From: an uncultured Planctomycetaceae bacterium
Lineage (GTDB): Bacteria; Planctomycetota; Phycisphaerae; SM23-33
NCBI GenBank assembly: GCA_964607575.1
Contig: CAZSLS010000008.1
Location: 9,799-73,798, forward strand
Reading direction: 5' to 3'
Length of the DNA: 64,000 nucleotides
Shown here: positions 1 through 64,000 of the stretch, piece after piece
How positions within the stretch are numbered: the stretch's first letter is position 1
Layout: each line of letters begins with the position of its first letter
Program-made: the position numbers and the translations under genes
Notes under the pieces: generated by a model
Databases searched by the model: none
Told to the model about the DNA's origin: nothing
What the model saw: only the letters and a program-made list of their open reading frames with translations

Positions 1-1220
1 ACAACGCTGTCGCGCCAGGCGGATACCTTTTTCCCTTCCGCCAGCGGGCGGACCGACGCGCCGGAGCGACCCTTGGGCGTCTCGATCCCCGCGTAGTCGC
101 ACAGCGTGCAGATCAGGTCCAGTCCGTTGGAGATCAGGTGCGTGTCGTCGACCTTGCCCTTTGGGATATGGTTCTTGTGGCTCATGATGAACGGTATGCG
201 GGCGGCTTCTTCGTAGAGGATCGACTTGTGTTCGAGTTTGTGCGCCGAGTCCATGTCGCCGTGATCGCTGGTGAATATCACTACGGTATCGTCTTCGAGC
301 CCGGCGGTTTTCAGGGCGTCGAGCACTACTCCGATATGAGCGTCGACCATTTCGGTGAGGCGACAATACGCCCAGCGGTGCAGTCGCCAATTCCTGTCCG
401 TCCATTTCCGGCGGGCGAAGTTTCTGAACTGTCTGACGCTGGTGTATCTTGTGGTTATGGCTTCCGGTTCGTTGGGCGGTACGTTGTGGTTTGCGGGCAG
501 GGGAGGGCAGTTCTTCTTTACGAAGGCGTCAACGTCGCCCGCCCGCGGTTTCTTCAGGACGCCTTCGCATATCTTCGAGTCGGTGTTGCGGAACTCCGCT
601 CTGCCTATGGAGCGGTGGTAGTCGTTCAGGGCCATGTAGCAGATGTCGTGCGGGTTCATGAACGATGCGAACATGAAGAACGGCTTTTTGTGCGGGCCTT
701 TGATGAACTTGGCGCAAGCTTTGGCCAAACCGCCGCGGAAATCTCGCGTCAGCATGCGATAGGCCATGTTCTGTACCCTGTTCATCTGTTTGGGCATGTG
801 TACTTTCCCGCCGTACACCGTTTCGTATCCGGCGTCCGACAGGAGCGGACCGATCGATTGGGTCACCATCGCGTCGGTCACTTTCGACCGCCCGGAATCC
901 TTGTTTTCGCCCATACCGATGGCACTGGGCATGAGCCCGGTTTGCAGGCTGAAGCGAGCGGGCACGCAGACGGGATTGCACGCATAGGCCCGTTCAAACC
1001 TGACGCCCGATGCGGCCAGGGAATCCAGTGCGGGCGTCTTGAGCCACTTGTTCCCCGTACAACTCATCATAGTGGCGCTTTGCTGATCGGTCATGATAAA
1101 CAGGATGTTTGGCTTGCGTTTCGCGCCGTCGGCGGGCGCCTTGGCGGCGGAAGTATTCAGCCCCATCGCCAGCCCGGCGGCCGCCGCTGCGGTAATGCTC
1201 GTGAACTCTCGTCTCTTCAT
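1..1220 (-). CDS. Formylglycine-dependent sulfatase (arylsulfatase family), C-terminus cut by window edge
   Basis: Hand translation of the reverse complement from ATG at 1220-1218 gives MKRREFTSITAAAAAGLAMG (twin-arginine-like signal). This is followed by KPNILFIMTDQQS and the sulfatase C-x-P-x-R signature (CVPARFSLQTG). The frame stays open to position 1, so the ORF is absent from the ORF track because it runs off the edge. Confidence 0.85.
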   Translation of the reverse strand, partial: MKRREFTSITAAAAAGLAMGLNTSAAKAPADGAKRKPNILFIMTDQQSATMMSCTGNKWLKTPALDSLAASGVRFERAYACNPVCVPARFSLQTGLMPSAIGMGENKDSGRSKVTDAMVTQSIGPLLSDAGYETVYGGKVHMPKQMNRVQNMAYRMLTRDFRGGLAKACAKFIKGPHKKPFFMFASFMNPHDICYMALNDYHRSIGRAEFRNTDSKICEGVLKKPRAGDVDAFVKKNCPPLPANHNVPPNEPEAITTRYTSVRQFRNFARRKWTDRNWRLHRWAYCRLTEMVDAHIGVVLDALKTAGLEDDTVVIFTSDHGDMDSAHKLEHKSILYEEAARIPFIMSHKNHIPKGKVDDTHLISNGLDLICTLCDYAGIETPKGRSGASVRPLAEGKKVSAWRDSV

Positions 1221-1370
1221 GTTCTTCTCCTGAAGTGCGTCAATTCGCGATTATACCGCCAAACGCTCCGTCAGGCCAGCGGGCGTTGCAGGGTTGACCG
1301 GCGCCGATCGAATTGTGACAATGCGACCACCGGCCCGGGTTACGCCGGGGAACATACAGGGAGCAACACC

Positions 1371-2567
1371 ATGAAGAATGCAGTTACGCTGACACTACTG
1401 TGCGTATTGACTATTTCCGCCGCCGCCCGCGCCGCCGACAGGCCCAGGCTAGTCGGCGGGAAAGAGGTCATGAAGATCGATGAAGAGGATAACGCCTATG
1501 GCGCCAAGTGGGGCATTAACGCGATGCGCCTCAGCCCCGACGGGCGGCGGGTGTTGTATCTTCGCAAGAAGATGTACAAGACTGTCAGCGCCGATGGAAA
1601 ACAGGGGGAGCGCCGAGGCTACAAACTTTACCTGCGTGACCTGAAGACCGGCAAGGATACCGCGGTACCGGTCCCCGCTCTGTTCGACGACGACTTCGCC
1701 GAGGCCTGGTTGCCGATGACCGTGTTCGATCCGGCGGGCAAGACGCTCATCGTGCCCGCCGGCCAGGATGCCAACAAGAATGGTCTCATGGAGAAGACTG
1801 AGAGGTGCAAGGTGGGGCTGTACGATATCGCCTCCGGGAAGCTCAAGACCCTTGATGTCGAAGGTAACGTGACCTTCCCAACCTTCCACCCTGACGGCAA
1901 GACGCTGGTCGTGATGGCGATGGAGGGCGCCGGGAATCCAAGTAAGGTAAAGATCTGCATCACGCCGACTGACAAGATCAAGTTTCGCACAATCGATAAT
2001 CCCGGTCTGCCCCGCAGTATCTCTCCGACGTCGGGGCTCATGGTGCTCCTGCTCCTGACCGAGGGGGAAAGACCCCGCCCGGGCAGGTGTGTTCTGTACG
2101 ATATGAAGACCGATACCATCAAGACCGAACTTGCTGACCAGGACCAGAGCCGCAGGATCATGAAGAACAACCCGCAGTGGACTAACGACGGGCGATACGT
2201 GTACCACATAATGGTCAAGAACGAGCAGCGCGACGGGCGAAACCACCGCGAAACCCTGACGCGAATATGGGACGTCAAGGCCGGTCAGGAAGTGGGTATC
2301 CTCTCGGGCGTGGCGCCGGTCGGCCCGGGTCCGGGCAAAGGTACGATGGTGCTCCTCAGGCTCCCATCGCGGGGGGGCTCCAAGGCCGAACCGAGGATCG
2401 TCCTGCACGCACAGGACGACAAAACGCTCGGTCAGAAATTGCACCCGCTTGGTGATGCATCCACGTATCCGATCACCACGCGGGGAAAATGGCTGCTGTA
2501 CAGACCTGAAGACGCCAAAGGCAACAGGGCAGTTTGCCTCGCCGAAATCGCACTACCGAAGAAGTAA
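1371..2567 (+). CDS. Secreted TolB/PD40-like beta-propeller repeat protein, function unknown
   Basis: Internal ATG at 1371 of the artefactual 138..2567 ORF. Starts MKNAVTLTLLCVLTISAAARAAD (signal peptide). Recurring SPDGRRVLY, HPDGKTLVV and TNDGRYVYH motifs are typical of PD40-type blades. Confidence 0.6.
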   Translation: MKNAVTLTLLCVLTISAAARAADRPRLVGGKEVMKIDEEDNAYGAKWGINAMRLSPDGRRVLYLRKKMYKTVSADGKQGERRGYKLYLRDLKTGKDTAVPVPALFDDDFAEAWLPMTVFDPAGKTLIVPAGQDANKNGLMEKTERCKVGLYDIASGKLKTLDVEGNVTFPTFHPDGKTLVVMAMEGAGNPSKVKICITPTDKIKFRTIDNPGLPRSISPTSGLMVLLLLTEGERPRPGRCVLYDMKTDTIKTELADQDQSRRIMKNNPQWTNDGRYVYHIMVKNEQRDGRNHRETLTRIWDVKAGQEVGILSGVAPVGPGPGKGTMVLLRLPSRGGSKAEPRIVLHAQDDKTLGQKLHPLGDASTYPITTRGKWLLYRPEDAKGNRAVCLAEIALPKK

Positions 2568-2578
2568 TTACTCGCATG

Positions 2579-3559
2579 CTACGCGTATGAGATCCCGTCG
2601 TCGCGGTAGTCCGGGCGGGCCCAGGCCAGGGTGTGCGGATTGGCGTATGGGGCGCAGGCGGCTTCGAGTTTCTTTTTGGCGGCGGGGGTCATCTTCTTGC
2701 GTTGGGCCAGTTCCTTGACGATTTTGACGTTCGCCTCCAGGATGTCCATCCCGTAGTGTCCGACGACGGCCGATGCGACGCCCTTCTGGTCGAGTACGTA
2801 TTGCAGCAGGTCGATGGGCTTGACTCCCTTGCGTCCGACGAGGCCCCGCACGGTCTTCATCGCTATCACGCCGACGTTATTCTTCACCGCCGGAGCCAGC
2901 GTGAGCTTGGCGAATCCCCCGTAGCGCGTGGCGTTCATCGCTACCAGCGCGATGTCGGGTTGGAGTTGTTCGATGAAGTTCTTCGAGGCCGTCGCGCTTC
3001 TCATGCTGGAAAAGCCGATGAACCTGGCGGTCCCTTGCTCCTTTAGTTTCTGCATGCGTTTCCACGTGTCCTTGGCGAATGCCTTCAGATCGTCCTCCTT
3101 ACCGAGGTTATGCACCAGCAGGGCGTCGACGTAATCGACTTTGAGGCGTTTGAGACTGCCCTCGAAAGATTTCATCGCCCCGTCGCCGTCGCGGGCGTCG
3201 AACTTGGTTACGATGTAGATCTTCTTGCGGTGTTTGGGCAGGATCTCGCCGAAACGCTGCTCGGTCCCGTAGTCCATGTGCGTGTCGAAGTAGTTGATCC
3301 CCAGTTCGATCGCACGCTCCAGCAGCGGTTCCCATGCGCCGTCTTTGTTCTTCTTGAACTGGCTGCCCCCTCCGAACGACAGGACGGATATCTTCATGCC
3401 CGTTTTCCCCAGGACGCGTTTGGGCATTGCGTCGGCCGGTCGGGTCGCAGTTTTTGCTTTGGCGGCGAGAATCGGTGAGGCCAGCGAGCCCAGCACCGCC
3501 GCCGATGAGGTTGCTGCGGCGGTCTTGAGGAACTCGCGTCGTGTTCGTTCATTGGTCAT
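2579..3559 (-). CDS. TAT-exported aldo/keto reductase family oxidoreductase
   Basis: ATG at 3559 (cat at 3557-3559). N-terminus MTNERTRREFLKTAAATSSAAVLG is a twin-arginine signal. The body (VLGKTGMKISVLSFGGG, GINYFDTHMDYG, LKVDYVDALLVHN) looks like the AKR family. The upstream part of the 437-aa ORF is Arg/Pro-rich junk. Confidence 0.8.
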   Translation of the reverse strand: MTNERTRREFLKTAAATSSAAVLGSLASPILAAKAKTATRPADAMPKRVLGKTGMKISVLSFGGGSQFKKNKDGAWEPLLERAIELGINYFDTHMDYGTEQRFGEILPKHRKKIYIVTKFDARDGDGAMKSFEGSLKRLKVDYVDALLVHNLGKEDDLKAFAKDTWKRMQKLKEQGTARFIGFSSMRSATASKNFIEQLQPDIALVAMNATRYGGFAKLTLAPAVKNNVGVIAMKTVRGLVGRKGVKPIDLLQYVLDQKGVASAVVGHYGMDILEANVKIVKELAQRKKMTPAAKKKLEAACAPYANPHTLAWARPDYRDDGISYA

Positions 3560-3576
3560 GGCGTGTGGCTCCATTC

Positions 3577-4182
3577 TCAGGGGGTGTATCGAGCGGTGAC
3601 GTTGCTCAGGACCCCTCCGGCGTCTTCGTGCATTTCCGGATTGTAGGCGACTTCGGCGGTGGTCTCGACCGTCCGATCGCCAATATAAATCGTGCCCGTA
3701 CATATTATAGTATGCTCCGGGGCGACCGAGGTCTGGACGAGGTAGCGGTATGTCCCGACGGAGAGTTTCAGGTCGCGGCATTTGATGCTGACCGCGTGGA
3801 CGCCGGTCTCGGGGGTGGCTTTGGATACTGCGTCGATGACCTTCTTGGAGTGTTTTTTCGGCCATCCGGACGCCGCCTGCCACTGGGGACAAATCTCGAT
3901 GATCTTCCTGCCGTCGGGTAGTTTATGCTTCTTCTTCCAGCCTCCCCCAGCCGTCCAGTCGCTCACCAGTAGCGATTGGACGTAGTTGCCCGCGGCGTCC
4001 TCGAGCCACACCACCGTCTGCGGGGTCTTCAGCGGTTCGTCGGCGGGATAGCGCAGCGGGTCGTTGATGCGGAACGAAATTTCGATAGACCCGTCGGCCG
4101 GTCGGGATCGGTAGCGGAGGTACCCGATCACGCCGCCAAAACACACAGCGATCGCCACTGCTGCAGCCAGTGTCTTCTTCAT
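3577..4182 (-). CDS. DUF2271-like periplasmic protein (membrane-anchored or secreted)
   Basis: Likely start MKKTLAAAVAIAVCFGG (ATG at 4182; alternative start at 4242). VVWLEDAAGNYVQSL, IDAVSKATPETG and GTYRYLVQTS resemble my recollection of DUF2271. The stop is 18 nt upstream of the AKR start, so probably one operon. Confidence 0.5.
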   Translation of the reverse strand: MKKTLAAAVAIAVCFGGVIGYLRYRSRPADGSIEISFRINDPLRYPADEPLKTPQTVVWLEDAAGNYVQSLLVSDWTAGGGWKKKHKLPDGRKIIEICPQWQAASGWPKKHSKKVIDAVSKATPETGVHAVSIKCRDLKLSVGTYRYLVQTSVAPEHTIICTGTIYIGDRTVETTAEVAYNPEMHEDAGGVLSNVTARYTP

Positions 4183-4377
4183 GCCCCCCGTGTTTGTGGT
4201 GTTCCGGTCATCCATTGCAGGTAGTTTGCCTCTGACTTTCAACCATGATAGCGTTTTGCATCAGATCTCCGCAAGATCAAAGCTCTTGCCCATCGCACCG
4301 CATGGGATACAATTACCGCAAGCGCCCACGTGCTTTGGGACAGGCGATCGAGAGAATGTCGGATGAGGAGTCTTGCT

Positions 4378-5685
4378 ATGAACTCTACGAGTACCCATGT
4401 TTCGGCGCCCAAGACGACCAGGCGTGATCTGCTCCGAGGCGCCGTCGCGGGGCTGACCGTGCCATACATCGTGCCTGCGGCGGTGCTCGGCGCGCCGGGC
4501 AAGACCGCCCCCAGCGATCGCATCGTACTCGGTTGTATCGGTACGGGCGGTCGAGGGACGTCGTTGCTTCGCTCGTTCCTGTCGCTCAAGGAGGCCCGCG
4601 TCGTCGCCGTCTGCGATGTGTTCGCCGACCGCCGGGCCCGCGCGGCAAAGCTGGCGGGAAAAGGCTGCTTCGCGACCGGCGACTTCCGCAAGATCCTGGC
4701 CCGCAAAGACGTCGACGCCGTTGTCATCGCCCCGCAGGATCACTGGCATGCCCCGATCGCCGTCGCCGCCGCCAAGGCGGGCAAGGCGATCTACTGTGAG
4801 AAGCCACTGGGTGTATCGGTAGCCGAGAGCCAGGCCATCCGCAACGCGGTCCGCCGTTACCGCTGCGTGTTCCAGACCGGTACGCAGCAGCGATCGAGCC
4901 GCAACTTCCGTTTCGCGTGCGAACTGGCTCGCAGCGGATACCTGGGCAAGGTGCATACGGTGGTGGTAGGGGCCCCGGGCCCGTCCTATCAACCGAAGTA
5001 CCGCGGACCGTTCACGCCGCAGCCCGTGCCCGCCGGTCTGGACTACGAGATGTTCATGGGCCCCGCGGCGAAGAAGCCTTACAACCCGGGGCGACACGCC
5101 TGGCCGGACTGGTACCTCATCTGGGACTATTGCGCCGGTTTTATCGTCAACTGGGGCGTACATCATCTGGACATCGCCTGTTGGGGCTGCCCGGATCTCG
5201 CAACCAAACCTTTCGAACTCACCTGCAAGGGCAGCTATCGGAACAAGGGGCTGACCGACAACCTCAGCGACTGGCAGGGGCGGTACGTTTATCCCGGCGG
5301 GCTGAAGATGACCTTTTCCGACTCGGGCAATCCCAACGCCCAGGGGTGCAAGTTCGTCGGCGACAAGGGCTGGGTGCACGTTAACCGCAGGGGCATCCGC
5401 GCCGAGCCGGGTTCGCTGCTGAAAGTCGCCTTGTGCCCCGAGGACGTGCATCTGCACAAGAGCAACCACCACCAGGGCGATTTCCTGAAGGCCGTGAGGA
5501 CAGGCGGAAAGGTCGCCTCGCCCGTCGAGTCCGGACATGCCGCCTCCAGCCTGGGCCTGCAGGGCGAGATCGCCTGCCGCCTGAAACGCAAACTCACCTG
5601 GGATCCCAAAACCGAGACGTTTACCGGCGACAAGCAGGCCAACCGCCTGCTCTCTCGTCCTATGCGCGCCCCATGGACACTGTGA
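4378..5685 (+). CDS. TAT-exported Gfo/Idh/MocA family oxidoreductase
   Basis: ATG at 4378. TTRRDLLRGAVAGL is a twin-arginine signal. Rossmann motif LGCIGTGGRG, then ARVVAVCDV, DAVVIAPQDHWHAPIAVAAAKAGKAIYCEKPLG. Confidence 0.85.
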   Translation: MNSTSTHVSAPKTTRRDLLRGAVAGLTVPYIVPAAVLGAPGKTAPSDRIVLGCIGTGGRGTSLLRSFLSLKEARVVAVCDVFADRRARAAKLAGKGCFATGDFRKILARKDVDAVVIAPQDHWHAPIAVAAAKAGKAIYCEKPLGVSVAESQAIRNAVRRYRCVFQTGTQQRSSRNFRFACELARSGYLGKVHTVVVGAPGPSYQPKYRGPFTPQPVPAGLDYEMFMGPAAKKPYNPGRHAWPDWYLIWDYCAGFIVNWGVHHLDIACWGCPDLATKPFELTCKGSYRNKGLTDNLSDWQGRYVYPGGLKMTFSDSGNPNAQGCKFVGDKGWVHVNRRGIRAEPGSLLKVALCPEDVHLHKSNHHQGDFLKAVRTGGKVASPVESGHAASSLGLQGEIACRLKRKLTWDPKTETFTGDKQANRLLSRPMRAPWTL

Positions 5686-5693
5686 GGTCTACC

Positions 5694-7163
5694 ATGCACA
5701 ACAATCGAATCCTGGTCGTATCGTGCCTCCTTGCGTGCCTCTCGCCCGCCCGCCCGGCCTATGGGGGACAGTTGTACGTCGGCGCCGCAAGTGTGGACAT
5801 CACGCCGGGCCAGCCGGTGGCTGTGGCGGGCCAGTTTCACCTGCGGATCGCCCGGAAGATCGAGTCGCCCGTCACCGCTAACGTGATTGCCCTGGAATCC
5901 CGCCAGGGGGACCGGTCGCTGGACCATGCCGTCATGGTATCGTGCGATGTGGCCATCATTCCCACCGAGTTCCTCCGCCTCGTCCGCCAGGCCGTCGGGC
6001 GGCGCCTGGAGAAGTTCGACACGAGCAAGATCTTCCTGAACGGTACGCACACGCACACCGCTCCGGTGCTGCTGCCAGGCAAGTACAAGATCCCCGCCAA
6101 GGGCGTGATCTCGGTGGAAAAGTACCGGGCGTTTTTCGTCGACCGTGTCGCCAAGGCCATCGTCGAGGCCTGGAAGGGGCGCAAGGGCGGGAGGGTGAGT
6201 TGGGGGCTGAGCCACGCCGCGGTCGCCTGCAATCGTCGCGCTGTCTACGCCAACGGGTCTGCCCGCATGTACGGACGCACCAACACGCGGGAGTTCCGCA
6301 GCCTCGAAGGCTACGAGGATCAGGACGTTAACACGCTGTTTTTCTGGGATACCGCCGGGGCGATGATCGCCGTCGCCGTCAACGTGTCGTGCCCCTCCCA
6401 GGAAGTCGAGGGACGAAGCACCGTCAACGCCGACTTCTGGCATCCGGTGCGCCAGGCCCTTCGCAAGCGGTATGGCAAGAAGCTGGTCGTGCTGGGCTGG
6501 ACGGGGGCGTCGGGGGATCAGTCGCCGCACCTGATGTACCGCAAGGCCGCCGCCGAACGCATGCGGAAGCTGCGCGGACTGACCCGCCTGGAGGAGATTG
6601 CACGGCGGATCGTGCGTGCGGTGGACGAGGCCCACAAAGTCGTCAAGGACGATCAGCACGCCGAGGCGACGCTGATCCACAAGGTCGAGACGATCCACCT
6701 TCCCATGCGGTTGGTGAAGCCCGCCGAGTACGCCGAAGCCAAAGCCGCCGTCGACCGCGCCAAAGCCCGGATCGCCAAGAATCCCCGCGCCGCCGACCGC
6801 GAGTACCGACAGATGAAATGGTACGAAGTGACTGTCAAGCGCTTCGATCGCCAGAAGACCGACCACAATCCGACCTACGAGACCGAGCTGCACGCCCTGC
6901 GGATCGGCGACGCGGTGGTCTGCACAAACGCCTTCGAACTGTTCACCGACTATGGTATTCGCATCAAGGCACGCAGCAAGGCCACCCAGACGTTTGTCGT
7001 GCAACTGGTCGGCCCGGGTACGTACATCCCCACAGCCAAAGCCGTACGCGGGGGACACTACAGCGCTATCGTTCATAGCAGCCTCGTCGGACCCGAAGGC
7101 GGACAGGTCCTCGTCGATCGCACCGTTAAACTGATCGATTCGCTGTGGGCTAAAGCGAAGTGA
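5694..7163 (+). CDS. Secreted neutral/alkaline ceramidase N-terminal-domain-like protein
   Basis: ATG at 5694, 9 nt after the previous stop. Signal MHNNRILVVSCLLACLSPARPAYG. LYVGAASVDITPGQPVAVAGQ and GTHTHTAPV resemble the ceramidase-like fold. Family assignment is from memory only. Confidence 0.55.
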   Translation: MHNNRILVVSCLLACLSPARPAYGGQLYVGAASVDITPGQPVAVAGQFHLRIARKIESPVTANVIALESRQGDRSLDHAVMVSCDVAIIPTEFLRLVRQAVGRRLEKFDTSKIFLNGTHTHTAPVLLPGKYKIPAKGVISVEKYRAFFVDRVAKAIVEAWKGRKGGRVSWGLSHAAVACNRRAVYANGSARMYGRTNTREFRSLEGYEDQDVNTLFFWDTAGAMIAVAVNVSCPSQEVEGRSTVNADFWHPVRQALRKRYGKKLVVLGWTGASGDQSPHLMYRKAAAERMRKLRGLTRLEEIARRIVRAVDEAHKVVKDDQHAEATLIHKVETIHLPMRLVKPAEYAEAKAAVDRAKARIAKNPRAADREYRQMKWYEVTVKRFDRQKTDHNPTYETELHALRIGDAVVCTNAFELFTDYGIRIKARSKATQTFVVQLVGPGTYIPTAKAVRGGHYSAIVHSSLVGPEGGQVLVDRTVKLIDSLWAKAK

Positions 7164-7695
7164 TTCCGGACGACTTGAGTATGTAGTCGGCGGCTTGGGC
7201 TATCCCGTCGGTGACTACGGTGTCGGGGGGCAGCTCGGGAAAATGCTTGGCGCCATGCCCGGTCATTACGTACACGCCTGCTCCACCCGCGTTGAGGCCC
7301 AATTGCACATCGTGGGGATGGTCGCCGATGGCAAACGATTGTCGCAAATCGATATCGTATTTCCCCGCCGCCTCATCCAGGAAATACGTGTTCGGTTTGA
7401 TGCACTGGCAACCATCTGAGCGTTTGTGCGGGCAGACGTAGACGTCGGTGATCCGCACGCCTTCATCCGCCAGGCGCGCAACGACATAGTCGTTAACCGC
7501 GTCGGCCTGTTCTCTGCTGACCACGCCGTCGGCGATGCATCGCTGGTTCGTGATCAGAACGAGCAGGAAATGCTCCCCGAGGCGCCGCAGCGCCGCGAAG
7601 CTCTCGGGATAGAACACCACCTCGGACGGATCGCTCAGGGCCCCGAGATCCTCGATAATCGTACCGTCCCTGTCCAGAAATACCGCCTTGCTCAT
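7150..7695 (-). CDS. gmhB: HAD-IIIA phosphatase, D-glycero-D-manno-heptose-1,7-bisphosphate phosphatase-like
   Basis: Start MSKAVFLDRDGTII (HAD motif I DxDGT). Zn-finger-like CPHKRSDGCQCIKP is typical of GmhB. GDHPHDVQLGLNAG is motif III. Confidence 0.75.
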   Translation of the reverse strand: MSKAVFLDRDGTIIEDLGALSDPSEVVFYPESFAALRRLGEHFLLVLITNQRCIADGVVSREQADAVNDYVVARLADEGVRITDVYVCPHKRSDGCQCIKPNTYFLDEAAGKYDIDLRQSFAIGDHPHDVQLGLNAGGAGVYVMTGHGAKHFPELPPDTVVTDGIAQAADYILKSSGITSL

Positions 7696-7743
7696 CCGAA
7701 CTCGCCTCTCTAACCAGTGATCCGTCATCCCGCAAACACGTTT

Positions 7744-7780
7744 ATCCGCGCATCACAGAACCGCTTGCGGTTTCGCACGC
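7744..7780 (-). repeat. Copy 1 of a ~35-nt intergenic element containing the palindrome AACCGC-AA-GCGGTT
   Basis: The minus strand reads GCGTGCGAAACCGCAAGCGGTTCTGTGATGCGCGGAT. It is near-identical to 54237..54270 (plus strand), and the core recurs at 47932..47944. It lies 63 nt upstream of the gmhB-like start. Confidence 0.6.
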
Positions 7781-7803
7781 CGTTGGTGTTGACGTTCGCC
7801 GTC

Positions 7804-7831
7804 ACTGCTCACTGATTACCGATTACTGATT
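7804..7831 (-). repeat. Tandem heptanucleotide repeat (4 units) spanning the aroC stop codon
   Basis: The minus strand reads AATCAGT AATCGGT AATCAGT GAGCAGT, followed by GACGGCG. This gives stop codons in all three frames. The same units occur at 55089..55116. Confidence 0.7.
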
Positions 7832-9172
7832 AGCGATCTTGTCCTTCAGCGTCTGGTAACCGTAGTGGGCCATCAGGTTGTCCAGCAGGACCAGCGCCGT
7901 ATAGTTCTCCGCGACGGGCCATATCCGCGCCACGATGGTCGGATCGCGCCTGGTGATCGCCTCGAGGGCCTTGCTCTCGAGGGTGTATTTGTCGATGGTC
8001 GTCTGCGGTTTGTCGATTGTCGGGGTGGGCTTGACCGCCAGGCGAACCACGATCGGCTGCCCGGTCGACAGGCCTCCGGTGATCCCGCCGGCGTTATTCG
8101 AGTCGAAGACCACCTTGCCATCCTCGGCGTGCATGGAGTCGTTGGACTCTATGCCTGTCATGTCCTTGACCGCGAATCCGGCGCCAATCTCCACGCCCTT
8201 GACCGCGCCAATCCCCAGCATCCGTCCGAGTTCGGCGTCCAGCTTGTCGAACACCGGTTCGCCCAGACCGGCGGGCAGACCCGTGGCGACTACTTCAACC
8301 ACGCCGCCGCAGGAATCGCCGGTGGCTGCGATCTTGTTGCAGGCCTCGACCATTTCCTGCGCCGCGTCCAGGTCGGGGCAGTTAACGATATGATGCACGC
8401 CGTACTTCTCGCGTATGGCGTCGGGATCCATCTTCGGCGCTTTTTCGCGGATCGGGTCGATCTCCTTCTCGATCTCCGCCAGTATCGCCGTCTTCTCGAG
8501 GAAGCGCATCTCGGGGGTGATCCGCCCGTTGACGTACACTTCCTGGTAGAACGGATCGTAATCGCAGCGCATCTGTTTGTAGGCGTCGGTGTACTTCAAC
8601 GCGGTCTCGTGATCCGCCGCGTCGCAGCGAACGCCGGCGATCTCGCGAACGTACGAGAACACATCGATACCGCAGGCCTTGAGGATCTTCTTGGCCACGA
8701 AGCCCGCGCCGACGATCGTGGAGGTATAGCGGCCGCTGAATATCCCCGCGCCGATCGCATCGTCATCGGGCCCGTACTTCATGAACGAGGCGTACGACGC
8801 ATGCCCGGGGCGCGGTGTGCGATTGGTGTCCTGGTACTGCTTGATGTGGATGAAGTGGCGGTCGAGGTTCGGGATCAGGATCGAAAGCGGCGTCCCGTTG
8901 GTGTGGTTCCAGTTGCCTGCGCCCTCGATCGTATCAGCCGCATTCAACCCGGTATAAATCACCGGGAGGTCGGGCTCTTTCCGAGGTGACGACAGTTCGT
9001 CGGCGCCCGGTTTCCTCAGCAGCAGATCTCCGTATATCTCCTGCTCCGTCAACAGCATCCCCGGTGGTACGCCCTCGAGAACGGCGGTCAGACCGTCCTG
9101 GTAGGATCCACCGGCCACTGTAACCTGAAAGCATCTTCCTAAATGACATCCCAGCATGGTTTGTTGCTCCAT
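7823..9172 (-). CDS. aroC: Chorismate synthase homolog (divergent)
   Basis: RPGHASYAS, GIFSGRYTSTIV, GDSCGGVVEVVATGLPAGLGEPVFDKLDAELGRMLGIGAVKGVEIGAGF, NNAGGITGGLSTGQPIVVRLAVKPTPTI and RRDPTIV match chorismate synthase blocks. The N-terminal GESHG motif reads GGSYQ, and there is an insertion of roughly 60 aa before the GDS block. Confidence 0.7.
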   Translation of the reverse strand: MEQQTMLGCHLGRCFQVTVAGGSYQDGLTAVLEGVPPGMLLTEQEIYGDLLLRKPGADELSSPRKEPDLPVIYTGLNAADTIEGAGNWNHTNGTPLSILIPNLDRHFIHIKQYQDTNRTPRPGHASYASFMKYGPDDDAIGAGIFSGRYTSTIVGAGFVAKKILKACGIDVFSYVREIAGVRCDAADHETALKYTDAYKQMRCDYDPFYQEVYVNGRITPEMRFLEKTAILAEIEKEIDPIREKAPKMDPDAIREKYGVHHIVNCPDLDAAQEMVEACNKIAATGDSCGGVVEVVATGLPAGLGEPVFDKLDAELGRMLGIGAVKGVEIGAGFAVKDMTGIESNDSMHAEDGKVVFDSNNAGGITGGLSTGQPIVVRLAVKPTPTIDKPQTTIDKYTLESKALEAITRRDPTIVARIWPVAENYTALVLLDNLMAHYGYQTLKDKIANQ

Positions 9173-9485
9173 CTAAGGTTGGTGAGTTTGTTTCGTTTTC
9201 ACAATTCTATTGCGCGTGGAGAAATTATAGCGAAATTGATGTCATAGACAAGTGCGAAACCCAGTGTTTGAACGCCACCAGACTATCGCATACCAGGATT
9301 GCGGAAAGGCACTGTCATGAGAATATCATTTCAGACGACTCTCGCCTCACGCATCTTGATTGCGATGACCGGTTGTTACTCCGTATCGACCGCCGGGGGG
9401 CGTAGGGAACGATGGACTATTGCCCGGGGCGATAGACTCCCACATCCGTCGTGAGACTAAAATATGTATTATGATGCTTTTCTGC

Positions 9486-9514
9486 TTGATTTCCTGGAAG
9501 AGAGGCGATAGTAT
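9486..9514 (+). promoter_or_regulatory. Sigma70-like promoter candidate, TTGATT-17 nt-TAGTAT
   Basis: TTGATT at 9486-9491, a 17-nt spacer, and TAGTAT at 9509-9514. It sits 44 nt upstream of the two-CW ATG, in an AT-richer divergent intergenic region. Confidence 0.35.
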
Positions 9515-9520
9515 ACGCGC

Positions 9521-9536
9521 TGTGAAAAAGTTCACA
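9521..9536. promoter_or_regulatory. CRP/FNR-type palindrome TGTGA-N6-TCACA (or 5' UTR hairpin)
   Basis: tgtgaaaaagttcaca, extended to cgctgtgaa/ttcacagcg (9 bp arms). It lies just downstream of the putative -10 and about 20 nt before the ATG at 9558. Confidence 0.4.
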
Positions 9537-9557
9537 GCGTCGCTTGGCGGGTGAAAA

Positions 9558-9842
9558 ATGGGCGAGGGATGCCAGATGAAACGCCGGAACTGTTGGGAAT
9601 TCATGGACTGTGGGCGCGAACCGGGCGGGAAGAGAACCGGGCTGCTGGGAGTGTGTCCCGCCGCGATTCACATAGAATCGGACGGTATCAACCACGGGCA
9701 GGCGGCAGGTCGGTTCTGCTGGCCGGTGGAGGAAACTCTCTTTCCCGCAAACGGCGAAGAGAAAGTCAAGAGATGCCACGCTTGCCCCTTCTTCCAGGAA
9801 GTGAAGAGGCAAGAGGGGGAATCATTCGTCCTGCGCATCTAA
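9558..9842 (+). CDS. Stand-alone two-CW domain protein (Cys-rich, function unknown)
   Basis: KRRNCWEFMDCGREPGGKRTGLLGVCPA ... GQAAGRFCWPV ... KRCHACPFFQEV matches the NCWEF-xCGRE ... CPA ... GR-CW ... C-x-x-C pattern that I recall for the two-CW domain. Alternative start at 9576. Confidence 0.6.
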   Translation: MGEGCQMKRRNCWEFMDCGREPGGKRTGLLGVCPAAIHIESDGINHGQAAGRFCWPVEETLFPANGEEKVKRCHACPFFQEVKRQEGESFVLRI

Positions 9843-10025
9843 GGCGGATATCGCATAGTGGAAGTCCACGCCGACAACAAAATGTCGACGTACCAGTGCG
9901 AAGGCGAAAACGCCAGGATCGCCAACGCGCACACCTTGTCGGGGCGGTTGACATGCCCGGGCATGGCGCGGGATACTGATCGGGTTGGCGCCGGCGTTGG
10001 GCGCCCAGAGGAGCATGGAGAGCAA

Positions 10026-11144
10026 ATGACCAGACCACTGCGAGCTTGCATCATTTTCCTTGGCACGATCCTGTCTTGTCTGCTCGTATCGTGTTCGGGC
10101 GCGACAACCACCGTGATCGATAACCGCCGGGCGCCGGAAACCTGGACGTTTGTCTCCATGCCCGACTTCCTCAACGTCGACACGACGTATCCCCAACCGG
10201 GATGGGAGGATGCTCTCGACTACGTGCTCAAAGCAGTCAAAGCCGAAAACCCCGACTTCGTCCTGATCGCCGGCGATTTGCTGATGGGGCGATGGTGGAG
10301 CGAAGAGAAGATCGACAAGTACGCGAAGATCTACTACCCGGCATGGATCGAGAGGATGAACGCTCACGGACTCAAGTACTACACCGCCATCGGCGATCAC
10401 GAACTGGGCGACAATCCCTGGCCTGCGGACCGCGCGAAACTCGTGCCTTCCTTCAAGGCCGCTTTCCGCAACTACATGAAAATGCCCCTCAACGGTCCCG
10501 ACCACATGAAGGGAACAGCATTCCACGTCCTGCACAAGAACGCCCTGATCGTGGCGGTTGATGTCTTCGAGAAGGGCAAGAGTTCCCAGGGCCTGATCGC
10601 ACCGCAGGTCACGGGCAAGCAGCTCGAGTGGCTCGAAAAAACCCTCGACGCTCATCGGTCTGTCGATCACGTTGTCGTCATGGGCCACACGCCGATCCTC
10701 GGCCCGGTGCGAAAACGATCCTCAAGCGGACTGATGCTCCTGGAAGGTCGCCAATCTCCCCTATGGCGGACCATGTCCAAACGCAACGTCGATCTTTATC
10801 TGGCCGGTGAAGTACACGCTATCACCTGTACCCGGCGAGACGGCGTGCAGCAGATCGCTCACGGAGGGCTGTTTGGGTATAACCCGAAGGTCAATTACAT
10901 GGTCGTCAAGGTGTCTCCCGGGAAGATGGAACTCACGCTCAAGGAACTTGATATCGTCTGCAAGGGCCCGAAACTCTGGCAGGAAGGGCGCAACCGCCCC
11001 AAGGAAACCGTCCTCATCACCGACGAGATCAAGAAGCGGGGCTATATCGACGTCGGAAGAATGACGATCGACAAGACGAGCGGAAAGCGGACCGCGCGAG
11101 ACAAGACCGGTTATTTTGACGAGACGAATAACCCGAAGAGATAG
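10026..11144 (+). CDS. Lipoprotein, calcineurin-like metallophosphoesterase
   Basis: ATG at 10026. MTRPLRACIIFLGTILSCLLVSCSG has a lipobox. Other motifs: FVLIAGDLLMG, AIGDHELGD, VVVMGHTPILGP, LYLAGEVHA. Confidence 0.7.
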   Translation: MTRPLRACIIFLGTILSCLLVSCSGATTTVIDNRRAPETWTFVSMPDFLNVDTTYPQPGWEDALDYVLKAVKAENPDFVLIAGDLLMGRWWSEEKIDKYAKIYYPAWIERMNAHGLKYYTAIGDHELGDNPWPADRAKLVPSFKAAFRNYMKMPLNGPDHMKGTAFHVLHKNALIVAVDVFEKGKSSQGLIAPQVTGKQLEWLEKTLDAHRSVDHVVVMGHTPILGPVRKRSSSGLMLLEGRQSPLWRTMSKRNVDLYLAGEVHAITCTRRDGVQQIAHGGLFGYNPKVNYMVVKVSPGKMELTLKELDIVCKGPKLWQEGRNRPKETVLITDEIKKRGYIDVGRMTIDKTSGKRTARDKTGYFDETNNPKR

Positions 11145-11297
11145 AACGCCCGATGCCCCGATGGTACTTCACCGAGCAGGAAAATGTTTGTTGGCTCTCG
11201 GGTTCATGATACAATTGCCGATACTGAAAATGCCCGCGATGGTCGCGGGGTCGAGTCCATCCGGGCAATCCCGGTTCATGACAGGAAGGATTACAAA

Positions 11298-14200
11298 ATG
11301 TTCCAGAGAACAGTATTCACTTTTGCCTTATCGATCGGTCTTCTGGCCGCAACACTTACCGTCGCGCAGGCCGCCGATCCGGAATACTACGTAAAGAAAG
11401 CCACCTGGCAGGAAACCGTTCAGGCTTCGCGAGAGGCGCTGATTGTGCATTTGAACAAACCGGGTAAGCCCAAGGCGCCCGTCAAACCGATGTTCGGGCC
11501 CTGGTACGAGATCGGTCAGTATCGCGGCGGATTCGCTGCGGCTAACGGGCCCGAAAAGGCGATCGATCTTTCCAAGGGAGACGGGAAGCTCAAGTGGAAA
11601 CGGATCAAGGTCTCTGACGGCGTGGTCCACAGTCTGCGCCTCGGCGGCAACAGCGCGTCTTATTTCTACCGCAAGATCACCTCGCCCGGACCGGCGGCGG
11701 TCATGAGCTACTACGGAAGCGACGACGCATTGGCGGTATGGCTCAACGGAAAGAAGATCATTTCGAATAATGTCGCCCGCGGGCCCGGAGCCAATCAGGA
11801 CAAGGCCAAACTCATCTTAGTCCAGGGCGAGAATCATCTCCTGATCAAGATTCATAACCGCAGCGGCGGGAGCGGATGGTATTTCTCGACGTCGGCAAAA
11901 GGCGGCGGGAAGAAGGACATCCGCACCGCGATGCAGGAAGGGATATGGACGCTGGCGGCGCGAGATTTCAACACCGCTGAGATCCGCAAGCAGATGGCGT
12001 GGGAACAGGGCGACAATATATGGGCCGCCGACTGGAAGAAAGGCGATCTCGGCGCATTGGCAAAACGTTACGTCAGTCCGTCCGAGGGCAGCTCGGCTGC
12101 GGCGAAGATCAAAACCCTGGCGCCCGGAGCGAAATCCGCCGGCGACCTCGCGGCGATTCGCAAGCTCTACTACCGCGCCAAGTCCACCCAGGAAGCGCTC
12201 GCCCAACTGTCGCAATTCAACATCAAGGCGCTGCGTCTGGCGATCACGGACCTGACCAAGAGCTACCCCGGCAAGTATCCCGGCAAGTATCTCAAGCAGC
12301 TCGATAAAATCGAAGCCGCGATCACAGACGGCGGCGAAGAGAAGATTCGTGAAATGGCCCAGCAACTAGTCAGCTTCCGCCGCGAAGCGCTGCTGGCCAA
12401 TCCGCTGCTGAACTTCGACAAGCTCATGATGGTCAAGCGCAAAGGCGATCTGGGCCTGCCGCAAAACTGGGTGGGCAACTGCACGAAGCGCGGTCCGTTC
12501 AACAACGAGATAACCGTACTGTCGCCGGTGCGTCCCGACGGGAAGCTGACGACCCTCTACCGTCCTGAATCAAGCGTGTTCGTCGGCGACGTCGATCTGC
12601 ACTGGGACGCCAAAAAGATGCTGTTCTCTTCGCAGTTGAAGAACCGCCGCTACGAAGTTTTTGAGATCGGCGCGGACGGTAAGGGCCTGCGACAGGTCAG
12701 CAAGAGCCTCGACGGGATCGACAACTACGATGCCTGCTACCTGCCGAGTGGGAAGATAATCTTCGATTCTACCGCGGTTTACCAGGGCGTCCCATGCGTC
12801 GGCGGGGGAAGCCAGGTCGCCAACCTGTACGTCATGAATCCCGACGGTACGGGCATGCGGCAGCTCTGCTTCGACCAGGACCACAACTGGTATCCGTCGA
12901 TCACCAACGACGGTCGCGTGCTGTTCACCCGCTGGGAATACAGCGACACGCCGCACTACTTCACCCGCGTGGTGATGGGCATGAATCCCGACGGAACCAA
13001 TCAGAGGTCGGTGTACGGGAGTAACTCGTACTGGCCGAACTCGACGTTCTACGTGCGGGCGGTCCCGAACCACTCGTCGCGTTTCGTCGGCATAATCTCC
13101 GGGCACCACGGCGTACCGCGCATGGGCGAACTGATCCTGTTCGACCCCGCCAAGGGTCAGCAGGAGGCCGACGGCGTCGTGCAGCGAATACCGGGCTACG
13201 GTAAAAAGGTCGAGCCGATCATCCGCGACGCGCTGGTCAACAATTCCTGGCCGCGTTTCCTGCACCCGTTCCCACTGAGCGACAAGTACATCCTGACGAC
13301 CTGCAAGCTCAACTCGAAGTCGCCCTGGGGCGTTTACCTCGTCGACGTGTTCGACAACATCCTTCCGATCTGCGTTCAGGACGGTGTTGCGATGTTCGAA
13401 CCCCTCCCGCTGCGCAAGACCAAACGCCCTCCGGTTATCCCCGAGCGGGTAGACCTGGCGCGCAAAGATGCGATCATTCACATGTCGGACATCTACATCG
13501 GCGGCGGATTGAAGGGCGTCCAGCGGGGTGCGGTCAAGAAGCTGCGCCTCTTCGCGTTCGACTACGGGTATCACAATCTGGCGAACCACACGTATATCGG
13601 TATAGAAGGCCCGTGGGACGTACACCGTATTCTCGGTACGGTCGATGTCGAGTCTGACGGATCGTCGTCGTTTCACGTACCGGCGAACACCCCGATCGCC
13701 GTCCAGCCGCTGGACGAAAACGGAGCGGCGATGCAGTTGATGCGAAGCTGGTTCGTGGCGATGCCCGGCGAGAATCTCTCGTGCGTCGGTTGCCACGAGA
13801 ACAACAATGAGGCCCCGCCGGCCGCGATGGTGAAAGCCTCCCGCAAACCGCCGCAAAAGGTCAAAGACTGGTACGGACCGGCCCGCGGTTTCAGTTTTGC
13901 CCGCGAGGTTCAGCCCGTGATCGACAAGTACTGCATCGGTTGCCACAACGACAAGCCACGCAAGGGAACCAACCCGCCCGACCTGCGCCACGTGAACAAG
14001 AAGGGCTTCTCCACGGCGTACCGCGTGCTGCAGAAGCACGTGCGGCGACCCGGACCGGAGAGTGATTATCACATGTTCCCGCCGTTGGAGTATCACGCCA
14101 GCACCAGTCCGCTGATCCAGATGCTCAAGAAGGGACACAACAACGTCAAGCCGGACGCCGAGGCCTACGAGCGGATCTATGCGTGGATCGACCTGAACGT

Positions 14201-15140
14201 TCCATACTACGGGACGTGGGGCGAATTCCGGGCGATTCCCCGCGGGCAGCGCGAAAAACGCAGCAAGTTCCGCCAGCTTTACGCGGGAATCGATGCCGAC
14301 TACGAAGTCGTGCCAAAAGTCGCGACAAAACCGGTCAAGACGATCCTGCCCAAGCCGTTGAAAACTGCGGCACCGGTGAAGATCGCCTGCCCCAACTGGC
14401 CTTTCGACGACGCGGCCGCCAAGACCCTGCAGGGAAATGACAACAAGCGGACGATCACTGTAACCGTCGGCGAAAACAAGCTTCAGATCGAAATGGTGCG
14501 CATACCCGCCGGGCAGTTCGTCATGGGCGACGCCGCGGGAGCACTCGACGAGAAACCGATCTGCCGCGTGAAACTCGATAAGTCGTTCTGGATCGCGACC
14601 AAGATCATCACCAACGGACAGTACGCATTGTTCGACGCGAAGCACGACAGCCGCTACCTCGACCGCGGCGGAAAGGACCACTCGAATCGCGGTCATCCGC
14701 TCAACAGGCCCGAGCAGCCGGTCATTCGCATTTCGTGGAACCGGGCGATGGCGTTCTGCGATTGGATGTCCAAAAAGACGGGCAAGACCTTCTCGCTTCC
14801 GACTGAAGCCCAGTGGGAATTCGCCTGCCGCGCCGGCGCCGCCGCCGACAAGAGCGGATCGGGAAGCGTCTGGGGCGCGGGCCTGCCCGCCGCGATGGGC
14901 GAGTGGACACGAACGACCTATCGACCCTACCCCTACATCGCGACCGACGGACGCGACAACGGGAAACCCGCCGGACGCAAGGTCATTCGCGGCGCCAAGG
15001 GGCTCAAAGTACCGGGCGATCGTCGCGATACATACCGCTTGAGCTATCAATCGTGGCAGGGAGTCTGGAACGTCGGTTTCCGAGTCATCTGCCTGGACGA
15101 GGATCTCAAGAGCATAATAGCGAACGCCAAGCCGAGGTAG
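11298..15140 (+). CDS. Secreted multidomain protein: N-terminal beta-sandwich, HzsA-like beta-propeller with two CXXCH motifs, C-terminal FGE/SUMF1 domain
   Basis: ATG at 11298 ([25 protein letters not shown]). Propeller motifs [50 protein letters not shown]. Heme-c motifs CVGCHE and CIGCHN. C-terminus [12 protein letters not shown] ... [14 protein letters not shown] ... [11 protein letters not shown] is an FGE-sulfatase-like domain. Confidence 0.7.
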
Positions 15141-15145
15141 GGCAT

Positions 15146-15805
15146 ATGCGAGCTGTCGCGCGCAAGATATGGCGGAACAAAGTTCGCCTTGGGCTGATTG
15201 GCGTGCTTGCTCTTGCGGTCTGTGATTGGCACGTTGCCGGCGCGTCGGACGGGCTGGTGTATTCCGAGACCGCCGGGACGCCTCGGCGGGAGATAGCCCT
15301 CGTTCTGGGCACCGCCAAGTACGTCCAGGGCGGACGCATGAACCTGTTCTATTGGCCCCGCATTGAGGCGGCTGCAAACTTGTTCAAATCCGGAAAGGTC
15401 CGGGGCATTGTTGTCAGTGGCGACAACGGGCGCACCGACTACGACGAGCCGAGCCAAATGAAGTCGGATCTTGTTGACTTGGGTGTGCCCGCGCGATTCA
15501 TCACTTGCGACTACGCCGGCTTTCGGACACTCGATTCGGTCCATCGTCTTGAGCGGGTGTTTCAGGAATCGGACTACATCGTTGTCTCGCAGGAGTTTCA
15601 CGTCCGCCGGGCTCTGTATATCGCTGGCGATCGTGGCCACAATGCGGTGGGACTGGCCGTCCGAACCCCGGGTGGGTACTGGGGTGCGAAGGTTCGTTTG
15701 CGTGAGGTACTGGCGCGTGCGAAGGCCGTTCTGGACGTACACATCCTTAAGTCTGACCCCAGGTACTTGGGCAATCTCGAGTATGTCGCCAAGCGACCGC
15801 TCTGA
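15146..15805 (+). CDS. SanA/YdcF (DUF218) family protein
   Basis: ATG at 15146, 6 nt after the previous stop. N-terminal TM segment. IALVLGTAKY, GKVRGIVVSGDNGRTDYDEPSQM, CDYAGFRTLDS and VVSQEFHVRRALYIA resemble SanA. Confidence 0.75.
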   Translation: MRAVARKIWRNKVRLGLIGVLALAVCDWHVAGASDGLVYSETAGTPRREIALVLGTAKYVQGGRMNLFYWPRIEAAANLFKSGKVRGIVVSGDNGRTDYDEPSQMKSDLVDLGVPARFITCDYAGFRTLDSVHRLERVFQESDYIVVSQEFHVRRALYIAGDRGHNAVGLAVRTPGGYWGAKVRLREVLARAKAVLDVHILKSDPRYLGNLEYVAKRPL

Positions 15806-15845
15806 CCGAAACGGGTCAGGGCGCCCGTGTTTTCACTCTTGGGAT

Positions 15846-16814
15846 TTATCCTCTCCAGGGACGTTTTCTCTTTATGCCTCTTGCGAACAGTCCTTTGAGA
15901 ATCTTCACATCTTCTGCCACCTGGAAGTCGAACATCCCGACACACATGAAATCGGCGCCGTTTGCGAGGGCATACTTGAATCCGCTCGTTGGACTGATTG
16001 CCCCGGCGGCCAGGACTTTGAAGGCAATCCATGGCGCTTCGACCTTCTGCATGAATTCAATAGTCTCGTCAGCTTTCTTGCACCAGACATTATCGTGTTC
16101 CTTTGGATGTCCGGCGGACCAGTACTTCTTGCTGTGCAGAGTTTTCATGTAGAAATCCGGCTTGATCCCCGCCTTCTCGCATGCCACGGGCACTTCGTGC
16201 AAATGCCCGCCTATCCCCGCGATAACGCCGTTCTTTTTGGCAGCTTCGACAAATCTGCCCAACACGTCGACCTTGTTGTTCCCGACAAGAGAATCTCCGA
16301 CCCCGCCCTGAACGTAGACCCCGACCGCTCCGTTGTCGATAGCCTTCTTTGCGTTAGCCGTCAGGTTCTTGTCACTTGCCTTGATTTGCGCGATCCACTG
16401 CAGCTTTCCCCCTTCTTTATTCCAGTATTCTTTCGTTAGTCTCAGAACGTGACTGTCGAGCCTGAGAATAGCCGTATTGACTCCGGACTCTTCACATTTT
16501 CGCCAGGTTTCGAAGATTTTCTCATCCGTAAAATAGTGTTTCAACAGCGAAGATACGTAGACCAGGTCCCGGCTGTGAGCGAAACCGCTGGTGAGGTTCC
16601 CGCCGCATATGATCCTGCTGATATCGAGCTTGCCGATCTTACCCATCGGCATCTTGCCGGTGGCGTTGGTTTTCGACGGCGATCGGGTCTGTCCCCGCTT
16701 CGCCGCCAGGAGAGCCTTCTCCTCGAGACTCATCGCCACCACACCCGCTGTCGTGCCTAAAGCGGCGCTCTTCAAGAACTCACGACGATTTGGTTTGCCT
16801 CTCATCTTTGCCAT
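15846..16814 (-). CDS. TAT-signal protein of unknown family (possibly TIM-barrel-like)
   Basis: MAKMRGKPNRREFLKSAALGTTAGVVAMS is a twin-arginine signal. Coding-like composition throughout. I recognise no family signature. Confidence 0.65.
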   Translation of the reverse strand: MAKMRGKPNRREFLKSAALGTTAGVVAMSLEEKALLAAKRGQTRSPSKTNATGKMPMGKIGKLDISRIICGGNLTSGFAHSRDLVYVSSLLKHYFTDEKIFETWRKCEESGVNTAILRLDSHVLRLTKEYWNKEGGKLQWIAQIKASDKNLTANAKKAIDNGAVGVYVQGGVGDSLVGNNKVDVLGRFVEAAKKNGVIAGIGGHLHEVPVACEKAGIKPDFYMKTLHSKKYWSAGHPKEHDNVWCKKADETIEFMQKVEAPWIAFKVLAAGAISPTSGFKYALANGADFMCVGMFDFQVAEDVKILKGLFARGIKRKRPWRG

Positions 16815-17251
16815 AATGAAGCCTTCCTGACAAATAGGGTCTTATCCTTTGTCGTGTAGCGTCGATGGATAAAACGTTGTTGAAGTAAGCCGCCGGTCCG
16901 GGGTCAAAAAACCCGAATGTTATGCGTTATGCCTGACTCATGCGGTTGACGGTGTCTATGGGGATTATATCGACCGAGTCGTTGCGGGCCAACTATTTCG
17001 CCGCTGTTGGTTACGGGCGTCTTGTTCCACGGGCTTGCGCCCGAGGCTAACATGAATCTCGCCCTCCGAGGAGGGCTAACTAAACAGGCATGACTCCGTA
17101 CGCTCCCGGTCATGGGGACATCCGGCTTGGGTCCTGGAATACATAATAAAGATCGCCAGTCCGTCCAGGTCTTCTCATGGTAGCCACGGGCGCGAGCCCG
17201 TGGTGTCATGTGCCCCAGCAACACAGAGGCCCGCAGGGCCGATTCATTGTT

Positions 17252-19300
17252 TCAGCGCTCGGCCTCGTCGGCGCCGAGGTCGGGTTTCCCGCTTCGTTTC
17301 TTGCGGTCGATGTCGTCGGTTACTTCAGGGCGTTTTTTGGCTTGGTCGACTACTTCCGGCAGGGGGCTCTTGAGGTGCAGATTTCCCTTGGCTGGGTCTG
17401 CGAAAGTGGCGGTGAGATCCTTGACCAGGTTGTTTTCGATGGTGACCTTTCCCTTCGATTCGTTGCGGGGAGGCGGTCCGCTGAGGATGTTGTCGGCTAC
17501 CAGCAATCCGTCGGAAGCGCCGAGGATGCGCACCAGGCGGCGCATGCGGCTTCGGGGCTCGTGGATCGTGTTGTTAAGAATCTTGCAGTCGGCTGTGTGC
17601 GCTGATAGCACGCCGGCCTCCGGCGCGCGGGTGATGAAGTTGTTGCGGACTATGCAGCGTCGGGCGTGCAGTTCGATGGTGCGTTCCTTCGGTAGATATG
17701 AGTTACCGAGGCTGACGCCCTTGTCGCAGTCGACGATGATATTGCGCTCGACTACGCAATCTTCGACCTCGTGCCAGAGGCAGATCGCCCCGCGTCCCTC
17801 GCGTGTGCGCCCCTGGATCCGCAGGAACACGTTGTTGCTTATGGTCCAGCCGGTGGCGTACATCACGTCGATACCGCCGACGTAGTTGCCGCCGAACCCG
17901 TTGGGTTTGTCGGCCTCATCGTCGCTGAACTTCTTGGCCCGGTCGTTGTAAAACAGGCAGTACTCTATGCGGACGCCACGCGGGCGCAGCTTTTCGCGAT
18001 TCTTCGGCGGAACTCTGACGCCCTTGACACCCCTCTGCCAGATGTTGTGGATCACGCAGTTGTAGATTCGCAGCCGTTGGACGCCGGTCTCCGAGTCGAT
18101 CTTGAATCCGTTCCACTTGACGTTCTGTATGGTCAGGTCGGCTACCGTGACGTCGCTGCAGGCGGTGAACGCCACCAGTTCGCCGATCCCGCCGCCGTCC
18201 AGAATCACATCATTACGGTTGCCCGTAGCCCCGCGGAGAGTCACCCTGTCGGTCCCGATCCCCAGGCGGCGCGAGAGCCTGTAGTGACCCGGGGCCACAC
18301 TGATCGTACCGCCCGGGCGGACCTTCCTCGCCGCGTCGAACAACTGGCGCACGGAAGCGACCTTGATGACCCGCCCCTTCGGCGGCGCCAGCTTGGGTGC
18401 CTTGGGCCACCACGACTCGTCAGGCACGGACGATGTCTTCTTGATTGGGGCGGGCTGTTGTTCCCCGGTCGCCAGGACGGTTTCTATCACCTCGACGTAT
18501 GCCTTCAGCGTCAGGTAGCTGCGGAGGTTGAAACCGTTGTGCCTGAGACCGACTTCGCTGAAATCCCTTCGCCACTTTGCGGGATTACTGGGATGTACAC
18601 CGTCGCGGGCGATCAGTGTGGGCACTTCGTAGGTCTTGTAGCCCTTGAACTTGTCGGCCGCCCCGTTCCAGTCATCGGGTCTGCGTTTGAGGATCTCGGC
18701 GTGGAAGTCGCTCAGCGGAACGTTCAGTTCCTTTGCGATCTTGCGGGCGGCGTTGGCGTATGCGGCGGCTTTGGTTTCCCGCCCGCTGCGGGGCGGGATC
18801 GTACTCAGGATCACCACCGAACCATTGGCCAGGCACTTGGCGACCAGCTTGCGCAGACCGGCCTGGTATTTCTCGACCGAGACGCCGCCGAGGTCGTTGG
18901 TCCCGAACATGATCAGGACGACCTCGGGGTTCAGCTTCGCCAACCAGCGGTCGGCGTTGCTGTTGGCCCAGGCGACGGTCTTACCGCTGTAGTTACCGTA
19001 GGCGGCGCCCTTCCAACCGCGCCAGCAATCCTTGAGCATGTACTTCATCACCCGCTGCCGCGATTGTTCCAGCCCGTCGAGCGCCTTGGCGGGCTTCCAC
19101 TGCAGCGACGACCAGAAGGCCATCGAGTAGGTAATCGAATCCCCAAAGTGCGCGAAAGAACCGGGTTTGCCTTTGAAGTTGGCGTGGGTCTTCTTCATCG
19201 CCGCCGCCCAGGCGGGCTGCTCTGCGGCGCCTGCAAGGGGTGACTGCAAGAGAAACGCTGCCAACAGGATAATCGCGACGTTGCGCAGTTGCATGATCAT
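17252..19300 (-). CDS. Secreted SGNH/GDSL hydrolase fused to a right-handed beta-helix domain
   Basis: Signal MIMQLRNVAIILLAAFLLQSPLAGAA. FGDSITY and MFGTNDL are SGNH blocks. The C-terminal half has repetitive beta-helix-like segments (ADLTIQNVKWNGFKI, RIYNCVIHNIW, ISNNVFLRI, VERNIIVDC, VRNNFIT, ILNNTIH). AAGGAG lies upstream of the start. Confidence 0.65.
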   Translation of the reverse strand: MIMQLRNVAIILLAAFLLQSPLAGAAEQPAWAAAMKKTHANFKGKPGSFAHFGDSITYSMAFWSSLQWKPAKALDGLEQSRQRVMKYMLKDCWRGWKGAAYGNYSGKTVAWANSNADRWLAKLNPEVVLIMFGTNDLGGVSVEKYQAGLRKLVAKCLANGSVVILSTIPPRSGRETKAAAYANAARKIAKELNVPLSDFHAEILKRRPDDWNGAADKFKGYKTYEVPTLIARDGVHPSNPAKWRRDFSEVGLRHNGFNLRSYLTLKAYVEVIETVLATGEQQPAPIKKTSSVPDESWWPKAPKLAPPKGRVIKVASVRQLFDAARKVRPGGTISVAPGHYRLSRRLGIGTDRVTLRGATGNRNDVILDGGGIGELVAFTACSDVTVADLTIQNVKWNGFKIDSETGVQRLRIYNCVIHNIWQRGVKGVRVPPKNREKLRPRGVRIEYCLFYNDRAKKFSDDEADKPNGFGGNYVGGIDVMYATGWTISNNVFLRIQGRTREGRGAICLWHEVEDCVVERNIIVDCDKGVSLGNSYLPKERTIELHARRCIVRNNFITRAPEAGVLSAHTADCKILNNTIHEPRSRMRRLVRILGASDGLLVADNILSGPPPRNESKGKVTIENNLVKDLTATFADPAKGNLHLKSPLPEVVDQAKKRPEVTDDIDRKKRSGKPDLGADEAER

Positions 19301-19402
19301 GCTCCTTTCTTCCGATGGCGTAATCGGGTCCGGGGACCCAATTCTCTTCTATAGTAGAGAAGAACGGGGTCCGCAGGCAAGGAGTGTCTCACCAAGTTGC
19401 TT

Positions 19403-19927
19403 TTACTTCCGCCGCCGTCTCAAGGCGACCAGCCCCCCCAAAGCCAGAAGCGAAAGCGTTGCCGGCTCGGGAGTGGTCATCGTGATCTGCCCGAAGCTGA
19501 TATCGTCGTAGTTGTTTCCGCGGAGTTCCGGATAAATCCGGATCGTGTTAGTACCGGCGTTGAGCATAGCCAGCGGTACGTTCAAACTGCCGTTATCGGG
19601 CGGGAATCCGGGGTGTATGGGCAGGTAGGCCAGGAAGGACCCGTTGATGAGAATGGGATTGTTATAATCCGAGCCGCAATACCCAAGGTTCAGGGTCGCA
19701 AATGTCGGGTTTTGGGGCAGTGTGAACGTGGTCTGCCAGTTGACCCCGGTGGCCGCCGCACCACCGTAGGGGGCGTGCTCTGAGAGCGTCTGGTCGCCGA
19801 GGTGGACCCATCCGGGGAGGATATCGGTTTCCTCGAAGCCAATTGGGATTGCCACCGCTGCTTGTGCGGCGATCACCATTACGGTTGCTGCGGCCAACAG
19901 GCTACTTTTCTTGCTGATCTGTCTCAT
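19403..19927 (-). CDS. PEP-CTERM sorting-domain protein
   Basis: N-terminal signal, and C-terminal TPEPATLSLLALGGLVALRRRRK (PEP motif, TM helix, basic tail). Confidence 0.8.
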   Translation of the reverse strand: MRQISKKSSLLAAATVMVIAAQAAVAIPIGFEETDILPGWVHLGDQTLSEHAPYGGAAATGVNWQTTFTLPQNPTFATLNLGYCGSDYNNPILINGSFLAYLPIHPGFPPDNGSLNVPLAMLNAGTNTIRIYPELRGNNYDDISFGQITMTTPEPATLSLLALGGLVALRRRRK

Positions 19928-20292
19928 TCCTCTCGTTCCTTTCTTTGCGTTGACGTCGCGTGAATATGGTTGCCCTCGTGGTGCAGGCTCACTGTCATTG
20001 TTGTAAAGCCGGCCGGTGCGGCCTGGCGCAGGAAAGGAAACGTGTGAGCGGGAACGCTCCTGGCCTCGTTTACATTCAGTTCCCCGGCCCGGCTAGCCAT
20101 TCCGGACGACGAACCTCATGCGAGCACAATCATAGCACGAGACTTGGATTTGACCAAGGAAAATCCCATTTTCGCAATGTTCCCGGCAGACCGATCGGGC
20201 GACGTACTTGTGTTTGGCCGGTGGCGGTGGTAGCGTGTCGTTCATGGGCATTAGCGTTCGAACATTCATTCTAGGAAAACGGGAGCAAAGCA

Positions 20293-20754
20293 ATGACATA
20301 CGCGAAATTCGGGATTATGGCACTGGTGCTGGTGGCGGTGATGATCGGCGGTTGTGGTGCGGCCATTGAGAAGGCTAACCAGGCAAAGTGCAGGGCGAAT
20401 CTCAACGGCATCATGAAGGCCTGCGCTATATATGCGGCGGAGAATAAGGATAAGTACCCCGAGAACCTGAAAATCCTGATGGATGACGACAGTGACCTGC
20501 TTCCCGCCGATGCTCTCAAGTGTCCCAGCGACAAGTCCCAACGAGCATGCAGCTACCTGTATGTGGCGCCCGCGCCTGATGCAGAGGAGCAGACATTGAT
20601 GTTGTGCGACCTCAAGGGCAATCACGCAAAGGTGCGGTGCGTGGCATTCAAGAACACAATCGGTACGAGAATGTCAGAAGAGGAATTCCAAGCCGCACTG
20701 AAACTGCCCCGCAACGCCGCATTCGCCGCCGCACTGGAAAAAGCAGGCGGTTAG
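20293..20754 (+). CDS. Membrane-anchored hypothetical protein (pseudopilin-like segment without a prepilin motif)
   Basis: MTYAKFGIMALVLVAVMIGGCG anchor or lipobox. CRANLNGIMKACAIYAAENKDKYPENL resembles the post-helix segment of type II pseudopilin-like proteins. Weak call. Confidence 0.45.
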   Translation: MTYAKFGIMALVLVAVMIGGCGAAIEKANQAKCRANLNGIMKACAIYAAENKDKYPENLKILMDDDSDLLPADALKCPSDKSQRACSYLYVAPAPDAEEQTLMLCDLKGNHAKVRCVAFKNTIGTRMSEEEFQAALKLPRNAAFAAALEKAGG

Positions 20755-21953
20755 CGGGCGATTGCTTCGCGGTAGAGGTCGATCATCATCGCTACCTGGG
20801 TCTCCCACGTGAAGTTCTGATATGCGTAGCGGTTGGCGTTGGGGCCTTTGGTCTGCTTGGAGTTCTGCTCGATCTCGCTGATGATGGCTGCGGCGAGCGC
20901 CTCGGGGTCGTCGACGGGGACCAGGGCGCCTACTTCATCGTTGATGAAGTCGGGCAGACCGCCTTCGTTGGTGGCTACCACGGGGGTCCCGCACGCCAGG
21001 GCCTCGATCGCGACCAGGCCGAACGCTTCGAAGCGCGAGGGTACGACCGAGACGTCGGCGGCGTTGTAGATGCGGGAGACCTTGTCCTGCGACTGGTGTC
21101 CGAGGAAATGTACGCCGGTCAGATCGAGTTCGTCTCGCAGGGCGTGCATTTCGTCCCAGAGCTGCCCATCGCCGGCGAGGACCGTCATCGCGCCGCCGAG
21201 GTGTTGTTCGTAGATTTTCGCGGCCCGGAGGAGTACGTCGATACCCTTGAACTCGGTGAACTTTCCGACGAAGCTGATCAGCGGTCCGTCGGCGGGGGGC
21301 AGATTGTGTTCGGCCAGCACGGCGGTTTTCGTGGCGTCGGGGATGAGCTTGAAGTGATCGACGCCGAACCCGTTCCAGATCAGCACTGCTCGGTTGTCCG
21401 CCACGCCGTAGGTCTCGACGACGTCGGTCTTCACCTGTCGGGAGATGGCGATAATCTTGTGGGCGCCGTTCGCTCCGGCCAGGGCCATCTCGCGATAGCG
21501 GGCGCACTGGGCGAATCCGAGCAGGTCCGTACCGTGACACGTGACGATGTACGGGACATGAGTTTCGGCGGCGATGCAGGGGGTGACCCACACGTGATGT
21601 GCGTGGATGACGTCCGGTTTGAAGTCGGTGATCGCATCGCCGATGGCCACCCGCCACGCCCGGACGTAGGCTTCCATCTGCGTGTCGGACAGTTCGGCGA
21701 ACGTTATCGTACTGCGCGGATGCGTGGTGAAACACGGAAAGTTGAAATCGAGCTGCGCCCCGCCGCCCGCGCCGTCGGGATCGCGGAAGATGATCGCCCT
21801 GGTCTCAAACGGATACTCATCGACGGGGCGGTGTTCGGGAACGATCGCCATCACCTCGTGTCCGGCCCGGAGCAACTCCAACGCCACGTTCAGCGCGTAA
21901 ATACCGCTCCCTGATCCCTGCAGCGGAAAATGGTTCGGCATGAGAATCTTCAT
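20751..21953 (-). CDS. GT4-family glycosyltransferase
   Basis: MKILMPNHFPLQGSGSGIYALNVALELLRAGHEV ... FVGKFTEFKGIDVLL ... VVPSRFEAFGLVAIEALACGTPVVATNEGGLPDFI (E-x7-E region). The start overlaps the stop of the upstream cyclase gene by 4 bp. Confidence 0.85.
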   Translation of the reverse strand: MKILMPNHFPLQGSGSGIYALNVALELLRAGHEVMAIVPEHRPVDEYPFETRAIIFRDPDGAGGGAQLDFNFPCFTTHPRSTITFAELSDTQMEAYVRAWRVAIGDAITDFKPDVIHAHHVWVTPCIAAETHVPYIVTCHGTDLLGFAQCARYREMALAGANGAHKIIAISRQVKTDVVETYGVADNRAVLIWNGFGVDHFKLIPDATKTAVLAEHNLPPADGPLISFVGKFTEFKGIDVLLRAAKIYEQHLGGAMTVLAGDGQLWDEMHALRDELDLTGVHFLGHQSQDKVSRIYNAADVSVVPSRFEAFGLVAIEALACGTPVVATNEGGLPDFINDEVGALVPVDDPEALAAAIISEIEQNSKQTKGPNANRYAYQNFTWETQVAMMIDLYREAIAR

Positions 21954-23191
21954 CTGGATTTTCGTGTTCGCAGATATTCGACCGCTTCGGTGATAATCGA
22001 TTCATCGAGATGGTGCAGTTCGCACTTGTCGCCCAGGTTGTCGGGCAGCGTCACGTTCAGGCGTCCGCCGAGGTGTTCGCGGAAGTCGGTAAGCCCGGCG
22101 AGGATGTCCAGCTCGCCGCCGGTCCGGCGCGAGAGATAGTCCAGATAGATCGGTAGCCCGCAGGCCGTCAGACCGTCGAGGATACGCTCGAACTGCTCGG
22201 AAGTTATCAGGCCTTCGCGCATCGCGTAGCAGGAGTCCAGGGCGATACCCACCGCCACCGCCTGCCCGTGCCCGACCCAGTAATCGCTCATCGTTTCGAT
22301 CTTGTGTGCCGACCAGTGTCCGAAGTCCAGCGGCCGGGCAGAGCCGGTCTCGAACGGGTCGCCGGCTGAGGAAATGTGGTCCAGGTGTACAATCGCGCAG
22401 CGGCGGATCAGCGTTTCCATCGCGGCGATGTCGCGATTTTTCAGGGCCTCGGCGTTATCGCAGAGGAACTCGAAGAATTCGGCATCCTTGATGATCGCCA
22501 CTTTGAAGGCTTCTGCTATTCCGCCGAGCCAGTCGCGATCGGCCAGCGTATCGAGCATCGAAAAGTCGTTGACCACCGCGAACGGCGGGGCGAACGTACC
22601 GATGAAATTCTTCTGCCCGTGTTCGTCCATGGATGTCTTGACGCCGACGCCCGCATCGTTCTGGGCCAGCACGGTAGTTGGCATGCGAACCACCCGCACT
22701 CCGCGATGGACCAGCGATGCGGCGAAGCCAACCGCGTCGAGCATCGCGCCGCCACCGATCGCCAGCACATAGCTCTGGCGGTCGAGGTGAATATTGCCCG
22801 CCGTCCAGAGTATGTCGCGGATCGTCTTCCAACCGTTCTTGGCGCCCTCGCCGCCGGGCACAATCGTCGGGCCGGAGGCGAGCTCGAGCGTCTTGCTGTG
22901 TGCGTGGAAGTATTCCTTTATCTCGGTGATGACCCCGGCGCGAGCCTCGGCGAGCCCGGAGTCAACGAAGATCGCCACCCGATGGACCCGCTGCTCGTCG
23001 AGTCGATCGAAGACCGACGCCAGCAGCGGATCGCCCGGAGCGAAAACGTCTCGCGCGAAGTGGACCGGATAATCGAACCGCACCGCAAATTGCTGATGAT
23101 AGACATCGGCTCCGGCGGCGATTCGACGAGGCGTATGCGATTCCCGGCTAATGCTCATGTTGGTAAATTCTCTCTGCTGCCCGCTGTCCAC
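21950..23191 (-). CDS. 3-dehydroquinate-synthase-like sugar phosphate cyclase (eboD-like)
   Basis: AIGGGAMLDAVGFAASLVHRGVRVVRMPTTVLAQNDAGVGVKTSMDEHGQKNFIGTF ... IAEAFKVAIIKD ... GHWSAHKIE ... HGQAVAVGIALD is a DHQS-superfamily pattern. It departs from the AroB VDSSVGGKTGIN block. Alternative start at 23158. Confidence 0.75.
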   Translation of the reverse strand: MDSGQQREFTNMSISRESHTPRRIAAGADVYHQQFAVRFDYPVHFARDVFAPGDPLLASVFDRLDEQRVHRVAIFVDSGLAEARAGVITEIKEYFHAHSKTLELASGPTIVPGGEGAKNGWKTIRDILWTAGNIHLDRQSYVLAIGGGAMLDAVGFAASLVHRGVRVVRMPTTVLAQNDAGVGVKTSMDEHGQKNFIGTFAPPFAVVNDFSMLDTLADRDWLGGIAEAFKVAIIKDAEFFEFLCDNAEALKNRDIAAMETLIRRCAIVHLDHISSAGDPFETGSARPLDFGHWSAHKIETMSDYWVGHGQAVAVGIALDSCYAMREGLITSEQFERILDGLTACGLPIYLDYLSRRTGGELDILAGLTDFREHLGGRLNVTLPDNLGDKCELHHLDESIITEAVEYLRTRKSR

Positions 23192-23252
23192 CCGTCGGCA
23201 GGTATTCTCTAGTAATCAACGCAGGCGAGCCGCCCGGATTTCCTGCATCCGC

Positions 23253-24581
23253 TTATTCTAACGAATTGCCCACCGCTCGGGCAAGGGAAACGATGTCGTT
23301 GATTTCTCCGCCCAGCGCTACCGACGAGGCCCAGGCGACCTCGCGACCCGCTCCGAAGGCCCCGTGCGACCCGCCGATACGCGACGAATCCTGGGAGATA
23401 CTGATAGGCGGCCAACCGAAGAACAGCTCGCATGGATCGAACCCGGGCTTGTTGTGGATATCGACGTGGCGCGCGTAGTCCGGCGCCTGCGCGGGATCGG
23501 TCCACCATTGATAACCGAGCCACCGCCCCTGGCTCGCCACCGCCAGCAGTTCGCCGGAATTCGGATGTCCCAGACCCAACCGGGCCATCGCTTCGGCGTC
23601 CAACACCGTCTCGATACCGTCGATGGTCCGCAGCGTTTCGGCAGCCAGCGCCACATCGCCCGGATTGGAAACGTAAACGTGGGCGATCTGGTGGTCGCAG
23701 ACTGCCACCGCGCGGCTTGCGGGCAGGACCGGGTAGAGCATCCCGTTGACCTGGCGCGTTTCGAGCAGCCCGGCATTGAGCAGGGCGCGGTTAGGCAGGA
23801 CCGCGGGGCCCGAGACCGGCGAGATCGCGTAATCGCCGAAAAGCAGCACTTCGTAACCGCACTGTTTCGCCCCGTTTATCAGGCGTCCGAGTTGGGCCTC
23901 CAGGGCGTCGGCGGCCTTGGCGGCGCGGGGTCCGTCGGGCCCGTATCGCTGGAGATCGTAGTCCAGCGTGGGCAGGTAGGTCAGGCAGAGATCGGACGCC
24001 AGGTCGCGGTCTTGGCATATCGCAAGTGTCGCGTCGGCGATCCAGTCGCCGGCCTTTACCGACGCCATGGGCCCCCAGTAGTGACTCAGCTTGAACTTCC
24101 GTCCGATCTGCTCGCAGAGGTTCTGATACAGCCCGGAGGGCTTGGTGTAGCAGTCCTGGATCATGCCCCCGTGATGCTTGTGGATCGGCGCGGGCGTGAC
24201 GATTATGTCGGCGGCTTCGCCTATCGACTGCTGCCAGAACAGCATCGCAACGCGCCCGCCCGCGGCGCGGAGATCTTTCCATATCCGCTCGCCGCTAACC
24301 AGGCCGGCGGATTGCTCCCAGAACATTACCCGCCCCAGGTCGCGCCGATAGAGCCCGTTGGCGATCATACCATGCACCGACGCGTCGGTGGCGGTACGGA
24401 ACGCGGCTTGGGCCGAACAGGTAACCCCCGGTACACCGCCGTCAATCGGCGCGAAGTCCAACCCCATCCACCGGACCGAATCGATCCCGCCGCCGCAGCG
24501 ACGCTTGAGGAACTCATAGCCCAGCGCGGCGGTCTGGACTACCAGCAGTTTTTTATGTTCTACCTTCCCGTCAGTTGCCAT
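23253..24581 (-). CDS. Alkaline-phosphatase/nucleotide-pyrophosphatase superfamily protein (eboF-like)
   Basis: ATG at 24581, 5 nt after the PmbA-like stop. VPGVTCSAQAAFRTATDASVHGMIANG matches the NPP nucleophile-Thr ... HG block. About 442 aa. Confidence 0.6.
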   Translation of the reverse strand: MATDGKVEHKKLLVVQTAALGYEFLKRRCGGGIDSVRWMGLDFAPIDGGVPGVTCSAQAAFRTATDASVHGMIANGLYRRDLGRVMFWEQSAGLVSGERIWKDLRAAGGRVAMLFWQQSIGEAADIIVTPAPIHKHHGGMIQDCYTKPSGLYQNLCEQIGRKFKLSHYWGPMASVKAGDWIADATLAICQDRDLASDLCLTYLPTLDYDLQRYGPDGPRAAKAADALEAQLGRLINGAKQCGYEVLLFGDYAISPVSGPAVLPNRALLNAGLLETRQVNGMLYPVLPASRAVAVCDHQIAHVYVSNPGDVALAAETLRTIDGIETVLDAEAMARLGLGHPNSGELLAVASQGRWLGYQWWTDPAQAPDYARHVDIHNKPGFDPCELFFGWPPISISQDSSRIGGSHGAFGAGREVAWASSVALGGEINDIVSLARAVGNSLE

Positions 24582-24586
24582 AGTCA

Positions 24587-25906
24587 CTACAGGGTGAAGC
24601 GGAAGTTGTCGATCAGTGCGCCCGGGAGATTCATGCTGTCTGTCGAGCGTGCGTAATATGTGTCGTTGTCGGGCAGGAACTCGCGATGGCTCGTCAGGTC
24701 GATCAGGTTCTCGCCGAGGATGCGATAGATCGTCTCGTCGAATCTCATGACGTTCAGCGGCGCGACGATCTTTCCGCCCTCTACCCAGAACGTCGCGAAT
24801 CGCGTCATGCCCGTCATGCGACAGGCCGGGACGTCCGAATAGTTCAGATACCACAGCGTGTTTACGTAAACCCCCGTGTCCAGCGCGTCCAGCACATTGT
24901 CGGTGTCGAGCGTTCCGACCGCCATCTCCAGCGAGCTGTGCCACTCGTTTCCGCCGGTTGTGGGTTGGTCATACTCAGCCGCACTGCGAGGCGAGATCAG
25001 GCAGTCGCGGTACTGACCGTCTTCTATCAGCGTTACGCATTCGGACTGGGCGTACCCGTATGTTGAGAAACGCGGCGCCAGTCCGCCGGCGGTGTTCTCG
25101 CGAATCGTCACTGACGGCGCCAGCGTCGCTCCGTCTGCGATCATCTTCAATAGCGACGTGTTCTTGGTGCGATGGTCCTTCAGGCTGAAACCGCCTCCCC
25201 ATGAGAGCATCTGCATTATCTCCTGCATCGCCGCCGGCGCCAGGAAAACGCGATACTCGCCCGGATCGATCGTTCGCGCCTCGCCGCTCAGCACCGCCAA
25301 CTGTTCGGCGGCTGTGTCGACGGTGCGGGCGAAATCCCGGTCGTCCCAGGCGAATCCGGCGTAGGAGGCCTTTACCGCTTTGTCGCCCTGGTGGTAGAAG
25401 CACCAGTCCATGTTGAAGCTCGGGCGGGCGTACCAGTTCTTCTGTCCGAGAGAATTGGCGAACCCCGCCTCGATAGCTCCGCCGGCGTAGATTCCGACCA
25501 GGTCGCGTCCCTTACCCGCGCTCAGAATGGTGTCGACTGCATCGTTTGACGCCGGAAGCGTGTTGTTGTGGACATCATGGCTCGAACATACATCGGTCGC
25601 GTAGAGCAGATACGGATCTTCGGGCACGTGCTTCAGGTCGCTGCGCATCTGTACGAGCAACGATAGAAGTTTTGGCTGGTCCGCGTCGCTCTGTCCGCTA
25701 AGCGTGGTCGACGAACTGATATGACGCTTCCCGTCGATCAATCTCAGCACAATATCCCGCTGGGTGACGCTTCCGGGCTGGCAGATCAGGGAGCGATTGA
25801 AGCGGACGAAATCCGACTGCTCGCCTTGGTAGTATCCCAGCAGCACTTCGTCACCGCTTAATGTTGCGCTGAGTGCATCAACGTATTTGTAGAGTAATTC
25901 CATCAT
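24587..25906 (-). CDS. PmbA/TldE-family protein (TldD partner)
   Basis: 439 aa with overall TldD/PmbA-fold similarity (GVYVNTLWYLNYSD, MTRFATFWVEGGKIV). No HExxxH-type motif seen. The start overlaps the TldD stop by 4 bp. Confidence 0.75.
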   Translation of the reverse strand: MMELLYKYVDALSATLSGDEVLLGYYQGEQSDFVRFNRSLICQPGSVTQRDIVLRLIDGKRHISSSTTLSGQSDADQPKLLSLLVQMRSDLKHVPEDPYLLYATDVCSSHDVHNNTLPASNDAVDTILSAGKGRDLVGIYAGGAIEAGFANSLGQKNWYARPSFNMDWCFYHQGDKAVKASYAGFAWDDRDFARTVDTAAEQLAVLSGEARTIDPGEYRVFLAPAAMQEIMQMLSWGGGFSLKDHRTKNTSLLKMIADGATLAPSVTIRENTAGGLAPRFSTYGYAQSECVTLIEDGQYRDCLISPRSAAEYDQPTTGGNEWHSSLEMAVGTLDTDNVLDALDTGVYVNTLWYLNYSDVPACRMTGMTRFATFWVEGGKIVAPLNVMRFDETIYRILGENLIDLTSHREFLPDNDTYYARSTDSMNLPGALIDNFRFTL

Positions 25907-27345
25907 TGCTCTTCTCCGCCGAATACGTCTACGTTTTCGAACAGCGCCGGGCTGCTGGCGTGTGCTACTCGGATAACCTGGTTCGGTTCGCCCTTACCGC
26001 AGTTCGGGGTGCCCATAACCAGCGTTTCATCCGCCGGGCCGACCGCCTTGAGGCTTCGCCAGAACGTCGCCGAAATTCCGCGGTAGTTGCAGTTCTTGAC
26101 CACCTTGGTGAGCTTCCCGTTTTCGATCAACCGCCCCCGTTCGCATCCGAACTGGAACTTGTTGCGGGAGTCGTCGATCGACCAGGAACAGTTGGTCTCC
26201 ATGTAAACGCCTCGCTCGACCGAGGCGACCATCCGCTCAAACGGTGTGTCGCCCGGTTCAAGATTCAGGTTCGCCATCCGATCTATCGGCGGGCGGTTCC
26301 AGCTGCACGCTCTGGCGTTTGCGACGCCGGGCAGTCCGGTGCGCCCCTGGCTTACCGTGGCTCCGAGCGACCGCAGGAGGACTCCGTCCTTTATGATCCA
26401 GGTTTTTTCAGCTTTTGCGCCTTCATCGTCGTAACCGTAGCTTGCCAGTTGCTCGGGGTGAGTTGGGTCGTAGGTGATGTTCAGCTTGTCGCTTCCGTAC
26501 TGGTACGAACCCAGCATATCCATGGTCACGAAGCTCGTGCCGGCGTAGTTGCGTTCGTCGCCTAGTATGCGGTCCAGTTCCAGCGGGTGTCCGATCGATT
26601 CGTGGATCTGCAGTATCATCTGGTCGGGCGCCAGGATCAGGTCGGTTGGTCCGGTGGGGCAGTTGTCGGCGGTAAGCAGTTCGATCGCCTCAGACGCCAA
26701 TCGCGGCGCCGCGGTGGTGAACCCGAATGTGTCGAGCACTTCCATTCCGCCCTGTTGACAGAACGAATGTCCGCCGAGTGAACGGGTTTGGGTTTCGGCG
26801 CCTTGGTTGGCCGTTACGTTCATCGAGGGGGTGGTGTAGTGGAAAGCCTGGGCGATCCGTCCGCCGTGGGAGGTGAGCAGCAGTGATTCTGTCGACAGCA
26901 TCCCTATCCCAGCCGACCAGTCCACGATGCGGTCATCGGTTTTCAGGCGGGCGCACTGCTGTTTGAGCAGATCGTAGCGGTCCTCCAGGCTCACCTCGGA
27001 CCATGGGCGGATGTTCGGTCCGGACAGTTCGGCCTGATGGCTCGGCCAGTCGATTTTTGAGAAATCGGTCACCGCCCGTCCTGACGCCTGTTTGGCCCAC
27101 CAGGCCGCCCGCGCGGCCGCTTCAGAGAGTCCCGCCGGGCCGAGATCGCACGTGGCGGCGTAGCCCAGACCGCCATCTGCAACCACGGTTATCATCACGC
27201 CGGCCTCTTCGCAGCGTGAGACGGGCAACGGTTCATCCTCCCTGACCGCGACGGATTCTTCGCGTTCGACGAGATAGCGAACCGAACAATAATCCACGCC
27301 GGCGGGCATGGCGTCGCGCAGGCGTTTTTCGAGAGTTTCTGTCAC
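25903..27345 (-). CDS. tldD: TldD-family metalloprotease
   Basis: GTG start at 27345. Metal-binding block ILQIHESIGHPLELD, plus GVYMETNCSWSIDDSRNKFQFGCERGRLIENGKL and a C-terminal pattern typical of TldD. Confidence 0.85.
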   Translation of the reverse strand: MTETLEKRLRDAMPAGVDYCSVRYLVEREESVAVREDEPLPVSRCEEAGVMITVVADGGLGYAATCDLGPAGLSEAAARAAWWAKQASGRAVTDFSKIDWPSHQAELSGPNIRPWSEVSLEDRYDLLKQQCARLKTDDRIVDWSAGIGMLSTESLLLTSHGGRIAQAFHYTTPSMNVTANQGAETQTRSLGGHSFCQQGGMEVLDTFGFTTAAPRLASEAIELLTADNCPTGPTDLILAPDQMILQIHESIGHPLELDRILGDERNYAGTSFVTMDMLGSYQYGSDKLNITYDPTHPEQLASYGYDDEGAKAEKTWIIKDGVLLRSLGATVSQGRTGLPGVANARACSWNRPPIDRMANLNLEPGDTPFERMVASVERGVYMETNCSWSIDDSRNKFQFGCERGRLIENGKLTKVVKNCNYRGISATFWRSLKAVGPADETLVMGTPNCGKGEPNQVIRVAHASSPALFENVDVFGGEEQ

Positions 27346-27446
27346 AGTGTGTTTCCTGTTTTGTTGTTACACATAATAAGGCATTGGCGTGTCGCGTAAA
27401 CAAAAGCTTTTTCAGCATCAAAGATGGTAAGGCGATACCCGCGGCG

Positions 27447-30400
27447 CTATTTCTTTTTTTTCTTCTTCCTGTTGCGCGGCGGCTTGGGCGGTTTGGGCGA
27501 CGACGTCATCGTGTTGATCGTGCGTTGAAGGCTCTTGATCCTTCTTTCGGCCCGCTTCTTATCGGCGCTGGTCTTTGCGGCGGCGAGTTTCTTTTTCGCT
27601 TCTGCGAGTTTCGCCTCGAAGAGGGGCGCGGCGGCCTTTGCGTTGGGACCGATCTTGCCCAGGGCGGCTTCGGCGAAGCCCCTTGAGCCGCGGAGTCCGT
27701 ACGTTGAACTCGCCTCTGCGAGAAGGGCCTTGACGGCGGCGTCTGTGTTGTGGCCTCGCCGGGCCATGTTCACCAGCGACTCGCGGAGGCGGTTTCGCCC
27801 GCAGACGCTTGTTTCTTTGTGGAACGCCTCGATCAGCTCGCCGGCCTTGCCGTCGGTTTCGGGCTCCTGAACGTAGCCTAATACGTGCGATACCCCCGCG
27901 CGGACCCACCATTCCTCGTCGTGGGCCAGTGCGAGGACCTCGTCGAGATGCTGCGCGGCGGCCTTGCCGCAGTTGGCCAGGGCCATTAACGCGCCCTCGC
28001 GGATGTATGCGTCTTCGTGCTTGAGCAGGGGCAGGAGTTTTGGGACGGCCTGTCCGGCGATTTCGGTGGTCATCCCTTCCGGCCAGTTTGGTCTGCCTCG
28101 CCCGTTCATCGCGTACCTGCCGCCCAGCGCGTCGCACCCGCTGCGAATCACGCGGATGTCGTTGGAGTCGAGGGCCTTGAGAATATAGGGCATGGCCTTT
28201 TCGCCATCGGGCATCATCGAGTAGGCCGCATCTCGCCGGAGTCGCGAATCGTAGTGGCCCAGGTATTTTGCCCGTTCTGCAAGCGGGGTCTTCCTCGGCG
28301 CTTCGGAGCCCTTCTTCCCGGAAAAGTCGGCGCGAAGCGGCCCGATCGGGTCGTTAGGTTTTCCGGGCGGGTCCATGATCAGGCCCGTGGTCATCGCCGG
28401 CAGGACGGTGGTGAGCCTGGGGCGCCCGGGCGTCTTGGTCGACAGGTCGGGCGCGGCGAGTTTGGTTACGATCGCCCAGCCGTCGTCGCGAGGCTCAAAG
28501 CCCAGGGTGTCGCCGCGTGTGTTTGCGTACAGGCCGAAGTCCGCGCCATTGCCCGACGAGAGGCGGACGGCCAGCACGTTGCGGCCCTTGCCGAGGCGTT
28601 TGATCGTTGCCGGCGGCAGGTCGATGGTCACCAGCGCGTTCATCCTCATTCGCGGGCCTTGTGTGGCGTTGGACCAGAGGATCGGGGCTCCGTTGAGGAA
28701 CGCCACGGCCCGGGAGTTTTTCAGCAGGCGAAGCGTCAGCACTACCGACTTGTAGTCCGTTCGGTCGCAGTTAAAGACGATACGCAGATAGGGCGCCGAT
28801 CGCGGGGCGACTTGCAAGCCTTCGCCGCGACCGGCGATTGGCCCGGCGCCGGCGGTCCACTTGCTGTCGTCGAAATTCGCCTCGGTCCAGCCCTTTGGCG
28901 GCGCTTCGCCTCTGGGCACGCCGAGCAGGCGCCAGGTCGGTTTCTTGCCCGGATATCCTTTGCTGCAGGCTGCGGCCAGGGGGGTCCAGTTCTTGTCGAG
29001 CAGTTCGGTAAGCACGCCGGCTTGGTACAGCGTGTTCAGTGCGGCGATTTGCGTCCAGTTGCCGCTTCGGATTCCCGATACGCGGAGCATGCTTGCCCGA
29101 GCCAATTCGTCGATCCGCCACGTGCCGACATATTCCTTGTAGAGCAACTCGCTGTAAAACGTCCATCGCGAGGCGTCCGGCGAGGTGGCAAGTTCGTTGC
29201 GGGCGAGCCTCTGGTATGGTCCGGCCGACGGGTCGGCGGCCAGTTTCTCGAACACTTCGCGGGCCTTGGGGTGCGTGTAGGTCAACCACTTGTACCGCTC
29301 GTAAAGCCCGCGGGCCCTTGCCAGCGGTCCGGCGTTCTTGTGCGTGCGGATTTGCCAGCGGAATGCCCCGAGCCTAAGGTCCCTGCCTCCGCCGGCGAAT
29401 CGCGCCAGGTCGGTGGTCATCTGACTCGCACTGGCAAGGTTGTTTCCTGCTATCGCCGCTTCGATCTTCGCCAGTGTCAGCTCAATGTCCTTTTCCTTGC
29501 GATCGGCTGCGGCGAGCAGTTGACGGGCCAGGTCGCTGTCGGACTTCACCGTCTTGCGGAGGTTGTCAAACTTGCGGTCGCGGTACAGCTCGACGCCTTT
29601 TGCGATGTTCGCGGGCAGTTTTTGTGCTGCAAAAACGCTCCTGGGCCCGCCGTGGATTCGCAAGTTGGCTCCGGGCATAGCGTACAGTTGGGCCATTCCT
29701 CCGGTGGCCAGCACCGGGCCGCGGTAGGTGTAAATGTGCCCGATAATCGACTCGGGCAGCAGGAACCCGCCGTCCCAGCGGCGCGAGACGTTCATCAACC
29801 ACCCCCAGTGGTCGAGCATGCGGCGGTAGTCCGGGTAGTGCGGGTCGCGCGCCCCGTGGAAGTTTCCCCAGACGAATCCCATGAATCCACCGGTGTGCCC
29901 GCGCGTTCGCCCTTCGTAGCTGCCTGTGACCAGACGGGCGAAGTATTCGCTCTTGGCCCGGTCACCGAGGATATTGAAGCACACGCCCGGAATCGCGTTT
30001 TTGCCATTGCCCCCTCCGAACTCCGGGCGGTGATCGCCGTAAGGCACCGAACCGCGAAAGGCGAACCGCGAGAAGAACTTCGTGGCGTTATTCAGGGCTG
30101 TGTCGCTTACATCCGCCCGGCTTCCTTGATCAGCACCAGCGCCATCCAGCAGACCAATCCGCAGTTGTTCAAGTTGCCGCCCTGTACGTATCCCGGGGAG
30201 GGGTAAGGTCCGTGGCCCCACGAACCGCAGGGCAGTTGGCTTCGGGCCAGCGTGTCGGCGACCGCTTCGCAGATCGGCAGGATGGTTCGGTCGCCTGTCT
30301 TGAGGTAATACTCGGCCAGGAACAGGCCCATGTACCCCCAGCCCCAGTTGGTTGTGTTGGTGGATTCGGGGTCGAAGTATTTGCGGTATCCGTATGCCAG

Positions 30401-31024
30401 GCGCCGGGCGTTTTCCAGGTATTTCGGATTGTCCGATGCCAGCCAGGTCAGCCCGTTCAGCGCGAAGCCCACGTGTATCTTACCGTCGAACGTGCCGTCT
30501 GTGTTCTGGATGCGGGCGAGGTATTCGCAGGCGTCGATGTGGATGGCGCGACTCTTGGCGCAGTTGAAGGGCCAGTCGGCGCCTATCGCTCCGAGTTTGC
30601 GCATTGGGATCGTCAGGTTCTTTTTCACCCCGCCGCGCAAAACCTGCACCGCCAGCTTACCGGTGCGTTCGGACGGTTCGATCTGCAGGCCGAGCGTTTT
30701 GAGCGGCTCGGAGCCGAGCGCCTTACCGTTTACGGTCAGGATGATGTCGTTGGGCAGGGCGATCTTGTCGGCCGGTGATCCGTTCTCGACTTCCCGCACC
30801 ACCAGCTTGTCACCGAATATCCACCCGTTCATGCCCGTAGGACCGAATACGGTGGGCACGTGGAACTGCCTGCCGCACAGGGCAACGTCGGGACTCAGTT
30901 CGTCGCTGCGGAAGAAGTTGTCGCTCTTCGAGGGAGTTGCGCCCAAACCGAGCGTCGCCACCGCCGAGACGATTGCGATGATACTTGTGAGTTTGATGGG
31001 TGTCATGCCAGTTCCTTGATTCAC
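27447..31024 (-). pseudogene. Large secreted PDZ / alpha-alpha-toroid-like / HEAT-repeat protein, interrupted by a 1-nt frame change near 30107-30125
   Basis: ORF 30107..31024 (signal peptide, PDZ-like VVREVENGSPADKIALPNDIILTVNGKAL, toroid-like repeats) ends LVLIKEAGRM*. The overlapping frame of ORF 27447..30221 continues ADVSDTALNNATKFF with no plausible start nearby. The C-terminal part has HEAT-like repeats and a KPPKPPRNRKKKKKK tail. Confidence 0.55.
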
Positions 31025-32751
31025 TTGGCCAGCGAGACGCCGTGGCCCTTGTTATAGAGTGCGAGCACTTGCTCCTCGCTAAGCGGTCGGGACCAGATGC
31101 CCACCTCGTCGAACGCTTCGAACTGGCGGGCGATCTTCTTGATATTCCCGATCATCAACATCGCATCCTTGGCCGGGATGATGTGGTTGTCCTTCGCGAT
31201 ACCCCAGAACGGCTTGTCCAACTGTCCGCACGGGGCGCCCTTTTTCCCCTTGCCTCCCTTGGGCGCTTTGACGCCGTCGATGTATATCTCGAACGCCTTT
31301 CGCGAACCATCGTACATGACCGCCACGTGACGCCACTCATTACCGTCGGAGATAACATCGCCCGGACCGCCGTTGAACTTGAACCCCTTGGTCCCTCCGG
31401 CCAGACCGGCGGTTATAAACACCCCGCCCTTGGTTCCCCAGCACATGGCGTCCCAACCGGCGACGTTGGCGGTGTGGCTGTAGTACCAGTTGGTCGGAGC
31501 CCGCTCGATCTTCTTTCCGACGCCCTTTCCGATGCGCCCGCAACCGTAGTAGTTGGTGCGGTACCAGTAGGAAACCGTCAGGTTCTCGATATTTCCGCTC
31601 GCCCCGACCACATCCTTGTAATCGGGGAACTGAACGTGCTGCAGGCCGGTAAGCTGCAAACTCTTACCAATCACGCCCTGGGTCCACTCGGGTTTTCCGA
31701 TGAGCTTTCCGTCGGCGCAGCCGGCGTGGTCTTTTGTGGTCGCGCCCTTGCCTTCATCGAACGACCAGTATCCGATCAGGCCTTTGGTGAGTTTGGAAAG
31801 ATCGTACTTGGACTCCACCCGCTTGGCCCGGGCGGTGTACTTTCGGCCTGCTTTGAGCGTTTTGGCGTTGTCCTGGGGCACCGTGGTTTTGATGAAAGGC
31901 AGCATCGCCTTGCCCCCGCGCTCGCCGATGGTGATCATGCCCGGCGTGTTGTAGTGGCCTTTGGGATGCAGATCCATGGTTGATACCCATGCGGCCTGCC
32001 CGTCCGCCTCGGCGACCTTCTTCTGTGCGGCGCGAATCACCTTCCCGCCGCCTTTGCGGTTCCACACCGGGGCGGGCCCGATCTGGTAGATCAACACCGG
32101 TAGCTTGGGTACCGCCAGTTCGGTGCGCACGTCATGGATCAGGTCGCGCAAGTTCTCTTCATAATAATTCCAGAAGCCTGTCGAGCGATCATCCTTGACC
32201 ACTTCAGCCAGCGAATCGTTTTCGCCCTGGAACCAGACGAATCCGGCGAGTTCAAATTTTTGACCGTCATACTGCGGGTAGTCGCTCTTGGGATTGGCCA
32301 GGAAACGGTGGAATCGTCGCATCATGCGAAGGTACAGATCGCCCACCCTGCCGCCGGCCCGCTTGACCGCGCTGGGCGGACGCCAGCGGGTGTGCAGTTG
32401 CGTCCCGCCGGTGGCTGATTTGAACATGACGATGGGATTGTCGACGGCCTCGCCGAGGATTCTACCCATCACCAGTTCCGGACCGAAGATATTGTCGGAT
32501 GCGGCGCCTCCGCCAAAGCCGCATTTCAGCGGGCCGGATATCTTTCCAGCACGGATACACCACACGTCATCTCGCGGTTTATCTATGCCGGGGAATCGAG
32601 TGGTGCATTCCTTGCCGAAATAGTTGTGCCCTTCCATGTTGGATTGCCCGGCCATCAGGTAGATCTTGATTGGTTTCTTGTCCGCGGCCTGGGCGGAACC
32701 GGCGGCGATCAGGCAAAGCAACACCGCGACGATGATCTTATTATTCAGCAT
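31021..32751 (-). CDS. Secreted sialate-O-acetylesterase-like (SASA/SGNH) protein with a C-terminal LamG/concanavalin-like domain
   Basis: ATG at 32751 (MLNNKIIVAVLLCLIAAGSAQA). IYLMAGQSNMEGH and GFVWFQGEND are SASA-type blocks. The C-terminus LIGYWSFDEGKG ... NEWRHVAVMYDG ... VGIWSRPLSEEQVLALY is LamG-like. The stop overlaps the next start by 4 bp. Confidence 0.7.
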   Translation of the reverse strand: MLNNKIIVAVLLCLIAAGSAQAADKKPIKIYLMAGQSNMEGHNYFGKECTTRFPGIDKPRDDVWCIRAGKISGPLKCGFGGGAASDNIFGPELVMGRILGEAVDNPIVMFKSATGGTQLHTRWRPPSAVKRAGGRVGDLYLRMMRRFHRFLANPKSDYPQYDGQKFELAGFVWFQGENDSLAEVVKDDRSTGFWNYYEENLRDLIHDVRTELAVPKLPVLIYQIGPAPVWNRKGGGKVIRAAQKKVAEADGQAAWVSTMDLHPKGHYNTPGMITIGERGGKAMLPFIKTTVPQDNAKTLKAGRKYTARAKRVESKYDLSKLTKGLIGYWSFDEGKGATTKDHAGCADGKLIGKPEWTQGVIGKSLQLTGLQHVQFPDYKDVVGASGNIENLTVSYWYRTNYYGCGRIGKGVGKKIERAPTNWYYSHTANVAGWDAMCWGTKGGVFITAGLAGGTKGFKFNGGPGDVISDGNEWRHVAVMYDGSRKAFEIYIDGVKAPKGGKGKKGAPCGQLDKPFWGIAKDNHIIPAKDAMLMIGNIKKIARQFEAFDEVGIWSRPLSEEQVLALYNKGHGVSLAK

Positions 32752-32837
32752 GTGAAAGTTCCTTCTCTGCGGATAATGCCGGGTATATGGGCGCGACAAT
32801 TTTATTCGAGGGGCGGGGGCGTTGGCAAGAGCCGGCC

Positions 32838-33845
32838 CTAACTTGCGTAGAACCGCCTGCTTAGCGGGATGAACGCCAGATACGCCAGGCCCAAGGCGAT
32901 TGCCAACGGTATCCCCTCGTTATGGGCGCCGGTCGAGTAGCTGTTGAAGTAGACTACGGCGGCCTGGATCAGCAGCAGGTTGCCTACCAGTTCACCCACC
33001 ACGGTCTGGACGATTCGAGGTTCGCTCTTGCCCGTCAGTCGCCATCCGCAGACCAATGCGACAGCAACGGGCAAGCCCGCGATAACGATGAAACTCAAGC
33101 AACTCAGGACGTTGTCCCATTGAGGCCAGGGATACATCACGCAGGACATCCAGACCGCTGTTATCGCGCCAGGCAGCCATGGGCGGATCCGCATCCTGGA
33201 AGTTTTGGTTTCCCGCGCGGCGATCAGCGTGACCGAGGCGATGTAGAGGATCATGGGCGTGATCGGGTAGAACGGCCAGGAAAGCAGCATCGACAGCTTT
33301 TCCCACGCCAGCAACCCGCCTGCGGAGTCCTGCCCCAGATTCAGCGACGAACTGATCGCCAGCCCCAGAAAAATGCTGAGTCCCCGACAGAGCCCCATGT
33401 TCAGCGCCCCGGCGATCGGAATGCGCTTAACGCCCGCGTTGTAACTCACCACCGCCACCGCCAGTGCCGCGGCGATACCGGCGCAGAGCGCCCCGTTGAA
33501 TGCGGCCGCCGCCACACCGCCGATCAGGAGAATGATTGCAGTGATGGTGGCCGTTGTTGTGCTGATTTGGCCCGAAGGCAGGGGGCGGTTGGGCCGGTCG
33601 CGGCGGTCTTCTTTGAGATCGAACAGATCGTTGAGTATCAGCCCGGCGCAGTAGAGCAGAACGGCCGCGACGACACACGGGACAACCACCAGGATTCCTC
33701 CGGTGTCAACAAATCCTTTTTCGATGGATGAGTAGCATCCCCACGAGAAGAACCCCACGATCGGGTCTGCGGGCACGGTCAGGAGGTTCGGTATGCGCAG
33801 CAACTGCAACCAAGCGCCGAGTTGTGAGCGTTTCTCAGTTGTCAT
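32838..33845 (-). CDS. UbiA-superfamily prenyltransferase-like membrane protein (eboC-like)
   Basis: Multi-TM protein. The first Asp-rich motif is NDLFDLKEDRRDRPNRPLPSG. I see no second DxxxD-type motif; the region reads LIAARETKTS. Confidence 0.7.
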   Translation of the reverse strand: MTTEKRSQLGAWLQLLRIPNLLTVPADPIVGFFSWGCYSSIEKGFVDTGGILVVVPCVVAAVLLYCAGLILNDLFDLKEDRRDRPNRPLPSGQISTTTATITAIILLIGGVAAAAFNGALCAGIAAALAVAVVSYNAGVKRIPIAGALNMGLCRGLSIFLGLAISSSLNLGQDSAGGLLAWEKLSMLLSWPFYPITPMILYIASVTLIAARETKTSRMRIRPWLPGAITAVWMSCVMYPWPQWDNVLSCLSFIVIAGLPVAVALVCGWRLTGKSEPRIVQTVVGELVGNLLLIQAAVVYFNSYSTGAHNEGIPLAIALGLAYLAFIPLSRRFYAS

Positions 33846-33876
33846 GCGGTTGTTCGTTAGTGAGCGTTGCCGTTAT

Positions 33877-33930
33877 CGTAGACGCGGCGTCCCGCCGCGT
33901 CATTCAAAGCGGCTGGAAGCCGCTTCTACG
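33877..33930. repeat. 54-nt compound palindromic element flanked by a 10-bp direct repeat
   Basis: The outer stem cgtaga/tctacg encloses two hairpins: gacgcggcg-tcc-cgccgcgtc and agcggc-tggaa-gccgct. gttgccgtta occurs at 33866-33875 and 33939-33948. A collapsed copy lies at 46377..46402. Confidence 0.6.
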
Positions 33931-33999
33931 TTTACGCCGTTGCCGTTACTTGAAAATTGGGCGTTTCTTGTTGGCTGTTGGATGTTCTTCCGTCGCCGT

Positions 34000-34845
34000 T
34001 TACCGTTGAAACTCCCGCGGGTCCATTGGTTCTATGTCCAGTTCGGGTTTCCAGCGGGGGCACTGGGAGTAAAATGCGTTGGCGTTTCCCATTACCAGGC
34101 GCTGGATCATCTCGTCGTCGTGCCCGTCGCCCTGCATGAAATCGATCACCTTGATCAGGCTCAGCGGGTCGGAGACGCCCCAGTCGGCGGACCCCGAGAC
34201 TATCACGCGATTGGCGTCGCTGCCGAGATTCCGCAGAATCGCACTGACGCGCTGGGGCGTGAGTTTCGAGAACGGATAGACCGTCAGACCGCAATAGCAA
34301 CCGGTTTCGTTGACGGCCTGTTCGATGGTCTCTTCGACATTGTGATCGAGATATATCTTCGATTCATCGTAGCCGACCTCGCGTATGACCTTCATCGAAC
34401 GCTTTATGCCCTCGGGCTTGTTGAGGTGGGGCAGGTGAACGATCACCAGCATGTTTCGCTCGGCGGCTAGCTCGAGTTGGCGGCGGAACGCGTATTCTTC
34501 GGCGTCGGAGATGTTGTTGAAGCCGATTTCGCCGAGCGCGACGCACCGTTCGTGGTCGAGGTACTCGCCCATACCGGCGAGCACTTCATCGACCAGTGGT
34601 GTGTTTTCGGCCTCTTTAGGGTTGTAGGCGATTGCTGCGAAGTGGTCTATTCCGAATCGCCGGGCGCGGACGGTCTCGAATTCGAGCACCAGGCGGAAGT
34701 AGTCGAAGAACGTTCCGGCGTAGCGGCGGTCGGACCCTAGCCAGAACGAAGGCTCGACGCACGCGCGGATACCGGCGGAGAACATGGCCTGGTAATCGTC
34801 GGTGGTGCGGGAGTACATGTGTATGTGCGGTTCGATAATGATCAT
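34000..34845 (-). CDS. TatD-like metal-dependent hydrolase (eboB-like)
   Basis: Start MIIIEPHIHMYSRT (HxH metal motif; ATG at 34845). VALGEIGFN, MLVIVHLPH and VIVSGSADWG are consistent with a TatD/amidohydrolase TIM barrel. Confidence 0.6.
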   Translation of the reverse strand: MIIIEPHIHMYSRTTDDYQAMFSAGIRACVEPSFWLGSDRRYAGTFFDYFRLVLEFETVRARRFGIDHFAAIAYNPKEAENTPLVDEVLAGMGEYLDHERCVALGEIGFNNISDAEEYAFRRQLELAAERNMLVIVHLPHLNKPEGIKRSMKVIREVGYDESKIYLDHNVEETIEQAVNETGCYCGLTVYPFSKLTPQRVSAILRNLGSDANRVIVSGSADWGVSDPLSLIKVIDFMQGDGHDDEMIQRLVMGNANAFYSQCPRWKPELDIEPMDPREFQR

Positions 34846-34952
34846 CTGCGGTTCCTTTTGGTCGGCCCGTAAGCTATATTCAGTGTTCGATTTTCGAAAA
34901 AACATTATAACCCCAAGTCGGACCCGCTTGCACGACTGAACGGAATTGAATC

Positions 34953-37589
34953 ATGATCAAATCGCGATTACGAACGCTTCGGACGGTAATGATAGTTTTT
35001 TCGATTGGCCTGGTTTCGGCCCGAGCGTTTGGGGCTGATGACTACGTGTGGTGGGAAGGTGAGAAGCCCGCCAAGACCAATTTTCCGACTCGGAGCTGGT
35101 TCTCGGCCTCGACGTTCCCAAAGACGCGGGGGCAGCTTTCCGGTGGGGCGTGGTTGTCGAGCAGTTCCAAACGCAGCGGGGCGGAGGTCTTCGCGACGTA
35201 CAGCATTACCGTACCGGCCGCCGGCTCCTACACGCTGCATACGCGGAAGTTCTACAAGCACGGACCGTTTCGCTGGCGGTTCGATACGCAGAAATGGGCG
35301 ACGTGCGGGCGCGATATTGCCCTGATAGATTCCGTATCACTGAAGAAGCATACCTGCGCCAACTGGGTTCATCTGGGAAAAGTCAAGCTGTCCAAGGGCA
35401 CCCACACGTTCGAACTCCGCCTGCTTGCCGCCGATGGTCAGAGCGCGACGGCCGCCTTCGATTGCTTCGTCCTGACCGCCGGTCCGTTTGCGCCGAATGG
35501 CAAACGCAAACCCGGTGCCAAGAGCGGGCAGGCCGACGAAGGTTTCTTCGCGTGGGAACCGTCGCTCGACGGTTTCAGCGACGATGCGTTGCTCGACCTT
35601 CGCGGGCTTAACGAGAAAGTCGCCGGGCAGAGCGGTTTTGTCAGGCGAAGGGGCAAGGACCTGACGCTGGGCGGAGGAAAGCCCGTGCGATTCTGGGCGG
35701 TGAACGTGTCGTCCAACAACGCGGCCCAACCGCACGAATCGGTAGATTACCTCGCGCGGAAACTCGCGAAACTCGGTGTGAATATGGTTCGCTTCCACAG
35801 CCCCATGTTCGACCGTGGGGGCGACGTGAGCAAAGTCGATCCCAAGAAGCTCGACAACCTGCACTACCTGGTGGCCGCGATGAAGAAGCAGGGGATCTAC
35901 ACGAAGATCAGCTTCTATTTCCCGCTCTGGTTCGACATCAAGAAGGGCTACGGGATACCGGGCTACGATACTATCGCCAACAAGAAACCGTTCGCACTGC
36001 TCTACTTCGACAAGCGGATGCAGGGGATTCACCGCTCGTGGGCCCGCGGGCTGCTGACGACGAAGAACCCGTACACCGGCGTTCCGCTGGCGAGCGAACC
36101 GGCGGTCGCGATCGTCGAGATAATCAACGAAGACAATTACTTCTTCTGGACGTTCGGAAAGAAGAACATCCCGCCGGTCCATTGGCGGCGGTTGGAGGTC
36201 CTCTACAACAAGTGGCGGGTCGCGAAAGGTATCGCGGGCAAGGGCGTTCTGACTGAGGCGTGGGGAATGACCGGCGGGGGGCTCAAACAGCAAAACGCCC
36301 GGCGGCGGAAAGAGACCGCCCAGCAGGTCCGTTTTCTTACGATGCACCAGCGGAAGTTCTACCAGGATACCGTGGCGTACTTGAAAAAGGACTTGGGCTA
36401 TCGCGGGCTGGTCTCGTGCAGTAACTGGAAGACCGCCGACGCGAACATCCTCGATGCGCTGGAGCGATATACCTATACAGCCGGCGACGTGATAGATCGC
36501 CACGGGTATTTCGGACCGCAACACAAGGGCGACGGCGCCAGCTATAGCGTGCGGGTGGGGCATACGTACAGGGACCGAGCGGCCGTACTCGAACCGCAGT
36601 CGCTGCCGATCCAGGTGAACCAGGTGGCGGGCTATCCGCACATCATCTCCGAACTCGGCTGGCCGAACCCCAATCGCTTCCGGGCCGACTGCACGTTTCT
36701 GACCGCCGCATACGGTGCGATGCAGGGCGTTGACGGTGTGTTCATCTTCGCTGTTGGAAGCAATTATCTCACCGACCAGTCCATGAGCAAATTCGCCGCC
36801 AGTTGCCCCGTGATCGCCGGCACGTTCCCGGCTGCGGCGTTGGCTTACCGGCGCGGCGACGCAATCGAGCCCGCACCGGCGGTTCGGCGCGTCCTGCGGT
36901 TGGAGGACCTCTTTGCGCTGAAAGGTTCCGCCGCTTCGGCCCAGGCATTCGACAAGCTCCGCCTGAAGGACGTGCCCGCCGCCACGGGCAAACGCGGTAG
37001 CAGCGGTCTGGATCCTTTGAGTTTCTACGTTGGTCCGGTCGAGCGGGTTATCGGCGCCGGCGGCGTGCGCCGCGGCGGTGTCGATCTGTCGAAGTATATC
37101 AACCACGCGAAAAAGAAGGTCACCAGTATCGGGCGCCAGCTCGCCTGGGATTACGGACGAGGCCTGGTCACGATCAACACGCCTCGCTGCCAGGGCGCTG
37201 CGGGCTTTCTGAGCAAGGGCGGACCGATTGTCCTATCTAACGTCACCATTGCATCCGAAAATGAGTACGGCGCGATAATCGTGATTTCGCTGGACGGTAA
37301 GACGCTGGCGTCATCGCGGAATATCCTGATCCAGGCGATGACCGAAGAGCGGCCTTACGGTTTCCGCGCCGCCGGAGGGCGGATAACGAATCTGGGTTCG
37401 GCTCCGTTTGGTGTCAGGAATATCAACGCGGTGGTAACGTTCAAGGGCACGCGGGCGGCGCGGGTGCGGGCAACCGCCCTGGACGAAAACGGATACCCGC
37501 GCAAACAGGAACTCCCTGTGGAAGTCAAAGGTAATGTGGCGACGGTAAAACTCTCCGCCCGGGGCGTGTATCACGTGATTACGAGATGA
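34953..37589 (+). CDS. Secreted clan GH-A (GH5-like) glycoside hydrolase with an N-terminal beta-sandwich module
   Basis: Signal MIKSRLRTLRTVMIVFSIGLVSARAFG. TIM-barrel blocks RFWAVNVS, LGVNMVRFHS, AVAIVEIINEDNYFFW (acid/base NE) and HIISELGWPN (nucleophile E). Confidence 0.6.
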   Translation: MIKSRLRTLRTVMIVFSIGLVSARAFGADDYVWWEGEKPAKTNFPTRSWFSASTFPKTRGQLSGGAWLSSSSKRSGAEVFATYSITVPAAGSYTLHTRKFYKHGPFRWRFDTQKWATCGRDIALIDSVSLKKHTCANWVHLGKVKLSKGTHTFELRLLAADGQSATAAFDCFVLTAGPFAPNGKRKPGAKSGQADEGFFAWEPSLDGFSDDALLDLRGLNEKVAGQSGFVRRRGKDLTLGGGKPVRFWAVNVSSNNAAQPHESVDYLARKLAKLGVNMVRFHSPMFDRGGDVSKVDPKKLDNLHYLVAAMKKQGIYTKISFYFPLWFDIKKGYGIPGYDTIANKKPFALLYFDKRMQGIHRSWARGLLTTKNPYTGVPLASEPAVAIVEIINEDNYFFWTFGKKNIPPVHWRRLEVLYNKWRVAKGIAGKGVLTEAWGMTGGGLKQQNARRRKETAQQVRFLTMHQRKFYQDTVAYLKKDLGYRGLVSCSNWKTADANILDALERYTYTAGDVIDRHGYFGPQHKGDGASYSVRVGHTYRDRAAVLEPQSLPIQVNQVAGYPHIISELGWPNPNRFRADCTFLTAAYGAMQGVDGVFIFAVGSNYLTDQSMSKFAASCPVIAGTFPAAALAYRRGDAIEPAPAVRRVLRLEDLFALKGSAASAQAFDKLRLKDVPAATGKRGSSGLDPLSFYVGPVERVIGAGGVRRGGVDLSKYINHAKKKVTSIGRQLAWDYGRGLVTINTPRCQGAAGFLSKGGPIVLSNVTIASENEYGAIIVISLDGKTLASSRNILIQAMTEERPYGFRAAGGRITNLGSAPFGVRNINAVVTFKGTRAARVRATALDENGYPRKQELPVEVKGNVATVKLSARGVYHVITR

Positions 37590-39441
37590 CGGCGTTCGTT
37601 ACGCCAAACGGTATGGTGAAGTGGAAACTGCTACCGTGTCCGGGTTGGCTTTCGGCCCATATCCTTCCCCCCATCAGTTCGGTCAGTTGGGTCGAGATCG
37701 CCAGTCCGAGGCCCGTACCGCCGTATCTTCTGGTCGTCGAGGTGTCGGCCTGCTCGAAGGCGCCAAAAATCCTGTCGAGCTTTTCGCGTGGAATTCCGAT
37801 GCCCGTATCGCGGACCTCGAAGTGCAGAGTTACCTCGGTGTCGGTGCGGGATTGGGTTTCCACGTTCACGTAGACATGTCCCTCTTTCGTAAACTTGAGG
37901 GCGTTGTTGATCAGGTTGATCAGGATCTGGCGGAGTCTGCCCGGATCGCCATGCAGCGAATCACAGACATTCGGTCTGATATCCAACCGCAACTCTAGTC
38001 CTTTCTCTTCGGCATGCATCGCCATGGAACGGATGATCCCGGTGACGCTTTGGTGGAGCCCAAAGTCAACGGGATCGAGTTCGAGCATACCGGCTTCGAC
38101 CTTCGAGAAGTCCAGTATGTCGTTGATGATCGCCATGAGCGAATCGGCGGACTTACTGGCCATGGACAGATAATCACGCTGCTGGCGGGTCAACTTCGTC
38201 TCGAGCGTCAGTTCGAGCATCCCCAGCACGCCGTTCATCGGTGTTCGGATCTCGTGAGACATGTTGGCCATGAACTCGCTCTTGGCGACGTTGGCGGCCT
38301 CGGCGGCGTCCTTGGCGGTGTGAAGTTTGCTTTGGGCGAGCTGTCGCTCCCTGATCTCATCGCGAAGTTTCTCGTTCGTGTCCTTCATCGCATCTGAGGA
38401 CTCTTCCAAAGCCGCGAGCATGCGGTTGAACTCCGAAGCCAGCAGCCCGATCTCGTCGGTTCTCCGCAGGGCGACGCGTTGGGACAGGTCGCGAGACTTA
38501 CCGATATCCGCGACGCTTCGCACCAGTCTCATGATCGGACCGACAAAAGCCACACGCAACGCCAGCAGCATCACGATCAGCACACCCAGAGCGATGGCCA
38601 GGGCAATGATCCGCGCGCTGCCGATTACTTTATCGCCGGTGGCGGTAACGTTACGCGGGACATCCGCCCGGAGGAGCAGCAGCGGGCGGCTCCGGATGTC
38701 TGCCAGTACTGAGTAACACCGCAGGCGCCGATCGGAAGATTCCCGGATTACTCCCGGGTCGCCGGGTTCGATCGCGGTGGACAGATTCCGCTCATCAGGC
38801 TCGATCGATCCGCTGCCGATGAGTTTCAGATGCATGTCGACCAGGGCTTGGTTTCGCAGCTTCCCGATGCGATCCTCGTCCAGAAAACGCCCCATGAGAA
38901 TCGTTCCCATCGGCGGACCGGTCAACCGGCTGGTCAGGATGGGGCGAGAGGCGATCAACATGGGACCGCAACCGGTCAGGATGATCCCGCTAGTCGCACC
39001 GTCCATGGACCCCCGGGCCAGCAGGTAGTGGTCTACGGGCATCGTCGCGGGGAATTCAGGCAGCGCTACGGTCTCCTCTTCTTCCAGATCGTAAACATTG
39101 CCCGCCAGCAGTTGTCCGGAAGTATCGTAGATCAGCAGGAGATTCAAATCTGCCGTGAGATATGTTGCCTCATTTATATTTGCCTTGATATAGGCGGCGT
39201 TTCGGTCCTGGGCGAATTTGTACGAGTCATCCCAGGACGCCCAGTCACGGCAGAGCAGGTCCAGGGCGTCGACTTCCCTCTGGATAGCCGCCCGGCAGCG
39301 ATGGAGGTCTCTCAGGGCATCCTGCTGTTCCAGCGATTCAAAACCAGGGCGGATTATGAGATGATCCAGGACGATTCCCGCACCGGCGTAACTCAGGACA
39401 CCGGCCAACACCGTTATCGCAATCTTCGTCCTCAAACCCAT
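37579..39441 (-). CDS. Sensor histidine kinase with a periplasmic CHASE4-like domain, HAMP, HisKA and HATPase
   Basis: ATG at 39441. TM, extracytoplasmic domain, TM. H-box MSHEIRTPMNGVLGM. N/G boxes LINNALKFT, DTGIGIP, GGTGLGLAI. No receiver domain. Confidence 0.85.
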   Translation of the reverse strand: MGLRTKIAITVLAGVLSYAGAGIVLDHLIIRPGFESLEQQDALRDLHRCRAAIQREVDALDLLCRDWASWDDSYKFAQDRNAAYIKANINEATYLTADLNLLLIYDTSGQLLAGNVYDLEEEETVALPEFPATMPVDHYLLARGSMDGATSGIILTGCGPMLIASRPILTSRLTGPPMGTILMGRFLDEDRIGKLRNQALVDMHLKLIGSGSIEPDERNLSTAIEPGDPGVIRESSDRRLRCYSVLADIRSRPLLLLRADVPRNVTATGDKVIGSARIIALAIALGVLIVMLLALRVAFVGPIMRLVRSVADIGKSRDLSQRVALRRTDEIGLLASEFNRMLAALEESSDAMKDTNEKLRDEIRERQLAQSKLHTAKDAAEAANVAKSEFMANMSHEIRTPMNGVLGMLELTLETKLTRQQRDYLSMASKSADSLMAIINDILDFSKVEAGMLELDPVDFGLHQSVTGIIRSMAMHAEEKGLELRLDIRPNVCDSLHGDPGRLRQILINLINNALKFTKEGHVYVNVETQSRTDTEVTLHFEVRDTGIGIPREKLDRIFGAFEQADTSTTRRYGGTGLGLAISTQLTELMGGRIWAESQPGHGSSFHFTIPFGVTNAVIS

Positions 39442-39645
39442 TTCAATCCACGCCTCAGTGCCCAAAGTTCTCAAAGAGCCGGTCAAAACATCCCAGACTC
39501 AACTCCTTAATAATCGGAATATCCTGCAACTATCTTTAGTGTACTGGTATTTCTCTTCACAATTATTCCGAGCTACGACAGCACGCAAGGCGAGTCTGAA
39601 AAGTGACTTACCGTCGGATTTGAACGGTGGGGCTCAGTTGGTATA

Positions 39646-39687
39646 GAAAAAGCCGGTATTCCGAACTGTTTCTGTTCGGTTACCGGC
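39646..39687 (-). terminator. Intrinsic terminator downstream of tRNA-Glu
   Basis: Hairpin gccggta..ccgaac-loop-gttcgg..taccggc (39652-39687), followed on the minus strand by TTTTT (A-run at 39647-39651). Confidence 0.6.
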
Positions 39688-39702
39688 CTCTTCTTATTGA
39701 AA

Positions 39703-39775
39703 TACCCCTACGGGGAGTCGAACCCCGGTCTCCAGGATGAGAACCTGATATCCTAGGCCGCTAGACGATAGGGGC
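39703..39775 (-). tRNA. tRNA-Glu (anticodon CUC)
   Basis: The reverse complement GCCCCTATCGTCTAGCGGCCTAGGATATCAGGTTCTCATCCTGGAGACCGGGGTTCGACTCCCCGTAGGGGTA folds as a cloverleaf. The anticodon loop is TTCTCAT and the T-arm is CGGGG-TTCGACT-CCCCG. CCA is not encoded. Confidence 0.9.
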
Positions 39776-39980
39776 ATTTGTATGCTATATCGTTGCGACT
39801 CAGCGACTTACTGCTCATCGGCCTGGATCCCGCAAAAGTGCGAGACACCCTGGATGAACATTATAATATCATCCCGAGGTGGGTGCGTCAAGGGCATTTC
39901 GCGTCTGGAAACGCGATGCATCCGGGGAGGGGTAATAGGTTCGTGGGAGCGTTTTTTAACGCAAAAACTCGATAATATGC

Positions 39981-40009
39981 TTGACTGAGAAGGTATTTGC
40001 CGATAACAT
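39981..40009 (+). promoter_or_regulatory. Sigma70-like promoter candidate, TTGACT-17 nt-TAACAT
   Basis: TTGACT at 39981-39986 and TAACAT at 40004-40009, upstream of the PEP-CTERM gene. Confidence 0.3.
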
Positions 40010-40157
40010 AATGTAAAGGAAAAGGATGGGCGGAGTAGTTCGTGTTCAAGTACTCTGCTCTGTATGCTCGAAGGTAGCTCAGACAACATGCGGTGCTCAC
40101 GGAGGAAGTCATTTCCCTTGGAAGAGCGTCGCCAGGAAGGAACGGAAGGTGATACCT

Positions 40158-40850
40158 GTGAAATGCTCAGGGAAATTGCTCGCGATGGTAATGGGGATAT
40201 TTCTGTCGGGCTCCGTGGGATTTGGTGCAACACTGAGTGTAGACGGCACGGTCACCGCGGGAGACTACGATATCGCAGTCACTGACGTGGACATCGGTGG
40301 CGAACAATTTGCGCTAAGCGCTTCGGACATCGACACTCTGCATTGGGGCCTCGTTCCGGATGTGACGTATCATCCTGTCACTAATCCGCTCGCCGCCTGG
40401 TACACTATCGGAATGACTGTCAAGGGTCCTGTCGGGAGCCCGCAGATCAATACCACCGGTGATGGGACGGGCTCATTTGCTCCTACCAAGGTGCATCTCA
40501 GCCTCAGCCAGGGCGGAACCGAAAGGAACTCGCTCGACGCGTTTATGTTCTTTGGGGGTTTCCTCGTCCCGCCTCTCATGTGGGACACCAGCGCCGCGAC
40601 CCCGGCGGCGATCACCCTGGATGCCACTAACCTCAAGTACGCGGTAGGCACCGGGCTGGAAATTGCCATCAGGGCCGACAAGTTCAACCTCGACCCCGCC
40701 CAACCGTTCAGCTTCGATCTTCACTTCGAGGGTGGTGGCGAAAACGAGGACGACCGCATACAGGACCGCATACCCGAACCGGCGACGATGTCGATGCTGC
40801 TTGTCGGCGGACTGATTCCGCTTGTCCGCCGCCGCCGGCGTAAGAAGTAG
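40158..40850 (+). CDS. PEP-CTERM sorting-domain protein
   Basis: Probable GTG start at 40158 (GGAAGG 10 nt upstream), giving the signal VKCSGKLLAMVMGIFLSGSVGFG. The C-terminus is IPEPATMSMLLVGGLIPLVRRRRRKK. The ORF-track start at 40026 is less likely. Confidence 0.75.
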   Translation: MKCSGKLLAMVMGIFLSGSVGFGATLSVDGTVTAGDYDIAVTDVDIGGEQFALSASDIDTLHWGLVPDVTYHPVTNPLAAWYTIGMTVKGPVGSPQINTTGDGTGSFAPTKVHLSLSQGGTERNSLDAFMFFGGFLVPPLMWDTSAATPAAITLDATNLKYAVGTGLEIAIRADKFNLDPAQPFSFDLHFEGGGENEDDRIQDRIPEPATMSMLLVGGLIPLVRRRRRKK

Positions 40851-40881
40851 TCTTCGGAAGTACTATACCGAACTGACAAGA

Positions 40882-40907
40882 CCCGGCGAGTTATCGCCGG
40901 GTTTTTT
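40882..40907 (+). terminator. Intrinsic terminator
   Basis: cccggcga-gtta-tcgccggg, followed by TTTTTT (40902-40907), 32 nt after the PEP-CTERM stop. Confidence 0.65.
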
Positions 40908-41587
40908 CATGGCTGGATATTCGGCGTGTGGGTGACCGGCGTGTTGGCCTGGCAGATCACGTCAACCGCCTCGTGCAGCGAGTCGGTTATGACGAACTGG
41001 TCCATGTCTTCGGGAGATATCTTCTGGTAGCTCTTGTGGAGCATTATCTTGTCGATCCATTCTTCCAGACCGCTCCAGAAACTCCTCCCGATCAGGACAA
41101 CGGGGAAGCGGTGGGCCTTGCCCGTCTGGATAAGCGTCATGGAATTGAAGAACTCGTGCAGCGTTCCGAACCCGCCGGGGAAGCAGACGAAGGCACAGGA
41201 GTACTTCACGAACATTACCAGCCTGACGAAGAAATAGCGGAAGTCGAGGGTTATGTCCTGGTAGCGATTGGGGAACTGTTCGATGGGCAGTGTGATGTTC
41301 AGGCCCACCGAGGTCCCTCCCGCTTCGATCGCGCCCTGGTTTGCCGCCGCCATGATCCCCGGACCGCCGCCGGTGATGACGGTGTATTTCTTCTTGGCGA
41401 GCATACCCGCGAGTTTGCGGGCCTTGCGGTAGTAGGGATCGTCTTCGGGCGTGCGCGCCGAACCGAAAATGCTCACCCCCGATTCGACGCGGCTCATCGT
41501 GTCGAATCCGTCGACAAATTCACTCAAAATGCGAAAAACCCGCCAGGGATCTTCGCCTATAAATTGAGGTTCCAGTATTGTGGCCAT
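40907..41587 (-). CDS. LOG-family (TIGR00730-type) nucleotide phosphoribohydrolase
   Basis: VSIFGSART, TGGGPGIMAAANQGA and the PGGFGTLHEF (PGGxGTxxE) signature. Confidence 0.85.
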   Translation of the reverse strand: MATILEPQFIGEDPWRVFRILSEFVDGFDTMSRVESGVSIFGSARTPEDDPYYRKARKLAGMLAKKKYTVITGGGPGIMAAANQGAIEAGGTSVGLNITLPIEQFPNRYQDITLDFRYFFVRLVMFVKYSCAFVCFPGGFGTLHEFFNSMTLIQTGKAHRFPVVLIGRSFWSGLEEWIDKIMLHKSYQKISPEDMDQFVITDSLHEAVDVICQANTPVTHTPNIQP

Positions 41588-41761
41588 GGTTGCTCCGTAG
41601 TCGCGTTGTGGCGTGTTAACTGACAGTTACAGATACTTATCGGCAATTCGCTGTCCCGGAGTTGACACCCAACGGGCCGGTGGGTTGAGTTTTTCAAAAT
41701 CGTCGGCGGAATTGACAAACTGCCTGAATTATTGCCTAATGCCGGTTTCAGGAGATTTAAT

Positions 41762-42652
41762 ATGCGATCTAAGCTATTTGGACTGTCGTTGCTGTTGGTC
41801 TTGGCGGGCGGTTGCGGGGGTGAGTATATACTGACCGTCCCCGACCAACTCTCAGCCGTCGGCGACGACGTTACGGTTGTCGCACGCCTCCAGCGAAACG
41901 ACTTCTTCGTCGTGAACCTGGCGGCGGTCAGAGCCTACCTGCGCTACCAGATAGGCGAGGGGGTCGAGAGATCCGCGTCGACTGACAAGCTGGGATATTC
42001 CGCCGTTCGTCTCGTGATGCCCGAAAAGCCCGGTCGATACGATCTGGCGATTCGATACCAGGACGATGACGGTGATGAGACCGCCAAGACCGTGGGGGCT
42101 TACGCCTGGGACCCCGCCAAGCCCGTGATAGCGGTGGACATGGACCCGCTTCCGCGCCGCCGGGCCAAACTGACCCAGGGGCGCAAGGGCTGGTGGACCG
42201 GGCTGGCGAAATACACCGTCGATCTCATTCCACGCGCCACGCCGGGCGATGCGCCGTCGGCGAGGGCGGCGTTGGCGAAGCTGGCGGGAAAGGCCAATAT
42301 TCTGTACCTCACGCGCCGCGAGGTGGTCAACCATCTGCAATGTCGCAGCGAACTGTCCGCGCACGGATATCCCGACGGACCGGTGCTCACGTGGCGCAGG
42401 CAGCGGTGGCACCTCGTGCCCGGGCGATTCAAGATACCTAAAGTGGTCGTCGAGGCTCGCCTGGTCAGCCAACTCGGTGAATTGCGAAAGACCTTCAGTA
42501 ACATGTGGGTCGGGATTTCCGAGTCGTCTCTGGCGGGCAAGGCGTTCGTCGAGGCGGGGATGACGGCTGTTGTTGTCGGCGATGCGCGTCTCGACGGTGA
42601 TAAGGTGATGCGCGTCGGGACGTGGAAAGAACTTGCCGAGAAGGGACTCTAG
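41762..42652 (+). CDS. Lipoprotein, function unknown
   Basis: ATG at 41762. MRSKLFGLSLLLVLAGGCGG has a lipobox. No family recognised. Confidence 0.6.
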   Translation: MRSKLFGLSLLLVLAGGCGGEYILTVPDQLSAVGDDVTVVARLQRNDFFVVNLAAVRAYLRYQIGEGVERSASTDKLGYSAVRLVMPEKPGRYDLAIRYQDDDGDETAKTVGAYAWDPAKPVIAVDMDPLPRRRAKLTQGRKGWWTGLAKYTVDLIPRATPGDAPSARAALAKLAGKANILYLTRREVVNHLQCRSELSAHGYPDGPVLTWRRQRWHLVPGRFKIPKVVVEARLVSQLGELRKTFSNMWVGISESSLAGKAFVEAGMTAVVVGDARLDGDKVMRVGTWKELAEKGL

Positions 42653-42658
42653 GCGGCG

Positions 42659-43756
42659 ATGTCCGATTCTTGCCCCCGCAGCATTGTTGTGTTTCTGCCC
42701 AACTGGGTTGGCGATGTGGTAATGGCCACCCCCACCCTTCGTGCGCTGCGCAACTGCTTCGCCGATTCTCATATTACCTACTTCGGGCGGTCCGTCGCGT
42801 TGGATACTCTCGGCGGTACCGATTGGGCGGACGACGTTATCGAGGCTGCCGTGAAAATCCGATCGCGAACACTGGGCCAACTGCAGCTCGTCGGAGCCCT
42901 GCGCGCCGGGAGGTTTGACCTGGCGGTGCTGCTGACAAACAGTTTTCGCACCGCCTTCCTTGCGAAACTCGCCGGGATAGGACGAATCGCGGGATACGAT
43001 CGCGATGCGCGCCGATTTCTTCTGACCGACAGAATCTCACCGCCAAGGGACGATTCGGGCAAACTCGTACCCATTTCCGCCGTCGACTACTACGCCGAAC
43101 TTGCCGGATTGATCGGCGTTGAAGTGTCCGATCGCGAAATGTATTTGCCCCTGACCGATACCCACGAACAGATAGCAGAGGAGCTCTTCGAACAAGCCGG
43201 AATCGATCAGGACCGACCGGTTGTAATGTTGAACCCCGGCGCCTCGGGCGGGACCAGTAAGATATGGGGACCCGATCAATTCGCCCGGACCGCGGACATG
43301 CTCATCGAATCCCGCGGCGCGCAGATCGTAATCAACGCCGCACCCCCCGAGAAGCCTGTCGCCGCGGATGTGGCCCGGCGAATGGAGGGGACGCCGGCCA
43401 TCAATTTCGCCGACCGCGACAATACCCTCGGGCTGCTCAAGAGCATGTTGAAGCGCACCGACGTGCTGGTGACTAACGATACCGGCGCCAGGCACATCGC
43501 CGTTGCGGTGGGCTCGGCGGTGGTCACCGTCTTTGGCAGCACCGATCCGCTCTGGGCGAGAATCAACTGCCCGCGGGAGCGGATCGTCAGTGTCGAGGTA
43601 GACTGCGGACCGTGCGGACGGAAGCTATGCAACCAGATCCCCGGACCGATATACCACCACTGCATGGGCAAAGTAACCCCCGAAATGGTCGTCGAAGCCA
43701 CCGGGCAACTCCTGGACGAATTGCTCGCCAAATCGGAAGGGGGGCCAGGGCGATGA
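42659..43756 (+). CDS. GT9 glycosyltransferase, ADP-heptose:LPS heptosyltransferase (WaaF/RfaF-like)
   Basis: IVVFLPNWVGDVVMATPTLRALRN, VMLNPGASGGTSKIWG and LVTNDTGARHIAVAVG are typical GT9 blocks. Confidence 0.8.
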   Translation: MSDSCPRSIVVFLPNWVGDVVMATPTLRALRNCFADSHITYFGRSVALDTLGGTDWADDVIEAAVKIRSRTLGQLQLVGALRAGRFDLAVLLTNSFRTAFLAKLAGIGRIAGYDRDARRFLLTDRISPPRDDSGKLVPISAVDYYAELAGLIGVEVSDREMYLPLTDTHEQIAEELFEQAGIDQDRPVVMLNPGASGGTSKIWGPDQFARTADMLIESRGAQIVINAAPPEKPVAADVARRMEGTPAINFADRDNTLGLLKSMLKRTDVLVTNDTGARHIAVAVGSAVVTVFGSTDPLWARINCPRERIVSVEVDCGPCGRKLCNQIPGPIYHHCMGKVTPEMVVEATGQLLDELLAKSEGGPGR

Positions 43757-44562
43757 GCGGCGGGATTTGCGAAAACAGCGAGTTGACCGAACTGCTGATC
43801 GGCGCACGCCTCGACACCGTCGACGGCGCCTTTGCCTACGGAGGCGGGGAGGATCTGGTAAAACCGGGCCTCGGGACGCGGCGGAGAACGCGAATCGAAT
43901 TGGACGACCGCGTGCTTTACCTCAAGCGATACGGTCCCGAGCGGTTTGGCGATCGTTGGCGGCGCTTCATGACTTACGGGCGGAGCAGTCCGGCGAGTGT
44001 GGAGTTCGAGAACATCCGCGCCGCTCAGCGGTGCGGTGTCGCGACGATGGACGCGGTTGCCTTCGGGCACGAGATGGGTTTCGGGGGTCTTTTCGCCCGG
44101 CGAAGTTATCTCGTGGTCACCGCCGTTGAGGGAGATGCGATCGAGCGATGCGGGAGTGAATTCCTCGCCGCTGGTTCTGACGGCGACGGGGCGCGGCGGT
44201 TGACTGATAAACTCGCCAGGCTGGTCGGAACACTTCACGGCGCGGGCTTCGTACACCGTGACCTGTACGCCTCGCACGTATTCCTGCACGATTCGCCCGA
44301 CGGCGTGTCGCTATACCTGATAGACCTCGCCCGCATGTTCGCACCTCGATGGCGGGCCTTCCGATGGCGCGTCAAGGACCTGGCCCAACTCAAATATTCG
44401 ATGCCCGCGGTCTGGGTTCAAGACCACTGGGACGAATTCCTCGGGGCTTACCTGGACATCTGCGGCGGTAACGCCGAGAGATACTCCCGTGCGGTCGACC
44501 GCAAAGCAGCTTCGATCCGTCGCCGGGCCGAACGCAAAGCAGAGGGGGCCCCCGAGCGATGA
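43753..44562 (+). CDS. Lipopolysaccharide kinase (Kdo/WaaP/InaA family)
   Basis: The ATG at 43753 overlaps the previous stop (ATGA). LHGAGFVHRDLYASHVFL and LYLIDLAR are catalytic-loop-like motifs. Confidence 0.7.
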   Translation: MSGGICENSELTELLIGARLDTVDGAFAYGGGEDLVKPGLGTRRRTRIELDDRVLYLKRYGPERFGDRWRRFMTYGRSSPASVEFENIRAAQRCGVATMDAVAFGHEMGFGGLFARRSYLVVTAVEGDAIERCGSEFLAAGSDGDGARRLTDKLARLVGTLHGAGFVHRDLYASHVFLHDSPDGVSLYLIDLARMFAPRWRAFRWRVKDLAQLKYSMPAVWVQDHWDEFLGAYLDICGGNAERYSRAVDRKAASIRRRAERKAEGAPER

Positions 44563-45704
44563 AGGTTGCACTGGTAATAGAACGGATGGACCCCCTCCGA
44601 GGCGGGCGGGAGACCTCGACCGCCCAGGTAGCCGCCGAGCTTGCCCGCTGCGGATGCGGCGTTACGATCGTCTGCCAGTCCGGTCGGTGGGAGTCACCCG
44701 GCGTCGATGTCCGCCAGGTCGGCGCCAAGGGAACCTCACGCGTGAGCCGATTGCGAAACTTCGCCGCCGACGTCGCCCGGGCGATCGAGGGGCAGGGCTT
44801 TGACATCGTCCATGCCACGCTGCCTATACCGCAGGCGAACGTTTACCAGCCTCGCGGCGGGACCGTGCCCGCACAGATCGCTGCCAGCCTGCGGAGACGA
44901 TCCGCCCCAAGCCGCCTCCTGCGGCGGATCACCGAACCGTTTAACGCCTGTCGCCGTCGGATGGCCGCCTTCGAACGCGATCTGCTGACAGGCGGGCGGG
45001 CGATTTGCCTCTGCGTCAGCCAAATGGTCAAGGACGAATGCTTCAGCTACTACGGCCTGACCGATGGCGTCGAGATGGTCTACAACTGCGTTGACGCTCC
45101 CGCCGGCGATACCAGGGACGACGATCGTTCGCGGATCAGGGGCGATATTGGCGCCGCGGCGGACGATCCGGTATTTCTGACCGTCGCGACAAATTTTGAA
45201 CTGAAGGGCATTGCCCGGGGGATCGAGGCCTTCGCCCGGTGGCGCGGCGATTCGGGACGTGACGGTTCGCGCCTGGTGGTTGTCGGTCGCCGGTCGCCCG
45301 ATCGCTACATCAAGCTGGCGGCAGATTGCGGTGCAGGCGACGCGGTAGTCTTCGTACCGCCGAGCGAAGAGATATTCCAATGGTATGCAGCCGCCGACGC
45401 GGTGATACTCCTGAGCTGGTACGATCCGTGCAGCCGGGTGGTGTTGGAAGCCGCCCGCTGGTCGATACCGTCGATCACGACGAGGTTCAACGGTGCGGCT
45501 GAGGCGTTCGGCGACGGTGGATGTATCGTGGTGGACTCCCCGTTGGACAGCGGTGCTATTGTGGCCGGTATGGCGGTGATGGCCGATCCGGTCACGCGAC
45601 AGAAACATTCCGAGGCCTGCGGGGCTCTTGGCGACTACCTCGGCGTCGAAAGGCACGTTAAGGAATTGATCGACGCATACGGCCGTGCGCCGAAAATAAA
45701 ATAA
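44559..45704 (+). CDS. GT4-family glycosyltransferase (LPS core-type context)
   Basis: MKVALVIERMDPLRGGRETSTAQVAAELARCG ... C-terminal SWYDPCSRVVLEAARWSIPSITT. ATGA overlap with the kinase gene. Confidence 0.8.
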   Translation: MKVALVIERMDPLRGGRETSTAQVAAELARCGCGVTIVCQSGRWESPGVDVRQVGAKGTSRVSRLRNFAADVARAIEGQGFDIVHATLPIPQANVYQPRGGTVPAQIAASLRRRSAPSRLLRRITEPFNACRRRMAAFERDLLTGGRAICLCVSQMVKDECFSYYGLTDGVEMVYNCVDAPAGDTRDDDRSRIRGDIGAAADDPVFLTVATNFELKGIARGIEAFARWRGDSGRDGSRLVVVGRRSPDRYIKLAADCGAGDAVVFVPPSEEIFQWYAAADAVILLSWYDPCSRVVLEAARWSIPSITTRFNGAAEAFGDGGCIVVDSPLDSGAIVAGMAVMADPVTRQKHSEACGALGDYLGVERHVKELIDAYGRAPKIK

Positions 45705-46381
45705 TGATCGAGAATCCCTACATCCTGTTGATTGCGTTTCCGCTGACAGCCTACGTTATCGGCGCCACTCCGTTCGGTCCGATACTCGCGCGGTTTCACG
45801 GCGTGAATCTCCGCAAGCACGGTTCGGGCAATGTTGGGGCTACGAATGTCGGGCGGACGCTCGGGCGGCGGTGGGGGATGCTTTGCTTCTCTCTGGACGT
45901 ACTTAAAGGTCTCGTGCCCGTGCTGCTGGCGAGGTTGCTGGGGCCCGCGGTGACATCCGGAGCGGCGCCTTCGCAGTTGAGTCAGTTCGCATGGTTGGCG
46001 GCGGGCTTCGGGGCGATACTCGGGCACGTTATGAGTTTCTGGTTGGGGTTTCGGGGTGGTAAGGGGGTGGCTACCTCGCTGGGAGTTGTGTTGGGAACGT
46101 TCCCGTACTTCACCTTCGCCGGACTCGCCGCGCTGGGGATATGGGTGATTGTCGTGCTGACCACCCGTTACGTTTCGCTAGCCAGCATCGTTGCGGTGGT
46201 GGTATTCGTGTTGGCGTTCGCGGGGATAAACTGGTTCGCACTGGGCCTGACACCTCGCGACCTCTGGCCGCTGGGTTCGTTCGCATCCGCCATGGCGGCG
46301 CTCATCATCTACCTGCACCGGGGCAATCTCGGGCGACTGCTCGCCGGTACGGAATCCAAGGTGAACATTCGCAGTTCGTAG
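45704..46381 (+). CDS. plsY: Glycerol-3-phosphate acyltransferase PlsY
   Basis: YVIGATPFGPILARFHGVNLRKHGSGNVGATNVGR, LDVLKG and FRGGKGVATSLG are hallmark PlsY motifs. Confidence 0.9.
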   Translation: MIENPYILLIAFPLTAYVIGATPFGPILARFHGVNLRKHGSGNVGATNVGRTLGRRWGMLCFSLDVLKGLVPVLLARLLGPAVTSGAAPSQLSQFAWLAAGFGAILGHVMSFWLGFRGGKGVATSLGVVLGTFPYFTFAGLAALGIWVIVVLTTRYVSLASIVAVVVFVLAFAGINWFALGLTPRDLWPLGSFASAMAALIIYLHRGNLGRLLAGTESKVNIRSS

Positions 46382-46402
46382 ACGCCGCTTCTACGTTACG
46401 CC
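46377..46402. repeat. Collapsed copy of the 33877..33930 element
   Basis: cgtagacgccgcttctacgttacgcc equals the two ends of the 33.9-kb element (cgtagacgc + cgcttctacgtt(t)acgcc) with the internal ~35 nt missing. It sits between the convergent stops of plsY and the thioesterase gene. Confidence 0.55.
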
Positions 46403-46794
46403 ATAACATCCGCGAGCCACGCCGGCGGTCTGATCGGTTTGCCTTCGGCGTTGACGATGGCGTGTACGGTATAACCGCTTGCCACCCGGTCGCCCGAGAC
46501 GTGGGCGATGGTGACGTCAAATCGCATGCTGGCTTTTCCGGCCATTGCGGCTGTGGTGATAAGTTCGAGTTGATCGTCGTATCTCGCCCGCCCGTGAAAT
46601 TCCACGTGCGCTTCGACGAGCGGAAGCAGCGCGCCGCGCAGTTCCATTTCGGCGTACGGTATGCCCGCCTGCCTGAGCCAGTCGGTTCGCCCGACTTCAA
46701 ACCACTCCAGTGCGCGGGAATTGTAGAACGTCCCCATCTGGTCGGTTTCGCTGTATCGAACGCGGAGTTTTGTCGTGCTCTTTTCAGGAGGCAT
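46396..46794 (-). CDS. Acyl-CoA thioesterase, YbgC/4HBT hotdog family
   Basis: RVRYSETDQMGTFYNSRALEWFEVGRTDWL, 132 aa. Confidence 0.8.
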   Translation of the reverse strand: MPPEKSTTKLRVRYSETDQMGTFYNSRALEWFEVGRTDWLRQAGIPYAEMELRGALLPLVEAHVEFHGRARYDDQLELITTAAMAGKASMRFDVTIAHVSGDRVASGYTVHAIVNAEGKPIRPPAWLADVMA

Positions 46795-46828
46795 GATCGG
46801 GTCCTTGTATCAGATCGCGCCAGGGCGA

Positions 46829-47599
46829 TCAAGCGTCCAAAACGCCTCGCCTGGCGGAGTTCAGTACTTTCGACAGGGCGTCGGCGTGTTTCCATGCCTC
46901 GAATCGCCACCAGCCGCTCATGTCGTCGGGCGGGGGGACCGCCGCGGCGATCTCGCTGTCGCTCTTGCCCGATGCCGCCAGTTCCGCGACGGTTTCGAGA
47001 AGGTAATCGAAGTACTCCACCCATCGCACCAACTCCCCCGTACCACATACCGGTCCGTGCCCGGGGACCACAATTGATGCGTCGAATTCGATCAGCCGCG
47101 CATAAGTATCCCGTAGGCGCCGGCGGAGTTCGCCGTTCAACAGACCGCCCGAGGGGATCAGGCCCCATCCGAATATGTCGCCCGCGAACAGGACGCTATC
47201 GTCCGGAGCCCAGACCACGCAATCTTCGGCGGTGTGGCATCCGGGCATCGGGATCATGCAAACTTTCCGCCCGGGCGACTCGAACACCCTGCCCGCCGCT
47301 TCGATCGTCGCAGTTCGCTGATTGACGATCTCGGCGTCGAATCGCTCGACGAACGCTCCGTTAAGCGATACGTGGTCGTAGTGCGTGTGGGTGTTCAGTA
47401 CGTAGCGAACCGGCTTGTCGCCGACCGATTTGGCGATCGCGGCTAGCACTTCGCCCTCGAGATGCGCTTCTTCCAGGGCGTCTACGACCAGTATGTACTC
47501 GCCCATATCGCACCAGCCCATATTGTCGATCGCCTGCCGCACGAAGAAACCTTCGCCCGCGGTCACAATCACCGGTGTATCTGTCGGATCGCCTGTCAT
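46829..47599 (-). CDS. MBL-fold metallo-hydrolase
   Basis: ATG at 47599. NTHTHYDHVSLNG (HxHxDH), MPGCHT and PGHGPV. Confidence 0.8.
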   Translation of the reverse strand: MTGDPTDTPVIVTAGEGFFVRQAIDNMGWCDMGEYILVVDALEEAHLEGEVLAAIAKSVGDKPVRYVLNTHTHYDHVSLNGAFVERFDAEIVNQRTATIEAAGRVFESPGRKVCMIPMPGCHTAEDCVVWAPDDSVLFAGDIFGWGLIPSGGLLNGELRRRLRDTYARLIEFDASIVVPGHGPVCGTGELVRWVEYFDYLLETVAELAASGKSDSEIAAAVPPPDDMSGWWRFEAWKHADALSKVLNSARRGVLDA

Positions 47600-47887
47600 T
47601 TTTGCTGTCCTTGGATGAAAAGTATTAAGAAACTCGGTCGAAAGTTTGCGTGAGTATATTCCTAGCCGGCCTGAATGACACAACCGTTATTGGGGGTGTT
47701 GGCTTTGTCGATATTGTTCTCGATCATTTCCGCGGGTCTCCCATTATCTCCGGAGACAGGGATGATTCTACAAATCAAGCGAATCAGGGACACGCAAATA
47801 ATCGCATTTGCGGAGCCCCCGGGGCGGCGACAAGGAATATCCAAAGGGAGCCCCGACGGGGCTCTGGGATATCTTGACATATATACC

Positions 47888-48038
47888 GAGCCCTCCCGAA
47901 GATTATGCAACAAGCCTCCCGGTTCTTGCTAAACCGCAAGCGGTCTGACTCCACACTCATTCGGATTCTATCGTATTCGCCGCTTGCGGCTTAGCGCTTT
48001 TGGGACGCTCGTTGCATAATCTTCTCACGGACGGGTCT
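47888..48038. ncRNA. Candidate rod-like structured RNA or palindromic element (~150 nt)
   Basis: The outer stem gaagattatgcaac (47898-47911) pairs with gttgcataatcttc (48011-48024). The inner 16-bp stem gctaaaccgcaagcgg (47928-47943) pairs with ccgcttgcggcttagc (47980-47995), with one mismatch. There is a ~15/15-nt internal loop and a 36-nt terminal loop. No ORF support. Confidence 0.3.
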
Positions 48039-48112
48039 ACCTTATGTCGGTCCTGACGGACCTGACCTGCCCCCGTGCGCGTTTGAATCCCGCCGTGTAG
48101 CTCTTGGCGCAT

Positions 48113-48154
48113 AAAAAAGTTCCGACAGTCATGGAGTGCATGCGATGTCGGAAC
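48113..48154 (-). terminator. Intrinsic terminator downstream of tRNA-Ser
   Basis: gttccgaca (48119-48127) pairs with tgtcggaac (48146-48154), followed on the minus strand by TTTTTT (48113-48118). Confidence 0.6.
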
Positions 48155-48157
48155 TTA

Positions 48158-48247
<90 letters not shown>

Positions 48248-48587
48248 GGTGGTAAATACCGTCAGTCGTCCCAGACAATCGTCTCGGGCAAACTGCCAGT
48301 ACATGCCCCTTTATATCGGCCCGCGGCGGTGCTGTCAAGACAGGCATTGGCGTGCTCGCTTTCAAACAGTTTACATACGAGCATGGCGCTGACGAGACGC
48401 CGAGCGGATACTACAGCAATAACCAGACTCCCGGGCGGTGTCCCGTCGACCGGTATTAGGGGCCCAGATCCGCGATCCAATGCAAAAAGGTGGAATTGCC
48501 GAAGCTTCGCCGGAAACAGCATGCCTCCATAATACGTGCTGTATCAGGAGATTACAGAATGTTTGCGTGTTTCTATCATTTTTGCAC

Positions 48588-48617
48588 TTGACTTAGAATG
48601 TTAGTTGCGGATATACT
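48588..48617 (+). promoter_or_regulatory. Sigma70-like promoter candidate, TTGACT-18 nt-TATACT
   Basis: TTGACT at 48588-48593 and TATACT at 48612-48617, upstream of the DtxR-FeoA/feoB operon. Confidence 0.4.
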
Positions 48618-48635
48618 TGTTCGTTGTGCCGAACA
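48618..48635. promoter_or_regulatory. Inverted repeat TGTTCG-N6-CGAACA at the predicted transcription start (candidate operator)
   Basis: tgttcg ttgtgc cgaaca lies immediately after the putative -10, a plausible autoregulatory site for the DtxR-like protein. Confidence 0.3.
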
Positions 48636-48736
48636 CTGCGAATCCCGCACCGATGTGTGGAGGTGGTTTGGCGTTCTGTGAGTTTTGTATCGTTGGTGGC
48701 CCCTGCGTGGCAATTGTCGCGGGTAGACTGCCAGAT

Positions 48737-49534
48737 ATGGTGGATATTCAGATGGCAAGTGGATCCGACAAACTCAGTCCGTCACTTGAAGACTACCTTG
48801 AGGCCGTATTGATCCTGGTGCGTCGCGGCAGTGTGGCGCGAGTGCGGGACATAGCGGCGCATCTTGATGTTGGCAAGTCGTCGGTTACCGGTGCGGTGAA
48901 GACACTTGCCAAGCGCGGGCTGGTTAACTACGAACCGTACCAGTTCATAACGTTGACCGATCGCGGGCGGGAACTTGCTGAGGATATTTCGGCAAGGCAC
49001 GTTCTGCTGCGGGAGTTTCTGAGCGATATTCTCGGTCTGGACGAAGAGGCCGCAGAGGCCAACGCCTGTCGTATGGAACATGCCGTCGACGCCGAACTCC
49101 TGGAGCAGTTGGGGAAGTTTTCTGTTTTTGTCCGCGACTGCCCGCGAGCGGGAAAGAGTTGGATCAGAGCGTTTGTCGAGCGCTGCGGGGCAGGCGATGT
49201 GGACGGTGAGGTCTGCGGCCGCTGCGCCGCGGAGATTGACTCAGGCCGCGGAAAAGTTTCTGCGCCGGTCGAGGTTGTTGGTTCCGAACACGGGGATCAG
49301 GCTGCGGCGATGCCCCTGACGATGGCGTCGGTCGGGCAGGAGGTTTGCGTCGCCGAGATCACCGGCACGCGCGAACTTCAGCACCGTCTAGCCGAGATGG
49401 GTCTGACCCCGGGCATGAGGTTCTCGGTTGTCAACAAGGGAAATCCCGGGCCTTTCATTATTTCGGTGAAGGGTTCAAAGCTGATGCTCGGTCGGGGAAC
49501 GGTGCATCGAGTAATGGTGACGGCGGACTCTTAG
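48737..49534 (+). CDS. DtxR/MntR-family metal-dependent regulator fused to a C-terminal FeoA (SH3-like) domain
   Basis: ATG at 48737. LSPSLEDYLEAVLILVRRGSVARVRDIAAHLDVGKSSVTGAVKTLAKRGLV is a winged helix. The linker CPRAGKSW..CGAGDVDGEVCGRCAAE is Cys-rich. The C-terminus VCVAEITGTRELQHRLAEMGLTPGMRFSVVNKGNPGPFIISVKGSKLMLGRGTVHRVMV is FeoA-like. Confidence 0.8.
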   Translation: MVDIQMASGSDKLSPSLEDYLEAVLILVRRGSVARVRDIAAHLDVGKSSVTGAVKTLAKRGLVNYEPYQFITLTDRGRELAEDISARHVLLREFLSDILGLDEEAAEANACRMEHAVDAELLEQLGKFSVFVRDCPRAGKSWIRAFVERCGAGDVDGEVCGRCAAEIDSGRGKVSAPVEVVGSEHGDQAAAMPLTMASVGQEVCVAEITGTRELQHRLAEMGLTPGMRFSVVNKGNPGPFIISVKGSKLMLGRGTVHRVMVTADS

Positions 49535-49561
49535 ACGCCGGATAAAGGATACAGCACTTCG

Positions 49562-52111
49562 ATGTCCCGATTGAACATAGCACTGGCGGGTAATCCCAAC
49601 TCGGGAAAGACCACGATCTTCAATTCGCTGACCGGCGGGCGCCAGCACGTGGGCAACTACCCCGGCGTGACGGTCGAGAAGAAAGAAGGGACGGCCGTTG
49701 TCGGAGGCAGGGAAGTCGATGTCGTCGACCTCCCGGGCACGTACAGCCTGACGGCCTACACGATCGAAGAGATCGTCACGCGGAAGTTCATCATGGAGTC
49801 CGAGCCGGACGTCGTGATCGATATCGTCGATTGTTCGAATCTCGAGCGTAATCTCTATCTCGCCACGCAGTTGCTGGAGTGCGGAGTTCCGCTCGTTCTG
49901 GCGTTCAACAAGAGCGACCTGGCGGAGGCTCGCGGGTTCCATATTGACTGCCCGCGTCTGGCGGATCTGCTGGGCGTACCGATCGTCGAAACGGTGGGCA
50001 CGAGCGGTGCCGGTCTGGACGAACTGCTCGCCAAGGCGCTGGAGGTCGCCGCGGCGGGGAGCGAGGCTGTCGCACAGCAGCGCCTGCCCGATTACGGTAC
50101 GGAACTCGAGCCGCACGTGGTTGAAATGGCCCGTGAAATTGCGACTCGCTGCGGGCTGGAGCGTCACAGCCGCTGGTATGCGCTGAAGCTTCTGGAAGGT
50201 GATAAAGAGACCATCAAGCGCGTCGAGTCTCTGGCGGATGAGGCTCACCGCGAGCAGATCGCCGAGATCATCGCGGAAACCGGTTCGCTACGAAAGCACA
50301 TTGAGGAAGTATGCGGCGATTCGCCGGAAATAGTTTTCGCGGATCGGCGTTATGGCTTCATCTCCGGGGCGTGTACCGAGGCGGTGGTGCAGAGCGTCGA
50401 GGCTCGCCACGACCTTTCCGACCGCATCGACGCGGTGATGACGCATCCGATCATGGGCCTGCCTATATTCATCGCGATGATGTACGTGGTGTTCCAACTG
50501 ACCTTCACCATCGGCGCGTTACCGATGGGTTGGATCGAGAGCGGGTTTGGCTGGTTGTCGGAGAATCTCGCGATGCTTTGGCCCAAGGCCTCCGAGAGCC
50601 TGCTCAAGAGCCTCCTGATCGACGGGATAATAGGCGGCGTGGGCGGCGTGATAGTCTTCCTGCCGAACATCCTGCTGCTGTTCGCGGGGATTGCGATTCT
50701 GGAAGATTCGGGCTACATGGCGCGGGCGGCGTTCGTGATGGACCGGTGGATGCACAAGATCGGTTTGCACGGAAAGAGTTTCATCCCGATGCTGATCGGT
50801 TTCGGTTGTAACGTGCCGGCGATCATGGCCACCCGCACGCTGGAAACGCGCCGCGACCGGATGACCACAATGCTGGTGATCCCGCTGATGAGCTGCGGGG
50901 CGAGGCTGCCGATCTACGCATTGATTATCCCGGCGTTCTTCCCGTCGGCGTGGCACGGGCCGATGCTCTGGACGATGTACCTGATCGGGATCCTGCTGGC
51001 GATTGTCCTGGCAAGATTGCTCAGATCGACCCTGTTCAAGGGCGAGTCGGCGGCGTTCGTGATGGACCTCCCGCCGTACCGCATGCCGACGGTCAAGGGG
51101 CTGGCGGTTCACATGTGGGAGCGATCGTGGATGTACCTCCGCAAGGCCGGTACGGTCATCCTGGGCGTGTCGGTCATAATGTGGGCGCTGGCCGCCTTCC
51201 CGCGAATGTCTTCGGACGAACTTGACGCTAAATACGCCGATCGAACCCAAGCCGCCCAAACGACCTTCACCGCCGGCTTGGACGGCGTGAATAACCTGCT
51301 GGGCCTGGGGGAGGGCTCTTCGGTTGTTGCCAATGCGGTCGAGGCGGAAATGACGCTCGCCGAGGCCGCCGGGGAGTTCTTCGAACACGAGCAGGGGTAT
51401 GTCGACGCCCGGGCCGCCCGAGATGCGACGATCGCATCGCTGCTTGACGGGCCTGACGGCGAGACCCTCAAGCGGTTCATGGATGCTCGCGACCAGATCG
51501 TCGCCGCACGGGAGGCATTTGCCCGGACGGTCGAGGACGAGGAGTTGCAAGGGGGGTCGAGGCAGTATGTGGCGATGGAACTGTACCGCGACAGGGAACT
51601 CGATAAGATCGCCAAAGCCTCCCCGCGGGCCAGCGCTGCCGCGATGAAATATCTCGACGAATCTGTAGGCCCGCTGGCCCAGGCGATGGGCGATATCGAA
51701 AACTCGCAACTGCTGGACCGAACCAGCCAGAGCATACTCGGGCGGATCGGGCGGGGCATTGAGCCCGTGGTCCGGCCGATGGGATTTGACTGGCGGATCG
51801 GTACGGCGCTGTTGGGATCGTTTGCGGCGAAGGAGGTTTTCGTTGCCCAGATGGGGATCGTCTATTCGGTTGGCGAAGGGTCCGATGATTCGGCGACTTT
51901 GCGGAAGAAACTCAGCGATAATTACAGTCCGCTGGTGGGGTTCTGCATAATGCTGTATTGCCTGGTAAGTGCGCCGTGCGTTGCGACGATAGCGGCTACC
52001 TGGCAGGAAAGCGGGCGTCTGCGGTGGGCCCTGGCGCAACTGATAGGCCTGACGCTGCTGGCGTACGTGCTGACGGTGGCGGTGTACCAGATCGGAAGTC
52101 GTCTGGGTTGA
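49562..52111 (+). CDS. feoB: Ferrous iron transporter FeoB
   Basis: G-domain [35 protein letters not shown], followed by a polytopic membrane domain. Confidence 0.95.
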
Positions 52112-52135
52112 TGCGGCGGATGAAAGAGTTGCGGA

Positions 52136-52342
52136 ATGTGGAAGATGTTTGAATCAATAATCGTGCTGGTGGTGATAGGCGTTGCGGCCGCATTTCTGGC
52201 GTGCCGTGCGAAGAAGACCCTCAGCGGCGAGGACGGCTGCGGGTGCGGTAAAGAGAAGAGTTGCGCGGTGAAGTCACTCGATTCGCTGTCCGCCGCCGAC
52301 GCCCCCGAACAAGAAGATGAGGACGATGACGCGGGCGCCTAA
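52136..52342 (+). CDS. FeoB-associated Cys-rich membrane protein
   Basis: One TM segment (IIVLVVIGVAAAFLACRA), then GCGCGKEKSC and an acidic tail. Begins 24 nt after feoB. Confidence 0.6.
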   Translation: MWKMFESIIVLVVIGVAAAFLACRAKKTLSGEDGCGCGKEKSCAVKSLDSLSAADAPEQEDEDDDAGA

Positions 52343-53109
52343 GTCACGTCCCGCCGGATATCGCGCAGGGCGGGGAACTGGTCTCGCCAGCGGTTAAGCG
52401 CGTCGCTGTCGAGCGGCGCGCCGATGACGCACTGATCGTCGCCTGCCCGGGCCAGGACGTTTCCCTGCGGATCGATTATGACGCTACCGCCGGCGTAAGT
52501 GTGGTTCGGATCGGTCCCGCAGCGATTGACGCCGACGACGTATGCCTGGTTTTCGATAGCCCGGGCGCGCAGCAGGCATGCCCAGTGGTCCGAGCGTTGC
52601 GCCGGCCAGTTGGCGATCACCGCGATGAGATCGGCCCCGCCGCCCGCGGCGCTGCGGAACAACTCGGGAAACCGCAGATCGTAGCATATCGCCGGGGCCA
52701 GTTGGAACTTGCCCACGGGGATCACGACCGCCTCATCACCGGGCGTGTAGTGGTCGGCTTCTGACGAGGGCGAGAAGGGATGCATCTTCCAGTAACGCCC
52801 GATAAGCGATCCGTCCGGGGCGAGGAGTACTGCTTCATTGCGGAAAGTCTCGCCGTATCGCCTCGCCAGTCCGCCCAGCAGGTAGACGCCGAATTTGCCG
52901 GCGCTTTCGGACAGGAACGTTGCGGTCGGTCCGTCAGGCGGTTCGGCCAGTGTGGCGGCGTCCATCGAGAAGCCCGTGGAGAACATCTCCGGTAGGACCA
53001 CGAGATCTCCGCGCTGGAGATCTGCCGACGCCAGCAGTTCCGCGATCGCCCGGCGGTTGGCGGGCGGGTCGGACCATACGATATCGAGTTGGATGCACAG
53101 GGCGTTCAT
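52339..53109 (-). CDS. Carbon-nitrogen hydrolase (nitrilase-superfamily, omega-amidase-like)
   Basis: ATG at 53109. VVLPEMFSTGF (catalytic Glu), YWKMHPF (Lys) and LAPAICYDLRFPELF (Cys). Confidence 0.8.
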   Translation of the reverse strand: MNALCIQLDIVWSDPPANRRAIAELLASADLQRGDLVVLPEMFSTGFSMDAATLAEPPDGPTATFLSESAGKFGVYLLGGLARRYGETFRNEAVLLAPDGSLIGRYWKMHPFSPSSEADHYTPGDEAVVIPVGKFQLAPAICYDLRFPELFRSAAGGGADLIAVIANWPAQRSDHWACLLRARAIENQAYVVGVNRCGTDPNHTYAGGSVIIDPQGNVLARAGDDQCVIGAPLDSDALNRWRDQFPALRDIRRDVT

Positions 53110-53249
53110 TGCAAGTCCTGCCCGCCGGGGTGTTTCTACGCGCCGGGGGGATGAGTTAATCTTACCGGCTTTTTTGCTTCTCGGCGATTGGAAACTTACT
53201 TTCCACTTGTTGGAGTAATTCGTTGATATGGAGCAAACAGGGGTTATAC

Positions 53250-53486
53250 ATGGAAGATTCTGTTTCTGGTTTATGGCCCGCCCAGGCCGGCGAAAACAAG
53301 CGCTCAGCGGTATTCGCATACGCATTGTGGATTCAGCACGCTCTGCTCGGTAAGACGATCGCCCCCGTGCCCGACATACAGTGGCAGGAGGCCGTCGGAA
53401 GGCGCCTTCTCACGCCCGCCGAAAAGGCCGCCCGCTGCCGGTACTTCGATCGTAAAGCCCGCGCCGGACTGGCGATGTGCCAATAG
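53250..53486 (+). CDS. Small hypothetical protein (78 aa)
   Basis: GC3-rich codon pattern from ATG 53250 (MEDSVSGLWPAQAG...). No recognisable family. Weak. Confidence 0.35.
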   Translation: MEDSVSGLWPAQAGENKRSAVFAYALWIQHALLGKTIAPVPDIQWQEAVGRRLLTPAEKAARCRYFDRKARAGLAMCQ

Positions 53487-53495
53487 TGCCCGGCG

Positions 53496-54083
53496 TCAGT
53501 TCTCGTCTTTCGATGGTGCTTCTTGACCGACGAACGCCGTCGCGCAGAGTTTGAGACACTGTTCGACCGGCATGTCGAGTTCTTCGATGCATTCCGGTTC
53601 GCAGTAGACGGTTATTCCCCCGAACATGTAGCTGAACGGTAGATAGACCGCCACCGTCCGCCCGCCGCCGGAGTCTTGGGCGAATGGGGGGTTATCGTTG
53701 GTGCGGATACCGAGCATCTTCATGCTCGACCCGCGTGGGGAGTAATGGACAACCTTCCCCATTTTGCCCGCATTTCCGCCGAAGAGTTGAAGCAGGTCGC
53801 GCACCGACTCGTACAGCGTCTTGATCCCGGGGACCCTGGTGACGATTTGTTCCAGCAGCGACCAGACGGCCTGGAACAACCAGAACCGCGTAGCCAGGCC
53901 CACCAGGTAGACCGCCGCGATCAGGACCAGCGCCCCGACCCCCGGCGGAAGGGTGATGTTGGGCAGTATACTGGCGCCAAGTGCGTCCAGGGCGCTGCCC
54001 AACCAGCAGACCACATACACCGTAACCGCCAACGGGACCAGGACCATAACACCGGCCAGAAATATGCCTAGCTGCTTCTTCAT
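53496..54083 (-). CDS. DUF502-family membrane protein
   Basis: ATG at 54083. Two TM segments, then RVPGIKTLYESVRDLLQLF. Confidence 0.7.
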   Translation of the reverse strand: MKKQLGIFLAGVMVLVPLAVTVYVVCWLGSALDALGASILPNITLPPGVGALVLIAAVYLVGLATRFWLFQAVWSLLEQIVTRVPGIKTLYESVRDLLQLFGGNAGKMGKVVHYSPRGSSMKMLGIRTNDNPPFAQDSGGGRTVAVYLPFSYMFGGITVYCEPECIEELDMPVEQCLKLCATAFVGQEAPSKDEN

Positions 54084-54236
54084 GGAGAATCTCCTTACTT
54101 GCCGTCTGGCGTTGTGGGATATTCTACAGTGGACTGCGGGAAGGTGTAGGAAGTTTTCAGATACCAATCCGCCGCGACCCGGCGGGTGTCACATTTGGTT
54201 CACAACGGCAGGTACCAGGTTGATGACCGACGACGC

Positions 54237-54270
54237 GCGAAACCGCAAGCGGTTTTGTGATATATGCGAT
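54237..54270 (+). repeat. Copy 2 of the palindrome-containing intergenic element
   Basis: GCGAAACCGCAAGCGGTTTTGTGATATATGCGAT. The palindrome AACCGCAAGCGGTT is at 54241-54254, and TTGACA follows at 54270-54275. Confidence 0.6.
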
Positions 54271-54427
54271 TGACAGGTTTTTGTGTTCGTTGTACTCGTT
54301 CATTTTTTCAGAAATTTTGTTGGTCGAAACGTAAAATTCTTCCCGCGCGCAAAACTCTCCGAACATCCTGACCGGTCACGTTTTACGCGATTGACATTTC
54401 TGCTGGACAAAAAATCTTTTTGGGGGG

Positions 54428-55090
54428 GTGTCACAGATCGCGCCTCTTTCGCCAGTTACAGACTGTCAGGACGGGTGGCATAAGCCGGAATTGAGCGGGA
54501 TAAGCGGAATAGCAAAGGGTTACGAACGGGAGGATCTGCAACAGCGAATCGCCGATACCGTCGAAGGGTATCGACAAGCCGCGATCCGGCTGGCGGCGAG
54601 GTTTATGAAACCGCTGCTCGAGAAACAGATCGAAGTCGCACTCGAAGGCAATGGCGAAACGTCGCGCAGGTGCCGCGAGTTCCTGCTCAAGACGTTCATG
54701 ATCTCGCTACCCCAACAAGCCGCCAAACGCGCCGGCGGCAAGCAACTCGATGGTATCGTCCTGTACAAGAGTTTGACGGAACTACCGCCTGATTTGAAGG
54801 ATCGGGTCATCAAAGAACTCGGCGGACCGACGGAAGAACGGTTTGCAACCACTGAAAACACAGAAAGCACGGAAGCGGAAGAACCAACGGTTTCGCCGAC
54901 GCCGGATCCGCCGCCAGTTGCCAAGCCGTCCGATAAGAAGAAAAAAGAGGTCCCGCCTCCGTTTTCTACAAAGGTCACTCTCCCCGATGGCAGGAGGATC
55001 TACCGCGAGACTATCCGCCTGATCGAAGAAGCGGAAGCAGAGGCCGCCGCGAACCCACCAAGACGAAGAATCCCGCGGAGTCCACCGTAA
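54428..55090 (+). CDS. Hypothetical protein with a Pro/Glu/Lys-rich C-terminal half
   Basis: GTG start at 54428 (uncertain). Coding-like codon usage. No family recognised. Confidence 0.45.
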   Translation: MSQIAPLSPVTDCQDGWHKPELSGISGIAKGYEREDLQQRIADTVEGYRQAAIRLAARFMKPLLEKQIEVALEGNGETSRRCREFLLKTFMISLPQQAAKRAGGKQLDGIVLYKSLTELPPDLKDRVIKELGGPTEERFATTENTESTEAEEPTVSPTPDPPPVAKPSDKKKKEVPPPFSTKVTLPDGRRIYRETIRLIEEAEAEAAANPPRRRIPRSPP

Positions 55091-55116
55091 TCGGTGAGCA
55101 GTAATCGGTGACGGAA
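55089..55116 (+). repeat. Tandem heptanucleotide repeat beginning in the stop codon
   Basis: (T)AATCGGT GAGCAGT AATCGGT GACGGAA. The units are the same as at 7804..7831, and there are stops in all three frames. Confidence 0.7.
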
Positions 55117-55290
55117 CAACAGTCTCCGCAGTCACCCCGTTTAGCGGCAGGGCTCACGCGCCCGCCTCGTCCCGACGCAGTCGGGAATGTCGTTCGCATC
55201 AAGACCCCGCTCCTACGGTTGGTCGCTAATTGTCGGCCGCTGATGGTCGGGCAATACGCTTTTTGAAAAGTGAATAGGGTTTAGATTCAG

Positions 55291-55359
55291 CCCGGATATC
55301 TCACGCGATCCTCCGCGCCGACGGGGCGCCCCGCGCGCTGCCCGCGTGAGATATCCGGG
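55291..55359. repeat. Perfect 17-bp inverted repeat with a 35-nt GC-rich spacer
   Basis: cccggatatctcacgcg (55291-55307) pairs with cgcgtgagatatccggg (55343-55359), inside a ~600-nt ORF-free gap between convergent genes. Confidence 0.7.
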
Positions 55360-55702
55360 TTGGGGTTCGCCGTGCAAATGGGGTCAGAGCGCCGTTAGGC
55401 GTTAGTGACGAACATTCAGTCCGCTAAGGTCCAACGTTGCGTCGTGCCCATGATCAATTATGGGCTTTTGCCCTTGTTTTTAAGGGTCAATTGAGATCGA
55501 TTCGGCCGCATGATGCGACCGGCGTTAAATCGACGTCGGGGTCAGGCAAATTAAAATGACCCCTTTTCACTTCGCAACGGCCGACACGCCCAAGAGCATC
55601 AGCGCCGCAAGGACGGCGCGCAGGAGTGTTCGCATCAGATAGCTTGTCGTCATGGTGTTGTTCTTCATGGTTGGCTTGGTGATAACAGACGGTCCCGACA
55701 GT

Positions 55703-58159
55703 CTATCGCCCCGGTTTCAGCGCGAACGACTTGATGGCCAGTCCTTTCTGCGGAGGGTTGCAGCGCAAAAACCGCAGTGTGTTGGCGCCCTTTTTGAGGG
55801 TGAGCGTGACCGGCTCGGAGTCCTGCCACTTGCCGACCGTGAAGGGCATCGTCATGGTGACCTTGGACTCGTCATTGGCAGAGACGACGAGTTGCTGATT
55901 GTAATTGGCCGTGACCACGCGCGCCGTCAACGAGTACTTGCCCGATCGCGGGACGGTGATCTCGTACTCAAAGTTCGATTTCGTGCCCTGACTCGGCCCG
56001 GTCGGGTCCTTCTTCGGACTTTTCGCGTAGTAGTCTCGGACATACGTGTCCGATATTCGCTCGCAAACGTTACCGTATATGTCGTATAGGCCCCACGGAT
56101 TGGGCTTCTTCTTGCCTACCGGATGCGACTTGCCGCCGGCGTTGTCCTTGAACCAGGCATAGTCTCCCAGCCGCGCCGGATCGTTGCCGAAGAACCATCG
56201 CGTGTCTTTGCCCGCGCGGGAGGCATACTCCCACTCGGCTTCGGTGGGAAGCCGCACTTCCCGACCTGTCTTCTCGGCGAGGTTCTCACAGAATTTCAGC
56301 GCGTCCGGCGCCGCGACGTTGTCAACCGGGCAGTCCGGGGCCTTGGTCGATCTGCTGGGGTTCGAGCCCATGACGGCTTGGTACTGCGCCTGGGTCACCT
56401 CGTACTTGCCCAGATAGAATCCCCTGGTGAGCGTGACCGCGTGCTTCGGTAACTCGACGCAGTGGAACCTTCCGTCGGTCTTGCTTTCGCCTCCCATCGC
56501 GAACGCTCCGGGCTTGATGTAGACCATCTCCATCGTCACGCCGTCGGCCAGCTTGAGCGTCAGTGTACGCGGGGCCCGGTTGCTGGCATGCGTGACCGCC
56601 GCCCGTAAACCCCAGTTGTTGTATCTACCATATCCGCCGCTGAGCAGCCGCCTCCCGGAGGTGCATGCCGGGGCGTCGCCCTTCCACGTTCCGCCGCGCA
56701 GAACAGTTTGGCCCTTAGGGGAGAAACGCGGGAGGAATATCTGCAGACCGCCGGCGAAGCTCTTCATGGCCTTGACATCCTTTGTGCTTCCGGAGGGCTT
56801 GCTGTATGCGGCGGCCGGTATCGATATGACGCCGCCGGAGCCGTAGACGATCTTCTTGTCCTCGGTGGTCTCCGGGCGGGCCGTAGCCTTCTCTTTTCCG
56901 TCCGCCTCGCCCAGGTTCTCGCCGACGGCCTTGAGCGCCTCGGCCTTGGTTTCCTTTATGATCGCTCGCTGAGTTTTGAGCGCCACACTGCTCCAGAATT
57001 CGGGCTTCCCTCCATCCCCGTAGGTGGGCTTCTCGCCCAGAACGTCGCCAGCCCAGTAGGCGCGTTTGACCTGCAGATACGCCGTGGCGTTACTGCGTGC
57101 CTGTGTAGTGGCCAGGAAAGCTCTGTCACTGGGGTATCGTCCGGCGTAATTGGAGCCCTTGCCGCCGCCCCATCCCGGTCCCAGGCAGACGACCCAACCC
57201 TTGGGCGTCCAGCGCGCCAGGGCCGCGTGGCCTCGACTGGGACGGGGAATGGTCGGAATCCCCCAGGCTCGCAACATAAATCGCCCGAAGAACGCGCGCC
57301 GGCCGCACACGCCTCCGTTCATAAGAATGTTCTGAAAGAACTGGAGTTCCGGCCTGTCGTATTTATTGTCCCCCGACCCGTACTTAACGTCACTCGAGAC
57401 GATACCCACATAGCGCCAGGAGTGGCTGGGTTGGTAGACATGGTCTGGACGGAAGTTGCGGAGTGTCTGGCGCCCCCAGGCGAGGGTCTCGTCCGGCTCG
57501 TGCCCGTCAACGACCATTCGCAGGTCCCAGGTGCTCAGACCTTTGAACGCCGAATCCAGTTCGCCGCCCAGGTAGGCCTTTTCGTAATGCAGGTAGCGCC
57601 TCGCCGGGTCAATGATCTCAGGTCCATCGGCAAGAGCCTTGGGATTTTGCCGGCTGACGGGAATCGCATGCTCCAGGGCGATGGCCAGCGCCAGCCGCTG
57701 CAAAACGCCTTTGGACGCCTTGTCGCTCACCTTCCGGATGACGGTGTAGATCTTCATCGTCGGGCCGTACTCCGCCGGGCCATACCCGCGGCCCTTTCGT
57801 GCGGCTTTGGCCCCGTCGGCGACCAGCATCTGCTTCATGAGGTCGGCGTCCGCCAGCAGCTTCTCGACCAGCGCCGCCTGTGCCTTTCCCTGCCCGGCGA
57901 ACTGGGCCAACCCTTGAGGCGTGGCCTTGAGCAGGACGACGTATTTGGCGAGCTTGGCGTCCAACGCGTCGCTTGCAAGGAACTTACTTACCGCACCGGC
58001 GCTGGCTTTCTGCGGGATCTTCGCTTTGAGTTCGGTGCGCAGTTTGTCGAGCATTCCCGAGTACCGCTTGACGAGCTGCTGCTCTGTCGCCGCCTCAGCA
58101 GCGCCGGCGCAAACGACCAAAGAGGCAAGTAAGATGAGGATGAACAATCTGGATTTCAT
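55703..58159 (-). CDS. Secreted multidomain protein with an FGE/SUMF1-like domain and a C-terminal beta-sandwich
   Basis: Signal MKSRLFILILLASLVVCAGAAEA. FGE-like blocks IKPGAFAMGGE, RLPTEAEWEYASRAG and NPWGLYDIYGNVCERISD. The usual C-terminal RGGSW..GFR block is not seen. Confidence 0.65.
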   Translation of the reverse strand: MKSRLFILILLASLVVCAGAAEAATEQQLVKRYSGMLDKLRTELKAKIPQKASAGAVSKFLASDALDAKLAKYVVLLKATPQGLAQFAGQGKAQAALVEKLLADADLMKQMLVADGAKAARKGRGYGPAEYGPTMKIYTVIRKVSDKASKGVLQRLALAIALEHAIPVSRQNPKALADGPEIIDPARRYLHYEKAYLGGELDSAFKGLSTWDLRMVVDGHEPDETLAWGRQTLRNFRPDHVYQPSHSWRYVGIVSSDVKYGSGDNKYDRPELQFFQNILMNGGVCGRRAFFGRFMLRAWGIPTIPRPSRGHAALARWTPKGWVVCLGPGWGGGKGSNYAGRYPSDRAFLATTQARSNATAYLQVKRAYWAGDVLGEKPTYGDGGKPEFWSSVALKTQRAIIKETKAEALKAVGENLGEADGKEKATARPETTEDKKIVYGSGGVISIPAAAYSKPSGSTKDVKAMKSFAGGLQIFLPRFSPKGQTVLRGGTWKGDAPACTSGRRLLSGGYGRYNNWGLRAAVTHASNRAPRTLTLKLADGVTMEMVYIKPGAFAMGGESKTDGRFHCVELPKHAVTLTRGFYLGKYEVTQAQYQAVMGSNPSRSTKAPDCPVDNVAAPDALKFCENLAEKTGREVRLPTEAEWEYASRAGKDTRWFFGNDPARLGDYAWFKDNAGGKSHPVGKKKPNPWGLYDIYGNVCERISDTYVRDYYAKSPKKDPTGPSQGTKSNFEYEITVPRSGKYSLTARVVTANYNQQLVVSANDESKVTMTMPFTVGKWQDSEPVTLTLKKGANTLRFLRCNPPQKGLAIKSFALKPGR

Positions 58160-58298
58160 GTCAGACTCCTGATAATGAGATGTGATATCTCGATTAACTT
58201 ACTGATAGAAAATTCGATTTTGCATGTACGTGCCTGGGTGGCCCGGGGGGTGAGGAGTTTAAAACTTCTTCATTCCATATAACGCACTGCAAAACAGT

Positions 58299-59744
58299 TT
58301 ACCAATCATCCGTGCGGAACGGTGCGGCTGGTAAATTCGCACCGTTGTACAGTGTGCCGTGGGCGGTGTTCATGGTGAACAAGTAACGTGCCGCAACGGG
58401 CTGCTTGACTTCCTTGGAGGTCAGGACGACTTTATCGCCTTCAATCTTTGCGTCGGCCCAAGCCCATTTTTTGTCGGCGCCGGCGATGGCAAAGCCTTTG
58501 ACGGCGTCCACAGGTTTGGGGTCCTCAATATTCTTCTTGCCACGTTCTTTCATGGCGGCCTTGAGGCCCTTGCAATGCTCAAAGGAGATCGTTGCTTTGC
58601 CATCTTTGAACTCAGCGGACTTGAAGAGCGGCCCGGAATAGACGAGGTCTTTCTTTCCGTAGTCCTTAGCGAGCGCCCAGAGTGCGAGGCGACGACCAAC
58701 GTCGTACTTATTGTGAGGATGGATATTGCGAGGATCACCAATGTCGGTTAGGACTGCCATCCCTGTGTTTGGCAGCGTGAGACATTTTCGCTGTGCTTCT
58801 CGGACTTTTGCCCAACCGTCACCACCAGCGGGCTTTGCGTTGGGAGCCCTGAAACTGGCGAGCTGTGCGAAATAGAGCGGGAAGTCACCTTGCCCCCAGA
58901 CCTTCTTCCAACCTTCGTGGAGAGCCTTCTTTTTCTGGAAGTAGGTTTCGCCCTCGCCACCGTTGGATTCACCCTGGTACCAGATTGCTCCGCGGATCGC
59001 GTAAGGCGCGGCGGTGGCGCCCATCCCGTTGAACATTCCCGAGTAACCTCTCGGCTTCCAATTCTTGTCGAACCCCTTCATGACGTCGTAACCCTCTTGA
59101 GGTACCCAGGGCTCAATTCTGCAACCACCCCAATTGCAACCAATCAGGCCGACGGGAACGCCGAGCTCTTTGTTGATTACGGAGGCGAAGTAAAAACCAG
59201 CGGCGGTGAATTTTCCGACCGTCTTGGAAGAGCAAACCGTCCAGGGCATCTGGACTGCCGTCTTCCTGGTAGGTTGTTTGGCCTGTTTATGCGGGAACTT
59301 AATGTGACGAATCAAGCCGAGCTCGTCGGGCTTGACGTGCTTGGGCATAATGCTGCCGCCATAACCGATTCCCTCGCGTGTGACCGTCTGCTCCATATTC
59401 GATTGACCCGAGCAGAACCAGACCTCGCCGACGAGGATGCCGGAAAGCGTGACCGTGGTGCCATCGCCAGTGACGGTCATTTTTTGCGGCTTCTTGTCGA
59501 CCTTAAGGGCCTTAAGATTCAGGCTCCACGCGCCTTCTTTGTCGGCCTTAGCCTTGACGGTTTGCCCTGCGAAGGTGACACTCACCTCGGAGTTGGGCTT
59601 GGCCCAGCCCCAGACGGGAACCTCCATCCCTTGCTGCAAAACAGCATGGTCGGTGAACATAGGCGAAAGCTCGAGGGCTTGGGCCAGCGGCGGGGCAACG
59701 GTCAACGCGAGCAGCAGTAAAATTGCAGTGGAGAATCTTTTCAT
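58299..59744 (-). CDS. Sialate O-acetylesterase (SASA family)
   Basis: Signal peptide. VLQQGMEVPVWGWA, GEVWFCSGQSNME, GAIWYQGESN and IHPHNKYDVGRRLA. Confidence 0.8.
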   Translation of the reverse strand: MKRFSTAILLLLALTVAPPLAQALELSPMFTDHAVLQQGMEVPVWGWAKPNSEVSVTFAGQTVKAKADKEGAWSLNLKALKVDKKPQKMTVTGDGTTVTLSGILVGEVWFCSGQSNMEQTVTREGIGYGGSIMPKHVKPDELGLIRHIKFPHKQAKQPTRKTAVQMPWTVCSSKTVGKFTAAGFYFASVINKELGVPVGLIGCNWGGCRIEPWVPQEGYDVMKGFDKNWKPRGYSGMFNGMGATAAPYAIRGAIWYQGESNGGEGETYFQKKKALHEGWKKVWGQGDFPLYFAQLASFRAPNAKPAGGDGWAKVREAQRKCLTLPNTGMAVLTDIGDPRNIHPHNKYDVGRRLALWALAKDYGKKDLVYSGPLFKSAEFKDGKATISFEHCKGLKAAMKERGKKNIEDPKPVDAVKGFAIAGADKKWAWADAKIEGDKVVLTSKEVKQPVAARYLFTMNTAHGTLYNGANLPAAPFRTDDW

Positions 59745-60405
59745 TGTTGGTTTTCCTTATATTTAACTTTAGAAACGGTCTGTCTATTGTTTTCTTGCGG
59801 GCTTATCTTTTTCCTACCGGCCTGAGTGGTACGCCGCTTCAGCCCTGTTCACCATCCGGCGCATCCGTTTGGGCCCGGGGACCGTCCCCAGGCCGATTGA
59901 AAACAACATGATATCCGATCTGGCCTCGGTGGGGAAGGTGTTTCAAGCATATAGCGTTTGGTTCACGTACCGGGTACCCTGCTCGGCAGCCGACTCCCTG
60001 AACTTCTTGGTGTTGCTGCCGTATTACCATGTTATTTGTGCGAAACCCCCTAGAAACACAGCGTAACGGCACACGATCCCCAGAAAGAAAAACGGCGGCT
60101 TTCTGGGGGCTTCTTGGGTCCGTAGACTCGAACCGAGGGCAGACCCATAAGTACCAAGTATTTACAATAGACTATTGCCCTGAATCGTGAACATCCCTCG
60201 CAGAATATGCGGGAAATTGTGGCTTTGGCTCGCCGCCCAGGCCTTAGATTCAGGTTGCATAGTGTGCTGTGTCGGATACCATTACTGTGGAAGCCCCACG
60301 ATGGTCGCGGGCGCAATGCTATCTGGGAAATCCCAGGTGAAACCTAGGGAAGGGCGAGGAGTACAAACAGTGTTACTGATGGGTGAGAATGACCGTTGCG
60401 GACAC

Positions 60406-63168
60406 ATGAGTTCAATCGCTGTATTCGTGCTTGTAGCTACTCTTGGCTTCTCTGCGGCAACCGTATCGGGCGCAGACAAGAAGACCGACAGCGGAGCGTA
60501 TGCGAAAGTCCGTGAGAGATGTACCAGGCGGATGAAGTCGGTCCTCATGCTGCGTGAGAAACTACGGGAATCGTCCGCATCCAAGTTTTCCGATCCGCGT
60601 TTCGCCCGGCGTCTGGGCGAATGGGAGAAGGCATCTGCGGAGTTCGCGGTAGAGCGGGACCTTCAGGAATACGAGAAGGCCTTTGACCGCGTGTATTCCA
60701 TGGCGCGCTGGATTCGCCTGCGGATGCTCGGTATCGATCGCCTGCTGGCCGTTCACCGCAGTCCGGTCCGCAGCGGGCACGTCTACGAATACCATACTCC
60801 CGGATATGAACGGGGCGGCTCGCCGGGCGGTGGAATATATGCCTGTGTGCCGGGGCCGGACGGCTTCAAGCGGCGGAAGATCGTTGATGCCGGGAAAGGT
60901 CTGATCGCGCGATGCGACCTGTCCTTTGACGGGCGGGAGATACTGTTCAACTGGAGAAAGCCCGGTAAACGTTTCCAGGTCTATCGCGTCAACGTCGACG
61001 GCAGCGGACTGAAGCAGTTGACCACAGGCAAGTATGACAACTACGACGCAGTCTGGCTGCCGGTCGGGGACGTCGTGTTCGTCAGTAACCGTGACAGGCA
61101 GTGGGCGCTGTGCTTGTGGACTTCGATGGGCGTCCTGTATCGCATGGATCGCGACGGCGGAAAGCAGCGGCGCATCTCCTTCAATTACCTTCAGGACTTT
61201 ACGCCCAAAGTCACCAGTGACGGGCGGATCATGTTCTCCCGCTGGGACTACGTGGACCGCCCGGTCCAGCCCACCAAGGGAATCTGGACGATGGACCCCG
61301 ACGGCAGCATGATGCGGGGGTATTACGGCAATCGCGTACTCAGCCCGAAGTCATTTGTGGACGCCCAGAGCATTCCAGGTACGCAACGGGTCCTTTGCAC
61401 CTGGGCGGGGCATTTGGGTTGGCTCAACGGGGCCCTCGGCACGATTGACCCGACGCGGGGTGACAACACCCAAGCCGCCATTACGAGCCTGACGCCCGAA
61501 TGCGACACCGGGAAGGTGGATCAATATCGCCCCAACAGTGATTTTCTCGGCCGCTATGAGACCCCGTATCCGATCGACGGGAAGCACTATCTCTTCTCGC
61601 ATAACGGCGATGCCATGCTGCGCGACTTCGCCGGAACCGAAGAGTGGCTGATTCTGGGGCGGAAGGACGGTAAGGGTTTCTACTCGCCCCGCCCGCTCCG
61701 ACCGCGGACAAAACCGCCCGTGCGGCGCTCGGCGCTGGCGCCCAGTGCGGGCAAATGGGCCAGCGTGATCGTGCAGGACGTCTACGAAGGCCTCCTGCCG
61801 CACGTCAAACGCGGCGAAGTCAAACAGATCTACGTTGTGCAGGAACTGCCCAAAGCCGGCCCTACAAACAAACTCCGACGCAAGGGCCTGGACGGTCATC
61901 AGTTCACGGTGGTTTCCGGGCATGGGACTTTCGCGGCCAAGAAGATTTGGGGCTACGCCGCCGTGGAGGCCGACGGGTCGGCGCATTTCAAAGTGCCCGC
62001 CGACTTGCCGATCTACTTCATGGCGATCGACACGGCCGGCAGGGCAGTCCAGCGGATGCGGACGTGGATGCAGTTCCGTCCCGGCGAGAGGCAAAGCTGC
62101 ATCGGCTGCCACGAATCGCGCCTCGCGGCTCCGAGGCCCGGGCAGCGGCCTCTGGCGATGAAACGCGGGGCCCAGGAACTAAAACTGCCGGAGTGGGGAT
62201 CTGACGGGTTCAGCTATCCCCGACTCATTCAGCCGATATGGGACCGCTATTGTCTGCGCTGTCACGACGGTAAGAAGAAGCCCATGGACCTCGATTTCCG
62301 CGACTCGATGACAACGCACTTCTCTACGTCCTACGATCTACTCGTACCGTGGCGATGGGCTCGCAACCCGAACGGGTACGAGAAGGAGCATGGGCGCAAA
62401 CCCTACGTGAACTGGGTTCCGACCACGAGTTGGTCCGGATCGGAAAAGCACGTCAGAAACATAACGCCGAATAAGTGGGGTTCGCCGGCAAGCCGGCTGG
62501 CGGAGGTCATTCTCTCCGGGCATCCGGATAAGAAGGGCAAGAAACGCATCAAGATGGACGAAAAAAGCCGGCGCCGCGTCTTTGCGTGGATCGACCTGAA
62601 CGTTCCTTTCTACGGTTCCTACGAGGAACCAGTGTACCAGGACGCCAAAACGCTCCAGCAGCGGAAGAAGATGCTGCAGAACGTAAATGGCTGGAGCGAA
62701 ACGCTCGTCTATGGCGGCCGAGCGAAGTACGGTTCGTTCCTGGGAAGGATGATGAAGGACTACGCACGCTGCGCGAGCGGCCAGAAGGAAGTCGCTTGGC
62801 TGACCGGGCCGGTCCCCGAGAATCTCGATACGAAAGGTTCGTATACCTTCACGTGGATCGCCGCCCTGGGCTACATCAGTCAGCCGGCGACGGAGTTTCA
62901 GCTCCTGCTGGACGACAAACCGCTGGTCAAGTTCACCGTCACGCACAAAGATACAACCTGGAGCAGCGCCGACGGCGCCGTGGCGCTTCGTTTCCTCCCC
63001 GTGAGTGAAGAGGGCAGCGGGCAGGATCGCGTCGGGTTCATGGAGTTGAAGCTGCCTGCCGGGATGTTGAAGCCCGGACAGAAGGCCAAACTCCGGGTCC
63101 TCGCCCCGCAAACCGGAAGCCGCCGCTGGTTCGCGGTCTATCACTACCCCGGCGAAAAGAAACATTGA
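60406..63168 (+). CDS. Secreted HzsA-like protein (beta-propeller plus two CXXCH motifs), paralog of 11298..15140
   Basis: ATG at 60406 (MSSIAVFVLVATLGFSAATVSG). VDGSGLKQL, RDGGKQRRI, TSDGRIMFSRWDY, MDPDGSMMRGYYG, CIGCHE, CLRCHD and [12 protein letters not shown] are collinear with the 11.3-kb protein. Confidence 0.7.
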   Translation: MSSIAVFVLVATLGFSAATVSGADKKTDSGAYAKVRERCTRRMKSVLMLREKLRESSASKFSDPRFARRLGEWEKASAEFAVERDLQEYEKAFDRVYSMARWIRLRMLGIDRLLAVHRSPVRSGHVYEYHTPGYERGGSPGGGIYACVPGPDGFKRRKIVDAGKGLIARCDLSFDGREILFNWRKPGKRFQVYRVNVDGSGLKQLTTGKYDNYDAVWLPVGDVVFVSNRDRQWALCLWTSMGVLYRMDRDGGKQRRISFNYLQDFTPKVTSDGRIMFSRWDYVDRPVQPTKGIWTMDPDGSMMRGYYGNRVLSPKSFVDAQSIPGTQRVLCTWAGHLGWLNGALGTIDPTRGDNTQAAITSLTPECDTGKVDQYRPNSDFLGRYETPYPIDGKHYLFSHNGDAMLRDFAGTEEWLILGRKDGKGFYSPRPLRPRTKPPVRRSALAPSAGKWASVIVQDVYEGLLPHVKRGEVKQIYVVQELPKAGPTNKLRRKGLDGHQFTVVSGHGTFAAKKIWGYAAVEADGSAHFKVPADLPIYFMAIDTAGRAVQRMRTWMQFRPGERQSCIGCHESRLAAPRPGQRPLAMKRGAQELKLPEWGSDGFSYPRLIQPIWDRYCLRCHDGKKKPMDLDFRDSMTTHFSTSYDLLVPWRWARNPNGYEKEHGRKPYVNWVPTTSWSGSEKHVRNITPNKWGSPASRLAEVILSGHPDKKGKKRIKMDEKSRRRVFAWIDLNVPFYGSYEEPVYQDAKTLQQRKKMLQNVNGWSETLVYGGRAKYGSFLGRMMKDYARCASGQKEVAWLTGPVPENLDTKGSYTFTWIAALGYISQPATEFQLLLDDKPLVKFTVTHKDTTWSSADGAVALRFLPVSEEGSGQDRVGFMELKLPAGMLKPGQKAKLRVLAPQTGSRRWFAVYHYPGEKKH

Positions 63169-63341
63169 AGGACGCCGCTTCCTGCTTGTCCGATCACTGG
63201 AAGCGGCAACCATGCAAGACGTTCAACTCGGCGGATGCAAACGAGGGCTCGAGTGAGTCCCGCTTGTCTATCCGTCGCCGTCTCCGGGCGTCGCGCCGTC
63301 GGCAAGTTGGAAGTATCAAGAAAATTCAAAGGAGAATCACA

Positions 63342-64000
63342 ATGCGCCGAATACTTGTCATTTTGCTCTTGGTCGCCTGCCTTATCAGCCTTCAGTTATT
63401 GCATAGCGCTGATAAGCCAAGTACTCCGGTTCCGGCCGGTCGGGCGACTTTCCAGGCTCCGGTCGGTCGGGCGACTTTCCAGGATCCGGCCGTTCCGATG
63501 ATCGCGCTGCCGACGCGCTTCAGGTCACGACGCGCGCACAAGGTTGGCGCGCACGGGAATCCTGTTGTCGTAGCCGATCTGAAGGGTCCCGGATGCGTAA
63601 GGCACATGTGGTTTCTCTATGGCCAGAACGTTCGGTTGAACATCACCGTGGACGGCGCCAAAACGCCCCAAGTGGATCTGCCGTTGAAGGCGTTCTTCGG
63701 GATCATGCATGACAAGAACGACTATTTTGTCGACTCGGCGGCCTATACCGTGCTCCCCGGTTACAACTCATACCTTCCGATCCCTTTCCAGAGGTCATGT
63801 CTGATCACGGTCCAGCAAATAGACCGCAAGAAGGGGATCGGAGTGGACGTCATGGTGGATTGGCACGAGTATGACAAAGACACCGTCATCACGCCCTATC
63901 GCCTGCATACGGCCTACAGCATGTACAAACCGGCGCCGCCGCGCGGCGGTTACGTTGAACTGGCCGACGTCGGCGGTGAGGGTTTCGTAGCCGGCGTGGT
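63342..64000 (+). CDS. DUF2961 (GH172-like) family protein, C-terminus cut by window edge
   Basis: My translation from ATG 63342 (AAAGGAG 7 nt upstream) gives MRRILVILLLVACLISLQLLHS ... VVADLKGPGCVRHMWF ... NSYLPIPFQRS. It runs off the window, so it is absent from the ORF track. Confidence 0.55.
   Translation, partial: MRRILVILLLVACLISLQLLHSADKPSTPVPAGRATFQAPVGRATFQDPAVPMIALPTRFRSRRAHKVGAHGNPVVVADLKGPGCVRHMWFLYGQNVRLNITVDGAKTPQVDLPLKAFFGIMHDKNDYFVDSAAYTVLPGYNSYLPIPFQRSCLITVQQIDRKKGIGVDVMVDWHEYDKDTVITPYRLHTAYSMYKPAPPRGGYVELADVGGEGFVAGV
63432..63485 (+). repeat. In-frame tandem duplication, 2 x 27 nt (25/27 identical)
   Basis: ccggccggtcgggcgactttccaggct / ccggtcggtcgggcgactttccaggat encodes PAGRATFQA / PVGRATFQD just after the signal peptide. 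Confidence 0.8.

What the first reader, a model, noticed from the sequence alone, without database searches (positions are those of the whole stretch)
11298..15140. Diheme HzsA-like beta-propeller protein fused to an FGE/SUMF1 domain
This 1280-aa secreted protein combines three parts. The first is an N-terminal beta-sandwich. The second is a TolB-like propeller followed by two c-type heme motifs (CVGCHE and CIGCHN), which is the architecture of hydrazine synthase subunit alpha of anammox bacteria. I recall HzsA-related protein being used as an annotation name for such non-anammox homologs. The third is a C-terminal formylglycine-generating-enzyme-like domain ([37 protein letters not shown]). 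A redox (heme) module covalently joined to an FGE-type domain suggests an oxidative modification or sensing function. I do not know this to be characterised. The window also encodes a sulfatase and a second FGE-domain protein.
Basis: partly seen in the sequence, partly recalled or inferred. Interest (0 to 1): 0.6.

Follow-up and report, generated by a model that had tools for sequence, protein, structure and literature searches.

The report
HzsA-like two-haem protein, inactive FGE tail
This gene encodes an exported two-haem protein built like the alpha subunit of anammox hydrazine synthase, with a sugar-binding-type front module and a shrunken FGE-fold tail that cannot mature sulfatases. It is one of about 148 copies of a widespread family whose function nobody has tested.

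Summary
ORF 11298-15140 (+) encodes a 1280-aa Sec-exported protein with these parts:
- a PA14/galactose-binding-like beta-sandwich;
- a helical region;
- a TolB-like propeller;
- the Pfam HZS_alpha middle domain;
- two CXXCH haem-c sites (C829, C879) that align with HzsA haems alpha-I and alpha-II;
- a C-terminal FGE-fold domain.

The fusion is not a chimera. It recurs in at least 80 species-level genomes across Planctomycetota, Kiritimatiellota, Lentisphaerota, Verrucomicrobiota and Hydrogenedentota. Databases already name it 'HzsA-related protein' or 'SUMF1/EgtB/PvdO family'.

The FGE-fold domain lacks the copper-binding Cys pair, is closest to PvdO, and in this clade carries a 50-60-aa deletion. 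It is nevertheless as conserved as the haem lobe. The genome has a radical-SAM sulfatase maturase and no haem-copper oxidase, so an O2-dependent FGE role is not supported.

The HzsA-like core is the largest protein family in this genome: about 148 copies, 6.4% of coding residues. The expansion is genus-specific, and copies are modestly enriched next to sulfatases.

Best reading: a modular exported haem enzyme or redox protein tied to glycan breakdown, with both end domains acting as binding or positioning modules. The chemistry is unknown. This is a new member of a catalogued but uncharacterised family.

The parts
11283..11289 (+). Shine-Dalgarno-like AGGAAGG, 8 nt before the ATG
   Evidence: Read directly from the sequence.
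11298..15140 (+). Whole gene, 1280 codons plus stop: HzsA-related di-haem protein with an FGE-fold tail
11298..11372 (+). Sec signal peptide (residues 1-25, cleavage after AQA)
   Evidence: Sequence read by eye; modelled as an N-terminal helix. No signal-peptide predictor was run.
11475..11897 (+). PA14/galactose-binding-like beta-sandwich (about residues 60-200)
   Evidence: AF2 model. Foldseek hits to the PA14 carbohydrate-binding domain 6x8a (E 1.6e-5) and to GH31/GH2 sugar-binding domains. Ninety-four of the 152 paralogue end-extensions (extra N- or C-terminal segments) in this genome share this module type.
11919..12395 (+). Helical region (about residues 208-366) between sandwich and propeller
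   Evidence: AF2 secondary structure. No family match.
12420..13517 (+). TolB/PD40-like beta-propeller (about residues 375-740). It holds family-wide conserved D437, C500, R545, Y548, D565 and H603/H604.
   Evidence: AF2 plus Foldseek hits to HzsA and TolB. Conservation measured across 136 paralogues.
13527..13799 (+). HZS_alpha middle domain (residues 744-834)
   Evidence: Pfam PF18582, E 4.9e-30, 104 bits against a cut-off of 26.6.
13782..13796 (+). First haem-c attachment motif, C829-V-G-C832-H833
   Evidence: Aligns with CSGCH (haem alpha-I) of HzsA 5c2v_A. Invariant in 136 of 136 paralogues.
13932..13946 (+). Second haem-c attachment motif, C879-I-G-C882-H883
   Evidence: Aligns with CAMCH (haem alpha-II) of HzsA. 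Conserved in 97% of paralogues.
13800..14297 (+). Two-haem helical lobe (about residues 835-1000), with candidate axial-ligand residues H947 and Y908. M815 lies just upstream, in the middle domain.
   Evidence: AF2 helices. Conservation: H947 80%, Y908 88%, M815 82%.
14478..15101 (+). Reduced, Cys-pair-less FGE-fold (PvdO-like) domain (about residues 1061-1268)
   Evidence: Pfam partial match. Profile against PDB: PvdO 8.1e-23, then PorK/GldK, then FGE. Foldseek hits PvdO 5hha. Deletion and RGGS>RGAK change. Mean identity within the clade 68%.

Best explanation
The gene encodes an exported member of the very large, biochemically uncharacterised 'HzsA-related' family.

Shown:
- A conserved core, made of a TolB-like propeller, the HZS_alpha middle domain and a lobe carrying two covalently attached c-type haems, is homologous over its whole length to hydrazine synthase subunit alpha.
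- The core lacks that enzyme's special Tyr ligand.
- In this locus it has no beta-gamma partner gene.
- It is flanked by a PA14/galactose-binding-like sandwich in front and a Cys-pair-less, PvdO-like FGE-fold domain behind.

Inferred:
- The haem-propeller core is the working redox or catalytic unit. The conserved propeller residues C500, R545, D565 and H603/H604 would sit near haem I.
- The two end domains are non-catalytic binding or positioning modules for the substrate or a partner. The FGE-fold tail is not a formylglycine-generating enzyme.
- The substrates are probably glycan-derived (sulfated polysaccharides or their products), processed in the periplasm or at the cell surface of an anaerobic or microaerophilic marine Phycisphaerae bacterium, without O2 as co-substrate.

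The reaction catalysed is unknown.
For: Architecture and homology.

Not an FGE:
- No Cys pair in the query or in any of 93 fusion proteins.
- PvdO and PorK rank above FGE in the profile search.
- The NCBIfam scores for PvdO, EgtB and SenA are far below their cut-offs.
- The genome has an anaerobic sulfatase maturase (anSME) scoring 401 bits against a cut-off of 349 and no PF00115 oxidase.

The core is the constant unit:
- The genome holds 148-152 paralogues, nearly all with two CXXCH about 50 aa apart. Only 17-18 carry an FGE-fold tail.
- CXXCH-1 is 100% conserved and CXXCH-2 97%. C500 is 96%, R545 99% and D565 99% conserved across 136 paralogues.
- Cytochrome c maturation genes are present.

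The tail is functional, not decaying: within the 13-member clade it shows 68% mean identity and 71 of 208 invariant columns. The haem lobe shows 69% and the N-terminal sandwich 46%.

Glycan link:
- This is the largest family in the genome (2.8% of genes, 6.4% of residues). The second largest is the sulfatases, with 99 members.
- Sulfatases are enriched within 2 genes of paralogues: 19 observed against 8.4 expected, p 5e-4.
- The second paralogue in the window overlaps by 4 nt the start of a DUF2961/GH172 gene and lies beside a SASA esterase.
- Variant homologues carry F5/8-type-C modules.
- Sulfatase, GFO_IDH_MocA, Dak and aldolase genes recur next to homologues.

The >100-copy expansion is confined to this genus: 104-154 first-look candidates in its four other species, against 2-17 in neighbouring genera.
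Against: - No member of the non-anammox family has been assayed (PMC12758564).
- The neighbour enrichments are modest and uncorrected for the roughly 60-100 families tested.
- The query's own flanks are unrelated: a Metallophos gene upstream and an unannotated gene downstream. They are not conserved among its closest relatives.
- The PA14-like assignment rests on a moderate fold match (target TM about 0.37).
- I could not read model coordinates. The proximity of C500/H603 to haem I, and the docking of the tail on the core, are therefore untested.
- In an organism without a haem-copper oxidase, the electron partner of about 148 exported di-haem proteins is unexplained.
- The strong conservation of the tail fits a catalytic role as well as a binding role.
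Confidence: 0.55

Rival explanations
1. The PvdO-like FGE-fold tail is itself a catalytic dehydrogenase or oxidase module. It would oxidise a small periplasmic substrate and pass the electrons to the two fused c-type haems. The fusion would then be a 'Rosetta stone' for Cys-less PvdO-type proteins.
For: - PvdO is the closest solved relative.
- PvdO is genetically required for a periplasmic oxidation. It purifies without a cofactor and inactive, and the authors suspect it needs an electron-transport partner. CcmC is implicated in the pathway (PMC6206403).
- The tail is as conserved as the haem lobe.
- The whole 916-aa model has pTM 0.82, which would fit a tail docked on the core.
Against: - About 130 of 148 paralogues have the same di-haem core without any FGE-fold domain, so the haems do not exist to serve the tail.
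- The query clade has lost 50-60 aa of the domain and the RGGSW motif.
- The NF051459 score is 51.5 bits against a cut-off of 500.
- There is no pyoverdine-type context.
Confidence: 0.12
2. The protein is not an enzyme. It would be a haem-based redox or gas sensor, an electron shuttle, or a surface scaffold or binding protein, with the FGE-fold tail serving as a protein-protein interaction module.
For: - FGE folds serve as pure binders or scaffolds in Tsi3 immunity proteins (bioRxiv 10.1101/2021.05.21.445229) and in PorK/GldK rings. PorK/GldK are the second-best hits.
- TolB-type propellers are classic protein binders.
- No catalytic residues are known for the family.
Against: - There is no transmitter or output domain.
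- About 148 copies with swappable lectin-like modules looks like substrate diversification, not signalling.
- Polar residues in the propeller are strictly conserved.
Confidence: 0.1
3. It is the alpha-type subunit of a hydrazine-synthase-like nitrogen-oxide or hydroxylamine enzyme, working with one of the nine HzsBC-like proteins (propeller plus CCP/MauG di-haem) encoded elsewhere in the genome.
For: - It shares the whole fold of HzsA and both haem sites align.
- In a sister clade of the fusion, an HzsBC-like gene lies next to the fusion gene (directly downstream in most cases) in 13 of 75 loci, sometimes followed by a RidA/FkbO-like gene.
- The own genome has nine BC-like genes, some adjacent to tail-less paralogues.
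Against: - All 13 BC-adjacent fusions fall in a separate, well-supported 52-row clade. None of the 13 members of the query's clade is BC-adjacent.
- No Tyr follows the first CXXCH.
- The NF052339 score is 48.5 bits against a cut-off of 800.
- Published homologues lack the key HZS residues (PMC12758564).
- Nine BC-like genes cannot partner 148 alpha-like genes.
Confidence: 0.08
4. One reading: a haem-coupled genuine FGE-type enzyme that oxidatively modifies sulfatases or other proteins.
For: - There is a Pfam FGE-sulfatase hit.
- The genome is rich in sulfatases, with 99 copies.
Against: - The Cu-binding Cys pair is absent here, in all 44-49 FGE-fold proteins of the genome, and in all 93 fusions examined.
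- Only half of the Pfam profile is matched.
- The domain carries a deletion.
- An anSME is present and there is no haem-copper oxidase.
Confidence: 0.03

Closest known systems
Hydrazine synthase alpha subunit, HzsA (Kuenenia stuttgartiensis, PDB 5C2V chain A; NCBIfam NF052339)
   Same: It shares the propeller, the HZS_alpha middle domain and a C-terminal lobe with two c-type haems. Foldseek gives E 1.8e-27 over 785 columns. Both CXXCH motifs align.
   Different: - No Tyr591-type ligand follows the first CXXCH.
- The two motifs are about 50 aa apart, against about 100 aa in HzsA.
- There is no adjacent beta/gamma gene.
- It scores 48.5 bits against the equivalog cut-off of 800.
- It carries extra N- and C-terminal modules.
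- The organism is a sulfatase-rich heterotroph with about 148 copies.
Database family 'HzsA-related protein' / 'SUMF1/EgtB/PvdO family nonheme iron enzyme' (PF18582 + PF03781 fusions of PVC bacteria)
   Same: The architecture is identical. Full-length relatives share 49-90% identity across more than 100 clusters and at least 80 species genomes. The query is a plain member.
   Different: The query belongs to a 13-member subclade with a 50-60-aa deletion in the FGE-fold domain and RGGS>RGAK. The name 'nonheme iron enzyme' has no support here: there is no DinB_2 domain and no His triad was identified.
PvdO (Pseudomonas aeruginosa, PDB 5HHA)
   Same: It is the closest solved relative of the tail: profile E 8.1e-23 and Foldseek target TM 0.61. 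Both are periplasmic FGE folds without the catalytic Cys pair.
   Different: PvdO is a stand-alone protein of about 290 aa in pyoverdine clusters. The query's tail is fused, shorter, and scores 51.5 bits against the equivalog cut-off of 500. I did not map PvdO's essential Glu.
Formylglycine-generating enzyme (SUMF1; PDB 1Y1E, 6MUJ)
   Same: The fold is shared, as is the central WxRAxAFCxW...[10 protein letters not shown] block.
   Different: The two Cu-binding cysteines are missing. The C-terminal half of the Pfam model is not matched. There is an internal deletion. The organism uses an anSME.
Modular extracellular haemo-dehydrogenases (e.g. CcPDH: cytochrome + six-bladed AA12 propeller + CBM)
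   Same: The design logic is similar: a propeller, a cytochrome and a carbohydrate-binding-type module in one exported chain. Six-bladed propeller dehydrogenases occur in CAZyme clusters (bioRxiv 10.64898/2026.07.10.737718).
   Different: This is an analogy only. No PQQ or GSDH family matched the query above its cut-off, and no sGDH or AA12 structure is among the 50 listed Foldseek hits. The haems here are c-type and integral to the HzsA fold.

Membership tests
Formylglycine-generating enzyme (FGE/SUMF1) | FGE fold | tested here: met
   Pfam PF03781, E 1.1e-26. PDB profile hits to FGE at 2e-18. Foldseek hits to PvdO and SenA.
Formylglycine-generating enzyme (FGE/SUMF1) | Two active-site cysteines (CxxxxC) that bind Cu(I). 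The requirement is as stated in the literature read. | tested here: not met
   The cysteines of the tail are 1089, 1154, 1177 and 1265. None lies between RGAKG (1231) and GFRV (1260). None of 93 fusion proteins, and none of the 44-49 FGE-fold ORFs in the genome, has the pair.
Formylglycine-generating enzyme (FGE/SUMF1) | Complete domain, matching the full Pfam profile | tested here: not met
   Only profile positions 4-129 of 255 are matched. The domain carries a 50-60-aa deletion relative to paralogues.
Formylglycine-generating enzyme (FGE/SUMF1) | Formylglycine formation on CxPxR sulfatase peptides, dependent on O2 | not testable with these tools
   Indirect evidence only: the genome has an anSME above its cut-off, no haem-copper oxidase, and a cytochrome bd oxidase.
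Hydrazine synthase alpha (HzsA, NF052339) | Propeller, middle domain and di-haem C-terminal domain | tested here: met
   5c2v_A: E 1.8e-27, 785 columns, target TM 0.61. PF18582 scores 104 bits. Both CXXCH motifs align.
Hydrazine synthase alpha (HzsA, NF052339) | Haem alpha-I with a Tyr591 ligand and a His587/Cys303 zinc site | tested here: not met
   The sequence after the first CXXCH is ENNNEAPP, with no Tyr. This matches the published finding for non-anammox homologues (PMC12758564). Whether C500 corresponds to Cys303 could not be tested, because no sequence alignment of the propellers was obtainable.
Hydrazine synthase alpha (HzsA, NF052339) | Equivalog score of at least 800 bits | tested here: not met
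   48.5 bits.
Hydrazine synthase alpha (HzsA, NF052339) | Adjacent beta/gamma subunit genes | tested here: not met
   The neighbours are a Metallophos gene and an unannotated gene. None of the 13 members of the query's clade is BC-adjacent.
HzsA-related protein family (exported PF18582 di-haem propeller proteins) | PF18582 above its cut-off, two conserved CXXCH motifs, a signal peptide, and full-length homologues | tested here: met
PvdO (NF051459) | Equivalog score of at least 500 bits and a pyoverdine-cluster context | tested here: not met
   51.5 bits. There are no pyoverdine genes nearby.
PvdO (NF051459) | The essential Glu residue of PvdO | not tested
   The residue number was not available to me. 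The alignment puts Lys1237 at the PvdO position I suspect is this Glu, but I did not verify that this is the essential residue.
EgtB/OvoA/SenA sulfoxide synthases ('nonheme iron enzyme') | N-terminal DinB_2 domain providing the iron-binding His triad | tested here: not met
   There is no DinB family hit in Pfam or NCBIfam. Only the FGE-fold part gives weak partial matches (49-51 bits against cut-offs of 360-420).
PA14 / galactose-binding-like carbohydrate-binding modules | Beta-sandwich fold with a sugar-binding site | tested here: inconclusive
   The fold match to 6x8a has E 1.6e-5 and target TM 0.37. There is no Pfam hit. The binding site was not examined.
PQQ-dependent six-bladed dehydrogenases (sGDH/AA12) | Family match and the PQQ-binding residue set | tested here: not met
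   No PQQ or GSDH family matched the query above its cut-off. No sGDH or AA12 structure is among the 50 listed Foldseek hits, which are TolB, LRP and S9 peptidase propellers. The PQQ-binding residue set was not examined.

The most novel reading that the evidence does not exclude
The HzsA-related family as a whole would be an unrecognised class of exported, haem-c-dependent, O2-independent enzymes that act on sulfated glycans or glycan-derived compounds in anaerobic and microaerophilic PVC-type bacteria.

The family comprises about 13,000 clusters at 50% identity with E<=1e-10 (a count that also includes hits to the FGE-like tail alone) and about 148 copies in this genome. Each copy would be aimed by swappable PA14, discoidin or FGE-fold modules. 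The conserved propeller Cys (C500) and the His pair (H603/H604) next to haem I would form the active site.

In this reading the Cys-less FGE fold is a new kind of substrate-clamping or electron-coupled module. It would also explain why PvdO-type proteins need a cytochrome partner.
Probability: 0.25. Interest if true: 0.8.

Novelty: new member of a known kind. Interest (0 to 1): 0.42.

Why it matters
This single gene is an ordinary member of a family that databases already name. It should not be annotated as a sulfatase-maturing enzyme, as a non-haem iron enzyme, or as evidence of anammox.

The family itself is a large 'known unknown':
- It is the biggest protein family in this genome, taking 6.4% of coding capacity.
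- It has expanded more than ten-fold in one marine Phycisphaerae genus.
- It is present in thousands of clusters across PVC and allied phyla.
- No member has been assayed.

If these proteins carry out haem-based chemistry on marine polysaccharides without oxygen, an enzyme class would be missing from current models of anoxic carbon turnover. The fusion to a PvdO-like fold also offers a testable hint about how Cys-less FGE-fold proteins work.

Tried and rejected
1. True FGE: rejected on the missing Cys pair, the partial profile match and the deletion.
2. EgtB/OvoA-type iron enzyme: rejected because there is no DinB domain.
3. PQQ-dependent propeller dehydrogenase: no family or fold support.
4. 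Conserved operon for the query's own clade: none found. The flanks differ between the window and loci L001-L013 and L063. The loci from the same genus were too short to judge synteny.
5. Link to the window's 'sulfatase': no PF00884 gene was found in the window.
6. Sequence alignment of the propeller to HzsA, to test whether C500 corresponds to Cys303: not obtainable. Only the middle domain and the haem motifs align.
7. Measuring haem-to-residue distances or tail docking in the AF2 models: the coordinates are not exposed to scripts.
9. Literature: no paper links HzsA homologues to FGE domains or to polysaccharide use.
10. Promoter and terminator scan around the gene: uninformative.


Full report
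**Observation.** The ORF at 11298-15140 (+) is open and encodes 1280 aa. A longer reading from an ATG at 11184 is unlikely, for three reasons:
- 11298 is preceded by AGGAAGG at an 8-nt spacing.
- The product then begins with a typical Sec signal peptide...LTVAQA|ADPE.
- Full-length homologues start at the same point.

**Anatomy.**
- Pfam finds HZS_alpha (PF18582) at 744-834 (E 4.9e-30). It finds FGE-sulfatase (PF03781) at 1065-1184 (E 1.1e-26), but matches only the first half of that profile.
- An AlphaFold2 model of residues 365-1280, built on 52 homologues, has pLDDT 81.8 and pTM 0.82.
- Its best match among solved structures is hydrazine synthase alpha, 5c2v_A (E 1.8e-27, 785 aligned columns, target TM 0.61). 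TolB propellers follow. The tail matches PvdO, ToxD and SenA.
- The two CXXCH motifs align with the haem alpha-I and alpha-II motifs of HzsA. No Tyr follows the first motif, and the spacing is about 50 aa rather than about 100 aa.
- A second model (residues 1-381, pLDDT 83.6) shows a beta-sandwich at about 60-200 and a helical region at 208-366. The sandwich resembles PA14 carbohydrate-binding domains and the sugar-binding sandwiches of GH31, GH2 and GH3 enzymes at moderate significance.
- The genome has cytochrome c maturation genes.

**Is the tail an FGE?** No.
- FGE needs two cysteines that hold Cu(I) and activate O2 (literature read). The tail has Cys only at 1089, 1154, 1177 and 1265. None lies in the stretch [33 protein letters not shown], where the pair would sit.
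- None of the 44-49 FGE-fold ORFs of this genome has the pair, and none of 93 HzsA-like/FGE-fold fusion proteins from this and other genomes has it.
- A family profile ranks PvdO first (8.1e-23), then PorK/GldK and ToxD, and only then true FGEs (about 2e-18).
- The NCBIfam scores for PvdO, SenA and EgtB are about 50 bits against cut-offs of 360-500. There is no DinB domain.
- The query's clade has also lost 50-60 aa between CRAGA and the WG...EW block, and has changed RGGSW to RGAKG.
- The tail is nevertheless not decaying. Within the 13-member clade it is as conserved as the haem lobe (68% against 69% mean identity), and much more so than the N-terminal sandwich (46%).
- The physiology agrees. 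The genome encodes a radical-SAM sulfatase maturase above its curated cut-off, no haem-copper oxidase and one cytochrome bd oxidase.

**Family context in the genome.**
- PF18582 hits 148 places in the 7.3-Mb assembly. My own census finds 148-152 core-bearing ORFs.
- They form the largest protein family in the genome: 139 in one linkage cluster, with sulfatases next at 99 members. They make up 2.8% of genes and 6.4% of coding residues.
- Twenty-six copies are directly adjacent to another copy, against 7.8 expected by chance.
- Nearly all keep two CXXCH motifs. N-terminal extensions range from 0 to about 880 aa and C-terminal ones from 0 to about 640 aa.
- Ninety-four of 152 extensions share the query's N-terminal module type. 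Seventeen or eighteen copies carry an FGE-fold tail.
- Residues conserved across 136 paralogous cores: C829/C832/H833 100%, C879/C882/H883 97%, R545 and D565 99%, C500 and Y548 96%, D437 94%, Y908 88%, H603 84%, M815 82%, H947 80%.
- Families enriched within two genes of a paralogue:
  - PQQ_2/BamB-like propellers: 12 observed against 3.5 expected, p 1e-4.
  - Sulfatases: 19 against 8.4, p 5e-4.
  - LamG/DUF6055: 4 against 0.8.
  - HzsBC-like proteins (propeller plus CCP di-haem): 3 against 0.8.
  
  These p-values are not corrected for multiple testing.
- The expansion is genus-specific. The four other species of the genus show 104-154 first-look candidates. Other genera of the family and order show 2-17. 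Each of those four species has an 85-89% identical match to this gene, complete in two of them; one match carries an internal TAG.

**Distribution, phylogeny and neighbourhoods elsewhere.**
- The best 120 clusters in the 5.8-billion-protein collection all carry both Pfam domains. Those that have names are called 'SUMF1/EgtB/PvdO family nonheme iron enzyme', 'HzsA-related protein', or JGI's 'formylglycine-generating enzyme required for sulfatase activity'.
- Among 1.84 billion 50%-identity representatives, 1,703 match residues 365-1280 at E<=1e-30 and 13,253 at E<=1e-10.
- In species-representative genomes, at least 494 relatives were confirmed. The best 80 loci all cover core plus tail. They come from Phycisphaerae (including Sedimentisphaerales, Anaerohalosphaeraceae and Tepidisphaerales), Pirellulaceae, Planctomycetaceae, Thermoguttaceae, Kiritimatiellia, Victivallales/Lentisphaerae, Akkermansiaceae and other Verrucomicrobia, and Hydrogenedentes, plus a few bins with other labels.
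- A FastTree of 93 fusion proteins puts the query in a fully supported 13-member clade. That clade spans four phyla at 66-90% identity, which implies lateral transfer. It is defined by the tail deletion.
- A separate, fully supported 52-member clade contains all 13 loci in which an HzsBC-like gene lies next to the fusion gene (directly downstream in most). A RidA/FkbO-like gene and an NHL-repeat gene follow it in some of these loci.
- Loci of that clade also often carry Dak1, Dak2, a DeoC/LacD-family aldolase and a TAT-signal protein, usually upstream.
- This matches the non-anammox HZS-like clusters described by PMC12758564. That paper states that no homologue has an experimentally confirmed function and that the key HZS residues are not conserved.
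- The query's own clade has no conserved neighbours.

**Mechanism.**

Shown:
- The protein is exported.
- It has two conserved haem-c attachment sites in an HzsA fold.
- The tail lacks the FGE catalytic residues.
- The architecture is modular around a constant core.

Inferred:
- The core is the working redox or catalytic unit, and the conserved propeller residues contribute to a site at haem I.
- The end domains bind or position a substrate or a partner.
- The substrates are glycan-derived. The grounds are the co-expansion with sulfatases, the neighbour enrichment, the lectin-type modules, the second paralogue in this window translationally coupled to a DUF2961/GH172 gene, and the sugar-catabolic genes next to relatives.
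- O2 is unlikely to be a co-substrate in this organism.

I put 0.55 on this package. The rivals are:

| Rival | Odds |
|---|---|
| Catalytic PvdO-type tail wired to the haems (made attractive by the PvdO literature) | 0.12 |
| Non-enzymatic sensor, shuttle or scaffold | 0.10 |
| HZS-like nitrogen chemistry with a BC partner encoded in trans | 0.08 |
| Genuine FGE | 0.03 |

**Comparison and novelty.** The protein works most like, and is homologous to, HzsA, but it fails four of the five membership features of the anammox enzyme. It is a straightforward member of the catalogued, uncharacterised 'HzsA-related'/PF18582+PF03781 family, so I class it as a new member of a known kind.

Earlier notes of this scan on other genomes reached the same reading of the family and of the Cys-less tail. 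I treated them as leads only and re-derived each point here.

New in this report:
- the size and genus-specificity of the expansion;
- the deletion-defined subclade;
- the domain-wise conservation showing that the reduced tail is still under selection;
- the separation of the query's clade from the BC-linked clade.

**Limits.**
- Model coordinates could not be read, so no distances were measured.
- Gene calls for the census were my own crude longest-ORF calls.

Noticed in passing
window 60187-63168 (+) and 63165-63998 (+): A second HzsA-like paralogue (993 aa, PF18582 E 2.6e-25, no FGE tail). Its stop overlaps by 4 nt the start of a DUF2961/GH172-family gene. A SASA carbohydrate esterase (58299-59744, -) and an 818-aa FGE-fold protein (55703-58159, -) lie just upstream.
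   Followed up: partly
whole genome (G000): The genome has 44-49 FGE-fold ORFs and none has the catalytic CxxxxC pair. There is one anSME (C92:2521-3600), no haem-copper oxidase and one cytochrome bd oxidase. This is an expansion of Cys-less FGE folds in a probable anaerobe.
   Followed up: partly
L014, L042, L049, L052, L058, L061, L066, L067, L071, L075, L076, L077 (e.g. L071:3121-13255): A sister clade of the fusion shows recurring gene order across phyla. Dak1, Dak2, a DeoC/LacD aldolase and a TAT-signal protein often lie upstream. Then comes the HzsA-like+FGE fusion, then an HzsBC-like gene (propeller plus CCP/MauG di-haem). A RidA/FkbO-like gene and an NHL protein follow in some loci.
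   Followed up: partly
G000 C53:3793-10138: The own genome has a tail-less paralogue followed by an HzsBC-like gene and a RidA/FkbO-like gene. This is the same A-BC-Rid order as in other phyla.
   Followed up: no
No PF00884 sulfatase turned up in the window.
   Followed up: partly
L003-L013, L063 versus the window: The query's 13-member clade shares 66-90% identity across Planctomycetota, Kiritimatiellota, Lentisphaerota and Verrucomicrobiota MAGs from marine sites. This points to recent lateral transfer of the gene.
   Followed up: partly
G154:C128:73670-77515 (L083): The search reported one in-frame TAG inside the match to this gene in a sister species. The same locus matches the full-length database protein P0004 (from the Arabian Sea MAG also seen in L001/L003) at 100% identity. 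I did not resolve this discrepancy.
   Followed up: no
window 31021-32799 (-) and 17252-19300 (-): Further carbohydrate-active-type genes lie in the window: a SASA esterase fused to a LamG domain, and a GDSL esterase fused to a right-handed beta-helix.
   Followed up: no

Follow-up and report, generated by a model that had tools for sequence, protein, structure and literature searches.

Does a tightly packed array of minus-strand genes that mixes ebo homologues with a protease pair, a glycosyltransferase and secreted-protein genes encode an undescribed variant pathway, or is it a known system in rearranged form? The array lies in a 64-kb stretch of DNA, analysed here over its full length (the window), which belongs to the marine Phycisphaerae MAG GCA_030744825.1 (NCBI copy of the locus, L001). 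The known ebo pathway makes a prenylated compound out of a ring derived from sugar. We consider it likely that the region carries all but one of the five ebo biosynthetic genes and that an ancestral cluster has been rearranged by passenger insertions. The separation of the four genes by unrelated genes, together with the presence of eboE on another contig, points to a rearranged known system rather than to a new pathway.

Gene content of the array and identity of the ebo homologues

ORF calls place all nine reading frames of the array on the minus strand, from 34845 down to 20751. The strand and coordinates given by an earlier, sequence-only reading hold, except that the interval 27447-31024 comprises two ORFs and not one. 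Its domain labels agree with Pfam and NCBIfam assignments, and the junctions are, as it described, 4-bp overlaps or short gaps throughout; apart from the overlaps and the 5-nt gap discussed below, the gaps calculated from the coordinates span 61-154 nt. The array was said to end at 20751, but the minus-strand run goes on to about 15047 and takes in genes for a PEP-CTERM and a GDSL/beta-helix protein as well as two more ORFs.

The first gene, eboB (34000-34845, minus strand), encodes a TatD-like metal-dependent hydrolase (TatD_DNase PF01026, 40 bits) that has an HxH motif at its N-terminus, keeps 59 of 60 family-conserved residues, and is 39% and 38% identical (E 1e-67, 1e-60) to TatD hydrolases of annotated EboA- and/or EboE-bearing ebo clusters, the reference clusters being those of Ketogulonicigenium and Deinococcus plasmids. 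Identity to the window eboB is 92-94% in lineage relatives, 51-77% in most outgroups, and 36-41% for the loci of four Desulfobacterota. A Shine-Dalgarno-like stretch, AAAAGGAACC, is conserved ahead of the gene and supports the start at 34845. Both elements previously noted on the minus strand upstream of eboB, a TATAAT (34909-34904) and a TTCGA-AAA-TCGAA palindrome (34898-34886), are present in the intergenic region (34846-34952) between eboB and a divergent gene for an 878-aa protein. The window, L004 and L084 all conserve the stretch CGACTTGGGGTTATAATG, which includes the TATAAT, and the 5' leader; the TTCGA-N3-TCGAA palindrome shows no conservation in the relatives compared. The interval 34846-34952 is probably a promoter region; a sigma-70 consensus scan calls no promoter in it, as a -35 match is missing.

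The second gene, eboC (32838-33845, minus strand), encodes a UbiA-like membrane prenyltransferase (UbiA PF01040, 74 bits) with an NDxxDxxxD motif at residues 72-80 and 20 of 20 family-conserved residues. Profile scoring had been suggested as a check on its identity; the best NCBIfam match is EboC (NF035940) at 142.8 bits, under the cut-off of 250, followed by the SCO3242 family at 112 bits, versus 31-33 bits for the UbiA and CtaB models. NF035940 gives just 76-96 bits for UbiA proteins of bona fide EboA/EboE-containing clusters. Given the score below the cut-off and an identity of 28-43% to eboC of outgroup clusters, substrate preference could differ.

Further downstream, eboF (23253-24581, minus strand) encodes an NPP/alkaline-phosphatase-superfamily phosphodiesterase (Phosphodiest PF01663, 112 bits) that is 43% and 40% identical to EboF of the annotated clusters (E 1e-86, 1e-72), and keeps 87 of 90 conserved residues; its relatives in PVC phyla, Desulfobacterota and Fibrobacteria number 480, with identities of roughly 50-79%. 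The DHQS-like sugar phosphate cyclase encoded by eboD (21950-23191, minus strand; DHQ_synthase) passes the EboD-type NCBIfam model NF004852 (520.9 bits, cut-off 333) and fails the housekeeping aroB model TIGR01357 (203 bits, cut-off 305). The cyclases of the annotated EboA/EboE-containing clusters, to which it is 47-48% identical, are also picked up by NF004852 (545 and 585 bits). The best solved AroB scores 149 bits against the window cyclase, and solved chains that we take to be EEVS, DDGS and DOIS score 114, 85 and 78 bits, respectively; 90 of 90 conserved residues are kept. Judged by sequence, the TatD, UbiA, NPP and cyclase proteins are true eboB, eboC, eboF and eboD homologues, a likeness first noted without database searches and borne out by identities, profiles and outgroup contiguity, and from the conserved residues kept they look functional.

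Cluster layout in relatives, inserted genes and eboE

The outgroup set comprised 77 loci (L007-L083) in MAGs of PVC phyla (Phycisphaerae, Kiritimatiellia, Lentisphaerota and Verrucomicrobiota), of Desulfobacterota and of Fibrobacteria. Their usual layout is a single contiguous same-strand cluster, eboB-C-F-D-E: among assessable loci, eboB lies just before eboC in 32 of 51, eboC immediately before eboF in 54 of 69, eboD directly after eboF in 58 of 71, and eboE directly after eboD in 47 of 52. The adjacency, whose conservation across PVC genomes had been proposed as a check, recurs in dozens of genomes that belong to several phyla. The window set is indeed split into eboB/C and eboF/D halves about 8 kb apart. 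Within its lineage, L084 has the layout B-C-TldD-PmbA-F-D, L004 carries in addition a SASA gene, and L087 and the window carry both SASA and DUF6288 genes.

The secreted SASA-esterase/LamG protein (31021-32751, minus strand; SASA PF03629 and Laminin_G_3 PF13385) shows a signal-peptide-like N-terminus in its translation. Its gene, which the window shares with L004 and L087 and which L084 and all 77 outgroup loci lack, is a lineage-variable insertion and probably not part of the ebo pathway. It overlaps by 4 bp the gene for a secreted DUF6288/PDZ/HEAT protein (27447-31024, minus strand; DUF6288 PF19805, PDZ and HEAT). This had been taken for a single giant gene, but its 3578 nt are not a multiple of 3 and contain one ORF at 30107-31024, which covers DUF6288 profile positions 3-242, and a second in another frame at 27447-30221, which covers positions 245-401. 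Comparison with the intact 1191-aa orthologue of L087 traces the break to the loss of 1 nt between 30117 and 30116. Over most of this region the NCBI copy lists no gene, only a 208-aa HEAT fragment. The DUF6288 gene, absent from L004, L084 and the 77 outgroup ebo loci, is a further lineage-variable insertion.

The 64-kb window contains no gene for EboE (an AP_endonuc_2-type TIM barrel) or EboA, as the sequence-only reading had it. The set cannot be called non-canonical for want of eboE, however: P0234 on JASLPU010000098.1, placed by binning in the same, fragmented MAG, matches NF035939 at 418.6 bits (cut-off 250) and is 81% identical to eboE of a sister MAG, in a syntenic context. With eboE kept elsewhere in the genome, the canonical enzyme set appears complete. 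No eboA was found in the window or the fetched loci, and in Planctomycetota eboA is reported as absent and the ebo genes as scattered (10.64898/2026.05.21.724671).

We propose an ancestral layout of one contiguous same-strand eboB-C-F-D-E cluster. In the window lineage, TldD-PmbA, a protease gene pair that is conserved in general, would have been inserted between eboC and eboF, and secreted-protein genes (SASA, then DUF6288) would have built up later at this junction; eboE would have been relocated beside lepA, with a widely conserved stand-alone GT4 now after eboD. The inserted genes would be passengers that may be co-transcribed, and not pathway steps.

Alternative readings of the array

The sequence-only reading suggested a possible variant pathway that includes the protease pair, the glycosyltransferase and the secreted proteins. 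TldD-PmbA and/or GT4 would then have been recruited into ebo chemistry with a differing product; GT4 might, for example, attach a sugar to the cyclitol made by EboD or to a prenylated intermediate, and TldD/E might hydrolyse an amide intermediate. We regard such recruitment as unlikely, although the tight packing speaks for it: the genes for the TldD-type metallopeptidase subunit (25903-27345, minus strand; PmbA_TldD domains 1-3) and its PmbA/TldE-type partner (24587-25906, minus strand; PF19289, 64 bits) overlap by 4 bp, PmbA and eboF are 5 nt apart, and eboD overlaps the GT4 gene (20751-21953, minus strand; PF00534/PF13439) by 4 bp. Co-transcription and functional coupling are possible at the latter two junctions, and the strong divergence of the lineage eboC from outgroup eboC would also fit a differing product. 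TldD-PmbA lies upstream of eboF, with PmbA adjoining it, in seven of seven assessable lineage members (window, L004, L005, L084-L087; 75-88% protein identity). The pair sits between eboC and eboF only in this lineage (window, L004, L084, L087; in L005 it is seen directly upstream of eboF); in none of the 77 outgroup loci does PmbA adjoin eboF, or TldD or GT4 adjoin ebo genes, and no ebo gene lies near any of about 50 TldD-PmbA pairs whose PmbA is 63% identical or less.

GT4 fills the slot after eboD, where relatives carry eboE, in four of five lineage members (window, L004, L005, L006), but L087, otherwise of window architecture, has a convergent gene there instead. The top NCBIfam match of GT4 is MshA, an inositol-phosphate glycosyltransferase, at 119 bits versus a cut-off of 462, and is non-specific, since MshA, BshA and GlgA models match about equally. 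Chloroflexota, Deltaproteobacteria and Oligoflexia have orthologues of 62-71% identity, as is typical of an enzyme whose own role is conserved, and three inspected contexts in other phyla, of orthologues at 65-71% identity, are unrelated and contain no ebo genes; GT4 is probably an independent conserved enzyme. The restriction of the insertions to the window lineage, the lack of SASA, DUF6288 or GT4 each in at least one close relative, and the retention of eboE likewise argue against a variant pathway.

That the insertions and the displacement of eboE mark a pathway being lost seems very unlikely. The operon is interrupted, eboE displaced and the inserted DUF6288 gene frameshifted, but that frameshift lies in a passenger and hits no ebo gene; the four ebo ORFs are intact with nearly all family-conserved residues and 60-94% identical across at least six lineage members, and eboE is intact and conserved between two MAGs. 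Least credible is that housekeeping AroB, UbiA/MenA/CtaB, TatD nuclease and nucleotide pyrophosphatase genes share a strand by chance with no ebo pathway, since, while the generic Pfam matches denote broad families and a chorismate synthase gene (7823-9172) indicates shikimate-pathway genes in the organism, the cyclase and UbiA-like proteins score higher on the EboD-type and EboC models than on the housekeeping ones (521 versus 203 and 143 versus 31-33 bits), identity to annotated ebo proteins is 38-48%, and dozens of genomes of several phyla have the four genes and eboE side by side.

Product and comparison with known systems

The ebo product, once described as chemically undefined, no longer is: work that includes deletions in a planctomycete ties ebo genes to the biosynthesis of thallusin and saccharoquinoline (10.64898/2026.05.21.724671). 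In Stieleria maiorica eboB, C, E and F are each needed for thallusin production, and EboC farnesylates hydroxyquinaldic acids (10.64898/2026.05.21.724671; PMC9235831); DEI is named as the EboD product in a passage of PMC12904256 citing Tanoeyadi et al. 2024. By analogy, EboB, EboE and EboF of the rearranged system would form a hydroxylated quinaldic-acid-type scaffold with L-aspartate, which EboC would farnesylate to a saccharoquinoline- or thallusin-type meroterpenoid. The thallusin link was demonstrated, in a preprint, for Pirellulales, Bacteroidota, Actinomycetota and Cyanobacteria, and its main text does not name the class Phycisphaerae (10.64898/2026.05.21.724671).

The ebo set of other Planctomycetota (Stieleria, Rhodopirellula) resembles the present one in having eboB-F in the genome, no eboA, and not all genes in one operon; ebo genes of the Pirellulales studied are described as fully scattered, whereas here B-C and F-D stay linked on one strand with inserted genes between them and only eboE lies elsewhere (10.64898/2026.05.21.724671). 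The contiguous outgroup clusters share orthologues (TatD mostly 51-77%, NPP 50-59%, DHQS 49-68% identity), the order and strand of B-C and F-D and, in PVC loci, the lack of eboA; they differ in being uninterrupted, with eboE last and without TldD-PmbA, SASA, DUF6288 and GT4. The inserted protease pair resembles the TldD/TldE (PmbA) heterodimer in its 4-bp overlap, in all three PmbA_TldD domains, and in an HExxxH motif found in TldD (HESIGH at residue 248) and absent from PmbA, but it falls far under the NCBIfam cut-offs (107 versus 635; 79 versus 513), and its position inside an ebo operon is peculiar to this lineage. Compared with canonical eboABCDEF (found in Bacteroidota, in eustigmatophyte plastids, in cyanobacteria such as Nostoc punctiforme and as the EDB cluster of Pseudomonas fluorescens), the set of this MAG lacks eboA, is split and differently ordered, and has an eboC divergent from the EboC equivalog, while five of the six families are shared, the NCBIfam models for the EboD-type cyclase and EboE are passed in both, and identity to the annotated plasmid clusters is 38-39% for EboB, 40-43% for EboF and 47-48% for EboD.

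Array layout and identity of the ebo genes

All nine minus-strand reading frames that the sequence-only reading had placed between 34845 and 20751 were recovered, and Pfam and NCBIfam searches reproduced the family label of each: TatD_DNase (34000-34845), UbiA (32838-33845), SASA with LamG (31021-32751), DUF6288 with PDZ and HEAT (27447-31024), TldD (25903-27345), PmbA (24587-25906), a type I phosphodiesterase (NPP; 23253-24581), a DHQ synthase-like cyclase (21950-23191), and a glycosyltransferase (GT4; 20751-21953). The short junctions described for the array were also borne out, with 4-bp overlaps at SASA/DUF6288, TldD/PmbA, and cyclase/GT4, a gap of 5 nt between PmbA and the NPP gene, and remaining gaps of 61-154 nt. 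The minus-strand run does not end at 20751 but extends to approximately 15047. The window belongs to a Phycisphaerae metagenome-assembled genome (MAG), GCA_030744825.1, in which the contig is JASLPU010000033.1; this contig is also present as a JGI metagenome contig.

The "giant" coding sequence at 27447-31024 could not be upheld as a single ORF, given that it is 3578 nt long and the two halves of its DUF6288 profile fall in different frames. Judged against the orthologue in the related locus L087 (4079-7651), an intact ORF of 1191 aa, the DUF6288/PDZ/HEAT gene is put in two frames by a 1-nt deletion between 30117 and 30116, where the sequence is G-rich. In the NCBI copy, most of 27447-31024 is without a listed gene, and only a 208-aa HEAT fragment is annotated. 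The frameshift reflects an error in sequencing or assembly or, alternatively, a pseudogene of very recent origin.

Gene identities were evaluated against two annotated plasmid ebo clusters (Ketogulonicigenium and Deinococcus) that carry EboE and either EboA or a small protein in the EboA position. The cyclase scored 520.9 bits on NCBIfam NF004852 (cut-off 333), which represents the EboD type because the cyclases of these EboE-carrying clusters match the same model (545 and 585 bits); identity between the window cyclase and the reference cyclases is 47-48%. On the housekeeping aroB model TIGR01357 it reached 203.4 bits, under the cut-off of 305, and identification as a housekeeping 3-dehydroquinate synthase (AroB) was rejected on this basis. 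Among solved structures, the best AroB scored 149 bits against the window cyclase, and chains 4p53, 5tpr, and 2d2x, which we take to be EEVS, DDGS, and DOIS, scored 114, 85, and 78 bits. By these relative HMM and PDB scores, which stand in for a tree against EEVS, DDGS, EVS, and DOIS, the gene is assigned to the DHQS-like sugar phosphate cyclases of the EboD type and set apart from AroB.

The top NCBIfam match of the UbiA-like protein was NF035940 (EboC) at 142.8 bits (cut-off 250), with the SCO3242 family also among the best. As the UbiA proteins of bona fide EboA/EboE clusters score only 76-96 bits on this model, likewise under 250, the cut-off is too narrow and the miss by the window protein says little. 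Scores on ubiA_proteo (33 bits) and cyoE_ctaB (31 bits) fell far short of the respective cut-offs and were also lower than the EboC score, and the NCBIfam search returned no match to MenA models; a UbiA/MenA/CtaB quinone or heme prenyltransferase was rejected accordingly. Synteny (beside eboB and eboF) and a retained Asp-rich NDxxDxxxD motif (N72, D73, D76, D80) identify the protein as a predicted EboC. The TatD-like protein is 38-39% identical to the TatD hydrolases of the reference clusters over full or most length (E 1e-60 to 1e-67); it scored 40 bits on the generic PF01026 and matched no dedicated curated EboB HMM. The NPP-like protein is 40-43% identical to the reference EboF proteins over most of its length (E 1e-72 to 1e-86) and scored 112 bits on PF01663. 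These comparisons place the two proteins in the ebo-associated clades EboB and EboF, and the family assignments made by the sequence-only reading were right. Family-conserved residues are kept at 90/90 positions in the cyclase, 20/20 in the UbiA-like, 59/60 in the TatD-like, and 87/90 in the NPP-like protein, and all four look functional judging from these residues.

Upstream of eboB, both TATAAT (34909-34904) and the palindrome TTCGA-AAA-TCGAA (34898-34886) are present as previously described. Three species share the TATAAT-containing motif CGACTTGGGGTTATAATG and the leader; the palindrome, in contrast, is not conserved in the related loci L004 or L084 and was rejected as a conserved operator. 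Promoter-like matches, at the level of consensus only, also occur in the eboC/SASA (86 nt) and DUF6288/TldD (101 nt) gaps and would be compatible with at least two transcription units.

Gene order in relatives and the interruption of the cluster

A genome scan with the NPP query yielded 480 relatives, of which the best 80 loci were used, comprising L004-L006 from the window lineage and 77 outgroup loci from Phycisphaerae, other Planctomycetota, Kiritimatiellia, Lentisphaerota, Verrucomicrobiota, Desulfobacterota, and Fibrobacteria. Many of these outgroup carriers come from taxa generally considered anaerobic. Across the 77 outgroup loci among these best 80 of 480, the ebo genes lie side by side on a single strand: where assessable, eboB precedes eboC in 32 of 51 loci, eboC directly precedes eboF in 54 of 69, eboD follows eboF in 58 of 71, and a gene of approximately 400 aa follows eboD in 47 of 52. 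This last gene encodes a bona fide EboE (453 bits on NF035939, cut-off 250). The contiguity of the outgroup genes and the identity of the fifth establish a compact eboB-C-F-D-E cluster without eboA as the ancestral state. TldD, PmbA, SASA, DUF6288, or GT4 stood beside ebo genes in none of the same 77 loci. Neighborhood conservation across PVC genomes, proposed earlier as a check, accordingly holds for the eboB-C-F-D(-E) adjacency. In view of the HMM scores, reference identities, and neighborhood data, none of the outcomes that would have told against an ebo assignment (an AroB-like cyclase, a MenA/UbiA/CtaB-like prenyltransferase, an unconserved adjacency) was encountered. Retention of the compact, eboA-less cluster in many PVC, Desulfobacterota, and Fibrobacteria MAGs refines the view of planctomycetal ebo genes as simply scattered.

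The interrupted cluster was seen only in loci closely related to the window, with protein identities of 75-94% (60-66% for eboC). Locus L084 has the order B-C-TldD-PmbA-F-D; L004 has B-C-SASA-TldD-PmbA-F-D-GT4; and L087 has B-C-SASA-DUF6288-TldD-PmbA-F-D, with DUF6288 intact, a convergent gene next, and GT4 absent. The window follows the order of L087 with DUF6288 frameshifted and GT4 added, while L005 and L006 cover the F-D-GT4 end and L085 and L086 the PmbA-F junction. Of the insertions, TldD-PmbA is constant, and SASA, DUF6288, and GT4 vary among members of the lineage. The separation of the eboB-C and eboF-D halves noted previously is real, with approximately 8.3 kb of inserted genes between them, and the split is a series of insertions specific to the lineage; with these insertions and eboE on another contig, the genes do not form one uninterrupted operon.

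As the sequence-only reading had stated, eboE and eboA are missing from the window, both by Pfam on approximately 40 ORFs and by tblastn with EboE and EboA references. A Phycisphaerae EboE query, however, located the homologue P0234 (NCBI name "metabolite traffic protein EboE"; NF035939, 418.6 bits, cut-off 250) on JASLPU010000098.1 of the same MAG, a placement made by binning and supported by a syntenic eboE in the sister MAG GCA_030745875.1 (also the source of L004), whose EboE is 81% identical to P0234. The gene complement of the genome is therefore eboB, C, D, E, and F. In both MAGs (loci L167, 2825-9206, and L169, 2796-9212), eboE lies upstream of lepA and divergent from a four-gene set that encodes, in both species, a TPMT/TehB-like methyltransferase, a SASA esterase, a PQQ_2 beta-propeller, and a Methyltransf_23 protein; the methyltransferases could be tailoring enzymes or mere neighbors. 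No tblastn match to eboA was obtained in the window or in the fetched PVC-type loci. A weak match (E 1e-3 to 1e-5) to a small hypothetical protein encoded between eboD and eboB in the Deinococcus cluster was found in four Desulfobacterota loci only (L038, L039, L041, L079), as a short ORF upstream of eboB that could be a reduced EboA-like gene lacking in PVC loci.

Inserted and neighboring genes

The TldD and PmbA proteins have PmbA_TldD Pfam domains, with HESIGH at TldD residue 248 and no HExxxH in PmbA, and both fall below the NCBIfam equivalog cut-offs. A metagenome scan with PmbA returned approximately 50 TldD-PmbA pairs (PmbA 37-63% identical) and approximately 25 other PmbA loci whose sequence is too short for a TldD to be visible, and within the available flanks none of these had ebo genes nearby. 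A general link between TldD-PmbA and ebo genes was rejected, the association being confined to the window lineage (at least 75% identity), and the pair is thus a generally conserved protease pair captured in this lineage. Members of the GT4 family from Phycisphaerae, Chloroflexota, Deltaproteobacteria, and Oligoflexia share 62-71% identity, which is unusually high for a GT4, and their genes stand alone in a variety of contexts; the GT4 of the window matched no curated NCBIfam model at cut-off. A general link of GT4 to cyclitol or ebo genes was likewise rejected, as the three neighborhoods inspected were unrelated.

Functional recruitment of TldD-PmbA and/or GT4 to the ebo pathway, which their tight packing with the ebo genes and their retention within the lineage would favor, is improbable given that they are absent from every other ebo locus, that GT4 is lost in L087, and that eboE is retained; the earlier proposal, in which proteases, glycosylation, and secreted proteins would be linked to a non-canonical pathway, is not supported. 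There is likewise only a slim chance that TldD-PmbA, with GT4 in most members, is co-transcribed with eboF-eboD and acts on a cyclitol- or aspartate-derived intermediate. Were recruitment true, the clade would make a modified (e.g. glycosylated) product distinct from saccharoquinoline or thallusin, and TldD/E would have a small-molecule biosynthetic role. That the four ebo-like genes encode housekeeping enzymes is contradicted by HMM scores and synteny, and that the cluster is decaying is contradicted by residue conservation in all four proteins. For annotation, the array carries two cautions: tightly packed genes turned out to be lineage-specific passengers, and a seemingly missing core gene was located on another contig.

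Other genes recur beside ebo clusters. In a Verrucomicrobiota/Kiritimatiellia subset (L028, 7073-9004; L031, L047, L056, L059, L062, L072), a same-strand gene directly upstream of eboC encodes a protein of 610-640 aa with an anti-sigma-type N-terminus and a membrane-spanning segment (both by eye) and weak SQHop_cyclase/prenyltransferase toroid repeats. It was rejected as a missing class II terpene cyclase, having no DxDD and only weak repeats, and as a relative of the window DUF6288 protein, to which it has no significant similarity; it may be a regulator or accessory protein of the cluster. Six loci (L017, 13468-14460; L040, L041, L049, L050, L052) have an O-methyltransferase (PF00891 plus dimerization domain) beside eboB-C-F-D-E, which may be a tailoring enzyme.

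Elsewhere in the window, three very large proteins (11145-15140, 55703-58198, 60184-63168) have HZS_alpha middle and/or FGE-sulfatase domains and a second SASA esterase lies at 58299-59756; these presumably belong to expanded secreted-protein families typical of Planctomycetota. A chorismate synthase gene (aroC, 7823-9172) is located approximately 13 kb from eboD, and a copy 88% identical lies approximately 6 kb from the cluster in L005 (12033-13361); the organism thus possesses the final shikimate-pathway step. The window contains no aroB. A DtxR-type iron-dependent repressor with a fused FeoA domain and, directly after it, FeoB form an ordinary ferrous-iron uptake unit (48605-52111).

Predicted product and relation to known ebo systems

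The statement that the ebo product is undefined is outdated, given that a 2026 preprint (10.64898/2026.05.21.724671) connects the ebo genes with the biosynthesis of thallusin and saccharoquinoline, with eboB, C, E, and F each needed in the planctomycete Stieleria maiorica, hydroxyquinaldic acids farnesylated by EboC (see also PMC9235831), and an oxidative last step to which no enzyme is assigned. Its main text makes no mention of Phycisphaerae, Kiritimatiellia, TldD, or glycosyltransferases. The product of EboD is DEI according to a review (PMC12904256) that cites Tanoeyadi et al. (2024). By analogy with these homologues, EboD would supply the cyclitol, EboB, EboE, and EboF together with L-aspartate would build the hydroxyquinaldic scaffold, and EboC would prenylate it. 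A Phycisphaerae lineage from marine metagenomes joins the carriers of this pathway, which the preprint recently connected with thallusin, a morphogen of algae.

For Planctomycetota, the same preprint reports eboA as absent and the ebo genes as unclustered, and an earlier description of Planctomycetes also found no clustering (PMC5133447). Compared with this eboA-less set, the window contains the same system, rearranged and still partly clustered; its array is a rearranged member of the known ebo system and not a new kind of system.
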